DNA of 64,000 nucleotides from Cyanophora paradoxa CCMP329 (Eukaryota; Plantae; Glaucophyta). The translations under genes were made by a program, and so were the position numbers. A model generated the notes under the pieces. It saw only the letters and a list, made by a program, of their open reading frames with translations. It did not search any database and had not been told where the DNA came from. Each line of letters starts with the position of its first letter. The stretch's first letter is position 1. Below are positions 1 through 64,000 of the stretch, one piece after another. The DNA lies in NCBI GenBank assembly GCA_004431415.1, contig QPMI01000641.1, positions 62,001 to 126,000 of the forward strand. The letters run 5' to 3'.

Positions 1-814
1 TCCGTCTTGCCCCAGCGCTCGCCCTCCCCAACCTGAGGACCGCGCCGGTGAGGGCCGCGCGCGGGGTCGCGCGCGGGTGCAGGGGTACGGGGCCGCACCG
101 GGACGGGGTACATCTCCGCCGCGTCCAGGAAGTTGATGCCCGACGCCCACGCGTAGTCCTGCGCCCCGCACGGCTCGGACGGGCGCGGCACCGCACAGAG
201 GGAAGGACGGGCGGCACCAGCTGCTCGTGAGCCTCCTCGAGCGTGTTCTGCCTGCCCCAGGTCATCGTCCCTGCGCCGCGCCGGGGGGTGAGCGCGCGCC
301 CGCACAAGCGGGCAGGCGGGCGGGCGGGCGGGCGGGGGCCCGGGGAGGCACCGAGGCAGATGTCGGTCACCTTGATGCCCGACTTGCCCAGCTCCTTCAT
401 CTGCGGCCGCGCGCGGTCAGCTCCCGCGACGCTCCGGCCGCGCTTCGCCCGCCCAGCTGCAGCGCACGTGCGCGACGCGCTCGCCTCCCCGCGCTTCCCG
501 CGGCGGCGCACTTCTAGCTAAGCGGCATCTCTCGCGCGTATCGAGCGCGCGCGTCGCCATACCTTCAGATCATAGGAGTCCGTCTTGATCTTGGCGGACG
601 CTTGGGCGGCAAGCGGCGAGGCGCTTGGGCTGGAGCTGCGAGCGACCTCCACGCGCACTGCGTGCTGGGAGAGCGAGGCCGCGAAGGACCGCGCCCTCGC
701 GGGCTTCTTCAGCGCCGGCCTGGACTGGCACGCGCTGGACTGGGACGGGGCGATCAACACCGCATTGCTGGTCGCCGCCGCGACGGGCACGACGAACGCG
801 GATCCGGAAGCCAT
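1..814 (-). CDS. tas: Tas-like NADP(H) aldo-keto reductase with plastid transit peptide (multi-exon, 3' part beyond the left edge)
   Basis: Spliced reading: MASGSAFVVPVAAATS...KIKTDSYDLK|MKELGKSGIKVTDICL|GTMTWGRQNTLEEAHEQL|DYAWASGINFLDAAEMYP. This is the Tas/AKR N-terminal signature; introns are GT-AG. Confidence 0.85.
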
Positions 815-890
815 CGGCCTCAACTCTCTTTCGCTGGCGAATCACGCGTACCCCAAGACTCGACCCGCTCTCGCTCTGACGGCGCCGGCC

Positions 891-2282
891 ATGGCAGCAA
901 ACCGCGCATGTCATCGAAAGCTAAAGGCGCTGGCCTACCCGAGGGCGTCGCAGTTCACAACAGGTGCGGGGCAGCGCGTATGAGGCCGAGCGCGCCTCAC
1001 GCGCTCGCAGAGGACGAAGAAGTACGCGCGCTCGTCGTGTGGCTCGAGGACATGAAGATCCGACAGTGCGCCAGCGTTCTCCCGCCCTCGTCCCATGCGT
1101 CATACGCACCGCGCTCCACAGCTACCCGATCGAGGGCCGGGAGCCGCTCCGGACGTTCAACGCGGAGTGGGGCAAGGTCTTCGCGAAGGTCCGCCGCGCG
1201 GATGGCGCCCCGCGGGCCCGCGCGGCCGGCCCGACGCGGGCGCAGTACCTGGCTGAGCTGGAGTGCCCGCTGGCGGTGGGGGCGGAGGTGAAGCCGCCGT
1301 ACAGCGCCCAGCTGGTCGATTGGATCGTCGGGCACGCCGTCTACCTCGAGCACCAGGACCGAGGCGCGCCGCCGCCGCCCGCCGCCGCCGCCTGTTGCCG
1401 GGCGTGCGCGGGTCGAGCCGCCGCCCGTCCGCAGCGAAGGAGGTCAACGAGGCGGCGAAGCAGTTCGCGGCGCAGCAGAAGGCGGCGGGGCGGCCCAAGG
1501 GACCCGCCGCCTCCTCCTCGAAGGCGTCCGGGCCGCCCGTCCCCCTAGACCGTGCGCCGCCCGCCCGCCCCTCGCGGCGCCCGGCGCCGCGCCGACGATT
1601 GCGGCGGGCGGGGCAGTGGGGTCGGAGGAGCTGCGGGGGGCGCTGGCGGAGCTCGCGGCGGTGCTGAAGCAGCCGACGGAGGGCCGCGACGCAGCTGCCC
1701 TGCTCCAGGTGCCTGGCCCCTCCCGCCCCCCTCCCGCCTCCAGGCCGCGCCGGCGCGGGGCGAGGCGAGCGAGCGGGCGGGCGCGGGGGCAGGCGGCGGC
1801 GGACGTGATTGAGCGGAAGTTCAGCGCGGCAGCGGTGGCGGCGGCGACGGGCAAGGGGCCCAAGCCGGTCCCCGGGACCCCCGACCCGCAGCTGCCCGCC
1901 GACCTCTTCCCCCTGGGCTTCGAGACCGGCGGCACGCCCCGCCCCGCCCCGCCCGCGGCCCCGCCGGCCCCGGGCCGCCGCTGAGGGCCCCGCCGGCAGA
2001 CCCGCTGCTGGACAAGGCGGCGCGGGTGCTGCGGCTCCTCCACACGCGCGACCTGCGCGAGCTCCAGACCCGCATCAACCAGGCCCGCCGCCCCGCCCCG
2101 CCCCGCCCCTCGCCGCGGGCCCCGAGCAGCCGCCCGCCTCGCCCCGCAGGTCATCGTTGCGGTACAAGAGTACTCAGCGAACCCGAAGGCCTGCCCCCGC
2201 CCCCGCCCCCGCCCGCCCCGCCCCGCCCCGCCCCTGACGCAGACCGCAGACCGACAGCAGGCTCGGCAAGGTCGGCTTCTGA
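891..2282 (+). CDS. RTRAF: RNA transcription, translation and transport factor (CGI-99/C14orf166; tRNA ligase complex subunit), ~10 exons
   Basis: Spliced: MAANRACHRKLKALAYP...VVWLEDMKIRHYPIEGREPLR...FPLGFETGDPLLDKAARVLRLLHTRDLRELQTRINQVIVAVQEYSANPKTDSRLGKVGF*. Matches the conserved N- and C-terminal motifs. Confidence 0.92.
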
Positions 2283-2495
2283 GTCGGGGCGGCCCGGCGG
2301 CGCCCGCCCCAGCCCGGTCCCCGCCCCATGTGCTCTGGCATTGTATAGATGAATCTGCAGGCGCCCGCTCACTCGCTCTGGTCTCACGAGGCTGGGAAAT
2401 GGTTTCTGGTTACGATTCAAGGGTACATAAGCGGACAAGGTATTGTGCAGGGGGCGGGAAGACCCGCGCGCTGGAAAAAGCTGGAAAGAAGGCCT

Positions 2496-3570
2496 TCACT
2501 TGGAGGAGGTCTGCGTGGGGTTCCACCACTCGACCTGCCGGCGGCGCGCGCGTCAGGGGCCGCGCGCGTGGGGCGCCGCCGCCGGTCCTAGGTTTCTGGT
2601 AGGGGCGCACCTGCTGCTGGTAGGGCCGGTAGTTAGGGTTCATGCGGTAGTTCGAGGCCTTGAAGCCCGGCTGCGGCGGACCGGTCAGGTCCACGCCGGA
2701 AGCTGGCGGGAGAGGGCGGCGCGGGTGAGGGCGGGGCAGGCGCAGGCGCACCGAGGTGTAGGCGTTGCCAGTGCCGGTCCTGCGGCGAGGGCGGGCGGTC
2801 AGAGAAAGAGCACAGGGGCGGCGGCGCGCGCAGGCGGGGCGCCGGTGGTGGCACCAGTTGCGCTCGGGGCTCTTCAGCGCGAAGGCCGGCTGCGGCACCT
2901 CCTTCTGCGTCGGCGCCTCGTCGACCTGCGCCGCGTCAGCTCAGTGCGCGCCCCGCGGCGGGGCGCGATGCGGGGCCGGCGCGCCATATGGTGCAGCCAC
3001 CTGCGCCCGGTGCGTCGGCGGGGCGGGCGGGCTTGCGGGGCGCGAGTCGGCTTACCGGTGCCACTCCGCGGGGACGGTAGAGCTGTCCACGTTCTTCCCG
3101 TCCACGTAGGTGTACTGCCGGAGAGGAAAGGGGGGCAGGCGCCGAGTCAACCGCGAAGGGATGTGGGGCCGCCGCCGGCTTGGCGGCCCGGCGCGCTCGG
3201 CAAGAGGAAAGGAAAGAAATCGTACCTCCACCCAGCGATCCCGCCACGCCTGCTCGGTCGAACGCGACGGGCTCTGATAGTACCTTCGGGCCGCGTCAGC
3301 GCGCAGGGCGGTGGAGCTCTGGCCGACATCACGGCGTGCTCTGGATCGCAGCCGCCGACGCACTTGTTGCCCCAGGCGTCCTCGCCGACGCAGATGCCCT
3401 CGCGGATTTCGCCCTTCATGAGCAGGATGCGCTTAAACGTGCCCCGGAGGCCGGACTGGCGGAGCTCCGAGGTAACTGCCGCACTCGCGGTTACGGGGGC
3501 CTCCGAGGCCTGTGCGGGGCGCGCGGCCAGGCGGTTGCGCACTCGCACGGGCGAGGGCGACGGCGTTCAT
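2496..3570 (-). CDS. NDUFA12: NADH:ubiquinone oxidoreductase subunit A12 (B17.2) family
   Basis: Spliced: ...ICVGEDAWGNK|YYQSP...WRDRWVE|YTYVDGKNVDSSTVPAEWHR|WLHHM...YQQQ|VEWWNPTQTSSK*. Matches the G(E/T)DxxGNKYYE...RWV.Y...VPxEWHxWL motif. Confidence 0.88.
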
Positions 3571-3819
3571 CTTTGACCGCGCTCCCGATCTGCTGGCCTC
3601 CAAGAACAAGCGGCTCCGCTCTGGCCGCTAGGAGCTGTCGTAGAAGTTGCGCGACGAGCGGCTGTAGCCCCCCAGAACACGTCCCCCCCTTGCTGAGCTT
3701 CTTGCGGCGGTGCAGCCAGCAGCAAGGTCGTCGGCGTCATTTACGGGACCTTTAAGTGACATAGCAGCACCCCCGCAGGCGCCGGCCCTTAGCGGGCACG
3801 AGGCCCGGTGCGGGCGACA

Positions 3820-6122
3820 ATGCGCCCGGTACGGCCCTTGGGGCGCGAGGTGAGCTAGCTCGGGCCTGCATGCGCCGTAGCTAGCTTGTCTGACTCGAAA
3901 TTGCCGCCAGGGCCTGCCCCGGATCGGCCCGCAGCCCTGGAGTATCCGTCAGCTGCCCAAGAACGCGGAGGAGCTCAGGAGGCAACTCCAGGAGGAGAAG
4001 GTTAAGGAGATCCTAAGCAAAAACATCGCATACGGTGCGCACGGCAGCGGCGGCCCGCTGCCCGCGGCCCGGCGGCTGAGCACCGCCTCGGCTCGCCGGC
4101 AGACCGGGCGCTCCGGGGCTCCGTGAGCGCCCCCGACACGCACGCGGCCCTTCCCGACATTGTCCCCCGCGCCCCCTTCCGGCCCGCCCTGCCCGTGCGC
4201 CCCCGCCGGCCCCGCCGCCCGCCCCGCCCGCCCCGCGAGGCTCACGCGGGGTGAGCAGGAGGCGCCGCCGCCGCCGGGGGCCACTACCGCCGAAAGAAGA
4301 TCGTGCGCTCGACGCCGCCGGACGAGCAGCGCTCCGCGCGGCGCGACTCGGCGCGGGCCGCGAAGAAGTCGGCGCGGGGCCCCCAGGGCGGCTGGCCCGA
4401 GGACCTCCTGCCCCCCGAGCCGCCACCGCCCCCGCCCGAAGAGGAGGGCGGGCCGATCGGGGACCTGCGTTCGCTGCTGGCGCGGGAGCGGGCGCTGCTG
4501 GAGGCGGTGAGCCGGGCGCCCCCCGAGGAGCCCCAGATCCTCGTCGTCGAGCTGCCCCCGCGCACCGCCGACGAGGAGGCCCACGCCGCCGCCCGCCCCG
4601 GCGGCCCCGGCGGCCCCGGCCCGGGGCGCGAGGAGGGGGAGCAGGCGGACTACTACGGCGGGGATGGCTTTGAGGAGGCCCCGCCCGAGCCGCCGGAGCC
4701 GCCCCGCCGGCGGCGCCTCCGGAGGCCCCCGAGGAGCACTCGCGGGCGGCGCGGGCCGAGGCCGGCGCCGCCGCCGCCGTCGCCCACGCCGAGGAGGTCC
4801 CGCCCCGCCCTTGCACCCTCCCCCTCCCCTCGCGGGCGCGTTCGCTGAGGGCGGGGCACAGGTGCTGAGGCTGCTGCCGCCGCCGCCGCCGGGGACCCGA
4901 GGCCCGCTCCGCCCGCCGCCGCCACCGCTACGACGCCCTCGAGGCCGAGGCCGAGGCGGAGCAGCAGGAGGGGGAGGGGGATGAGGAGGGGGCGCCCGGG
5001 CCGCCCCCCTCCGACCCGGAGCCCGAGGCGGAGGCGCGGGGAGGGGCGGAGGCGCCCCTCTCGCTCCCGGGCGACCCGCAGCCCGCGCCCGAGCCGCCCG
5101 GGCTCCCCGGCCCGGAGCCCGCGCCCGCCTCCAGGCCCGAGCCGGAGGAGCCTCCGGCACCGCCGCCCCCGCCCCCGCCCCCGCGGTTCCCGAAGGAGGA
5201 GGAGGCGCGGGGGGTGGAGGAGCCGGAGCTCGCCTGGGTCTGCCCCAAGTACCAGCGGCCCCCGGTGCGCCCGCCCGCCCCCCCGCCCGCCCGCCCGCCC
5301 GCCCGATTCCGGTCCGGCTGACCCAAGCTTATTCTCGTAGGACCTGGAGCCCGGGGACGTGGACGGGCTGCTGGAGGCGGACCCCCTCGGTCCCTTCCGA
5401 GACTCCCTCCGCCTCGCCCCCACCGCCCTCAAGACCGACCCCGCCCCGGAGGCGCCCCGCCCCGCACCCGACCCCGCCCCCGCCCCCGTCCCCGTCTTGG
5501 GCCTGACCGCGGGTCTCGCGGGGGCCCGGGGGCAGGAGCTGGAGGGGTACGCGGTGTACTTCAAGGTGCCCCAGCGGTGGCACCCGCCGCAGGTCGAGAT
5601 GGCCTCCCTCCTCGCCGCCGCCTTCTCCTGCCCCGTGCCCCGTCCGCTCCCGCCCCCGCCAGGCTCGGGCTGTGATCAAATTCCAATTTCCCGCCCCGCA
5701 GACCCCTGGCGGGAGCTGGCGACGGCGGACGGGCGCGTCTACTACCACGACCGCCTCGCAAACCAGACCTCCTGGCGCGCCCCCCGCCTTCATCCCTTTC
5801 GTCGCCCGGCCGGCCGGCCCGCTGACCGACGGGCGCGCCGCTCCCCGCAGGACGCACCCGCTGGACCCGGTCTACAAGGCCTACGCCGAGACCCTCGTCG
5901 AGTTCCTCGACGTCCGCCTCGCCGCCCGCCCGCCCGGCCGCCGCCCCGCCGTCCCGCCGCCCTAACGGGGCCGACGGGCGGGCGGGCGGGCAGGTGCGGA
6001 AGGCGGCGTACGAGGAGATGCTGCGGGTGAACGAGGACGCGCTGCGGCGCACGAAGCGCAGCACGCGGGCACTGCTCGCCCTCGAGATGCGCGCCCGCTC
6101 CCTCCGCTCCCTCGCCGCCTGA
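3820..6122 (+). CDS. Pro/Glu-rich protein with a C-terminal WW domain (CEP164-like module); start uncertain
   Basis: Exons encode PWRELATADGRVYYHDRLANQTSW|THPLDPVYK (WW domain) followed by a helical tail ending at TGA 6120-6122. Confidence 0.6.
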
Positions 6123-7004
6123 GGCCCCGGCCCCGGCCCCGCCCCCGGCCCCGCCCCCGCCCCCGCCCCGTGTACGCGAGGAGGGGCGCTCGCCCTCCTG
6201 CGCTCCAGTCCTGATCATGAGCTGGCTGCTTGTAGTTTTTAATTTGCCGCAGTGCAAGCCGGAAGTAATGCAACTCGAATTCAAAGCCGACCACAGCGTA
6301 CGCAAGCCAAAAATGCGTTGTTATTGTTACAGGATTCAGGTACATATGCCGCGCCGCAGTGCACAGTGCTGTGCGCTGAACGGTCGACGCATAAAGCAAT
6401 GATCATGAAAGCACTGAGACAACAAAAAGCTTAAGAAGACTCTTAACGGGCTTAGAATACAAGTAGACTGATCTGTTACACTCATGCAGTGACTGCAGCT
6501 GCTATGTATATGCTACAGGGGTGTGAACTCGAAATTTTGCAACTGTACTGTCGGAGCATCAGGCAAAAAGAGGAAGTACGTATACGGTTGAGGCTGCCGA
6601 CCAACGTCACTCACAGAGGGAACCCGGCGCACATTTTGACATGGAGATAGGTAGTTAGCTGACTATATAGCTAGTTATTTGCGAAATCCCTCGAAAGGGA
6701 TGGGTGGTGTACGGGGCGGGGGGTAGGGGTGAAGGCGTCTGGGACTAAGACATTGAGAATCGAAATTGAGAAATACGCGTCTGTGCTGTGCACGATTGAA
6801 AGAGATGCCCTATTGAATCTACATGGATTTGGCGCATGAGATGCGGACACTGGTTCTAGCACGCAGAGGAAACGGAAAGGATGGGACGCTGTATACTACC
6901 AGTACGAGTGCAGAGACGCACGGAGAGGGGTCCGAAAGCAGGAAAGGAAGAGAGAGGGGAGAGGGCTCCGGGGGCGGTAAGGGAGGGAAGAAAGAGCAGG
7001 AGGC

Positions 7005-8344
7005 TCAGAAGAGGGGGAGGGAGGGGTTGCGGGGGCGGCGCCCCGGCTGGCGGGAGGGGAGGGGGAGGCCGGCGGCGAGGCGGGTGGCGTTGGAGGCGGC
7101 GAAGCGGCGGAGGGTGAGGCCCAGCTCCCCGGTCTTGAGCCACCCCCGCCGCCCCCGCGCCTCCCCGCCCGCCCCCGGGGGCGAGGGCGGGCGCGGGGTG
7201 CAGCGGCGGGGCGGGGGCGCGGGCTCCAGCGGCGCCGCGCGCTCGCGCTCGCGGGAGTGGCGGATGCGGGCGAGGGGCTCCAGCAGGCACCCGAGGGGCA
7301 CCTCCGCCGGCTCGCGCAGGGCCCCCGCCGCCCCCGGGGCCGCCGCCGGCGGCGGCCGCGCGCGCCGGCGACGGCGGCCGCGTGAGGGCCTCCACGATGG
7401 CCGTCAGGAAGGCCGAGACGGGCCCCGGCGCCTCCGTCGCCACGCCTGCCCCGCCCCCGCGCGTCAGCCTCGCGGGGCGGGGCCGGCGGGGCGGGCGGGG
7501 CCCACGCACAGTTGCGGACGAGGGCGAGGATGGAGCGGGCGAAGGCGTGGCGCCCGAGGACGGCGCGGCGGTCGGCGTCGGCGAGCCAGTCCTTCTCGGC
7601 GACGGCGCGCGAGGCGGCGGGCTCGAGGGCCGAGGTCCGCAGGCAGCGCATGAGGCCCTCGTGGAGCTGCAGGTACGACTCCTTCGACATCGCCGCCGCC
7701 CCGCGCGCCGCCGCCTCCCACAGGCGCCCCATGCACGCCGCCACAAACGACGGCTCCGCCCCCGCCCCCTCCTCCCCTTCGTCCGACGATGAGGAGGGCC
7801 GGCGCTCCGCGGCCGGCGCCCCGGTCTCGTCGACGTCCCACGCGCCGGCCTCCTCCTCCTCCACCACCACCTCCCCCAGCGCCGCCCCGTCTGCGCGTCG
7901 CGTCGGCTGGTGGTGGCGGCGGCGGCCTGGGCACCAGCCCCAAGCCGGAGCGGTCGCACCGGCACATCGCTCGTGCGCCTCCCGGCTGATCGTCGCGGCC
8001 TCCAGCGATTCCCACCACTCGCACTCACGCTGCGCCGCCACGTGCCAGTCCACCTCTTCCTCGTCAAGGTCGGCCAGAGCCGGGGGCGATGCGCGTCCCG
8101 CGAATGCGCGCCGCGGGGCCTGCTCCGGCGTCCGGGGCTGCTCTTGCCGGCTGTCAGCCAGACTCTGCTCGCGCAGCATCTCCGTCCGCCAGTCCTCCTC
8201 ATCCTCAAAATCTTCATAGGTGAAATCTGTGGTATCCTCGATGCGCTCGCCGTGGGCGGCCGCGGCGATTCTCCTGCCGGCCTGCCGCCTGTTTAGCGGC
8301 GAATGTATGCCTGCCGGCTGTATTATCATTGCTGCGGCTGCCAT
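7005..8344 (-). CDS. Hypothetical protein (acidic N-terminus; AEKDWLAD...FARSILAL helical module); 3' end uncertain
   Basis: Long first exon with natural composition and an intron at ~7448-7510. The downstream frame is ambiguous (possible sequencing frameshift). Confidence 0.5.
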
Positions 8345-9030
8345 CCCGCTTATCTCCCTCTTGTGCTGTGCTCTTGCTCCGTGCTGGTCTTGCTTGGTGT
8401 TCTTGCAATTGCGCGCCGCCTTAAGCTTTCCTAGCTATATAGCGCGATACGACGCTGCACTGCCTCGGAGCGGCGTGCAGCCGCGTGCTGCGCATGCGGC
8501 GCAGCTGAAGCGCTAGGCGCCGCTAACCTGTTGAAACTTTGAAAGCTGCTGGCAGCCTGCTGCTGAGTCAGTGCTGACGCAGTGACGCTAGCCGACGGAT
8601 TTTCGGTGGTGGGAGGCGAACCTGGCGAACCCCAGCGACGCCGCGCAGAGAAATCTGCATGCTCGATTGGTCGATCTCCGACGAACGGGTCACCCCAAAT
8701 TCCCCGAGTGCCCCGTGCCGCTTGAATGGCGGCGGGCCGGCGCAGACAGCGCGGCCCCGTAACTGGCAGGGGGGGAGACGGATTTGGGGTACAATTAAAG
8801 CAGAGCCGTGGGGGTACAAAGCGCAGTTGTTTCGAAAAAACTCGGCGAACCACAGCGATGCAGCTACGCAAGCACGCACACAAGCGCCGAGACGCCACGT
8901 CGAGCTTCGAAACCCCGCAGGGTGAGCGAGGGCTGACGTCAGCGCTCGGTTTTCGAATTTGATTTCAAGTTCAACTGAACTTCGACTGCGCGACGTGCGC
9001 AGCACGCCGCCGGCGTTTATGGGGACCGGA

Positions 9031-10839
9031 ATGCGCTCGAGAACCTACCTCTCAAGCCGTCACCGGCCAGGAGCTCGAGGTCCCGCCCAGCGAGGGAGCG
9101 GTTATGTGCACTCCCCATGCGCGGGGAGATGCGGACTCGCACATTTCTTCGTTGCCGCGAGAGATCCTTTCCGAGATCCTGAAGCTCGCTGGCCCGATGT
9201 CCGCGTGGCGCTTGCGGGGTGTCTCCAGGTTCGCGTGCCCCTTGGCCGTGCACGTCGGCGCAGCCCGCCCCCCGCGCGCTCATGCCGCCGCATCCACGCA
9301 GGGCTTGGAAGGGAGCGTTCGAGCTCACGACCTGGGCGCCCTTCCGCATGCGCCTACTCAGCGGGGATGTGGCCCGCGCGGAGGAGGCGGCGCGCCGCGG
9401 CAAGCTCGGCATCCGCGGCGACCTCGAGGTCGAGCTGCGCGGGCAGGCGCGCGGGCAGGTCGATCTGCCGAGCCTGCCGGAGCAGGCGCGCGGGGCGCAC
9501 CCGCGGCTGCTGCTGGACGCGCTGGCGCGGGGCGGCGGCGCGTGGGCGCTGCGCGGCGTGGACGTCGACATCCGCCTCCCCGCGGGAGCCAACCTGGCGG
9601 CACACGCTCTCGGATGCCTCCGCTCCAGCGCCGGCCCTCAGCTCCGCTCGTTCGCCCTCGCCAGCGGCGCCCCGCTGCAGGGCACGCGCCCGCTCTGCCC
9701 GCCGCCGCCGTCCGCCCTCTGGGGGCACCTGCTGCCGCTGCTGCCGGCGCTGGCCGTCCTGCACCTCCCCGCGGGACTCCCCCTGGACGCGGCCGGCGCC
9801 GCTGCCATCGCCTCCGGCCTCCCCGCGCTGCGCGACCTGAAGTTCCGCCCCGACTCGCCCGAGGCGGTCGCGGCGCTGGCCCCGGCCCCCCTCGAGCGCC
9901 TCGCCCTCCACGGCGGCACGTACTCCTGGCAGTTTGGGGACGGAAACCCCGCGGCCCTGGCTTCCCTTGCCCACGACGCCCCCTGCGGCGCCTCCCTCCT
10001 CTCCTTCGCCCCCTGGTCCGACCCCCCCGCCGCCCCCCGTGATCTTCTTCCGCTAACTTCCGGGCAGCGTCGAGGGGTCGGCGGCGCTGGCGCCCCACAA
10101 CCTGCGCGCCCTCGCCGCCATGCCGCGGCTCCAGCGCATCGAGGGCTGGGTCGACGTGCGCACCCGTACCCCCCCCCCCCCCCCCCCCACCCTCGCCTGT
10201 TCTTAAGCGGGGCGGCGCAGCTGGAGCGGAGCGTGACGCAGGAGGACGTGGCGTCGCTGGCCCGCCGGGGCCTCCTCTCCCTCTCCCTCGCCTGCTCCTC
10301 CAACGACCAGGCACGCCCGCCCGCCCCCGCCCCGGCCGTCTTCCCCGCCCCTGGCGCCCCGCCTGAGCCAGCCGGGGCAGATCCGGGGCCTGGCGGAGGT
10401 GGCGCGGGCGTGCGCGGGGCCCGGGCCAGGGGGCCTGGAGTCGCTGGACCTCTGCGTGAACAACGTGGAGCGGGCCATGGACGGGCCGGCCCTCGCCCGG
10501 CTGCTGCGCCTCGCGGGGCCGGCCCTCCGCGAGGCCCGCCTCCTCTCTAGCGCGGGGCCCCTCCCCGCCGCCGCCCTCGCCGCCCTCGCCGCCTGCCCGC
10601 GGCTGCAGCGCCTCACGCTGCGCTCCTTCGTGAACGGGTGGGAGGACGTCGCGCCGCTGGTGGCCCTCGCCGGGCACGCGGCCCTGCCGCCCCGCGAGGC
10701 CTTTCTCCTGCGCGTCGGCTTCGGGCGGCTGGGTCTCGAGCCTGCGGGGCGCGTCGCCCTCGCCTCCGAGTTCGTGGACCGCGCCAAGGGCGCCCTCTCC
10801 GAGGCCCTCGGCGCCGCCTGCAACCTCGTCTTCCTCTAG
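9031..10839 (+). CDS. F-box protein with a degenerate LRR-like Leu-rich region
   Basis: F-box-like ISSLPREILSEILKLAGPMSAWRLRGVSR, followed by LxxLxL repeats (LPALAVLHL, LPALRDLKF, CPRLQRLTL). Start codon uncertain. Confidence 0.65.
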
Positions 10840-11035
10840 CGCCCGGGGGCACGCAGGCCCGCCGGCGGTTCGCTGTACCCCTTTTTCAATTTTTACAGAA
10901 ACGCCGAACACTACCCCATGAAGCGGAAGTAGGGGCACTCGTCCCCGCCCTCGCCGGACTCGCGCAGCTCGCGGCGGAAGAACCAGCCACGCCCTGCGAA
11001 CGCCCGCTCCGCCCAGCAGTCCTGGGGGTACGCGA

Positions 11036-12693
11036 TCAGGTCGCGGGGTGCCGGGGGCGGGGGGGGAAGTTGAAGGGGTACGCGGCCCCGGGGCGCGCCT
11101 GCTCGTGCTCGTCGTCGCCGTCGACGAAGAGGATGCGGGAGGGGGGGTACGCCGCCGAGACGTCCCCCCAGAAGCGGGGCTCGGCCGCCTCGCGCGACTC
11201 GCCGGCGCGGTGCGCGTTCGCGTAGACGACCACGTCGAACTCGCGCGCCCGGATCCGCGCCGAGAGGTTCCCGCGGTCCACCTCCCCGGGGCCCTCCCGC
11301 AGCAGGTACCCGAACGTGAAGCCGTACCCGTGGATGTGCTCCCGCCCCAGGCCCGCCGGCCCCGGCGCCCCGTCGTTCCGTGCGTACATGTACCAGTGCT
11401 CCACGTCGTCTACCGCCTGCAGGGGGGAAAAGATGGGGGGGGGGGACTGAGCAGGAGGGGTACGAGGCGGGGGGCCGGTCGGCCGACCTTGGGCCCCATG
11501 AGCTTCCGGAAGCCGTGGAGCAGCAGCTCGCGGGAGTAGTTCGGGCGCCAGAACCTGCCGCGGGGTGTCAGGCGCCGCCGGGAGGGGTACGTGGGCGGAG
11601 AGCGGTAGGGGGCAGGGCACCAGCCGAGGATGAGGAGGGCGGAGCGGGCGGCCTCGTTGCCGGAGACGCGGAGGACGTAGCGGGCGAGCTCGCGGGTCGT
11701 GAGGCGCTCGCGCGTGTACCGCAGCAGCGCCCCCGCGACCTCGCGGTACGACGCCTCGTCGAAGGCCGCCCGCTCCAGCGTCAGGTAGCCCAGCCCCGGC
11801 AGCGACTGCGCCGCCAGCAGCGCCGCCTTCGGGTGCGTCACCAGCACCGTCCCCGGCGCGCAGTCTGCCCCTCCCGTGGGCCGCGGGGCGGGGCGGGGCG
11901 GGGCGGGGCGCGTGGGACGGGGGCGCCGGCCGCGGACCAAGGTCGAGGAAGTAGGGGACGCAGCCGTCGCCCAGGATCTCGTAGTGGCGCAGCGCTTCCC
12001 AGCCGTTCTTCTTGTACGTCACGCTGCGCCCCCGCCCGGCCGCTCGCCGCCCGCGCCCGCGCTTGCGGGAGGGCGGCGGCGCGGCCGCGTTCGTATGCGC
12101 ACCAGAAGCGGGCGCGGCGGTACTCGCGGTGGTACGCGCTCTCGCCCGCCGCGGTCGCATCGAACGACTGCGCGGGAAGATAAGCGTACGCGTCGCCATC
12201 GGACGCGCGAGAGTGGGCGGCGCGGGGCGCGCGTAGTTGTAGTCGGAGTTCGGGTAGATCTCGCTGAAGTCGAGCTCCTTCTCCGGCAGCTCTTCCACCA
12301 CGTGCTCCTCTGGGATCGCGTACGGCAGCGGGTAGACCTGCCGGCCCCGCCCCTGTCAGGGGTGCGGCAGCAGGGCGCCGCCACGCGGGTTGGCCGACCT
12401 TGTAGCCGCCTGGCCGCACGACGGGAGGAGGGTCGACGCGCGGAGCTCGAAGCTCGCGCAGGATGCGCGCCGCTATCTCGCGGCTGCTGCCGAAGTGCGG
12501 CGGCTGGGCGGCCGCCAAGCACAGCAGCGTGGCGGCGAGGAGCGCGGCCGCGAGGGCGAGCCGCCGCGGCCCCGCCGCGCTCGGTCGCGTCGCCAGGCTG
12601 TCGCAGTGCTGGCCGATCGATCCTGTCGCGGCCGCTGGCCTGTTGAGCTTCTACCCCCCGCGCGCTCACATTCCTACTCGAGCTCATGATCAT
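11036..12693 (-). CDS. Putative glycosyltransferase (exostosin/GT47-like 'KKxGW..LRHYEI' family) with an N-terminal membrane anchor
   Basis: Spliced core: VYPLPYAIPEE...AYHREYRRARF..TYKKNGWEALRHYEILGDGCVPYFLDL..C...HPK...LLRYTRERLTT...LLLHGFRKL...FDVVVY...ILFVDGDD. Confidence 0.6.
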
Positions 12694-12925
12694 GTGAGAT
12701 CGCAGTTTCTCGCGGTTACAGCTTCCAAGATACAGCTTCTATAACTAGCTCCCGATTCGCTGATATCGATGCACCAGCGGACTTCTATCAAGTTCTATGC
12801 CGCAGTGCGGGCGCGACGCGAAAGGAGTCTCAACATCCTGATCATCTCACGATAAAAAAACCGCAGTTTTTAACTGACTCTTGACTAAACCTGGCTAGCT
12901 GCCGGCCTGCCGTGCGGCGGGGCCC

Positions 12926-14424
12926 TCACGCCTGTCCCCTGCCGCCCTTCGCCTTCTTCCCGCCCCCGCCCTGCGCCTCCTCCGCCCTCCGCTTCGACCC
13001 GGCCGCCGGCGCCGGCGCCGCTGCCGCCGCCGCCCCCTTGCCTTTCTTCCCGCCCTTGCCGCCCTTCGCCCCCGCTGGCGCCGGCGCTGGCGCAGAGGAC
13101 GCCGCCGCCGCCTTGCCGCCCTTGCCCGCCGCCTTGCCGCCTCCCTTCGCCGGCGCCTTGTCTCCGCCCTTCGCCGTTGCTTTGCCGCCGCCCTTCGCCG
13201 CCGCCCGGTCCGCCCCGCCGCCGCTGCCGCTGCCGCCGCCCTCGCCGGGCGCCTTGCCCTTGCCCTTCTTCGGCGCCGGCGCCGGCGCCGGCGCCTCCTC
13301 CTCCTCCTCTTCCTCCTCATCGTCCTCCTCCTCCCCTTCCGCCTCCTCCTCCTCCTCGTCCTCCTCGTCCTCCTCCTCGTCGTCGTCGTCGCCCCCCGCG
13401 GCGCCGAAGTCGAAGGCGTCCGAGTCGGGCTCCTCGGCGGGCACCTCCTCGAAGCCGCTCCCCGCCTCCGAGCCCGAGCCCTCCGACCCCTCCGACCCCG
13501 CCCCCTCCTCCCCTGCCCCCCGCGTCGGCTCTCGCGCGTGCGGGTCGTGCCGGGCGGGCGGACCGTCTTCGAGGGCGGCGCGGCGGGCGCGGCGCTCGGC
13601 GCGGGCCTTCTGCGCGCGCTCCTCCTCCTCCTCGTCCGCCAGCAGCGCATCTGGGTCCTCGTCCGCCCCGGCGCCCTCCCCCTCCTCCTCGTCCTCGCTC
13701 CCCTCCCCCTCTGCTCCGCCCGCCCCTCAGCGCTGGCTGCGGCGCGCGCGGCGGGCGCGGGGGCCGGGGGCGGCACCGAGCAGGTGGGCGGGGATGTTGC
13801 TCTCGATCTCGTCCACCTCACCGCCTGCCGCCAGCTTCCGCGCCTTCCGCTCCTGGTCCTCCTTCTGCTGCTCCGCCTTCCGCCGCTGCTTCTCCTCGTA
13901 CAACGCTGCACGGCCTCAGCGGCGCCCGCCGGTGCGCCGGCCACGGCGGGCGGCGGACCGAGCGCGGCCTTGTAGCGCCGGCCATCAATGTGCCTCTTGA
14001 CTTCGTCGACGATCTTGTTGAGGTGCGTCTTCGTCAGGCGGCAGAACAAGCGCTTGCTGAGCGGCGGGGCCGGGGTCAGCGGCGCGGTGCGGGGCGGCGG
14101 CAGCGGGGACGGTAGCGCGTGCTCACTCGCTCCGGCGACTGGCGATGATGAAGGGCTCGTACTTCTTGAAGTCCTTCGTGTAGTTCTCCTTCGCCATCTT
14201 GAACTTCTTGCCGGACGCGTACGCTTCCACAGGCGCTAGCTTCGGCGGGAACTCGGCTCCCGTGAGCGTGCATCGCACCTGCGCCGCCGCGCGTCAGCCG
14301 CCCAGCCTGATCGCGATCCGCATCGCGTGCAGGAGCGCGGCCGCGCAGGGCGCACCTTGCCGCTTTCCAACACCTCCCAATCTCCTTTATGCTTCGACAG
14401 GAACGCAGTGAGGTCCGCGTCCAT
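12926..14424 (-). CDS. SURF2: Surfeit locus protein 2 homolog with an acidic/Lys-Gly low-complexity tail
   Basis: Spliced: ...GKVRCTLTGAEFP...YASGKKF...DFKKYEPFII...LFCRLTKTHLNKIVDEVKRHIDGRRYKAAL, the SURF2 signature. Confidence 0.85.
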
Positions 14425-15007
14425 TTTTCTTTTGCGCCGATGGGGTACGCGACGTTTTTCGAGGAGGCGGCCCGGAGGGGGCAGAGCTCCAGTTCAGCGC
14501 TCTGCTGCGCTCCGGAGAGCGCAACTGCGCGTTTGCAGGCTTTGCGCCTCCCTGTTCGCGGTGTGGACCGTTCCAGCCCCGGCAAACTGCTCGTTGGACC
14601 AAGCTAAGCTCACTGCAGCCTGCATCAGTCGCCGCCGTTGCGAATGTGCGTAGCTTAATTGCCGTACGGGGTGGGACGCTAGCTCGCATCCCGGGCACGC
14701 ACGCTGAGTCTCCCGTCGAATCTCCGTCGCCCCCCCGCGCGCGGGCTGCTGGGCGCGGGCCTGTTGTCCTCTCCAACCGCATTTTTGACGCTCTTTTGCG
14801 CTCGCAGCTGGCGGCATATCCGCCCTCCCGTGCGCCACATCGAGCTCCATCGCCTGAGGGTGCCCGTTCATCGCCTCCCACGCCGCTGGTGCGCTCAAAC
14901 AACTCCCCTCTAAGTTTAAAACGATCTGAATTGTTCCTCTGCGCCCCGCCCCTCACTCTCCCGCCGATCAGATCTAGAGCGCGAGCGCCCGCCGGCTCGT
15001 CGAAGCG

Positions 15008-17582
15008 ATGGCGGGGGATATCACGATCGGGCACACGTACAGCGGGTTCACCGGCTTCGTGTTCATCTTCAACCTCATCGTCGGTGCGCCGGGCGCGCTG
15101 GCGTTGGGGCCGGGGGTGCTCACCGCTAGCGCTCCCGCGGCGGTCCCTCAGGCGTGGGCGCGCTGGCGCTCCCGTCGGCCTTCCGGCAGGCCGGCGTCGT
15201 GCTCTCCACCGTCTTCCTCCTCGGAGTCGGGTTCCTCTCGTACATCGCCGGCGCGCCCCGCCCCGCCGCCCCCGCCCCCGCCGCATGCTCTGCCGCGGCC
15301 GCCGACGTCGGCGCTCCGCCCCGCGCCGCTGACGCGCGCGCGCGCAGCGACGTACGTGGTGGAGGCCATCGCGATTGCGAACGCGCTGCTCTACCAGGAG
15401 GAGGAGGAGGATGAGCGGCTCGAGGGGAAGCGCCCCGCCGCCGCCGCCGCCGCCGCCGATGAGGCGACGCCGCTCCTCAAGAAGGCAGCCGCCGCCGGGG
15501 GCGGGGGCGGGGCGACGCCGGTGCGGGGGCGGGTGGAGGCGGGGTGGTTCGAGATCGACCGGCGGGTGGAGCTGGCGACCCTCTCGGACATGTTTTTCGG
15601 GCCCCGCGGCCGCCTTCTCTTCTTCGCCACCCTCGCCGCCTACCTCTACGGGCCCGCCCCGCCCGCCCCGCCCCGCCCCGCCCGCCCCGCCCCAGCCTCC
15701 GCTCCGCTCTGCTGCGCCCCGCCGCTGACCCGTTGGCGTTCGCCCCCGCAGGGACCTCACCATCTACGCGGTCTCCGTGCCGCTGACGCTGGCGCGCACG
15801 CTGCAGACGCCGGCCCTGGCGCTGGGGCCCCTCGTCCTCCCCGCCTACCACGCCTACCTCTTCTGCTTCGCCGCCTTCGTCCTCCCCTTCTGCTTCTTCA
15901 ACTGCGCGCCCCGCCCCGCCCCGCCCCCCACTCGCTCCACCCGCGCCTGACGCCGCGCCCCGCCCCGCCCGCTCGACTCGCAGTCCAGCGGACGGCGTAC
16001 CTGCAGTTCGGGACGATGGCGGTGCGCAACCTGGCCTTCCTTGTCATGGTCCTCCTGGCCGCCGCCTACGGTCCGCACGCGCCCCGCCCGCCCGCCGCCG
16101 CCGCCGCCGACTGACAGCGGCGGCGCGGGGCGCTCGCAGCACACTCGACGGGAGGCGCCCGCGCGGCGGACGTGCCCCTCGTGCAGCCCTCGCGCCTGCC
16201 CCTCCTCTTCGGTCCGCCCGGCCCGCCCCTCGAGCTCCGGCCCTGCCTTCCGCGGCGCTCGGCGCTCACGGTCGAGGGCCCACCCCGCCCCGCGCGCAGG
16301 CACCGCCATCTACTCCTTCATGTGCCACCACAGGCCCGCCCCCGCCCCGCCCCCGCCCCGCCCCCGCCCGCCGGCTCGCCGGCCCCGCGGGCGGCACCGC
16401 GTGCGAGCGGGGCGCAGCGTGCCGTCGATCGTGGCGCCGATCCGGAACAAGGCGTCGCTGGGGGCGCTCCTCGCCGGGGTCTTCGGGGCCGTCGCCGCCG
16501 CGTACCTCGCCCTCTGCTACACCGCCCTCGCCGCCTTCGGGCCCGCCCCGCCCCGCCCCGCCCCGCCCAGCGCTGCTTCTGACGCAGGGGCGCAGGTCGG
16601 TGAGGAACGGGGCGTGCCGGCTGGAGCCGGGCCCGCCGTGCGCCATCCAGCCCCTCTACAGCCTCAACTTTGCCTCCTCGGACTGGCGCTTTCTCGCCCG
16701 CTTCCTCGCCCTCTTCCCCGTCTTCACGTCCGCCATTCAAGCTTCCCATCTTTGCTGCGAGCAAGGGCGGCCGCCTGATCGCAGGCGCAGGCTCTCCTCG
16801 AACTTCCCGCTGATCGCGATCACGCTGCGGAACAACCTCTCTCAGCTCTACTTCGAGCTGGCGCCCCCGCGGCGGCGCTACCACCCGCCCCACGTGGCGG
16901 GGCCGCACGCGGCGCCCGACTGCGAGCAGGCCGACGAGGCCCGCCTCGAGGCCGAGGCCCTCAAGGGCGGCGACGGTCCGCCCCGCCCTCCCCCCCCCGC
17001 CCCGACCCCGCTTTGCTCCGACCGGCCTGAGCGCGCCCGGCAGACGCGACGGGGCACGAGCGGGTCTCGCCACTGGGCGCCGCAGCGACGCTGCTCGCCG
17101 TGGCCCCGCCCCTCGCCCTCGCCGCCGCCACCCAGAACGTCAAGGCGCGCCTCCCGGATCCCCTTCCGATCGCCCCCTCTGCCCCCGCCCCTCTAATTTG
17201 CCCTTCGGCCCCCTGTGCAGCTCCTCGTCGGCGTCACCGGCAGCTTCGCCGGGCTAGCCATCCAGTGCGCGCCCCGCCGCCGGCCGGCCGGCCCCGCCGC
17301 CCCGAGCGCCCGGGGCTTGAGCGAGCCGGGGCCGGGCCGGGCGACAGGTTCGTCATCCCGCCGCTGCTGGTGCTGGCGGCGCGGCGCCTGTGCCGGGCCA
17401 AGCTGGGGCCCCACGCGCCCCGCCTCAACCCGCACCGCTCGCCGTTCGGCGCGCCCGCGTGGGCCTACGGCATGCTCGCCTGGGCCGCCCTCTGCCTCGC
17501 CTTCACCTCGTACCAAGCCGGCATCGCCCTCTTCGGCGTGCCCCCGCACACCATCGCCCCGCACCCCCGGCCCCCTAGCTAG
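15008..17582 (+). CDS. TMEM104: TMEM104-like amino-acid transporter family protein
   Basis: MAGDITIGHTYSGFTGFVFIFNLIVG|VGALALPSAFRQAG...YVVEAIAIANA...YLYGDLTIY...IYSFMCHHSVPSIVAPI...FLALFPVFTLSSNFPLIAITLRNNL. Confidence 0.88.
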
Positions 17583-18277
17583 AGTACGCCCCGTCGGGCG
17601 CGCGGGCGGGCGTCTCCCCGCGGCGACGTTGCTTCCCATCGCGGGTCTCTCGCGCTCGGTTTTAGTTCCTTTCGTTCCGCAATATTATAGGTCTAGATCT
17701 GTCTGTTATTTAGATCCTTGATCTGCTTCAATTTCGCCTTCCGTCGTCCTTCGGGCAGCGTTTTGAACGCTGGCCTGCCTGGCAGCCCCCTTCGTCCACC
17801 GCCCCCGCCCCCTGCATTTCAGAGCAGCATGCCAGAGCAGCTGTATGTATGTGTGTAGCGGGTTTATAACTACGTGCATCAGCTGGGGCTTCTCGCCACG
17901 CGCCCGATCGCGAGCTATGCCCGCCGCCGATCCAGGTTGGCGGCCGTTCCGACGCCTCGCCCCGGCCCGGGCCTAGATGAATGGGGAAAGAAGAAGCCGT
18001 GTCGCACATAGGACCGTGATATGCGAAGACTGAAGTTTCAATTTACATTTCTTTGATACAGGTGGTCGCTATCTCGCAAGCAGCAATGGATTCGAGGCCC
18101 GAGTCGGCGGGGAAAGCCGCGGTGGGCCCGGGAGCAGCGCTAAACCGCTGGCTGCAAAATCCGGAGGAGGTTGAAAGAAGGGGAAAAAGAAAAGCACAAC
18201 GCCGCGCCGAAGGACGCGACGTAGCAGGGGCGGCGCCGGCGCGCCGGCCTGCCCGGACGCTTCTACGCGCTCGCCGC

Positions 18278-19015
18278 TCAGTTCGAGAACGAGTCCGTGT
18301 AGTCCGAGTTCAGGAGCAGATCCTGCTCGGCAGCGGCCTTCGCGTCGTAGTCGTCATCCTGGGCCGAAGCCGTGTCCTGCCGCCCCGCGCTCAGCTCCAG
18401 ATCGCACTCCGGCCGCAGACGGCACTCGCGTACCTTTGCGGCAGACGCGGCGGCGGCGGCCTTGCGCTTCTCCTCCTCGGCGCGCATGGCGAGGATGCTG
18501 CGCGCCGTTCGTCGGCGAGTGCACCCACCACAGCGACGCACGCAGCGCGGCCGCTCACCGGGCCTTGTCGGCATCAGCATCCCCCTTCATGTCGTTCTCG
18601 CCGTCGAAGGCAATGGCGTAGTCGGTTTGCTGAATCGGCCTCCGGTCAGTCCGGCCGAATTGCAAGCAGACGCCGGGGGCGCACCATGACGAGCTCCTCC
18701 TCAGAGACAGGGCCCTGCTTCTCGGCAGAAGCTACGACGGAAGCGTAAGCGCCGGCGGGTGTGGCGCGGGACCCGATCGTCCAGGCCGCTGCACGCATGC
18801 GCGCGAAGCGCACCGAAGACCGAGAAGGAGGAGCCGGCGACGAAGGTGCGGCTCTGCTTCTTCGAAACAACGCTAAAGAAGGACCGAACGTCAGCGGCGG
18901 AAGCCGGGGGGGCACGGCGGGGCGCAAACCTCTTGCCAGCGAAGGTCGAGCGAAGCGAGGCCACAGAGGGCTTCGCAACGACGGCAATGGGAGCAGCCGA
19001 GAACACGAAAGCCAT
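18278..19015 (-). CDS. Small acidic plastid (cyanelle)-targeted protein of unknown function, 6 exons
   Basis: Five clean GT-AG introns give MAFVFSAAPIAVVAKPSVASLRSTFAGKSVVSKKQSRTFVAGSSFSVFA-SAEKQGPVSEEELVMQTDYAIAFDGENDMKGDADADKARILAMRAEEEKRK...DYTDSFSN*. Confidence 0.75.
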
Positions 19016-19543
19016 CTTTCTTCGGACTTCGACGGGCGAACGAGGGGTACGAGGGGGGGGGAGCGGAGGGGCTACGAGATATGGCGACAAAGGGGTACGT
19101 GCGTCGCCTGATCTTCTTTCGACGCGCCCGCGTGCTCGCGCCCAGCCCCCGCAACTGGAGTTATGTGCTCAGCGAGCGTTCTGCGGCTCGACCGGCATGC
19201 GCGGGCCGCCCTCTAGCTCGGTGAGTCAACGGCTTGAAACGTCGCAGTTCGAGTCAGTCGATGAATGAGAGCCCATGGCAGTTTCCCGGTTCGAATCCCG
19301 CCGAGATCTTCCAACCTTCAACACGAACTCAGCGCTCAATGCTCAGCAGCGGCTCGAGATTCAAAGCGCGCGCAGCAGCTCCGCGGATGCGCATGTTCCG
19401 CGTCGAACGCAGAGCTGCAAGATTCAGCGATGGCGCCCGCTTCTTGACGCCCATGCCGGCGGCGCAAGCGTCAGCCGCAGTGACATTCGACGCCGCGGCC
19501 GGCGGCCGCAGCTGCGCGGTCCCGGAGATCTAGATCCGGATCG

Positions 19544-22500
19544 ATGTCGGCCGCGGGCGCCGGCGCGGCCGCGGCCGGGCGCGGCGGCCGCGGCGGGCTG
19601 GTTTCCCTCGGGGACGTTGGACGTCGGCTTGCGGGCCTGGGCCGTACGCGTGTAGCGGCTGATCCGGCGGCCGCGGAGCTCGAGGCGCCATCGGCCGCGG
19701 CGACCGCGGGCGCAGCGTACGCGGGGACGGCGGAGGGATCGGCGCCCGGCGAGGGGGATCCCGAGGCGTCACTGTTCGTGGAGGGCTGGCCGTTCAACCC
19801 GTCGCAGGTCGGCGCCCTCGATCGCCTCGTCCGGATCGCGCGCGCCAAGCCGCGGCGGCACTCGACGGGCTCCGTCGCCGGCCATGGCCAGCCCGCCGCC
19901 GTCCCCGCGGCCAATCTCGCCGACACTTCTCCAGAACAAAGAAACACATTTACAGAATTACAGGCCCGCCCTGAAGCGACCTCCCCGCTCATCCTGATCA
20001 ACGCCCGGGTTCGCGAGCCGGATCGGTCCCCCGCGGCTCGCGTACGTGCCATTCCGAAGCTCACGCCGCCTCGCAGGCCGCCAACGCGTCCGACGGAGTT
20101 TATGAACGTCCGACGGCCCTCCGGCCGGAGCCCGGGGGCGAGTATACGTACAAGCCGACCCCGTACCGGTGCGCGCGCGCGTCTGGCTCGCGATCGGCGA
20201 TTTCCGGCGGGGTCGGGCGCGGGCCGACGGGCCGGGCGGCGCAGGCGGTACCGCGTGGCGACGGCGGGATACGAGAGCGGGGATGTGGAGGCGAGGAAGC
20301 GGGACCTCCTCCGCTGGACCGGCTCTGTCGTCCGCTGCCGCGCCTTCTGGGCCGGTGCGGCGCTCCCCGGGTCCCCGCCCGTCCCCGCGCCGCCTGCCGG
20401 CAACGGAGAGTGGCGCAGACGACGGGACGCCGGTGCAACCGCCGCCGCTGGTGGTGTTCCGGCCCGGGGGCAGCCGCTGGGGCGAGCGGGTGGAGGAGGT
20501 GCAGACGCGCATTGCCGATGGCGGCGTCGGCGAGGGCAGCTTCGGATTCGGTCCGCCCGCCGCCTTTTGTCCCGCCCCAACCCGCCGCGCCCGATGGTTT
20601 TTATCCCTTTTTGACCGGCGGTTTTCGCAGCTCCCTTCTCGAGCTCGCGGACATCGACGTCGCATGGAACCGCCGGCGCCGAGGCGGCCCCGCCGCGGCT
20701 CGTGCGGTGCGGCAGCCGTGTTTGATTTGGGCGTGGCCGCGGAACATAGACATTCGCAAAAGTTTGCCGCTGACGTGGCGGCGCTCGCGCAGGCTGAGCT
20801 TCGAGTCGCTGCAAGGGGCGCCGCTGGGGTCCCTGCTGCTGGACCTGCGCCGACCGCCGAAGAAGGGCAAGCGCGGCCGCGGCGAGGAGCGGGCGGGCGC
20901 GGGCATGGCCATGGCCAGCGGGAGCACCACGCCGGCCGCCTCTGCCTCCCGTCCCACGAGCGCTGGGCCGTGCACGCCGGCCGGTGCCGGCGCCGGCGCC
21001 GGCGCCGGCGGGGTCTCGTCAAGCGGCGAGGAGGGCGCATCGGGCCCCGAGGGCGCCGCCGCCGCCGAGAAGTGGCTTCGCGCAGTGAAGGCCGAGGCGG
21101 CCGCGGGGCCCGAGCCCGAGCCCGAGGCGACCTCGAAGCGGCCGGCGCGGGCCCCGCCGAGCCCGAGCCCGAGCCTGACCCCATCGCCGAGCTCGTCGCC
21201 GAGTTCGGGAGCCTCTTCCGGTACCCCGAGGAGGCGCCCCCGGCCGCGGGCCCCGGGGCGGGGCCGGCGCCGGGGCCGGGGCCCCCAACGGCGGCGTGGG
21301 AGGCGGCGGCCACCTGCAGCGCGCCGTCGCCGTCGACGGAGGGGGAGGCGGGGCCGGCCTCCTCGCGCTCGGGCCCCTCGGGCAGCCCTGCCTCCTCCTT
21401 CTCCGGAACAGTGCCCGCGCCCCCGCCCGCCCCGATCCGCCCCCCGCCCATGCTGAAGCGCGCGCGCCACGCATGCGCAGGGCCGTCGCCGGCGATCCCC
21501 CGACCTCGGCCGGTGCGCCCGCCGGCCGCGGGCCGTTTGGGCATGGCAACGCGTGGCGACAGCGATGCTCGACGGCGGTGCGCTGACGGGGGCCGGCAGG
21601 GAGATCGACCTCGCGGCGTGGAGCCTCGAGCTGAACGCCCTCTCCGCCGTGCAACCCTCGCCCCGGCAGCTCCTCCGTTCGCCCTCCGCTGATCATGACG
21701 GGCGGCAGGTGCACGCCGCTGAGGCGGCCGCCGGCTCGAGCTCGAGCGGGGCCCCGGGCCTCGCGCCCCCTCCGGCCCCCGTGCCGACGGCGCCGGAGCC
21801 GGCCCCGCCGCCCTGGACCCTCCGTATGCAGGCCCCGACCCTCGTGCGCCCCCGCACCGCCCGCCCGCCCCGGCCCGGCCCGGCCAGGCTCGAGCCGGGG
21901 CGGCGCAGGGGGCGCCCTTCCGGCACGCGAGCGAGGCCTCGCGGCGGGCGGCGGTCGAGGTTGTGGACGCGGCGCAGGCCGCCCTCGCCGTCGCCGCCGC
22001 CGCCGCCGGCGTCGCCCACCCCGTCCCCGCCAGCGCCCCGCCCCGCCCCGCCCTCCGCGCCGCCTGCGAGGCCCTCGCCGAGGCGCGCGCCCCCCCCCCC
22101 CCTCCTTTCCTTTCTTTTCGCTTCTTTTTGACAGGAAGCAGGCTCTGGGGCGGGCGGAGGCGCTGGACACGGGGCTGGTGGGGACGCGGGAGGGGCGCCC
22201 GCGCGTGCGGCGGGCCCTCGAGGACACGCGCCTCTGCGGGTCCTCCGACCTCGTGCGCCCTTCCCGCCCCTTCTCCCCTTTGGGTCCCCGCCCCCTCTAC
22301 ATCTATCTTCCCTTAAGCTTTGAGACCCCGAACTTCGTGCGTCCCCGCGCATGCGCACCTGACTAGACGGCTGCAGATCGAGGGGGTCTTCGCCGCCTGG
22401 GGCCGCTTGCTCGGCCCCGCCAGCCCCGGCGCCCCGCGCTACCCCCTCCTGTGCGCTCTCTCTGCTTCGCCCCTCGGGCGGGCGCCGCTGCTGCTGCCCC

Positions 22501-24692
22501 TGCCCCTGCCCCTGCCGCGCGCTGACGGCGGCGCGCCCCCAGTGAGGACGCGCGCCTGCACGCGGAGCACGCGTGGAACGTCCTCGAGATCGCCACCGGC
22601 GGCGTGCGCCCCTCTTCCGTTCCTTTTCCTTCCTTTCCCCCGAGCGGGCGGGGCGGGCGCCGGGGCGGGCGGCAGGGCGGGAGCGCTAGCGTGTCGGCGG
22701 ACCTGCTGCCCGTCGGGCGGGCCTTCCTCTTCGGCCTCCTCGACGCCGCCGACGCCGCCGCCGCCCCGCACGCCCCCGCCGACCCGCGCTCGCCTGCCGC
22801 GGCGCGGCGCGGCGCGCCTGGCTGCTCGGCCAGTTCGGCGAGCGTGAGGCCGCCCTCGAGCTCTACTTCGGTGCCCTGGCCACGGGGCCCGGCCCCGGCC
22901 CCCGCGCTGGCCGAGGGCGAGCTGACGGGGCGAGCTGACGGGGCGGGGCGGCGCAGGGGCGTGGTCGGCGCTGGTGCAGGCGGGGCAGACGCCCTCGCGC
23001 CTCGAGGCGGCCCTCCTCTGCGCCCTCGTCGACCTCCTCCGTCCGCCCGCCCCGCCCCGCCGCCCGCGATGTAGAGCGCCGCGCCCCTGCCTCGAGCTCG
23101 AACGGCCGGCCCCGCGGCGCGTGCGCGCAGGGCGGATGCCGGCGCGGCGCGCCCTCGCCCAGCACCTCGCCTCCCGGGTGCGTGCGCGCCGGCTCGAGGC
23201 GGCCCCGGCCGGCCAGGTGCTCAAGGCGCTGATCATGAGGGGGCGCAGGTGTACTGGTACTCGACGCCGGCGCCGGAGGACCGGCACCTCGAGGCCACCG
23301 CCCACCGCGCCCTCGGTCCGCCCCGCCCCGCTCGCCCCGCCCCGCCCGCCCGGGGCTGAGCGGGCGGCGGCAGGGCTGGAGGCGTACGCGGGGAAGCGGT
23401 GGCGGGAGGCGCGGGGCCACCTCGAGCGCGCCCTCACCGCCCTCGAGGGCACCCCCGCCGGCTGCCGGTCCGCCCTCCCCCGGCCTCGCGCCGCCCCGCT
23501 CGGCGCCGGGCCCGACGCCGAGCGGGCGTGGGGGTAGGATCGCGGCGGAGAAGGTGCACGAGAGCCTGGCGGGGGCGTGCTTCCACCTGCTGGACTTTGC
23601 CGGCTGCATGCGCCACGGGCGCGCCGCCTTCCGCCTCATGCGCGACCTCTTCTGCTTCAGGTGCGCCCTCCGGCGCCCCGCGCGGCCTTTTCGCTTTGAA
23701 GTCCGGTCCTGCTGACCTCGCCCCGGCGCGCGCGCGCGCGGCCCCGGCCCGCAGCTGGCCCGAGCTCGACCTGTGCGCTGGACCGCGGCCCTGCCCTGCT
23801 GCCCGGGCCCCGAGGGCGCTTCTTCTTGCCCGCCCTCGGGCCTGACCGGCGGCCGGCCGCGGCGCAGGCTGCGGGTGCCGCTTGCGATGATGCGGGCCGG
23901 GGTGCGGGCGGGGGAGGCCCCCCGCGGGCCCAACGCGCGGCCCCCGACCATGTGCGGCGCCGGCCCTCCCCCGCCCGAACACGTCCATCTTTCCCCAGCC
24001 CCCCCTGACGCCGGCGCCGCCCTTGCCGCCAGGGCGGACGCCATCAAGACCCTCCGCTGGATGCTCCTCTTCAACCGGTGCGACCCCGACGTCGATCTCG
24101 TCGCCCGCCCGCCCACCCGCGCCGCCCGACGTCTGTGGCGGCTCACGGGGCCACCCGGGGCGGGCGGGGGGGCAGGCGGGCGCTGGTGCTCTCGCGCTCC
24201 CACTTCGCCTCGATCGCCTACGAGGGCCATGGCCTCTTCCAGGCCCGCCCTGCCCCGCCCCGCCCCGCCCCGCCCGCCCCGCGTTTTGCAGCGCCCGCTG
24301 AGGCCCGGCTCCGGCCCCGCCCGCGCAGCTCGGCACGGCGTACGCCGACGTGGGCGACTGGCCCCGCGCCCTCGCCTGCCTCGACAAGGTGCCGCCCGGC
24401 CCCGATGAGCGGGAGCCGGCGCCGCGCTGACTCTGCGGACTCCGCGCGCGCGCGCGCGCGCCGCACAGGCGAACTCGACCCTGTACGGGCGCTACCCTGC
24501 CTACTTCCCCCCGGCTCGCCCCGCGTGGCGGCTCTCGCCGCCGCCGCCGCCGAGTGCCGCCGCCGCCTCGCCACCGCCGCCGCCTCCGGGCCCGGCCCGC
24601 GGGTGTTTCCCGCTCGGCCAGCGGCAGCCTCGAGCCCGTCGACGGGCTCGAGCCCGAGCCCCCCCTCGAGCTTCGACGCCTTCCTGGCGTGA
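19544..24692 (+). CDS. Large multi-exon hypothetical protein with a helical (TPR-like) C-terminal half
   Basis: Chain of GC-rich exons separated by typical (CCCCG)n introns, ending SSFDAFLA*. No family recognised; it could be more than one gene. Confidence 0.45.
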
Positions 24693-24789
24693 CCGGACCG
24701 GGGCCCCCGACCCCGTGATCTCGACCCGGCCCACCGCGCCTCCTTCGCGACGCACCGCTCCTTCGAGTTCGCGTCTGCATGCGCAGGAT

Positions 24790-26520
24790 CGACTTTCACA
24801 CCTCTCGCTTTCTCTTTCGATTCCCGGTTTTAATTTCTTTTTATGATAATCGATTCTCCTCTTCGATGCTCTTTCTTTTCCCACACTCAGCTGCAGTGGC
24901 CAGCTGACGTCTAGAGCTTCGGCTGTCAGTACTTTGCTCGGTAGCTCCCCCGTCGTGGCTCCTCGGGGGCCTCTTCGTCGTCGTCGTTCGCTGGGTTCCG
25001 GCTCCGGGTCAGATTTCTCGCCGGGCTTACCTTCTCCTGGCTCTGCTCCTGGGCCCTCAGCTCCGGGACCGGCTTCCCCGATCTCCTCCCGGACTCGTGG
25101 TCGTACCCGTCGCCGGCTTGCCGAGCCTGCGGCTCCTTCTACTTCCCCCCGGCGGTTTGCCGGGCCGGACCCTCCGGCCTTTGTTCTTGATACCGGACTG
25201 CCGCCTTTGCCTTCGTCTTCTGCTTCGCTGGTCGCGATCGTATCCCGCCGGCGCCGGCGTACTTCTTCGTCTTCTAGTTTAGTTCGGTCTGGTTCGGATT
25301 CTGATCGTAGTGTTGATGCTAGAGTTAGTTTCAATACTAGCTATAGTCCTCGTGCTCGACCTGTTGTTCGCCGTCGTTTGCAGTTCGACTGCCCGCCTCG
25401 ACCCCGGCCGGCTTTAGTGATTCCTTTGACTGTCCTTTTGCCTGCTCTTGATCCGCCTGCTCCGCCTCCTGTGTCCTTCTCGACCTCGTGCCGTAGCTCT
25501 GCCCTTTCGCATCGTCCTGCTTCGCCTCCGCCTCCATGTCGTCTTGTTGTTCCTCTTACTTGTCTTCTTCCTGTTATTTATCTTTCTCAATTTTGTCCCC
25601 CGCTTCTTAGTGATGTAATTCCTTCTGATATTGATGGTATCTCTAGCTCTGGCTCTTCTTCGTGTCAGTTATCCTCTGTCCCTAGATCTGCTCGATTTAT
25701 CGTCTCTTCTCGCTATCGATCTGTCTCGAGCTCTGTGTCTTTCCTTTTTTATTGTCGATTTTGGCTCTTTGTCTTATCTTTCTTCGTGCTCTTGTCTTAG
25801 TTATTTTGCTTTTTTGTCTTTATGCCCCCTGGGCAGCCCCCGCAGTGCTGGTGTCTAGAGACTGTGGCCGGTAATTCACCCAAAAAAAAAAATAGAGCTT
25901 CGGAATTTTCCGAAAGCCTAAGAACCGGATTCTATCCCAGTATTCTATTTTCTTTGGGTTTCTTGCTATATTACTGCTGCTGCATACCTGGGCCTGGGTA
26001 GTCATGCTTATAACTATCAACTTTCAAATTAAAAACATATCATGTAAATTCAAACTTGGATATAGATCCGGACATTTCGCGGTCCTCGCTTTCCTGTTGT
26101 TAGGCTTTATTTGAGAGCTATCTACGTTAAGGCAATTATATTAGAATATGTTTTTATTAGAATCAGCAATATCGTAGTACCGTACTGCTCACGCGTACGC
26201 CCTGTAACATCATACTTCGCGATTGGTTCCGTTCCAGTGTGCACTCGCACCAATTTTTTAATCTCCCTCGGTTGTTACACGCGACGCCATATGCTGCGAG
26301 ATCAGGTTGTTGGGTTCCATTTCGCGTGCCGTCGTTTTTCTTGGGTCCTGTACCGTAGTACGTCGACCTGTATAATTGTTGGTAGGTTATTTATGCTGGG
26401 GGTCCTGTGGTTTTTTACTTGCATCTATCTTTGGATCGATATCTGAACTGATTTCAATCAGCTTAAGCTAAAGAGTGACATTCTCAATAGCAGGACTGGC
26501 TATAGCTATAGAAAAGTTTT
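24790..26520 (-). pseudogene. Decayed, AT-shifted TE/gene relic with a stop-riddled charged reading frame
   Basis: Abrupt GC drop. The minus frame reads as E/K/D/R-rich peptide interrupted by many TAA/TAG/TGA codons, and there are no host-type introns. Confidence 0.45.
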
Positions 26521-26674
26521 GAATATTGCACTTCTTGTATTCGGCAATCACTGCTGAGTCAATATCGATCGAGTTTTTGCGATCGATCGCCTTGCTGCAG
26601 CCACCTGAGCGCGAGACTCAGATCGACGGGTACAGGCTGTTCGAAGCTTAAGACCGCTGCAGCTCGACTCGGTG

Positions 26675-29600
26675 ATGTCGAACGCTGTCGAGGGTGCGGT
26701 CGAGCGCCTGCGCGGGGGTCGCTGGCGGCCCTGCTGGCTCGTCGTGTGCGGCGCGCGCGCCTCCGTCCACCGCGACCCCACAAGCATCGAAGTACGTGCG
26801 CTCCCTGCCTTACGGGCGCCGGCGCGCGCGGGCTCATCGCGCGCAGCCACCTCGAGACGTCATTCCTCTCCGCGGCGCGCGCTGGGGGCTCAGCGAGGAC
26901 GACGCCGCGCGTTTCCCCGTGTTCGAGATCTCCTCGGGCCACGGCGCGCAAGTGTTCCGCTGCACCACGCTGCAGGAGGCCCTCGCGTGGCTCGCGGCTC
27001 TCTCTTCCCACGTGCAGCTGGCCGCGCCCGCCGAGCCCCCGCTTCCCGCGTTCGCGGCGCGGCTCGCCTCCTCCGCGGGGCACCGCGTGCTCCCGCTCGT
27101 GTCGGGCCATCGCTCCGGCCCTTCAAAGCTCGACCCGGAGGCCGATCCCCTCGGCCGCTGCTTCGCGCCCGTCCGCCACAGCTGCCATGCGGAGTGGTGC
27201 GCGCGCTGCGGCCCCGGCGCCCGGCGCCGTCGGGCGCCGGCGCGCAGCGCGAGCGCCGCGACGCCTCCGCCAACAGCGCGGGTCCCGGACAGGTTCGTGG
27301 ACGGGCGGGACTACTTCGCGGGGGTGCGGGCCGCCATGGAGGGCGCCCGGCGCGAGATCTTCCTCAGCATGTGGTGGCGCGCGCGCTCTCTTCGCTCCGA
27401 TCCAGGCCTAGGTCTCCGCGCGCGGAGCCGACGACGGCGGCGGCGCGCGGGGCGCAGGATGACGCCCGAGGTGTACCTGACGCGGGAGGGCGGCCTGCGG
27501 CCCGACGCGCGCCTCTTCGACGTCCTCCGCCGCAAGGCCCAGCAGGCCCGCCCCGCCCCGCCCTCCCGGCCCTCGGAGTCTCCGTCCGCTTTGCGACGCC
27601 TCCGGGCAGGGCGTGGCGGTCCGGGCGCTCATCTGGAACAGCAGCGGGACGCCCTTCAGGCGCGCCCCGGCGCCGCCGCCGCCCCCCGGCGCGCGCGGCT
27701 GAGGCGCCGGGGCGGGGCGGGGCGGGGCGGGGTGCAGGAGCAACTTCGCGCGGCACGCGATGCGGCTGCTGAACGGCCTCCACCCCAACGTCAAGGCCAT
27801 GCGCGCCCGCCCCCGCCCGCCCCGCCCGCCCGCGCCCCGCCGCCCGCCGCCCGGGCCCTGACTCGACGTCGACGGGCGGGACGCAGGCGGGTGCCGAAGT
27901 TCTTCCACACGTGGACGTACCGCTTCTCCCTGCACGACAAGAACGCGCGCCCCGCCGCCCCGCCCCGGCCCCGGCCCCGCGAGGAGGGAGCCGCCTCTCC
28001 GACCCGGGGGCGCGCGGGCCGGGCCGAGGCGGCAGGTGCTTGTGGACCAGGACGCGGCCTTCACGGCCGGCGCCGACCTCGCCTTCGCCCGCTACGACAC
28101 CCCGCGGCCCGCCCCGCCCCGCCCCCGCCCCGCCCCGCGGCCCGCCCCGCCCCGCCCCGCCCGCGCGATGGCGAGGCGGCCGGGCCCCAGGCACGCGCTG
28201 GCGGACCCCGAGGGGCGCCTCTGGCCCGGCAAGGACTACTACAACGTCCAGTTCGGCGCGCCCCGCCCGCAGCGCCCCCGCCCGCGCCCGCGCCGCGTCG
28301 GCTGGGGCCGGGGTTGGCCCAGCGCCGGTCTCACGGGCGGGGGCGCAGGCTACATCATGAACGCGCGGGCGGACGAGGACTTCCTCGACCGCTCCCGCGT
28401 GCCCCGTCAGCCTTGGCACGACTGGTCTGCCCCGCCCCGCCCCGCCCCGCCCGCCCCGCCCGCCCCGCCCCGCCCCGCCTGCGACCGACTCGGCTCGGGG
28501 CGCAGCGGGGTGATGGTGACGGGAGCGGCAGCGCGGGACGCCGCGCTCCACTTCGCGCAGGCGCGCCCCCGCATCCCCCTGGCTCTCGGGCCGGGCCGGA
28601 CGCCCGCGAGCCGCCGGCCGCTCAGATCTGGAACGCGGCGCGGGCGTCGCGGCAGCGGCGGCGGGCCGGCTTCCCGATCGTGGTGCCGCTGCCGCCGGAG
28701 CTCGCCCTGCCGGGGGCCCGGCCCCCGGGCTCCTGCACTGTCCAGTTCCTGCGGCCCGCCCCGCCCTCCCCGCCCGCCCGCCTGCCCGCCCTGGGCTCGA
28801 CTTGGCGCCGCCGCCTCGCAGAACGCTGCCGGAGTGGGCGGGGGGCACGGGGAGCCGCCCCGAGCGCTCCATCCACGCCGCCTACATCGCCGCCATCGCC
28901 GCCGCCCGCCACTTCATCTACATGGAGAACGCCGTCCGCCCGCCCGCACCGCCCGCCCGCACCGCCCGCCCCGCGAAATTCGAGCGCTGCGAAATAAGAG
29001 CGGGCGGGCAGTACTTCATCACGTGCTGCGAGGCGGAGGGGTGGCCGGAGGAGCCCGGCGGCCCCGCCAACCACCTCTGGAACCGCGTGCGCGCCCCCGG
29101 CACCCAGCCAGCGTGCGCTCGCCCCCCTTCTCACCCTGTGCTGGCGCCGTGCCGGCAGGTGGGCGCCGCCCTCTTCGAGCGCCTCTGCCTCGCCGTCGAG
29201 CGGCGCGCCCCCTCCCTCGAGGATCCCGGCGCCGCCGGCCGGCCCCCCGGCCCGGCCCGGCGCGGCCTGACGGAGCGGGGCCGGGGCGGAGCTGCAGGAA
29301 CGAGCCGTTCAAGCTGTACCTGGTGCTGCCGGAGACGCCGGACAAGGGCGCCCACGGGCCCGACATGGAGGTCCGCCCCTTCCCGCCCTTCCCCGCTGCA
29401 GCTTTCCCCAAAGCAATGCGACCGCTCCGCTCTTTCGGGCAGATCTCGCTGCACTGGCAGCACAAGTCGCTGGGCCGCGGCGCCGGCTCCCTCCTCGGCC
29501 GCCTCCGCGCCCGCTTCCCCGGCATCGACCCCGACCGGCCCGCCCCGCCCCGCCCCCGCCCCGCCGCGCCTCTCAGGGGCGGGCGAGCGGGCGGCGGCAG

Positions 29601-30639
29601 GTTCGTGTCGGTCTGCGCGCTGCGGAGTTGCGACGTGCTGGCGGGGCGCCACGTCTCCAACAAGATCTACCTCCACGCCAAAGCCCGCCCCCCCCCGCCC
29701 CCGCCCCCGCCCCCGCGCCCCGCCCCGCCCCCGCCCTGAGACGCGGGGCGGCACGCGCAGGTGCTGATTGTGGACGACGCGCTGGCGATTGTGGGGACGC
29801 CCAACATCACCGAGCGCTCCCTCACCGGCCGCCAGGACTCCGAGGCCCGCCCCGCCCCGCCCCGCCCCGCCTCTGGCGCCCTCCGACGCGCCGACGCCGA
29901 CGCCGTCGGGACGCAGAGCGCGGTGGTGGTGGAGGACGGGGCGCGGGTGGCGTCGGTGCTGGCCGGCCGGCCCGTCGCCGCCGCCCGCTTCGCCCACTCC
30001 CTCCGCTGCGCCCTCTGGCGCGAGCACTTCGGCCTGCCGCTGCCGGGGCCGGCCGGGGGCGGGCGGGGCCTGCCGCCGGCCCTCCTCGACGCCGCCTCGG
30101 ACGCCACATTTGCCCTCTGGTCCTCCGCCGGTCCCCGCCCCGCCCCGTCCCGCGGGCCTTGTGAGAGCGCGCTCACGCCTCGGGGCGGGCCGCAGCGCGG
30201 GAGAACACGGCGCGCTTCCGAGCGCTCTTCCCCGACATAATCGCCACCAAGTCCGTCGAGGCCCAGCGCCCCGGGGCCGTCCGCCCCGCCCCGCCCCGCC
30301 CCGCCCGCCGCCCCGAGCAGGGCCGACCCGGGCCGGGGCCGGGGGCACGCGCAGGCGGGGGAGGACGGGGAGGGCACGGCGGACGCCCACGGGCCGGCCT
30401 GCCCCTCGCACCTCGTCCAGGCATGCCGCCCTCCGCCCGCCCCCGCCGCCCGAGGCGCCAGCCCGCCCCCGCGTCAACGGTGACGCCGGGGTCGCGCGCA
30501 GTACCCGCTGGAGTTCCTGGAGCGGGAGGTGCTGGGGGTGGAGCCCGGGGACGGCCTCCTCGCGCAGGCGGCCGACGCGACGCGGCTGCCGCGCGCGCGC
30601 CGCCGCCTCCTCTACCACGCCTCCGCACCCTTCCTCTGA
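26675..30639 (+). CDS. PLD: Phospholipase D (PLD1/2-zeta type) with an N-terminal PH-like region, >20 exons
   Basis: FVDGRDYF...IFLSMWWMTPEVYL; HKD1 SLHDKN|VLVD...GADLAFARYDT; WPGKDYYN; PRQPWHD; HFIYMEN; HKD2 IYLHAK|VLIVDD...GTPNITERSLTGRQDSE. Confidence 0.92.
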
Positions 30640-30902
30640 CCCCGCCCCCCCGCCCCGCCGGGCGCCCCGGGGCCCGAGCCCTCCGGTCCGTGGCGAGCTT
30701 CCCAATCAGAATATTGTTTAATTTAATTTCGCGCGGGAAGCCCGATCAAGAGAGAAGGAAAGCCCGACCCAGATTAAAAGCCTCGATTTGGGTTTAGGAA
30801 TTCGAATTCGAGTGCGGTGGCAGAGCGAATCCAGCTCCGGAAGCATACGTTGCCGCGAATGGCTGTCCGACCGCGAATTCGAACCCCTGGCGGGCAGCGT
30901 CG

Positions 30903-33900
30903 TCAGCGTTCGGCAAAACTGCGGCTCCACGAGCGCACCGGCGCCTGCAGCTGCGCCTGCGGGGGAAGGGGCGGCTGGGGCGGCTGGGCCGCGTTCGCGC
31001 GCATCCAGTTCAGCTCCGCCTGCGCCCCGCTCGCCGACTTGATCGCCATCAGCTCTTTCCGCTGCGGCGGCGGAGCGTCAGCGCATTTGATTAGGCGTCG
31101 TCAAGATCTGCAGATATAGCTGATCATAATATTTAATTAAATATAAAGATCTAGAGGCCACGTCGAGATCGTCGAGAGGCCATCGCGAGAAAGACCCAGT
31201 TGCGCAGGCGTCGTCGAGAGCTGCAGGTATAGATGATCTTAAAGATCTGGAGGCCATGGCCATGGCCGCGCACGAATCTGCGGAGGGGGATTATTTCGGA
31301 CTCCTTCTGGGCGAGCTTCAGCTTCAGCTCGTCCGCCTCCGCCGCCTTCCTCCGAAGCCCCTCCACCTCGGCCGCCGCGGCGCCCTCGGGGGTCTTCCTC
31401 AGCGCCTCGAGCTCCGCCGTCAGGTCCTGAGAGCGAGGTCAGAGGGGCGGAAACGGAAGACTTCGCATTGAACCGAGGTCGGCGGCACCTGAATCTTGCG
31501 CACAGCTTCCGAGTGCATCCGCCGCCACCTCTCGCTCGTAGCCTCCGATGTATTCAGCTTTGAGAGAAGCTCTTTCATCTGCATCGGATTCTGTGAACTC
31601 GACGCATTAATATTCGAAGCACTCCGTGCTGCAGACCTCCTTGTCGTGCTTCACCTTGAGCTTCGCTTTGAGGCTGACGTTCTCAGCCGGCGCCGGTCTC
31701 TCCTCGTCCATCGTCTTGAGCTGAGCATCGAAATTATGATCATACGAGCGCGCAGGCCAGGGGCGAAGGGCGGGTGCGCTCGCGCCTCTTCCTCCTTGCG
31801 CCTGATGCGCTCCTCGGCCTCGGCGAGCGCGCTGCGGAGGCGTCCGACCTCGTCGCTCAGCTTCCCGCTGCGCTCGCGCTCCTTGCGCAGCTGCTCCCGG
31901 CTCTCGCGGGCCACCCTCTGCGCAGGCCCCGCCGCCGCAGCCTTCTGCGGAGCCGAGCGCGCGATCGGTGCTGCCCAAAACGAATTCGAACGGAGGACGC
32001 CGGCGCCGGGTCGTAATTATAACGGCGCCGCACCTGGGTAAGGCTCGTCTCGTCGTCTGCCTCCTCCTCTTTGAGCTCGTGCGGCGCCGGCGGCGCGTTC
32101 GACTTCGACTTCCCGTCGGCCTGCGCGCGCGAGTGCGATATTGATATCGAGCAGCCGGCGTTCGAAACCGCTCCGAGAATTCGCACATTTTCGCGCCTGA
32201 GCTCCGTCAGCTCCCGATGCTGCTCCGCGAGGCGTTGCCCCATCTCGCCCTGTTTGTCTTGCTGCGAAAAGTGAAAAGAGGCCAGGGAGCCGTCGAGCAG
32301 CACGCGTACGGCAGCATCCGCACCGCACCTCTGTTTTGAGCTTGCATCGGAGGGCTTCGACCAACTCCTCCAACCTCGCAATCTCGCCCTCGAGCTCGCG
32401 ACCGGGAACCTGCAGCTTCGAATACATCATCACGGCGCGATTGCACGATCCAGACCAGCGTTAACGGACCTTCGCAGCGCCCTCGGGGGCCGGCGCGGCG
32501 CCCGCGTTCTGCATCGCAGTCGACGTCGCCAATCTCTGCACGCAAACTTTCATGATCAGGTTCGCAGATTCAAAGCCCAAGCTTAAGAACTGATTGGAGA
32601 ACGTCGGACCTTGATGTAGGTATCTGTTGTTTCTTTCATTATTTCTCGCTCGTTCTCCCACATCTGCCCACAGGAGGTGCAGCCGGCAGGCAACCGTCAA
32701 CGCTAAAGTTGAGACCTCGAACTCCTAACTCATACATGTACAATTCCATTGCGAAAGCATTCCATACCTGGCGGTTCATCACCATTTCTTTCTTCAGGGA
32801 ATCCACCTGGCTCTTGAGAATTTGCACTTGGCTCTGGAGATTAGAGCGCTCCGTTGCCCAACTCTGTCAGAAAAATCATAAGTGATTATAATCGGAAACA
32901 GCCAGAGCCATATTAATATTTTCGAGCGAGTTCGAAATGGGATGCAGCAGGGGGTACCTGGCTCTCGGAAGCGGCTGACTGCTGGAGGCGACTGCGCTCT
33001 TGCTCGAATTTCTGCCCACACGAACGTTAAAAATGATAAACCCTTTATGCTTTACTTTACCACAAGCCCCGTGCAAATGGCGGAGCCAACGGCCCGTGAA
33101 AATGGCGGATCACACCTCACGCTCGACGCCCATGGTCTTGACCAGGCTGTCGGCCTGGCTCTGGAGGGTTTGCAGTTTGCTCTGGAGAGCCGTGCGCTCA
33201 GATGCCAGTCTCTGCTCGCACGCTCAGCGGAAGGGAACGGTAGCCTGAACTGAGGGATCGGATTCGAACGCTGAAGTCGGACTCCGAGGCTCCAAGTCGA
33301 GACTGGAGATCCTTGCATTCCTTCTCCAACCGCTGGCGCCCCTGATGTCATAATTTATGATAAGGAGAATGAATTAGGGGGTATTCGATCTCGGACCTCG
33401 CGAGAGAATTTGAGCTCCTGGCTCATGATATATAAATTGTTTCAGCGGACATCGAGGCGGGAAATCGAATCTCGTGCCGGGCCGGCCCCGCACCTCGCAC
33501 TTGGCAGTCAAGGTCTGTTTTAGAGAGTCCAACTCGCGTATAAGAGCCCCGCGTTTGACTTCCGCTTCCTGTGCGTCGGGGATCATTCTCGAGCTCGGGG
33601 GAAATTATTCAAAACTTTGATTTGATCGTGACTAAATAACACACCTCGCGCTCGATGGCCGCAGATTGCTCCGTTGAGCGCAGCTTGCTCTCTAGCTCTC
33701 TGCGCTCAGTCGCCCAGATCTGCTCGCAGAATATCAATCGGCTCCGATCGCAACAAACAGAGTTCTATAGCTAGCTATATAGGCGCCGCACCTCGCGTTC
33801 GAAGGCCAGGGTCTGCTGCGCGGCGAGCATCTCTCTCTCGAGTTCGTTTCGCGCGGCTTCCGCTTTCTGTCCGTCGAATCGATATCAGTGCGTTGCACGG

Positions 33901-35356
33901 GCGTGCAAGCTTTGATTAAATTTAAGAGAGAGCGTGTCGCCTCGAGCTCACCGCGCGTTCAGCGGCCCCGGTCTGCTGAAGCTCGCGGAGCTGGCTCTCC
34001 AGCGCGTTGCACGCAGCCTCCGCTTTCTGCCGTCGAAAATTATAATGATCTTTTCGCGCATGCGGACGAGAAGTTCTCCGGAGTACAAATAAGATCAACT
34101 GCAAAAAGTACGGATTATTATTATTATTATTCGTCAAATTCAACCCGGCGCCGGCCGTCGACTTCGTCGCGAAAGGAGCAGAAATAATCAACTGCGAAGT
34201 TCGCGGGTAAACCGCACCTCGAGACCAGCAGACGCTATCTGCAGCTGTTCCTTCAGCCCCGTCACCTCAGTCTCCCGCGCCTATATATTTGGGGCCGCTG
34301 GAATCGGTCCTGGAGCTACAGCCCGCAATGAAGCGAGTCAGAACTGACCTCACGCGCGGCAGTCTCAGTCTCCAGCAATTCTTTCAGCTCCGCATGCTCC
34401 GTCGCCATTTTCTGCCCAAAGCAGTTAGGCCGGCGAGGCCGCGCCTGGCTTATTATTATATTTCAGAATTAGGTTATGCGGCAAGCGGAGTTGGATAAAT
34501 GAAAGTGCCTGCAGCTCGGCCTGCGGATGGATCAACGCAAACATGTGCATCTCTCAGATCTAGCGTTCGCGCGAATTTCACCTTCTGCATTTTGATTCTC
34601 TTTTCCATTCTCGAATTGCTCTCAAGAAGCGCTTTCTTGATTATATCCGATTCCGAATCGCCGTCGCCGTCTTCGTATGACTTTTCTGCGAGAGGTCAAC
34701 GTGGACCTCGAGCTAGCTGCTGCGCGCAGATAACTTGATTGAATGGCACGCTCACCGTGCTTAAGCGTGGCCTGCGCATGCGGAAATTCGAAGCGGCATT
34801 AGATCGAATTTACAGGCATCAGTTGCGAGCGCGTGGTGGGCGCGATGGACAGAGCGCATGCGCACGTTCCGGCTCGAGCTCGAGCTCAAGCTCGAGGCTC
34901 CGCTGCCGGCACCGGCTGTCGCGGAAGGCCGGGGCTCAGGTTCTTTGTCTGAGTCCGGATCCAGCTGAACGACTTCGAGTTCCTCGTGTCTCACTTTGGC
35001 GTGTTTCTCTGCAATCGCCGATCAGCGATCGCGGGCAGCTCGCGCCTCGATCGCGGGCAGCTCGCGCCTCGATCGCGAGCGCGGCGTGCGACAGTGACCC
35101 TCGAATTCTCAGCGCGCACCCCGCTTGCAAGGGATGGGCGCGTTCTCCTCCTGCGCCTGATGATCATGATAGGGACCGGTACCGTACGTATATACGTATA
35201 CCAAGGCGATTTCGAATGGCGAAAGCGCGCGCGATCGCGATGCAAAGAATTCTGAACTATGACGAAGTTAAAGCGCACATCACCGGCCGCGGCTCGCATT
35301 CTCTTGCCTCCTCCTGCATGAACATGCGCAGGCTCGCCGCCGTCGTTGATGTCCAT
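30903..35356 (-). CDS. Multi-exon coiled-coil protein (uncharacterised, possibly TE cargo); boundaries approximate
   Basis: Short E/K/L/R-rich exons (EGLRRKAAEADELKLKLAQKESEI; ARESREQLRKERERSGKLSDEVGRLR; ELEGEIARLEELVEALRCKLKTE) between lower-GC introns. Last exon ends SFAER* at 30903. Confidence 0.5.
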
Positions 35357-36074
35357 TTTGTCGCGTTTGCCCTTGTCAATTGCAAATCGATATCTGCGCG
35401 CTCTAGCTAGAGCTTCGTGCTGCTGCGACTGGAGACGAGCGGTTCTAGTTCTGGTGCCAGCGGCCGCGGAGAGGAGCGGCCGGAGATCGAGCGAGCTAGA
35501 GGAGCGCTGCCAGAGCTCGAGGGAAAACGCAGCGCTAGCTACCTGTCAAATCTATATTCTGAACGCTGTCGATCAAACGCCGCAGCTGCATGCACATATG
35601 CATGCGCATGCGCAGCTGTCAAATGAACCAGTTTATAATGAAATTCCGAGCTCGATCGCACTGCATGCATGCGCATGCGGCGCGCGCAGCGCCCGCGCAT
35701 GCATATATATGCAGTCAGGGCCGGCGCCGGTCGCAGGGTCCCGTCAAATTGAATTTGCAATTGCATGCATATATATGCGCCCCCGCGGCCGGATCGATCG
35801 ATCATGATCATGCATGCGCATGCAATATCGGATTTAGCTATATATATAATATATATAGGAGAACTAGATATAGAGAACCTTTTCGAAGTTAACGTTGCTC
35901 GCGAGCTCCCTCGAGCTCGCTCCCTTGACGTAGTGCGAGCAGCTTGTTTGGAGGCCGGCAGCGCTAGCGGCGGCGGATCGGAGCAGCAGCGGAGCAGCAG
36001 CGGGGCTCGAAGCTGGCCGGGTCGAGGCGCCGAGGACCGCATGCGCAAGCTCTCGATCTCCCAAAACTGTCGAA

Positions 36075-39000
36075 ATGAGCGGGCAAGCAGAGGAGGCGGC
36101 GGAGAACCCGCGCCGCAGATATCGAACAGGACTCATGAACGCGGTCAGGGATGTGTGCAGAGAACTACTCCCGCCGCAGGTGCCTGTCCCGCGCCCGGCC
36201 CTCCGCGCCGCGAATTATCAACATTCGCGCGCGCTGCCGACGCCCTTTCGGCGAGCTCGAGTTTACGCGCGTGCAGGGCTTACGGATCGAGCAAATAATC
36301 GAGCTGGTGCGCATGCAACGAGCGCCTGCGCTCTCATTATTCGAGCTCTAGCTGCCGAGCGCACACGTCGACGTTGTCGCGCCCCGATCAGGTCAAAGCG
36401 CGGGCCCCGGATCTTCCTAGAGTCGATTTCGGCAACGTTGGTCGATACCTGGTGCGATAGCAATGTTTTTCAGTCCGCATGTTGCTTGCCTGCAGGCCTG
36501 GGGTCAAATCGGTTCTGTTGCTGCATGCAGAGTTCTTTGTACAGTGAGCTTGGAATAAGGGACGGAATCGATCCGGAAACTAAAGAAATCGTCTACAAAC
36601 CTCCGGAACAAGCCTCCGGTCGCCGGGGGTCAACGTCGACGTGCGCGTTCCTGACGCGATCTTGAAGCGCAGGCTCAAATTATTAAAACCCACCCTTGGA
36701 TCGCAGCGGCAGGAGACGCCAGAGCGACTCCACGAGCTCTAATTTCGCCTCGGCGAATTGTCCTTCGAACTCGGAGGTAGATTAAACGAATCTTTAGATC
36801 TCATCGAATGCGATCGCCCCTTCCCTCCCTTCAACGCTCCGTTCTTTTAAACTGGCTGCTTTAAATTGTTTAGAAGCATCAAAAATCTCCGAAGTTCTGT
36901 CCTTGTAGTAGTATTTTCCTCGACCCGACCCCTACAGCTGCGCATGCCCACTTGAATTCACCGCGTCCCGCCCCCCCCCCCCCCCTCCCCCCCCTTCCCC
37001 CCTCCCCCCCCCCATCCCTCCCCCCTCTCTCTAACCGCGATCGTTCCCCTGCCACCCCATCTCGTTTGATATGATTCCCTCTTTCCCCGCCCCATCCAGG
37101 CTTCACCCCCTTTTTTCTGGCCTGCCCTCCCGCCCCCCCCCCCCCCTCCCCCTCCCCCCCCCTCGGCCCCAACCCCAACCCGCACCCCTCCCTACGATTA
37201 CGTTTTCCCCATGAAGCTCCCACACCACCACTATATCTCTTTCCCCACCTCATCCCTCCAGTTTCTTGATCCTCCGCTCGGCTCATTTTTCCGATTCTCC
37301 TACAACCGCTATAGATGTCCGAATCCTTTTCATATGCATGGTCGCGCAGGCTGCCGCAACGGCCCCGACGAGCGGTACCGGCGGCGGATTACCCCGCCGC
37401 GGAAATGCTATCAAGGTGTCGCCCGACCCCTCCTCTCATTATTCGATCAAATCTAGACGCGTGATCATGACACCGGGTAGCCTCTGATGTTTCTGCGCGC
37501 CTGTGCGCACGATGACGCAGATGTCGATTCAAATGGTGGACCTCGACGAGCTCGAGGACTCGGAAGAAGGGGGCGGCCGCAGGGGCGCAGACCAGGAGAA
37601 GACGGACAACGACTCTTCGAGCGCAGCGGGGGTCGAGTCAGCGGCGGGCGAGTTCAGCGGCCCTGGTCATGCGGGGCCGGACCTGTCGATCGCTGCCCCT
37701 TCTCGTGCGGAGCGCGTGCAGGGCGGGCCCAACCCCCGCAAGGCATTCGACTTTAACCGTCTCAGCTGGATTTAAATTAAATCCATATATACTTATGAAG
37801 CTGGGTCGCGCAGGATCCGGATAGAGGCTTGCCGTCAGCATTAAAGACGAGCGGCCAAGGAGGCAGTTCAGATGCGGCAAGACATGTGCAAGCGCAGGAG
37901 AGACTCGCTCCATCTTCCGTTTCGGGGCCACCCAGATCGCGAGCTCCGCATCCGAGCTCGAACAGGTCGTCGCCAGCTTCGAATTCCGGTCTGGACATCT
38001 CGGTTCGTGCAGGCCCCGTAATTAAATTAAATAAAATTAAATGAGTAATAAAATTAAATTAAATAAATCGGTTCGTGCGGTCAGGCCCCGTAATTAAATG
38101 AGTGGTTTAATTTAGTTTTGTCTGATTTGCGATTGCGCCTTTCTAGAACCCGAAGCAAGCGCCGAGCAATGGCGGACCTCCAGCTGCAGCTGCTGACACG
38201 CAGGATTTCGAACATGAGCTGTCTATGGAGCCTCAACCACCCAAGCGGCGGGACTGGAGGCAGGTGCATATTCCGGAGCGCAGCATGGGGCGCACCGGGC
38301 TGCCACGGCCAGCTGCAGAGTGCGCATCGGCGAAGACACCGCAGCAGCAAGATGTTCGATCCGCGCCCCAGCCGCCGCCAAGGCCAGCGCTAGCGGCCCG
38401 TCCGCGACCTGTCGGCGCATTTCCCCACGGTCGCCCTGAGCCCGGCTTCTCCCCAGAGAATCCGCGGATGCAGGCGCCGGCTCCGTTCACCGCGAGTAAC
38501 GCTACCAACGCATCGCAACCGTGGCCGGCCGCGGCGCAGCAGCGTCAGCATCATGATCGGCGGCATCAAGGGTTCGAATTCTATGGCCAGCACCAGCCGC
38601 ATCTGCACGCGCATGACCCCACGCGCATGCGGCCCATGCCCAACGTCGACGTCGACGGCCGCGAGCAGCCGATCGGGATCGCGAGCTCCTATCGCTATTC
38701 GAATTCGCAGCTGAATCGGCACGTGCAGCATGCGCAGCAACCGGAGACGCAGCATGTGCATGCAGGTTATTATTACAATGACGCCAATTCATTGACAGGT
38801 GGATTATGGCCGCTGGCGCCGAATATGCACACCCAGGTCCGTAGGGTTATGTTTCAAGTTTTATAGCTATAGTATCGATGCGCATACTTTTAAATTTCGC
38901 GAACCCACGTCGTGCTTGGGCCCGGGGGTTCGAATTCGCCCCACCGTAGTCTCTCGAAAACAGAATTTCGCATAATTTGGATCCTTGTTTTTTAAGTTTC

Positions 39001-39869
39001 TAAACAGACTATTACACGTTGATACGACATGTTGCAGGGACCGGCCGCGACCATGAATATCGGCTTTTCGAATTCGGATTTCTGGACAGATGGATCGCGG
39101 CCACCGGCGCCACATGTGCACATGCACCCTGTTGGAGCACCAGCCAACGTCTTTCCCACGCAGTCGACGTCGTACGCATATCCGGAGGTCCGCATTGGAT
39201 TGCTCGGTTTGATGGTATTGTTCGAAGATTAATGCGCAATGTCATTGATTCAAAAGGCGCTGATCATTTCATTCTCCTTTCGCAGCGAAATCGATCGCCG
39301 GCGGCTATGGGCCCTTTTACTTCAAGCTCCTCAAACGTCGACCGGGTGAAGCTTAAGGACACGGCCTGTGCCCAGCCAAACAGCTCAGAGAAGTAAGTGG
39401 CATGGCGTGATGCTTACGATTATGTGTGACGTTTCGATATTATATCTTTGAGTTCTCTCATGATCAGAGCCGGGTCGCGCTCCAGCGTCGGTCTGCGCCC
39501 AGAAGCTCCATCTGCAGCCGGGCTGGGCGAAAGCTCGAGCTCCTCGCATTTGGAGCAGTGCATCTCCCTGGCTCTTCGCTGTCGGGTTCGCGCTCTTTGA
39601 ATTTAATTATGTAAAATCGCGCTCGCTAGCTCGAGCTCGCAATTGCAAACCGACCGGCCGCGGTCCATCACCGTCTATGTGCAGCTCGAGAAGGGAAACC
39701 CACAGAAGCAACTCTTACAAATCGCGCTGAGGTATGAAATGCGTGTTTGACAAAAGGCTCCGTAGACATCCACAGCCCGTTTCAATACTATTCTAGATCT
39801 CAATCTTGACCGTTCGCAGAGCTAGGCCTGGCTCAGATCTGAATCATTTTGAGTACGAATGCGAAGTCT
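36075..39869 (+). CDS. Multi-exon hypothetical gene truncated by the viral insertion
   Basis: MSGQAEEAAENPRRRYRTGLMNAVRDVCRELLPPQ|... with later acidic and Gln/His-rich exons. The last exon (EYECEVFVANFNAPTRYFLCKLS in copy 2) runs directly into viral terminal sequence. Confidence 0.35.
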
Positions 39870-40089
39870 ATCGATTAACTCGACCCAATTCATCTTTTAA
39901 TGCGCGGTGACTTCGTTAAGTCGGCAGAATGCCTCTTCTCCCACGATTCCGCACGATTCCGCTCGATACACAGTATGAAGACCACTGTACGATCGATTCC
40001 GCTCGATACACAGTAAGAATTCGTCTTTTTTCGCGCGGTGTCTCCCACGATTCACAGTAACTTTTAACCAAAAGTTTAATAAAAATAAA

Positions 40090-41142
40090 TCATGCACGAC
40101 TTCTTAGATTATACTTTCTTCTCACAACATTACTTCGGTTCGGTTTGATTCCTTCTTTCTTCAACCTTTGATTAACTGTATTCGTTTTCTTTACTCTTGT
40201 TATTCGTTTTTGCGATGGAATCTTAATGACTTCATTAACTTTCACTTTCTGTAATTCTTGCTTCTTGAAGCGTCGCTTAACTTCCTTCTCGTCCCCATCC
40301 ATATCTTCCAACACTTTGAATCTATTCCCATCAGACCTTCCAACTTTATAAACCTTTTGACTAAACCTCGCACCTTCCTTTTCAAATGCACTCTTCTTAC
40401 CTTCTAACACTCGAACAGTATCACCTGGTTTAACATCGACTCTCTCATTTCCCTTCACGTTATTATTGTGAACAGTATCCCGAAGGTAAATATATAGTTG
40501 TTTATCTTCGTTAGAATACACTGTATTTGGTGAATCATTCTTCAAGGCACTATGGGGTGAATTGTTATAAATGGCGAGAACTTCGGTCACTAAATCAATC
40601 CACTTACTTGTCCCATTCGATGTCATTGCCTTCCGTAAATACTGCTTGAAAGTCCTGGTGAATCGATCGATAATTCCGAGTTTATCACCAACTGTAATGT
40701 GTTCATCCTTAGCGACATCGGTATACAATCGCACCCCATGTTCTCCACACCAATTGCGATACATTGCGCTGGAAAACTCATTATCTCCCGATAGAGCAGC
40801 AACTTTACCTGCGTCCTGTTTGAATCGATTTAGAATACTTGGGATGTTTTCGTTCGTTTTGAAAGGATACACGAACGCCTTTCTGCTCAGAATATCAACA
40901 AAACTAATCATCTTAAAAATACCATTGTTTGCAGTTTGAAATCCTTTGAAATACATAATATCTACTTGGAATGAACGTGGTTTCGCAACAATCCTTAGGA
41001 ATGATTTAGGCTTTTTCGGTTTCTTGAATATCTGATGCACTTCTGAGTTTAAAAAGCGTTTTTTCAATTCTTCCTCATCAAAGTTTACTTTATCATTAAT
41101 CAATTTCTGGCGATACTTCTTGTAAGATAACACATTATCCAT
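40090..41142 (-). CDS. Retroviral-like (rve) integrase, intact copy, 350 aa
   Basis: FQVDIMYF...SFVDILSRKAFVYP...LSGDNEF...LGIIDRFTRTFKQYL...KWIDLV..V...YNNSPHSAL...P; C-terminal SH3-like PGDTVRV. Confidence 0.9.
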   Translation of the reverse strand: MDNVLSYKKYRQKLINDKVNFDEEELKKRFLNSEVHQIFKKPKKPKSFLRIVAKPRSFQVDIMYFKGFQTANNGIFKMISFVDILSRKAFVYPFKTNENIPSILNRFKQDAGKVAALSGDNEFSSAMYRNWCGEHGVRLYTDVAKDEHITVGDKLGIIDRFTRTFKQYLRKAMTSNGTSKWIDLVTEVLAIYNNSPHSALKNDSPNTVYSNEDKQLYIYLRDTVHNNNVKGNERVDVKPGDTVRVLEGKKSAFEKEGARFSQKVYKVGRSDGNRFKVLEDMDGDEKEVKRRFKKQELQKVKVNEVIKIPSQKRITRVKKTNTVNQRLKKEGIKPNRSNVVRRKYNLRSRA

Positions 41143-44058
41143 TATTGAGCAGCGCAGTTACACCTAATATGTGACAGGAAACAATTTTTGGTAGTATGGG
41201 GCAACGCATTATTGATTCGATCAATAGAAATTACGTTCAGATCGAAGTCCATACCACCATAACAACGAAGACAGTGACCATATTGCTTGCCGTAGCGTTT
41301 CTTGCACCAATCCCAATTGACATACTCCTTCTCGTCATACGGTCTGTTTGCCTTCTTGTCTTGCTCCTTGTACTGCTCAATTCTCTCGCTGAACTTCTTC
41401 ATGTTCACAACGTGTTCTGCCCACTCATACCCATCATGGTAAATCTTCACACGACTTAGCTCGGTAGTTCGGGTGATTGCTGTGTAGAACCATTCCGCAG
41501 AAACGAAGGGCGCACCTGCTTCATAGATCACCACATTACCGCTCTTGCAATCGATTGTATCACCCTGAATCACGTGACAGGTATAAGCGTAAGGAAGTGA
41601 GAAATATCTCATTGCAGGTGGGTCTAATGTGATCACTTCCTTTGTAGCGATATCTTCGATGACGAACTCTTTGTCGTCATATGCCTTGATGGTGTACGTA
41701 AATCCATTGTGAATAGTCACACCATTTTTCACGATCCTTTGCTTTGCGACAATCTCCACACCTTTCGCGAAAATCGGGACATCTTCCCCGTAGTTCAATT
41801 TATGCAATTGCAGGTTGACTTCCGCAGCCTTGCGATTGGTGTAAACGATCGCCCTGTCATCTTTCTCCAAAGTATCGACCGTTTCAAACCTGTACTTTTT
41901 AATGACATCGGGAACACTCAAACGATTCTCGAAGAGATCCTTTTTGATTTCCTCGACAGTGTCACGGTCTTCTTGGGTCTTGTGACGCTTATTAACCTTC
42001 AATACTAACTCGTTCTTGAACAGGAGACGCAGAATGTATGAGTAGTATTCTTTTTGGTCAACCGTCATATCCTGAATGGGCGGATTTTGGTGTGGGTCAC
42101 CTGTGGCGATGTAGACCTTATCCGGGAACAACACTTCCATAATGTATGCAAGCGCCGCCAATTCTGGAACTGTGAATTGACAGATTTCGTCGATAACGAT
42201 GCAGTCGTACTCAACCAATCCGGAAGCATTACCACCCACAATCTCGTCCATGTTCGAATCGTCGACTTTTAGATGCAGAGCATCGTAGATGGTCTTAACA
42301 TTTGCAAGACCATGTTGTAACTTCATGTCGCGAATCCTCTTATTTGTCGGAACAATGAACAGAGGATTTTGGAAACGCTTACCAAACTGAACACCAATGT
42401 AGGTCTTTCCCACTCCTGGAACGACACCTAATATAATCCATCGCTTCTGAGCAGCAAGAGTTTCGCAAATTGCCGTGGTATTATACTCATCAACTACCGA
42501 GTAAATAATGTGATTCGACTTCTCTAATTGCACGAAGTTCTCCTCGCGCTCCAATTTCCCGTAGTGAATGCGCTTGAAATTAAACTCCTTATTGTTCCCG
42601 ATATACTTCTTTGTGAAATTGGGGCAATGCTTGATGCTGAATTCACCAATGTTGTCGTAGCTGTGACGGTCGAAACTCACAAGAGGGATCGGATCACAAG
42701 AGGTCGTGTAGACACAATCAGTATTAACAGAGACTGGATTAAGTCCTTTCTTACTGAGTTCGATGCACTTCTCGTATAGATTCATTCTCATAAGAGAATA
42801 CATGAGATTGTGAAACGGTAGGAACCCATCAGTAAGATACTTTTCTGCTACTTGATTCACATAGTAGATGCACGGTTCTGTGATTTCTTCCTCTGCGATG
42901 ACGTAACAGGTTGGGTCATACGATGCTGGATCTTTACCAAACACGTATGGTTTTACCTCTCCGCCATATTGCTTTTGGAATTCAATCGCATCGTCACGCT
43001 TGTTAAAGATCGTGGTCTTTACTTTGTGGTTCTTCTGTTTTCCTATTTGCCCAATATTAGCAACAAGCATCTGCTTCTTGTCTGTTGGGTCAAGGTCACT
43101 CTCCATGATTTGCTTAATCACGTCGCCTGCATAGTTTGGAACCAATTTATATGGTCGAAGAACCCCCTTAATCGTAATGTCCTCTTTCAGATCCTCGTAG
43201 TATTTTTTGAGAACCATACCTGGGATGACATTGTACCGTGAATCGATAAGCATGCGCTTATAACGGTCGTAGATGTTCAGTTCGTATTTCGTTCCATCTG
43301 CATTTTTCATCGGTTTGAAATACTTCGATTTCAACTGAACGTAGTAGAAGTTGTACTTTTCGATTTCCTCAGCAGAAGTGATCGTGGTCTTCTGGAAATT
43401 ATCGAATTTACTAATTACTGGGACGAATTCAATCTGTTTTGCAATAATTGCAGGATAGGCTTTGCACATGTCGTGTTCGTAGATATTCTCGCTCCACCCA
43501 ATCTCATCAATGGTCTCCTTCTCCAAATCAAAGAACCCGCGCAGGGCAGTCTGTGAACCAATGCGGAACGCTGTTGAAGTTTGGTCATTGTACGTACTCT
43601 TGTTAGCATTGTTAACAAGACTCAGATACATTTTCAGATTGAGCCGCTCGAATTTCTCACGATATTCAGCGTCCTTGAATTTCACCGCATAAGCAGTCTC
43701 CACATCCGTATCTGAACCGGGTGGGGTAACCGTGATGCTCTTCTCACCGTATGTGAAATGAATGTGTGTAATCTTCCGCATTGGGGAGAATCCCGCGTGA
43801 ACCTGGTAGTTCACATCCACAATGAACTCTTTCAGAAGATCGTCCAAGAACCCACTGTAACAGATTGAAATTTTACTCTGGCTCTTCATCTCCTCCGAAT
43901 TGATGATCTTCACGATATCCTCAGGAGTTGCAGCAAATTCTCGATGTTTTCTTTGCTTGATAATCTTGAATCGCGACCCCACCGTAAGATTCGTGTCAGA
44001 GTTTGACTTCGATCCGTTGAAAGAGTGAGTGAGAGATTTGAGATTCTCGTTCAGAAGG
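41142..44058 (-). CDS. 5'-truncated copy of the PolB-SF1 helicase-HNH polyprotein
   Basis: Near-identical to 46880-49795 and uninterrupted. Truncated by the duplication junction just after NGHLY. Confidence 0.85.
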
Positions 44059-45828
44059 GCACGTGCAGCATGCGCAGCAACCGGAGACGCAAATTCTCGA
44101 TGTTTTCTTTGCTTGATAATCTTGAATCGCGACCCCACCGTAAGATTCGTGTCAGAGTTTGACTTCGATCCGTTGAAAGAGTGAGTGAGAGATTTGAGAT
44201 TCTCGTTCAGAAGGGCACGTGCAGCATGCGCAGCAACCGTGCAGCTGAGTGAGAATTCGCAGCTGAATCGGCACGTGCAGCATGCGCAGCAACCGGAGAC
44301 GCAGCATGTGCATGCAGGTTATTATTACAATGACGCCAATTCATTGACAGGTGGATTATGGCCGCTGGCGCCGAATATGCACACCCAGGTCCGTAGGGTT
44401 ATGTTTCAAGTTTTATAGCTATAGTATCGATGCGCATACTTTTAAATTTCGCGAACCCACGTCGTGCTTGGGCCCGGGGGTTCGAATTCGCCCCACCGTA
44501 GTCTCTCGAAAACAGAATTTCGCATAATTTGGATCCTTGTTTTTTAAGTTTCTAAACAGACTATTACACGTTGATACGACATGTTGCAGGGACCGGCCGC
44601 GACCATGAATATCGGCTTTTCGAATTCGGATTTCTGGACAGATGGATCGCGGCCACCGGCGCCACATGTGCACATGCACCCTGTTGGAGCACCAGCCAAC
44701 GTCTTTCCCACGCAGTCGACGTCGTACGCATATCCGGAGGTCCGCATTGGATTGCTCGGTTTGATGGTATTGTTCGAAGATTAATGCGCAATGTCATTGA
44801 TTCAAAAGGCGCTGATCATTTCATTCTCCTTTCGCAGCGAAATCGATCGCCGGCGGCTATGGCCCTTTTACTTCAAGCTCCTCAAACGTCGACCGGGTGA
44901 AGCTTAAGGACACGGCCTGTGCCCAGCCAAACAGCTCAGAGAAGTAAGTGGCATGGCGTGATGCTTACGATTATGTGTGACGTTTCGATATTATATCTTT
45001 GAGTTCTCTCATGATCAGAGCCGGGTCGCGCTCCAGCGTCGGTCTGCGCCCAGAAGCTCCATCTGCAGCCGGGCTGGGCGAAAGCTCGAGCTCCTCGCAT
45101 TTGGAGCAGTGCATCTCCCTGGCTCTTCGCTGTCGGGTTCGCGCTCTTTGAATTTAATTATGTAAAATCGCGCTCGCTAGCTCGAGCTCGCAATTGCAAA
45201 CCGACCGGCCGCGGTCCATCACCGTCTATGTGCAGCTCGAGAAGGGAAACCCACAGAAGCAACTCTTACAAATCGCGCTGAGGTATGAAATGCGTGTTTG
45301 ACAAAAGGCTCCGTAGACATCCACAGCCCGTTTCAATACTATTCTAGATCTCAATCTTGACCGTTCGCAGAGCTAGGCCTGGCTCAGATCTGAATCATTT
45401 TGAGTACGAATGCGAAGTCTTTGTTGCAAACTTCAATGCGCCCACGCGTTATTTCTTATGCAAGCTCAGCTTGGCGCGGTGTCTCCAACAATTAAATCCG
45501 CGGATCCTTACGATTCACCGTAACAGCATCGAATCTAATCGAAAATCACCGTAAGGCTCAGTGTCACGATCGATAATTTCGGTTTCACAATCGATATAAT
45601 ACAACTTCATCGATTAACTCGACCCAATTCATCTTTTAATGCGCGGTGACTTCGTTAAGTCGGCAGAATGCCTCTTCTCCCACGATTCCGCACGATTCCG
45701 CTCGATACACAGTATGAAGACCACTGTACGATCGATTCCGCTCGATACACAGTAAGAATTCGTCTTTTTTCGCGCGGTGTCTCCCACGATTCACAGTAAC
45801 TTTTAACCAAAAGTTTAATAAAAATAAA

Positions 45829-46880
45829 TCATGCACGACTTCTTAGATTATACTTTCTTCTCACAACATTACTTCGGTTCGGTTTGATTCCTTCTTTCTT
45901 CAACCTTTGATTAACTGTATTCGTTTTCTTTACTCTTGTTATTCGTTTTTGCGATGGAATCTTAATGACTTCATTAACTTTCACTTTCTGTAATTCTTGC
46001 TTCTTGAAGCGTCGCTTAACTTCCTTCTCGTCCCCATCCATATCTTCCAACACTTTGAATCTATTCCCATCAGACCTTCCAACTTTATAAACCTTTTGAC
46101 TAAACCTCGCACCTTCCTTTTCAAATGCACTCTTCTTACCTTCTAACACTCGAACAGTATCACCTGGTTTAACATCGACTCTCTCATTTCCCTTCACGTT
46201 ATTATTGTGAACAGTATCCCGAAGGTAAATATATAGTTGTTTATCTTCGTTAGAATACACTGTATTTGGTGAATCATTCTTCAAGGCACTATGGGGTGAA
46301 TTGTTATAAATGGCGAGAACTTCGGTCACTAAATCAATCCACTTACTTGTCCCATTCGATGTCATTGCCTTCCGTAAATACTGCTTGAAAGTCCTGGTGA
46401 ATCGATCGATAATTCCGAGTTTATCACCAACTGTAATGTGTTCATCCTTAGCGACATCGGTATACAATCGCACCCCATGTTCTCCACACCAATTGCGATA
46501 CATTGCGCTGGAAAACTCATTATCTCCCGATAGAGCAGCAACTTTACCTGCGTCCTGTTTGAATCGATTTAGAATACTTGGGATGTTTTCGTTCGTTTTG
46601 AAAGGATACACGAACGCCTTTCTGCTCAGAATATCAACAAAACTAATCATCTTAAAAATACCATTGTTTGCAGTTTGAAATCCTTTGAAATACATAATAT
46701 CTACTTGGAATGAACGTGGTTTCGCAACAATCCTTAGGAATGATTTAGGCTTTTTCGGTTTCTTGAATATCTGATGCACTTCTGAGTTTAAAAAGCGTTT
46801 TTCAATTCTTCCTCATCAAAGTTTACTTTATCATTAATCAATTTCTGGCGATACTTCTTGTAAGATAACACATTATCCAT
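45829..46880 (-). CDS. rve integrase, second copy (1-nt homopolymer deletion near 46800, likely a sequencing error)
   Basis: Identical to 40090-41142 except for T5 vs T6 at ~46798-46802. Confidence 0.85.
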
Positions 46881-49800
46881 TATTGAGCAGCGCAGTTACA
46901 CCTAATATGTGACAGGAAACAATTTTTGGTAGTATGGGGCAACGCATTATTGATTCGATCAATAGAAATTACGTTCAGATCGAAGTCCATACCACCATAA
47001 CAACGAAGACAGTGACCATATTGCTTGCCGTAGCGTTTCTTGCACCAATCCCAATTGACATACTCCTTCTCGTCATACGGTCTGTTTGCCTTCTTGTCTT
47101 GCTCCTTGTACTGCTCAATTCTCTCGCTGAACTTCTTCATGTTCACAACGTGTTCTGCCCACTCATACCCATCATGGTAAATCTTCACACGACTTAGCTC
47201 GGTAGTTCGGGTGATTGCTGTGTAGAACCATTCCGCAGAAACGAAGGGCGCACCTGCTTCATAGATCACCACATTACCGCTCTTGCAATCGATTGTATCA
47301 CCCTGAATCACGTGACAGGTATAAGCGTAAGGAAGTGAGAAATATCTCATTGCAGGTGGGTCTAATGTGATCACTTCCTTTGTAGCGATATCTTCGATGA
47401 CGAACTCTTTGTCGTCATATGCCTTGATGGTGTACGTAAATCCATTGTGAATAGTCACACCATTTTTCACGATCCTTTGCTTTGCGACAATCTCCACACC
47501 TTTCGCGAAAATCGGGACATCTTCCCGTAGTTCAATTTATGCAATTGCAGGTTGACTTCCGCAGCCTTGCGATTGGTGTAAACGATCGCCCTGTCATCTT
47601 TCTCCAAAGTATCGACCGTTTCAAACCTGTACTTTTTAATGACATCGGGAACACTCAAACGATTCTCGAAGAGATCCTTTTTGATTTCCTCGACAGTGTC
47701 ACGGTCTTCTTGGGTCTTGTGACGCTTATTAACCTTCAATACTAACTCGTTCTTGAACAGGAGACGCAGAATGTATGAGTAGTATTCTTTTTGGTCAACC
47801 GTCATATCCTGAATGGGCGGATTTTGGTGTGGGTCACCTGTGGCGATGTAGACCTTATCCGGGAACAACACTTCCATAATGTATGCAAGCGCCGCCAATT
47901 CTGGAACTGTGAATTGACAGATTTCGTCGATAACGATGCAGTCGTACTCAACCAATCCGGAAGCATTACCACCCACAATCTCGTCCATGTTCGAATCGTC
48001 GACTTTTAGATGCAGAGCATCGTAGATGGTCTTAACATTTGCAAGACCATGTTGTAACTTCATGTCGCGAATCCTCTTATTTGTCGGAACAATGAACAGA
48101 GGATTTTGGAAACGCTTACCAAACTGAACACCAATGTAGGTCTTTCCCACTCCTGGAACGACACCTAATATAATCCATCGCTTCTGAGCAGCAAGAGTTT
48201 CGCAAATTGCCGTGGTATTATACTCATCAACTACCGAGTAAATAATGTGATTCGACTTCTCTAATTGCACGAAGTTCTCCTCGCGCTCCAATTTCCCGTA
48301 GTGAATGCGCTTGAAATTAAACTCCTTATTGTTCCCGATATACTTCTTTGTGAAATTGGGGCAATGCTTGATGCTGAATTCACCAATGTTGTCGTAGCTG
48401 TGACGGTCGAAACTCACAAGAGGGATCGGATCACAAGAGGTCGTGTAGACACAATCAGTATTAACAGAGACTGGATTAAGTCCTTTCTTACTGAGTTCGA
48501 TGCACTTCTCGTATAGATTCATTCTCATAAGAGAATACATGAGATTGTGAAACGGTAGGAACCCATCAGTAAGATACTTTTCTGCTACTTGATTCACATA
48601 GTAGATGCACGGTTCTGTGATTTCTTCCTCTGCGATGACGTAACAGGTTGGGTCATACGATGCTGGATCTTTACCAAACACGTATGGTTTTACCTCTCCG
48701 CCATATTGCTTTTGGAATTCAATCGCATCGTCACGCTTGTTAAAGATCGTGGTCTTTACTTTGTGGTTCTTCTGTTTTCCTATTTGCCCAATATTAGCAA
48801 CAAGCATCTGCTTCTTGTCTGTTGGGTCAAGGTCACTCTCCATGATTTGCTTAATCACGTCGCCTGCATAGTTTGGAACCAATTTATATGGTCGAAGAAC
48901 CCCCTTAATCGTAATGTCCTCTTTCAGATCCTCGTAGTATTTTTTGAGAACCATACCTGGGATGACATTGTACCGTGAATCGATAAGCATGCGCTTATAA
49001 CGGTCGTAGATGATCAGTTCGTATTTCGTTCCATCTGCATTTTTCATCGGTTTGAAATACTTCGATTTCAACTGAACGTAGTAGAAGTTGTACTTTTCGA
49101 TTTCCTCAGCACAAGTGATCGTGGTCTTCTGGAAATTATCGAATTTACTAATTACTGGGACGAATTCAATCTGTTTTGCAATAATTGCAGGATAGGCTTT
49201 GCACATGTCGTGTTCGTAGATATTCTCGCTCCACCCAATCTCATCAATGGTCTCCTTCTCCAAATCAAAGAACCCGCGCAGGGCAGTCTGTGAACCAATG
49301 CGGAACGCTGTTGAAGTTTGGTCATTGTACGTACTCTTGTTAGCATTGTTAACAAGACTCAGATACATTTTCAGATTGAGCCGCTCGAATTTCTCACGAT
49401 ATTCAGCGTCCTTGAATTTCACCGCATAAGCAGTCTCCACATCCGTATCTGAACCGGGTGGGGTAACCGTGATGCTCTTCTCACCGTATGTGAAATGAAT
49501 GTGTGTAATCTTCCGCATTGGGGAGAATCCCGCGTGAACCTGGTAGTTCACATCCACAATGAACTCTTTCAGAAGATCGTCCAAGAACCCACTGTAACAG
49601 ATTGAAATTTTACTCTGGCTCTTCATCTCCTCCGAATTGATGATCTTCACGATATCCTCAGGAGTTGCAGCAAATTCTCGATGTTTTCTTTGCTTGATAA
49701 TCTTGAATCGCGACCCCACCGTAAGATTCGTGTCAGAGTTTGACTTCGATCCGTTGAAAGAGTGAGTGAGAGATTTGAGATTCTCGTTCAGAAGGTACAA

Positions 49801-50964
49801 GTGACCATTTTCGATTTTCACATAGGCGACCGATGGTGTGAGGTGGGTATTCCTCGTTTTGGGTTTGAAAGTGAGTTCAGGTATCTCGGTCTTGTCGTCT
49901 TTGTCGATGGTAACCATCCCGATACGGTAAGGTGACAGAACCTTTTCTACAATTTCCTCAAATGTAAAGCCCCAATCATCACCTTCTACTGGGTCACGTC
50001 CACGAATCATTTTGAATATACCGTTGTGGCTCCAATCAACCGATTTATACTTGCCTTTGGAATTGGCTTTCTGGAACGCTTGGGCGAAGTGCATAACAAG
50101 AACATCAGGAACGCAGCGACCCACTTTGAAGTTGTCACCTCGTACGAAGAGTTCCCCCAATGTCTTTGCTTGTGGGTTGGTCTCAGTTCGCAGATACTTG
50201 GAGATGATCATTGGGGCATGTTGCGAATCCCGTAGTGCTTGCTGTTGTCTCGGTACATACGCTTGATTGTCTGTGGTAATGATTCGCTCGAATGTGACAA
50301 TATCCCCGTAAATATCATTTTGAACTTTAACGAAGAATCGGAAATCACGATTGCCCACATTCGCTTGTGCGATCGCTAACATGAACTCTTGGATATTCTC
50401 AACACCCATCAGAGCTGGGAAGGTATTGAACGTGTTTTTGATTTTGTCAAGTGACTTCAACAGATCCTCTTTCGAACACTGAATCGCGAGAGGTTGGTTA
50501 GTGCTTGTCTTCTTCATCTCGAAGTAGAACATACCGCCATCCTCAACCACATTGGAATTAGCGGGCAGGTTCGGGATCTTATCGGGTGCGATATCCTTGT
50601 AAACTCGGACATGCAGAGCTACCATATTTCCGGGTGAGTTCTGGATATACTCGCGAAGGTTATCCATCATTTCTTGGAAGGGATCCCGACGCTTGCGCTT
50701 CTCACGCTTCTCGATATTCTTAGCCGTCCTCTCCGCCTTTGCCTCCTTCTTCTGTTGCTTACGCTCAAACCGCTGATACAGCGAACGATTGATTTCCCTA
50801 ATGATATCATCCAACTTGTCCTCTCGTGGTCGCTGGTAAGTCACCACATCAAGAAACTCTTCAAACTTCTCACGGTTGATCTTGTCGTCTACAAACGCTT
50901 GCATAGACTTCGCCACAATCTCTTGCTTCTTCTTTCTCAGCCTTAAATTCGATGCTCGCGGCAT
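46880..50964 (-). CDS. Full-length replication polyprotein (~1361 aa after correcting a C3/C4 indel at ~47524): putative TP - OTU-like protease - PolB - SF1 helicase - HNH
   Basis: PolB motifs YEHDMCKAYP, KQMLVANIGQIGK, SVNTDCVY. SF1B helicase motifs GVVPGVGKT, IVIDEICQ, TGDPHQNPPI, YAYTCHVIQGDTI, YTAITR. C-terminal CxxC...SIDRINN...H...NC...C.N. Confidence 0.85.
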
Positions 50965-50999
50965 ATTGCTTGTTTCCTATTCTATACAAATAAATTATT

Positions 51000-51036
51000 T
51001 CTTTAAGTGATTTTCATAGCAAGACGTCATTTTTTG
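51000..51036 (-). promoter_or_regulatory. Putative viral early promoter (CAAAAAATGACG ... TTAAAGA) of the polyprotein gene
   Basis: The same two motifs occur upstream of ORF 51201-51455. TTAAAGA lies 36-37 nt before both ATGs. Confidence 0.5.
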
Positions 51037-51200
51037 ACCAATTGGGAAAATCAACCGGTCAAGCAAATTATAAAAATAAGGAAAGGGTCGACCATCATTC
51101 GATGGCTCTAAAAATAACTCGAATGGGTGTGTTTATCTTTTTAAAGCGCGTTTACCGCGATTTCGTCTTTCTCAGAGCAAGCGCGCCAAGAAAAACGAGA

Positions 51201-51455
51201 TTAGAAGTAAATGGATGGGCGCCCACGATTAGAATAGGGAACGCCATACAGATACTTGATGTAGCACACAGCGTTAGCGGTGTACTGGCGTTGTGAACTT
51301 TCCATGATTTTCATCGCCCGGTAACATTCATCAGAATTGTAAATCTCAGTCATTTGTTTGGAGAGTTTGGTACTATACTTCTTCAAATACTCCCGTCCTT
51401 TCTCGGTCTTGCGATAGCGGTAAATGGCGCGTTTCTGGGCTTCGCTGATCGGCAT
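51201..51455 (-). CDS. Small basic viral protein (SEAQKRA..Y type, possibly DNA-binding)
   Basis: MPISEAQKRAIYRYRKTEKGREY...; AT-rich, co-oriented with the other viral genes and preceded by the shared promoter motif. Confidence 0.65.
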   Translation of the reverse strand: MPISEAQKRAIYRYRKTEKGREYLKKYSTKLSKQMTEIYNSDECYRAMKIMESSQRQYTANAVCYIKYLYGVPYSNRGRPSIYF

Positions 51456-51491
51456 TCTCTCCTTGTTCCTCTTCTGATATATAGCAAGAAA

Positions 51492-51549
51492 TCTTTAAAT
51501 CCTTTTTGTTATTGGTATATACCTTTTTCAGGAACATCGTCATTTTTTG
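51492..51549 (-). promoter_or_regulatory. Second copy of the putative viral promoter motifs
   Basis: On the + strand, cgtcattttttg at 51538-51549 and tctttaa at 51492-51498. Confidence 0.5.
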
Positions 51550-51770
51550 CGCATCAATACAAGAAGATGCCTGGAAAAATAAGTCGAAGGTCTCCGCCTC
51601 CTAGTTTCTACGAATGAACCCCGTAGAACAGGTGATTTCAAAGCGTGACACATGGATATCACTCTTTTTCTACAACGCCGCTTAGAAAAATAAGCAAACG
51701 TGAGCGCAAACTTCGGAATGGATGTTTAGCGCTATTCTTTCAAAAGATAATTTTAGCGTTAGATTGATCC

Positions 51771-52208
51771 TTAACGCCTATATCCGGGACGTAGACCCAA
51801 TTTAGCGAACCCCGAAACCATCGGCGCCGCATTGGAAATCGAGTTAAGTGGGTCAGATTGCGATGTAGCCACCCTCAGGATAGATTTATTAAGCACCGGC
51901 AAATCGGTTTTGTTCGATTCCTGATAATCGATAGTCTTAGCGATTAATTCAGTCGGTGATTCCTTGACAACCTTAATGGGATCAGGTAGCACATCAAAAG
52001 TAACTTCGGGTTTCTTCTCTACCTTCTCTTTGGTTATAGGTTGCTCTTTGATCTTCTTCTCTTTTTGTGTCTCATCAGCGATTCCCTCAATGAGACTTTT
52101 AGCGTGTTGGTATGTGATCGTTTTTAGACCGCCTGTTACCGCTCTAATAAAGTAACGGTTGCGGTGGTCTTTCTCAGAATAGGTTGAGTATAGACGTTCA
52201 CCGCCATC
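51771..52208 (-). pseudogene. 3' half of a transposon-disrupted Lys-rich viral gene
   Basis: Joins in frame with 62674-63006 across the TSD: ...LLKLLDG|GERLYSTYSEK..., giving a 254-aa protein. Confidence 0.88.
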
Positions 52209-52240
52209 TATATCTGCACTTTTGGAGTATTGCAATACCT

Positions 52241-52591
52241 TCGACAGAATCTGCGACAGAATCAGTCGATAAAATTCGACAGAATCGGTCGACCGATTCT
52301 GTCGCAGAATCAGTCGATCGACTGATTCTGTCGATCGACTGATTTTGTCGACCGATTCTGTCGCAGAATCAGTCGATAAAATTCGACTGATTCGGTCGAC
52401 CGATTCTGGCGCAGAATCAGTCGATCGACAGAGTTGGTCGATCGACTGATTTTGTCGACCGATTCTGTCGCAGAGTCAGTCGATAAAATTCGACAGAATC
52501 GGTCGACCGATTCTGTCGCAGAATCAGTCGATCGACTGATTCTGTCGATCGACTGATTTTGTCGACCGATTCTGTCGCTGAGTCTGTCGAT
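52241..52591. repeat. Left subterminal array, 107-bp period, built of TCGA-cored palindromic subunits
   Basis: GATAAAATTCGA recurs at 52268, 52375 and 52482. Confidence 0.9.
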
Positions 52592-53404
52592 CTGTTGTGT
52601 TTTTATTTTATTATACTTTCAACCTAATCTGCCGATCCATATCTTAATTATAATAAGCCAGTTTTATATATATTCTTAATAATTTGTGGCCTGGCCCTAG
52701 GCCTAGGCCTCGCCTGCGCATGCTGCATGCGCCTGCTGTCTACGCGTACGTATACTGGGGTCCTGAATCCTGATCGATATATATATAATATATACTCTCT
52801 CGGGCCCAGGCCAGGCGCCTGCCCGGCTCCAGCAATCCAGCAGGCCCCGGGCGCGCCTTGTGCCCATCTGCCTCTGGTTGCTCTGCAGTCTAGAACTAGA
52901 GACCGGCGGACTGTAAATTTAGCTATAGGCAGCACATCAACACTGAATCATGCAGCGTGGGGCCTAGCACGAGCAGGCTGAAGGGAGAGGTACTAGGGAT
53001 TCACATGTAGTACTAGTAATTAACTAGTAAGGGCGAGTCATAAGCCGGAGGATAACGGGTGAAGCGATGCGGCCCGCACCAGGTCGTTCTGCACCTCGCC
53101 GCGCTCGCTGCGCCATGCATCGCGGTGAGCGAGAGCTCGAATCGAATGGAAAGAGGCAACGCCGGCACGCAGGCGGATATGCATGCGCACCTCGGCGAGG
53201 AGAGGAGAGGGAGAGGAGAGCACGAAAGCGGCTCTCCTAGGGCGCCCGGCAGCCCACGACCGCGACCGCTGATGGCAAGGGCGACGCGCTCGCTGCGCTT
53301 GGAGAGTCAATCGAAAGAAAAGAAGCGTCCGCGCCGGCGAACGACCGCACCTCGGCCCGAGAGGCCGAAAGCATGATCTCCGAGGCGCCCGGCAGCCCGC
53401 GACC

Positions 53405-53436
<32 letters not shown>

Positions 53437-55139
53437 CTCGCTGCGCTCGGATCGAAAGAGAAGAAATATGCGCGACAGCAAACGACCGCACCTGCGCCCG
53501 AGCGGCCGCAAGCATGAACTCCGAGGCCGATCCCAGCAGCCACCGGGCCACACGTCCGGAAAGCGGCACGCGCTGCGCTGCGCACGCCGCCGGCGTTACA
53601 ACAAGATCAAAGGGCGAGCAGTGGAGACAAGAGCGAGCACCTGGCCTGCGGAAGAAGGCGCCGGGCGAACTGGGCGGTGGTGTTCTGCTCGCGGGGACCA
53701 GTCACGCCCGCTCCCTGGCCCGCCAGCGAAATGAGGGATTGAATCAAAGGAGAGGAAACGAAAAGCACCTTGCTTCGCCTCCGCAGCCGCCGCCTACGTT
53801 CCGCGCGTGCCTGTCAGCGGCAGAACGCCCACTGGCGACAGCCGCGGGAGGAATGGACAAAAAAGGCAACAAGGAGGTCGACAGCGATGCGTTCGCGAGC
53901 GTTCGCGGCCGCAACCGGGCGCCAGCCACCCTGAAGCAGCGCTCTGCGTTTGAAATCAGGCGGGCGACAGGCGGCGAGAGGCGCCAGAGGATGCAAGAGA
54001 GGACCTTCGAGCATCGTTCGCGCTGGAAGCCGACGAAGTTCGCCGCGGCGGCAGCAAGTCCGTTCGACCTGGTTTGAAAAGCGGAATCAGAGACGCGGGC
54101 AGCGCTGCGAGACCCCGGAGGAGCCAACGAACCGAGCCGTTGTGAGAGTGAAGCGCGTCCGCGCGGCAGCCTTCAGTCGAGGCTGCAGCTGCTGGCAGCA
54201 AGGCACATGAAGGCGCTTCAAGGCAGCAAGTTTGGGGTACACGACTGTTGGGAAAAGCCTTGTGAGGCCCACAGCGGCAGGGCCGCCGCGGCAGCCGCGC
54301 CGTAGTATAGCTTTCCGAAGCCGCCTGAAGCGATTGCCAACGGCTCGACCTGGCCCTCGGTCCAGAGCGCCTCCCGCTGCGGCACCTTCGCGCGTGCTCG
54401 CAGCACGCAGCGCGAGGCAGCTACAAGCACGTGAGCTTGTAACCATGGGTCCAGCTCCCCCCGTAGCGTCGTCCCTGCGCCGCGCCGATCCACAGCTAGA
54501 TCGACGTCGACCAGCTGCAGGCCCGCAACCCCGCGCTGGGTGACTTCGCCGTGCTGGCCGGGCTCTTAAGCTTTGCGTGGCTTTCAGCTCACTTACATCC
54601 GCAGTATCTCTACCAGACAGCCCCGCGGTCGATTTGGAGGGTTGAGGTGCACACCGGCCGGCGGAGCTCTCTCACATGTTTCGGTTCATAGCGCGTCCTC
54701 TAAGATGCTCACGCAGTGCCTCTGACTCTGGACTGGCCGGGCGCTGCGTGAGCGCGCGGACCGACGCAACCTCCCGATCGGCGGTCGCCTCGGGTGCGCC
54801 TACCAAGCACAGCATTTGGCCAGCGACGCGCGAGCGCGTAGCTGACGAGGCCCAGATCGCCAGGATGGGTGAGCCGCCTCGGATCGTCGCAGTTTGGGAG
54901 ACATTCTTCTACACTGCCTAGGTGAGCCGGCTGGGCCCGTGCGCGTCGCTGACAGGACGCGTACGCGTCGCTGACGGGGCGCGCCGGTAACACAGGATAC
55001 CGGAAGACGCCGCGTGAAGCCCAGGGGCTGGGGTGCGGCGGGTGGCGACGCCGCTCGCGGGGCGGGGCGGATCCGGAGGCGCGGCAGGCGGCCGCGTGAA
55101 TTCCAGGATAGGGCGGAGGCGCTTCCTGCGGCGCTGCAG

Positions 55140-56220
55140 CTCGCGGAGGCGGGCGGGCGGCCGGAGGCGCGGCGCGTGGCGGCGCGGCTCGCCGGGCGGG
55201 GCAGAGGCGCGGCGGGCGGCCGCACGGCTCGCCAGGCGGGCCGGAGGCGCGGCGGGTGGCGTCGGCGGCTCGCCGGGCGGGGCGGAGGCGCGGCAGGCGG
55301 CGGAGGCAGCTTGCCGGGCCGGGCGGAGGCGCGGCGGGCGGCCGCGAGGCTCCGCTGGGCGGGGCGGAGGCGCGGCGGGCGGCGGCGAGGCTCGCCAGGT
55401 GGGCCGGGGGCGCGGCGGGCGGCGGCGCGGCTCGCGGAGCGGGATGGATCCTCGCGGGCGGCGGCGAGGCTCGCCGGGCGGGGCAGACGCTCGGCGGGCG
55501 GCCGCGCGCCTCGCGGGCCGGGGCGGAGGCGCGGCGGGCGGCGGCGCGCCTCGCTGGGCGGGGCGGAGGCGTGGCGGGCGGCGGCGGCGGCTCGCGGGGC
55601 GGGATGGAGGCGCAGCAAGCGGCGTCGGCGGCTCGCCGGGCGGGGCGGAGGCGCGGCAGGCGGCGGAGGCAGCTTGCCGGGCCGGGCGGAGGCGCGGCGG
55701 GCGGCCGCGAGGCTCCGCTGGGCGGGGCGGAGGCGCGGCGGGCGGCGGAGGCGGCTCGCGGGGCGGGACGGAGGCGCGGCGGGCGGCGGCGGCGGCTCGC
55801 GGACCGGGGCAGACGCTCGGCGGGCGGCCGCGCGGCTCGCCAGGCGGGCCGGGGGCGCGGCGGGCGGCGGCGCGGCTCGCCGGGCGGGCAGGGGGCGCGG
55901 CGGGCGGCGGCGCGGCTCGCCGGGCCGGGCGGAGGCGCAGCGGGCGGCCGCGAGGCTCCGCTGGGCGGGGCGGAGGCGCGGCGGGCGGCGTCGGCGGCTC
56001 GCCGGGCGGGGCCGAGGCGCGGCAGGCGGCGGAGGCAGCTCGCCGGGCCGGGCGGAGGCGGGGCGGGCGGCGCGCGGCTCGCTGGGCGGCCGGAGGCGCG
56101 GCGCGCTGCGGCGCGACTCGCCGGGCGGGGCAGAGGGGCGGCGGGCGGCGGTGCGCAGGCGCGGCGGCCGGCTGCGCGGCTCGCGGGGCAGGGCGGAGGA
56201 GTGGCGCGGCGGAGGCTCGT
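55140..56220. repeat. GC-rich ~40-bp minisatellite (GGCGGAGGCGCGGCGGGCGGCGGCGCGGCTCGCCGGGCG-like); mirrored at ~58235-59710
   Basis: Dozens of degenerate units are visible. The array is longer in the right arm. Confidence 0.85.
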
Positions 56221-56278
56221 GGGGAAGCCTGCAGATGCTCGCTCTGTACCGTAGTACTCTTGCGTAGATCATCGGATA

Positions 56279-58226
56279 TGCACCCCGCCCATTTCGAGGG
56301 TGGGAAATCCGAATCTGAAGTTCTCGTCAGCTCGTCCGTTCTCATATGCTCAGCGCGGCGACTTCGCACTTCTTTGCACATGATCATGATCATGAGTCTC
56401 TAGCTGCCATTAAAAGAATACTGGGTTCCTGGCACATGTAAGCACCCGGAGATGATATCAGCGCCCCACTGTGTATCTGTAGAGTATTTGACGAGAAGCT
56501 CAGGGCTCCCGGGCATTGCGGCGGGGAAGAACGACTCCCTTATAGGGTTTCTCCCGAGATCAATTTTGAGAGCCGATTCCCAGTCCGCCCGTGCCTTTCC
56601 AGCTCAGATGCCAACGGATACGAGTCATTTGATAGCGTGTTAGATAGGGCCTCAACGTGATTACCGGCTGCCGGGCTTCTATTCGCATTTCCTGGCGCGC
56701 GGGAAGGCCTCAAAATGCCCGCCAAAAATAATGGCGACTTGCCCTGCAAAATAATGCACGGCACGCTACGAGCTAGCTTGCGGCCTGCGCCGACCTCAAA
56801 ATCAAATCCAGCACTGTCAAGAACCCCCGAAAGCGTCTCATCGTCCGGATGTAACTTGTCAGATAAGATGCTATCCTTGGTGATTTCTGTCCTTGAGGCC
56901 TCTTTGGGGCAAGTTGACAGTCTCGGAGAGCTCGCTTGACCTGACGCCGCTCCGTCATCTTGGTCCGCGACTGACTCCACATTTGCACCCCGCCCATTTC
57001 GAGGGTGGGGAATCCGAATCTGAAGTTCTCGTCAGCTCGTCCGTTCTCATATGCTCAGCGCGGCGACTTCGCACTTCTTTGCACATGATCATGATCATGA
57101 GTCTCTAGCTGCCATTAAAAGAATACTGGGTTCCTGGCACATGTAAGCACCCGGAGATGATATCAGCGCCCCACTGTGTATCTGTAGAGTATTTGACGAG
57201 AAGCTCAGGGCTCCCGGGCATTGCGGCGGGGAAGAACGACTCCCTTATAGGGTTTCTCCCGAGATCAATTTTGAGAGCCGATTCCCAGTCCGCCCGTGCC
57301 TTTCCAGCTCAGATGCCAACGGATACGAGTCATTTGATAGCGTGTTAGATAGGGCCTCAACGTGATTACCGGCTGCCGGGCTTCTATTCGCATTTCCTGG
57401 CGCGCGGGAAGGCCTCAAAATGCCCGCCAAAAATAATGGCGACTTGCCCTGCAAAATAATGCACGGCACGCTACGAGCTAGCTTGCGGCCTGCGCCGACC
57501 TCAAAATCAAATCCAGCACTGTCAAGAACCCCCGAAAGCGTCTCATCGTCCGGATGTAACTTGTCAGATAAGATGCTATCCTTGGTGATTTCTGTCCTTG
57601 AGGCCTCTTTGGGGCAAGTTGACAGTCTCGGAGAGCTCGCTTGACCTGACGCCGCTCCGTCATCTTGGTCCGCGACTGACTCCACATTTGCACCCCGCCC
57701 ATTTCGAGGGTGGGGAATCCGAATCTGAAGTTCTCGTCAGCTCGTCCGTTCTCATATGCTCAGCGCGGCGACTTCGCACTTCTTTGCACATGATCATGAT
57801 CATGAGTCTCTAGCTGCCATTAAAAGAATACTGGGTTCCTGGCACATGTAAGCACCCGGAGATGATATCAGCGCCCCACTGTGTATCTGTAGAGTATTTG
57901 ACGAGAAGCTCAGGGCTCCCGGGCATTGCGGCGGGGAAGAACGACTCCCTTATAGGGTTTCTCCCGAGATCAATTTTGAGAGCCGATTCCCAGTCCGCCC
58001 GTGCCTTTCCAGCTCAGATGCCAACGGATACGAGTCATTTGATAGCGTGTTAGATAGGGCCTCAACGTGATTACCGGCTGCCGGGCTTCTATTCGCATTT
58101 CCTGGCGCGCGGGAAGGCCTCAAAATGCCCGCCAAAAATAATGGCGACTTGCCCTGCAAAATAATGCACGGCACGCTACGAGCTAGCTTGCGGCCTGCGC
58201 CGACCTCAAAATCAAATCCAGCACTG
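56279..58226. repeat. 705-bp tandem repeat, ~2.8 copies, forming the loop of the foldback
   Basis: Identical ORFs at 56452, 57157 and 57862 (period 705). Confidence 0.95.
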
Positions 58227-61200
58227 AGAGCCTAGTGCCCGCCCGCCGCACCTCTGCCCCGCCCGGAGAGCCGCGCCTCCGCCCCGCCCGGCGAGCCGCC
58301 GACGCCGCTTGCTGCGCCCCCGGCCCGCCTTGCGAGCCGTGCGGCCGCCCGCCGCGCCTCTGCCCCGCCCGGCGAACCGCGCCGCCGCCCGCCGCGCCCC
58401 GGCCCGCCTGGCGAGCCGCGCGGCCGCCCGCCGAGCGTCTGCCCCGGTCTGCGAGCCGCCGCCGCCGCCCGGCCGCGCCTCCGTCCCACCCCACGAGCCG
58501 CGCCATAGCCCGCCGCGCCTTCGCCCCGCCCGGCGAGCTGCCTCCGCCGCCCGCCGCGCCTCCGCCCGCACGGCGGAGCCCCGCCGCCGCCCGCCGCGCC
58601 ACATTCTCGCCCGGCGAGCCGCGCCGCCGCCCGCCGCGCCCCCGGCCCGCCTGGCGAGCCGCACGGCCGCCCGCCGCGCCTCCGTCCCGCCCCGCGAGCC
58701 GCCGCCGCCGCCCGCCGCGCCTCCGCCCCGCCCAGCCGAGCCTTGCGGCCGCCCGCCGCGCCTCCGCCCCGCCCAGCGGAGCCTCGCGGCCGCCCGCCGC
58801 GCCTCCGCCTGGCCCGGCGAGCTGCCTCCGCCTCCTGCCGCGCCTCCGTCACGCCTCGCGAGCCGCGCCGCCGCCCGCCGCGCCCACGGCCCACCTGGCG
58901 AGCCTCGCCGCCGCCCGCCGCGCCACAGTCTCGCCCGGAGAGCCGCGCCGCCGCCCGCCGCGCCCCCGGCCCGCCCGGCGAGCCGCGCCGCCGCCCGCCG
59001 CGCCCCCGGCCCGCCTGGCGAGCCGCGCGGCCGCCCGCCGAGCGTCTGCCCCGGTCCGCGAGCCGCCGCCGCCGCCCGCCGCGCCTCCGTCCCGCCCCGC
59101 GAGCCGCCTCCGCCGCCCGCCGCGCCTCCGCCCCGCCCAGCGGAGCCTCGCGGCCGCCCGCTGCGCCTCCGCCCGGCCCGGCGAGCTGCCTCCGCCGCCT
59201 GCCGCGCCTCCGCCCCGCCCGGCGAGCCGCCGACGCCGCTTGCTGCGCCTCCATCCCGCCCCGCGAGCCGCCGCCGCCGCCCGCCGCGCCTCCGCCCCGC
59301 CCAGCGAGGCGCGCCGCCGCCCGCCGCGCCTCCGCCCCGGCCCGCGAGGCGCGCGGCCGCCCGCCGAGCGTCTGCCCCGCCACTCGCCGCCGCCCGCGAG
59401 GATCCATCCCGCTCCGCGAGCCGCGCCGCCGCCCGCCGCGCCCCGGCCCACCTGGCGAGCCTCGCCGCCGCCCGCCGCGCCTCCGCCCCGCCCAGCGGAG
59501 CCTCGCGGCCGCCCGCCGCGCCTCCGCCCGGCCCGGCAAGCTGCCTCCGCCGCCTGCCGCGCCTCCGCCCCGCCCGGCGAGCCGCCGACGCCACCCGCCG
59601 CGCCCCCGGCCCGCCTGGCGAGCCGTGCGGCCGCCCACCGCGCCTCTGCCCCGCCCGGCGAGCCGCGCCGCCACGTGCCGCGCCTCCGGCCGCCCGCCCG
59701 CCTCCGCGAGCTGCAGCGCCGCAGGAAGCGCCTCCGCCCTATCCTGGAATTCACGCGGCCGCCTGCCGCGCCTCCGGATCCGCCCCGCCCCGCGAGCGGC
59801 GTCGCCAACCACCGCACCCCAGCCCATGGGCTTCACGCGGCGTCTTCCGGTATCCTGTGTTACCGGCGCGCCCCGTCAGCGACGCGTACGCGTCCCGTCA
59901 GCGACGCGAACGGGCCCAGCCGGCTCACCTAGGCAGTGTAGAAGAATGTCTCCCAAACAGCGACGATCCGAGGCGGCTCACCCATCCTGGCGATCTGGGC
60001 CTCGTCAGCTACGCGCTCGCGCGTCGCTGGCCAAATGCTGTGCTTGGCAGGCGCACCCGAGGCGACCGCCGATCGGGAGGTTGCGTCGGTCCGCGCGCTC
60101 ACGCAGCGCCCGGCCAGTCCAGAGTCAGAGGCACTGCGTGAGCATCTTAGAGGGACGCGCTATGAACCGAAACATGTGAGAGAGCTCCGCCGGCCGGCGT
60201 GCACCTCAACCCTCCAAATCGACCGCGGGGCTGTCTGGTAGAGATACTGCGGATGTAAGTGAGCTGAAAGCCACGCAAAGAACCCGGCCAGCACGGCGAA
60301 GTCACCCAGCGCGGGGTTGCGGGCCCGGTCGATCTAGCTGTGGATCGGCGCGGCGCAGGGACGACGCTACGGGGGGAGCTGGACCCATGGTTACAAGCTC
60401 ACGTGCTTGTAGCTGCCTCGCGCTGCGTGCTGCGAGCACGCGCGAAGGTGCCGCAGCGGGAGGCGCTCCGGACCGAGGGCCAGGTCGAGCCGTTGGCAAT
60501 CGCTTCAGGCGGCCTTGAAAAGCTGTACTGCGGCACGGGCCGCCGCGGCGGCCCTGCCGCTGTGGGCCTCATAAGGCTTTTCCCAACAGTCGTGTACCCC
60601 AAACTTGCTGCCTTGAAGCGCCTTCATGTGCCTTGCTGCCAGCAGCTGCAGCCTCGACTGTAGGCTGCCGCGCGAACGCGCTTCACTCTCACAGCGGCTC
60701 GGTTCGTTGGCTCCTCCGGGGTCTCGCAGCGCTGCCCGCGTCTCTGATTCCGCTTTTCAAACCAGGTCGAACGGACTTGCTGCCGCCGCAGCGAACTTCG
60801 TCGGCTTCCAGCGCGAACGATGCTCGAAGGTCCTCTCTTGCATCCTCTGGCGCCTCTCGCCGCCTGTCGCCCGCCTGATTTCAAACGCAGAGCGCTGCTT
60901 CAGGGTGGCTGGCGCCCGGTTGCGGCCGCGAACGCTCGCGAACGCATCGCTGTCGACCTCCTTGTTGCCTTTTTTGTCCATTCCTCCCGCGGCTGTCGCC
61001 AGTGGGCGTTCTGCCGCTGACAGGCACGCGCGGAACGTAGGCGGCGGCTGCGGAGGCGAAGCAAGGTGCTTTTCGTTTCCTCTCCTTTGATTCAATCCCT
61101 CATTTTGCTGGCGGGCCAGGGAGCGGGCGTGACTGGTCCCCGCGAGCAGAACACCACCGCCCAGTTCGCCCGGCGCCTTCTTCCGCAGGCCAGGTGCTCG

Positions 61201-62299
61201 CTCTTGTCTCCACTGCTCGCCCTTTGATCTTGTTGTAACGCCGGCGGCGTGCGCAGCGCAGCGCGTGCCGCTTTCCGGACGTGTGGCCCGTGGCTGCTGG
61301 GATCGGCCTCGGAGTTCATGCTTGCGGCCGCTCGGGCGCAGGTGCGGTCGTTTGCTGTCGCGCATATTTCTTCTCTTTCGATCCGAGCGCAGCGAGCTCT
61401 TCGCCCTCGCCCTCGCCCTCGCGGTCGCGGTCGCGGGCTGCCGGGCGCCTCGGAGATCATGCTTTCGGCCGCTCGGGCCGAGGTGCGGTCGTTCGCCGGC
61501 GCGGACGCTTCTTTTCTTTCGATTGACTCTCCAAGCGCAGCGAGCGCGTCGCTCTCGCCATCAGCGGACGCGGAGCGATCGCAAGCTGATCTTCTGCCTC
61601 CTCTCCTCGCCGAGGTGCATAGCCGCCTGCGTGCCGGCCTTTTCCTCTTTCCATTCGATTTAAGCTCTCGCTCACCGCGATGCGCATGGCGCAGCGAGGG
61701 CGGCGAGGTGCAGAACGACCTGGTGCGGGCCGCATCGCTTCACCCGTTATCCTCCAGCTTCTGACTCGCCCTTTGTTGCCTAGCAACTAGGGACGAACGA
61801 CTAATTGAAGCCGCGCGCGAGCGGACGGCGTCGGGCTGGAGTGCGTGCGGCTGCATCCGGGGCCAGGGTAGGGTTTATATTTGCAGGACTAGGCAGGGCT
61901 AGGCCAGAGTAGGGATCATATTTGCGATGTGACAGCATGTATGCATAGGTGTGTGCATGCAGATCATGAATTAGGCGGCCCGCACGATATGTGAAAATAG
62001 GTGGCCTGCAGATCAACTAATTTATATAGATGCAAAAAGCCAATGCCAGATGTACATGTGTTCTGGCCCGCCTATAGCTAGTCATGGGCCGTCAGGGCCT
62101 ATATATAGCTATATAGGCTATAGTGTAGCTGACCTATGCCTGTGCATGCGACCTGCAGCTGGATCCCCCGGAGATCCTCCACTAGTACTGGCTCAATATT
62201 TATACAAGATAATATACAAATCAATAATCTTAATATGAAGAATATTAATCAATTTATCGACAAACCTGGCGATATATCAATATATATTAATATATCAAG

Positions 62300-62643
62300 T
62301 ATCGACAGATTTTGTCGACCGATTCTGTCGCAGAGTCTGTCGATAAAATTCGACAGAATCGGTCGACCGATTCTGGCGCAGAATCAGTCGATCGACAGAG
62401 TTGGTCGATCGACTGATTTTGTCGACCGATTCTGTCGCAGAGTCAGTCGATAAAATTCGACTGATTCGGTCGACCGATTCTGGCGCAGAATCAGTCGATC
62501 GACAGAGTTGGTCGATCGACTGATTTTGTCGACCGATTCTGTCGCAGAGTCAGTCGATAAAATTCGACTGATTCGGTCGACCGATTCTGGCGCAGAATCA
62601 GTCGATCGACTGATTCTGTCGATCGACTGATTCTGTCGACCAA
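62300..62643. repeat. Right subterminal array, 107-bp period
   Basis: GATAAAATTCGA at 62342, 62449 and 62556. Confidence 0.9.
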
Positions 62644-62673
62644 GTATTGCAATACTCCAAAAGTGCAGATATA

Positions 62674-63006
62674 GCCATCAAGGAGTTTAAGAAGGGTCGA
62701 CGATGTTGCTACCTTCTCAGTGGTCGATGATTTGAACTGACCCTTTTTAATTCCGCGCTTTGCACCGGGCATACGATTAAGCGGGACTTGATTAACAAGG
62801 GCGTTATCATCATGCACATCTTTTGTTGATGCTTGTGTATATTGGTTTCTGTCTTTGTGAACGTCACGATCAATGTCACCATTACCATACGCTGCAACAC
62901 CCTTGGATTTCTTGTACCAATTCCTTCCTTTCATTTCACCATCGCCAACGTCCGCTTCCACCGCTGGTTTGGCTAAGAAATTCTTAGGTTGAGTCTTGCG
63001 AGGCAT
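62674..63006 (-). pseudogene. 5' half of the disrupted Lys-rich viral gene (MPRKTQPKNFLAK...)
   Basis: ATG at 63006. The frame is continuous with 51771-52202 once the insertion is removed. Confidence 0.88.
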
Positions 63007-63038
63007 TTGAAATAACACAACAAAAATAATTTACAAAA

Positions 63039-63941
63039 TTACATATTACGGGAGAACGGCAAGTAAACGCCTTCTAACTCTTTTATGACGTTTTTCAATG
63101 CCTTCTTTGTCAGATCCTTGTCATCTTGTGTTATCAGTTCAAGAGTCATCGACCAATCAGTGGTAATATCGGTTTCTACACCATTCCAATACGTGAGACG
63201 CACTTTCAGTGTTTCAACTTCTACTTCCCCATTCTGCTCATGCAAGATCATAGAGTTATTCGATGAATCATATTTCAGAAGACTACCTACCGTTTGGTCG
63301 ATCTCAATTTTAGCAAGCGCTTTATCGTCGCTGGTGTTCTTGCTTACGTAATTGCCTTTGAAGGGGTCAACATGTAGAAGGATGTAAGAATTGAACAGAA
63401 GATCAAGTGGTATTACGCTATCGACGTAATGGTTGTAAGTGATTGAACCAATCTCAACTGGCGCATCAAGTGGAGCGGAAGCATAACCATTTTCCGAACT
63501 TGCAGGTGTAAGATCAGGGAAACCAAGGAAGTTCGCTAAGATCCTACTACCAAATCGTAGGTTAAATACTGCATCCGACATGAACCTTAGAGATATGGTA
63601 ACAGGATCGTATGTCACATGGAAATGGCGAGTGTAGGTAGTTCCAACTGCACCATATGACTGTGAGGCGAGTTTTGCATTTAGTAGATTCACCAAACTAT
63701 CTGTTGTGTATGTACCTTTCGTAATAATATTACTTCTGGTCTTAATCACATTTGCAGCATCGTAAGTAGATGTAATGAGCGTTCCATTTTCGCTGAGATT
63801 GTAGATGTTGTTGAACATTTCGAAATTGGTAACGCGACACGCTTTAACCTTCTGGATTGCATGGGGAAGTTTGTAAGTAAAGTTTGTTGGGGTTCCATCA
63901 TCTCGGTCTCTGGAATCAATATTAAGATAATGACGCGTCAT
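63039..63941 (-). CDS. Putative minor capsid (penton, single jelly-roll) protein
   Basis: N-terminal YLNIDSRDRD.G.P.NF.YKLP and C-terminal LAKI...LKVRLTYWNG...DWSMTLEL, typical of PLV/NCLDV penton-like proteins. Confidence 0.75.
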   Translation of the reverse strand: MTRHYLNIDSRDRDDGTPTNFTYKLPHAIQKVKACRVTNFEMFNNIYNLSENGTLITSTYDAANVIKTRSNIITKGTYTTDSLVNLLNAKLASQSYGAVGTTYTRHFHVTYDPVTISLRFMSDAVFNLRFGSRILANFLGFPDLTPASSENGYASAPLDAPVEIGSITYNHYVDSVIPLDLLFNSYILLHVDPFKGNYVSKNTSDDKALAKIEIDQTVGSLLKYDSSNNSMILHEQNGEVEVETLKVRLTYWNGVETDITTDWSMTLELITQDDKDLTKKALKNVIKELEGVYLPFSRNM

Positions 63942-64000
63942 TCTGTTTAATAATGTAAATTAAAAATTTCTTTTCGTATTTTAAACATAAGACATGTCGC

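What the first reader, a model, noticed from the sequence alone, without database searches (positions are those of the whole stretch)
46880..50964. Multi-domain viral replication polyprotein: putative terminal protein + OTU-like protease + exonuclease-less PolB + SF1 helicase + HNH nuclease
Seen in one ORF, in order: a basic helical N-terminus; a Cys/His pair (GRCVPD, Cys at ~50114; ENGHLY, His at ~49802); PolB palm motifs A/B/C (DMCKAYP, KQMLVANIG, NTDC); a complete RecD/Pif1-like SF1B helicase; and a CxxC...SIDRINN...H...NC..C HNH-like tail. Established: protein-primed PolBs of polinton-type viruses have a terminal protein-vOTU-PolB layout. Inference: no DxE proofreading-exonuclease motif is recognisable and motif C is NTD rather than DTD, while both catalytic Asp are kept. 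The protein looks like an all-in-one, possibly low-fidelity replisome with its own helicase and nuclease that may self-cleave. This is not the classical Maverick or mavirus arrangement.
Basis: partly seen in the sequence, partly recalled or inferred. Interest (0 to 1): 0.85.

Follow-up and report, generated by a model that had tools for sequence, protein, structure and literature searches.

The report
Known viral polymerase-helicase fusion gene
This is the large DNA-copying gene of a virus-like element lodged in a likely protist genome; it is predicted to join a protease, a DNA polymerase, a helicase and a nuclease-like tail in one protein, a layout that virologists described in 2016 and 2024, so it is a distant new member of a known family and not a new kind of enzyme.

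Summary
In the window the gene is split by a one-base gap near 47523. A second copy in the window and 4 of 4 sequencing runs carry the missing base, so the native gene is one 1,361-codon ORF. Folding supports an OTU protease (res 257-395), a phi29-like protein-primed polymerase (427-881) and an SF1B helicase; relatives' tails match HNH families. 13 of 18 relatives (19-30% identity) carry all landmark residues in one chain. This is the 'Tlr1-like helicase' / pPolB-S1H fusion of polinton-like viruses (PMC5499653, PMC11161782), including lost proofreading, the altered motif C and the HNH tail. An RVE integrase follows directly. Small additions: a shrunken, apparently dead exonuclease remnant (weak fold match), a motif-B Asn-to-Val change not seen in any relative (17 of 18 keep Asn), a PacI-like nuclease site, and the same fusion in a virophage contig. 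The terminal protein is unconfirmed, and I found no paper testing activity. This scan has noted the same family on other DNA.

The parts
46880..50964 (-). pPolB-S1H ('Tlr1-like helicase') fusion gene, 1361 codons natively; one-base assembly gap near 47523 in the window
50680..50964 (-). Basic, helical N-terminal region (res 1-95); variable among relatives, function unassigned
   Evidence: pLDDT mostly under 50
50215..50679 (-). Middle alpha/beta domain (res 96-250), the position of the terminal-protein equivalent in the published family; fold not confirmed
   Evidence: low confidence; position from PMC11161782 section 9
49780..50196 (-). vOTU cysteine-protease domain (res 257-395), Cys284 and His388
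   Evidence: top 18 rows all OTU or viral OTU-type proteases, best Z 7.2, rmsd 2.7, 97 aligned; Cys 14 of 14, His 15 of 15 covering relatives
49285..49689 (-). Probable shrunken, inactive exonuclease-domain remnant (res ~426-560)
   Evidence: row 33: res 426-507 on phi29 polymerase 5-188, Z 3.9, 74 aligned (weak); alignment to phi29 starts at res 427; no invariant acidic column
48322..49284 (-). Protein-primed family B polymerase palm (res ~561-881): Asp586, Tyr591, Lys718, Gly726, Asp837; motif-B Asn replaced by Val722
47150..48234 (-). SF1B (RecD/Pif1/Dda-like) helicase, res ~911-1270 (low coordinate approximate)
46883..47137 (-). HNH (His-Me finger) tail with D-R-x6-H site and CxxC/HxxC zinc ligands
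45829..46880 (-). RVE integrase directly downstream (its ATG overlaps the upstream stop, TAATG); one-base assembly gap near 46797 in this copy
39870..44058 (-). Second, 5'-truncated copy (99.9% identical to 45609-49795): fusion gene from res ~391 to the stop in one frame, plus intact 350-aa integrase (40090-41142)
52209..62673 (.). GC-rich 10.5-kb insertion with 30-bp terminal inverted repeats and 6-bp target duplication, interrupting an ORF of the element (62674-63006 / 51771-52208); other copies lack it
63039..63941 (-). 300-aa ORF of the same low-GC element; possibly minor capsid protein (recalled look of the motifs; not confirmed)
   Evidence: E about 0.01 against a 3-sequence profile

Best explanation
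This is one 1,361-residue gene of an integrated polinton-like element, and its product is predicted to be a pPolB-S1H ('Tlr1-like helicase') replicase that likely cuts off its own terminal protein, primes at the ends of the excised linear genome and copies DNA behind its own helicase. Shown: single ORF, conserved residues, neighbouring integrase, 40-44% GC island in a 73% GC host region. Predicted by folding: OTU domain, phi29-like palm, SF1B helicase. Inferred from the published model: (1) the vOTU Cys284/His388 pair cleaves between the middle domain and itself, freeing a priming protein; (2) the palm, with Asp586 and Asp837, extends from that primer without proofreading, the exonuclease having decayed to a scaffold; (3) the 5'-3' helicase supplies strand separation; (4) the HNH tail is a captured homing-type domain that binds or nicks DNA and is probably not essential (absent in 1 of 18 relatives, replaced by GIY-YIG in Tlr1); (5) the integrase inserts new copies. 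Odds: family assignment about 0.9; polymerase active in this lineage about 0.65; self-cleavage about 0.6; nuclease active about 0.4.
For: One ORF. Folds: phi29 polymerase top 9 PDB rows, best E 2e-8; Z 14.4 over res 427-881, and Dda Z 15.4 over 911-1125; protein-primed polymerases, mavirus among them, lead the named viral matches; Atlas PF03175 score 0.94; OTU best Z 7.2, with four of the PDB chains that the 2024 supplement lists for Tlr1 and transpoviron vOTUs at Z 5.1-6.5. Relatives: 13 of 18 carry Cys, His, both Asp, Walker A Lys, motif VI Arg and tail His in one chain of 1063-1485 aa. RVE follows the gene in 3 of 5 IMG/VR loci. Selection: 23 of 29 variant codons synonymous against 21% expected. 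Literature.
Against: No Tlr1, transpoviron or TvV-S1 sequence could be fetched, so there is no direct alignment or tree with named members. Motif-B Asn is Val in this element (17 of 18 relatives keep Asn), and reads show no variant there. The terminal-protein region is unresolved. OTU Z of 7.2 is within the range the tool calls common, and Foldseek gave no match at E 0.001 for that model. The window's own tail scores only E 0.053 to an HNH family. About 200 residues separate vOTU His from motif A, whereas the paper calls vOTU proximal to the palm. No capsid or packaging gene is confirmed inside the window.
Confidence: 0.8

Rival explanations
1. Same family, but the palm is catalytically dead (the 2016 view). 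The protein would serve as helicase and end-binding scaffold while a host or giant-virus polymerase copies the DNA.
For: Motif B lacks the Asn (Val722) and the Tyr; motif C lacks its first Asp; no exonuclease motifs. PMC5499653 argued for inactivation. No biochemical paper found (0 papers).
Against: Asp586 16 of 16, Tyr591 16 of 16, Lys718 17 of 17, Asp837 18 of 18 at 19-30% overall identity. PMC11161782 notes active polymerases that lack the same Asp. Variant codons in the palm region are too few to test it separately.
Confidence: 0.2
2. An independent fusion, a separate lineage that only resembles Tlr1-like helicases and still keeps part of the exonuclease domain.
For: Exonuclease-like remnant between vOTU and palm; no named member could be aligned; relatives are mostly unnamed metagenomic proteins. 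An independent helicase-pPolB fusion exists in Oxyrrhis, in reverse order.
Against: Identical order, size range, SF1B type, motif-C change and HNH tail as described. The 2016 paper already allowed that the unannotated N-terminal part derives from the exonuclease. The best viral fold match is one 999-aa protein aligned over 1089 columns, E 9e-25 (unnamed in the tool).
Confidence: 0.08
3. The gene is a broken pseudogene, or uses a programmed frameshift to make the helicase C-terminus and HNH tail optional.
For: The window copy is split near 47523 and its integrase near 46797; the second copy is 5'-truncated; a 10.5-kb insertion breaks a nearby ORF.
Against: Both gaps are in homopolymer runs, are absent from the second copy and from 4 of 4 runs at full depth; relatives are single chains; variants are mostly synonymous; insertion-free copies exist in 4 of 4 runs. 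This particular locus may still be immobilised by the insertion.
Confidence: 0.03

Closest known systems
Tlr1-like helicases = pPolB-S1H fusion proteins of polinton-like viruses, Tetrahymena Tlr1 and transpovirons (PMC5499653; PMC11161782)
   Same: 1000-1400 aa single chain; variable N-terminus, middle domain, vOTU with Cys/His, protein-primed palm without working exonuclease, first Asp of motif C lost, SF1B helicase, C-terminal HNH (PLVs). Like Tlr1, paired with an RVE integrase.
   Different: Only 19-30% identical to its nearest retrieved relatives; motif-B Asn replaced by Val; a ~135-residue exonuclease-like remnant lies between vOTU and palm, which the passages I read do not mention for this family (figures not seen); HNH rather than Tlr1's GIY-YIG; second zinc site HxxC instead of CxxC.
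Mavirus pPolB (TP-vOTU-PALM)
   Same: vOTU, exonuclease reduced to a remnant, first Asp of motif C missing, RVE integrase, genome integration; fold match E 2.5e-8.
   Different: Mavirus has a separate SF3 helicase gene and no fused SF1 helicase or HNH tail.
Classical Polinton/Maverick pPolB (TP-vOTU-EXO-PALM)
   Same: vOTU plus protein-primed palm next to an RVE integrase.
   Different: Polintons keep an active exonuclease and have no fused SF1 helicase.
Oxyrrhis marina OmPLV Helicase SF1-pPolB (PMC12721341)
   Same: SF1 helicase and pPolB in one large protein of an endogenous PLV.
   Different: Helicase is N-terminal, exonuclease complete, no vOTU found; an independent fusion.
PacI-type His-Me finger nucleases (group 20 in PMC5714182)
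   Same: D-R in place of the usual D-H; best PDB match of the tail profile is PacI, E 0.089.
   Different: PacI has Tyr in the loop; this family has His at the aligned position (17 of 17). The match is weak and activity is untested.

Membership tests
pPolB-S1H (Tlr1-like helicase) | Single chain of about 1000-1400 aa with the SF1 helicase in the C-terminal part | tested here: met
   1361 codons once the assembly gap is recognised; second copy reads through
pPolB-S1H (Tlr1-like helicase) | SF1B (Pif1/RecD-type) helicase domain | tested here: met
   Pfam AAA_19 E 1e-5; profile hits RecD2 E 9e-9, Dda; Dda Z 15.4; Walker A/B, motif III, VI residues 18 of 18
pPolB-S1H (Tlr1-like helicase) | Family B palm of the protein-primed type upstream of the helicase | tested here: met
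   phi29 polymerase is the top PDB match; protein-primed polymerases lead the named BFVD rows; PF03175
pPolB-S1H (Tlr1-like helicase) | TPR1 and TPR2 subdomains | tested here: inconclusive
   beta-rich inserts lie between motifs A-B and B-C and the phi29 alignment spans them, but they were not superposed one by one
pPolB-S1H (Tlr1-like helicase) | No functional exonuclease domain; first Asp of motif C lost | tested here: met
   no invariant acidic column in res 426-560 (best: Asp 10 of 16 at 437); position 835 is Asp in 0 of 18 relatives
pPolB-S1H (Tlr1-like helicase) | vOTU with catalytic Cys and His upstream of the palm | tested here: met
   Z only 7.2, but 28 of the top 30 rows are OTU-type by their titles or viral OTU-like proteases, the others being prostaphopain B and staphopain C
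pPolB-S1H (Tlr1-like helicase) | Middle alpha/beta domain at the terminal-protein position | tested here: inconclusive
   strands and helices predicted at res 95-240 but pLDDT mostly under 50
pPolB-S1H (Tlr1-like helicase) | C-terminal HNH or GIY-YIG domain | tested here: met
   4 of 4 relatives' tails scanned hit phage endonuclease VII/HNH families, best E 6e-10; window tail E 0.053; tail residues conserved 16-17 of 17
pPolB-S1H (Tlr1-like helicase) | Phylogenetic placement in the Tlr1/PLV/transpoviron clade | not testable with these tools
   no named reference sequence could be fetched
Catalytically active pPolB palm (activity, not membership) | Motif A Asp/Tyr, motif B Lys-x3-Asn, motif C second Asp | tested here: inconclusive
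   Asp586, Tyr591, Lys718, Asp837 kept; Asn replaced by Val722
Polinton-like virus (whole element) | [quoted passage not shown] | not testable with these tools
   window ends inside the element and no genome is held; candidate minor capsid ORF unconfirmed; related locus L002 has A32 ATPase E 1e-10 and a weak capsid hit
Polinton-like virus (whole element) | Integrase and terminal inverted repeats | tested here: inconclusive
   RVE integrase present; left end near 45421-45463, right end outside the window, so no pair of repeats to compare
Classical Polinton/Maverick pPolB | Intact exonuclease motifs, no fused helicase | tested here: not met
Mavirus-type pPolB | Stand-alone TP-vOTU-PALM with separate SF3 helicase gene | tested here: not met
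   SF1B helicase is fused in frame

The most novel reading that the evidence does not exclude
This clade is a caught-in-the-act intermediate between polinton polymerases and Tlr1-like helicases: it keeps a shrunken, dead exonuclease domain between vOTU and palm, ends in a PacI-like nuclease that uses a loop histidine as its base, moves between polinton-like viruses and virophages, and in this element copies DNA without the otherwise near-invariant motif-B asparagine while still under purifying selection.
Probability: 0.25. Interest if true: 0.45.

Novelty: new member of a known kind. Interest (0 to 1): 0.22.

Why it matters
As architecture it adds little: it was described in 2016 and completed in 2024. 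Its value is as material. Whether these fusions are active polymerases was argued both ways (2016 inactive, 2024 active) and my search found no biochemical test. This element has an intact gene, evidence of purifying selection, and a natural motif-B variant, so it would be a useful though not unique test case. The exonuclease remnant, if real and general, would refine how the family arose.

Tried and rejected
Programmed frameshift or pseudogene: rejected by the second copy and reads. Whole 1165-aa query found 0 relatives among 7532 candidates; the helicase-HNH region found 12 among 7995 and a profile 1 more among 7987. DNA-pattern scans with the window protein found none in viral or metagenome contigs, nor with the integrase or P0011; only the four-relative alignment worked (5 of 136 candidates). 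Sequence search of PDB with the single protein: nothing. Pfam and PHROGs do not detect the palm or OTU in the window protein. Foldseek on the res 245-555 model: no match at E 0.001. Phage collection: no match. No RNA holder listed, which says nothing on expression. Depth figures of contigs were not used as copy numbers. The minor-capsid guess for 63039-63941 stayed unconfirmed. The name of the best BFVD hit H6WBE3 was not found in papers; my recollection that it may be a transpoviron protein is unverified. No Pfam family in 56 ORFs of the flanks and insertion. The 1.84-billion-protein profile search never left the queue, so family size is not measured. Searches for an exonuclease remnant in print returned only the 2024 paper, about mavirus; its figures and the supplements of PMC13215967 were not seen and may show the remnant.
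Full report
Observation. The coordinates hold a start codon at 50964 and a stop ending at 46880 on the minus strand, but in the window they are not one frame: 47467-50964 gives 1165 aa and 46880-47497 lies in another frame. A second copy, 39870-44058, is 99.9% identical to 45609-49795 over 4189 bases with two gaps and two mismatches. Both gaps are homopolymer runs one base shorter in the finding's copy, one in this gene near 47523 and one in the downstream integrase near 46797. Contigs of 4 of 4 public DNA runs carry both bases at the full depth of the place. The native gene is therefore one ORF of 1361 codons.

Setting. The gene lies in a 40-44% GC island; the host part 1-31000 is 73% GC and 3 of 103 long frames there hit eukaryotic families (RLL, WW, SURF2), so the host is a GC-rich eukaryote, by inference a protist. 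An RVE integrase starts where the gene stops (Pfam rve E 0.0017, below its cut-off; 25-26% identical to integrases with E 1e-10 in related loci). A 10.5-kb GC-rich insertion with 30-bp inverted ends and a 6-bp target duplication splits a further ORF; contigs of 4 of 4 runs join across the empty site. The element runs off the window, and no genome is held, so capsid genes could not be checked.

Relatives. The whole N-terminal ORF found none; the helicase-tail region found 12 proteins, a profile one more, and a four-protein alignment five IMG/VR loci. All 18 were aligned with both window frames; identity to the window is 19-30%. Cys284 is kept in 14 of 14 that cover it, His388 15 of 15, Asp586 16 of 16, Lys718 17 of 17, Asp837 18 of 18, Walker A Lys 18 of 18, tail His 17 of 17. 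Thirteen of 18 hold all seven landmarks in one chain; of the other five, four lack the N-terminal part and one lacks the tail. The only host-named one is from the dinoflagellate Fugacium kawagutii. RVE follows the gene in L001-L003 (3 of 5). L002 has an A32 ATPase and a weak capsid hit; L005 has Sputnik-type major and minor capsid proteins.

Folds. A model of res 1-1165 (15 sequences, mean pLDDT 67) matches phi29 polymerase best (E 2e-8; Z 14.4, rmsd 5.2, 358 aligned, res 427-881) and Dda, RecD2 and Pif1 helicases (Z 15.4, res 911-1125). Named viral matches are led by protein-primed polymerases. A model of res 245-555 searched against 48,161 chains gave OTU-type proteases in 28 of the top 30 rows and staphopains in the other two, best Z 7.2. 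That Z is modest and Foldseek found nothing at E 0.001, but four chains (8c83, 7y5m, 6ks5, 4a5u) are the ones listed at Z 5.1-6.5 for Tlr1 and transpoviron vOTUs in the supplement of PMC11161782. Res 426-507 align to phi29 residues 5-188, its exonuclease domain by my recall of the numbering, with Z 3.9 over 74 residues; glyoxalase folds score 3.8-4.0 on overlapping residues, so this is weak. No acidic column there is invariant. The N-terminal 250 residues are not resolved.

Tail. Relatives' tails match phage endonuclease VII and HNH families (best E 6e-10), the window's own only at E 0.053. The usual Asp-His is Asp-Arg (Arg 17 of 17). The best PDB match of the tail profile is PacI (E 0.089), whose loop Tyr aligns with the conserved His; reviews state that PacI uses a loop Tyr in place of the catalytic His. 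Activity is thus plausible but unshown.

Against a fully active polymerase: the motif-B Asn, kept in 17 of 18 relatives, is Val722 here, and reads list no variant at that codon. For function of the gene as a whole: of 38 variant rows, 31 fall in the gene (7 outside were dropped); they touch 29 codons, 23 synonymous, against 21% expected for random changes (binomial p 2e-11; sites are linked and transitions are favoured, so the figure is overstated).

Mechanism. Committed reading: a self-processing, protein-primed replicase without proofreading, with a built-in 5'-3' helicase, working on the excised linear element, with the integrase inserting copies. Shown are the ORF, residues and neighbours; predicted are the folds; cleavage, priming, synthesis and nuclease action are inferred from the published model.

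What is known. PMC5499653 (read: parts 1-3 of 5) describes 1000-1400-aa proteins with a polymerase domain lacking exonuclease, altered motif 3, SF1 helicase and C-terminal HNH in PLVs. PMC11161782 (passages, sections 9 and 10, supplement text passages; figures not seen) adds vOTU and the TP position, predicts activity and names them pPolB-S1H. PMC13215967 (passages and section 7) finds such fusions in many endogenous elements; PMC12220804, 10.64898/2026.06.19.733378, PMC12721341 and 10.64898/2026.07.28.741278 were seen as passages only, as were PMC5714182 and PMC4081073. A search for biochemical tests returned 0 papers. Three earlier notes of this scan report the same family on other genomes; they came after my reading and are not counted as evidence.

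Verdict. Real feature, correct domain reading, known architecture. New member of a known kind; interest 0.22.

Noticed in passing
window 52209-62673: Insertion with 30-bp terminal inverted repeats, 6-bp target duplication, 107-bp tandem repeats just inside both ends (in the same orientation), a 3.1-kb inner inverted repeat of 41-bp GC-rich units (53029-56186 / 58667-61773) and three 705-bp units in the centre; no Pfam hit in the frames scanned (the long GC-repeat frames were left out). A 6-bp duplication would fit an RVE-type integrase (recalled); a 4-bp reading with 31-bp ends fits the letters too. Empty sites exist in 4 of 4 runs.
   Followed up: partly
window 38701-44239 and 44253-49795: Tandem duplication of a 1.17-kb flank plus the left part of the element; the left copy lacks 188 bp at the element end and stops at about residue 391, with a 151-156-bp duplication at the junction. 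The 188-bp skip is seen in 4 of 4 runs and a back-joint at the unit start in 2 of 4.
   Followed up: partly
L005:200-3190 with 6539-9626: The same polymerase-helicase-HNH fusion sits in a contig with Sputnik-type capsid proteins (E 2e-77), i.e. in a virophage; the passages I read list other replicases for virophages.
   Followed up: partly
window 46880 and 41142: Stop of the fusion gene overlaps the integrase start (TAATG), which may couple their translation.
   Followed up: no
window 40090-41142: The integrase has Asp where three related integrases have the third catalytic-position Glu (assignment of the triad recalled).
   Followed up: no
window 51201-51455: 84-aa basic ORF upstream of the fusion gene on the same strand, no confident family.
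   Followed up: no
window 31000-38700: 7.7 kb at 58% GC between host genes and the element, with no Pfam hit in the frames scanned; origin unknown.
   Followed up: partly
window 1813-2349, 5341-6027, 12898-14235: Host exons matching RLL/RTRAF, WW and SURF2 families in a very GC-rich region full of CCCCG runs.
   Followed up: no
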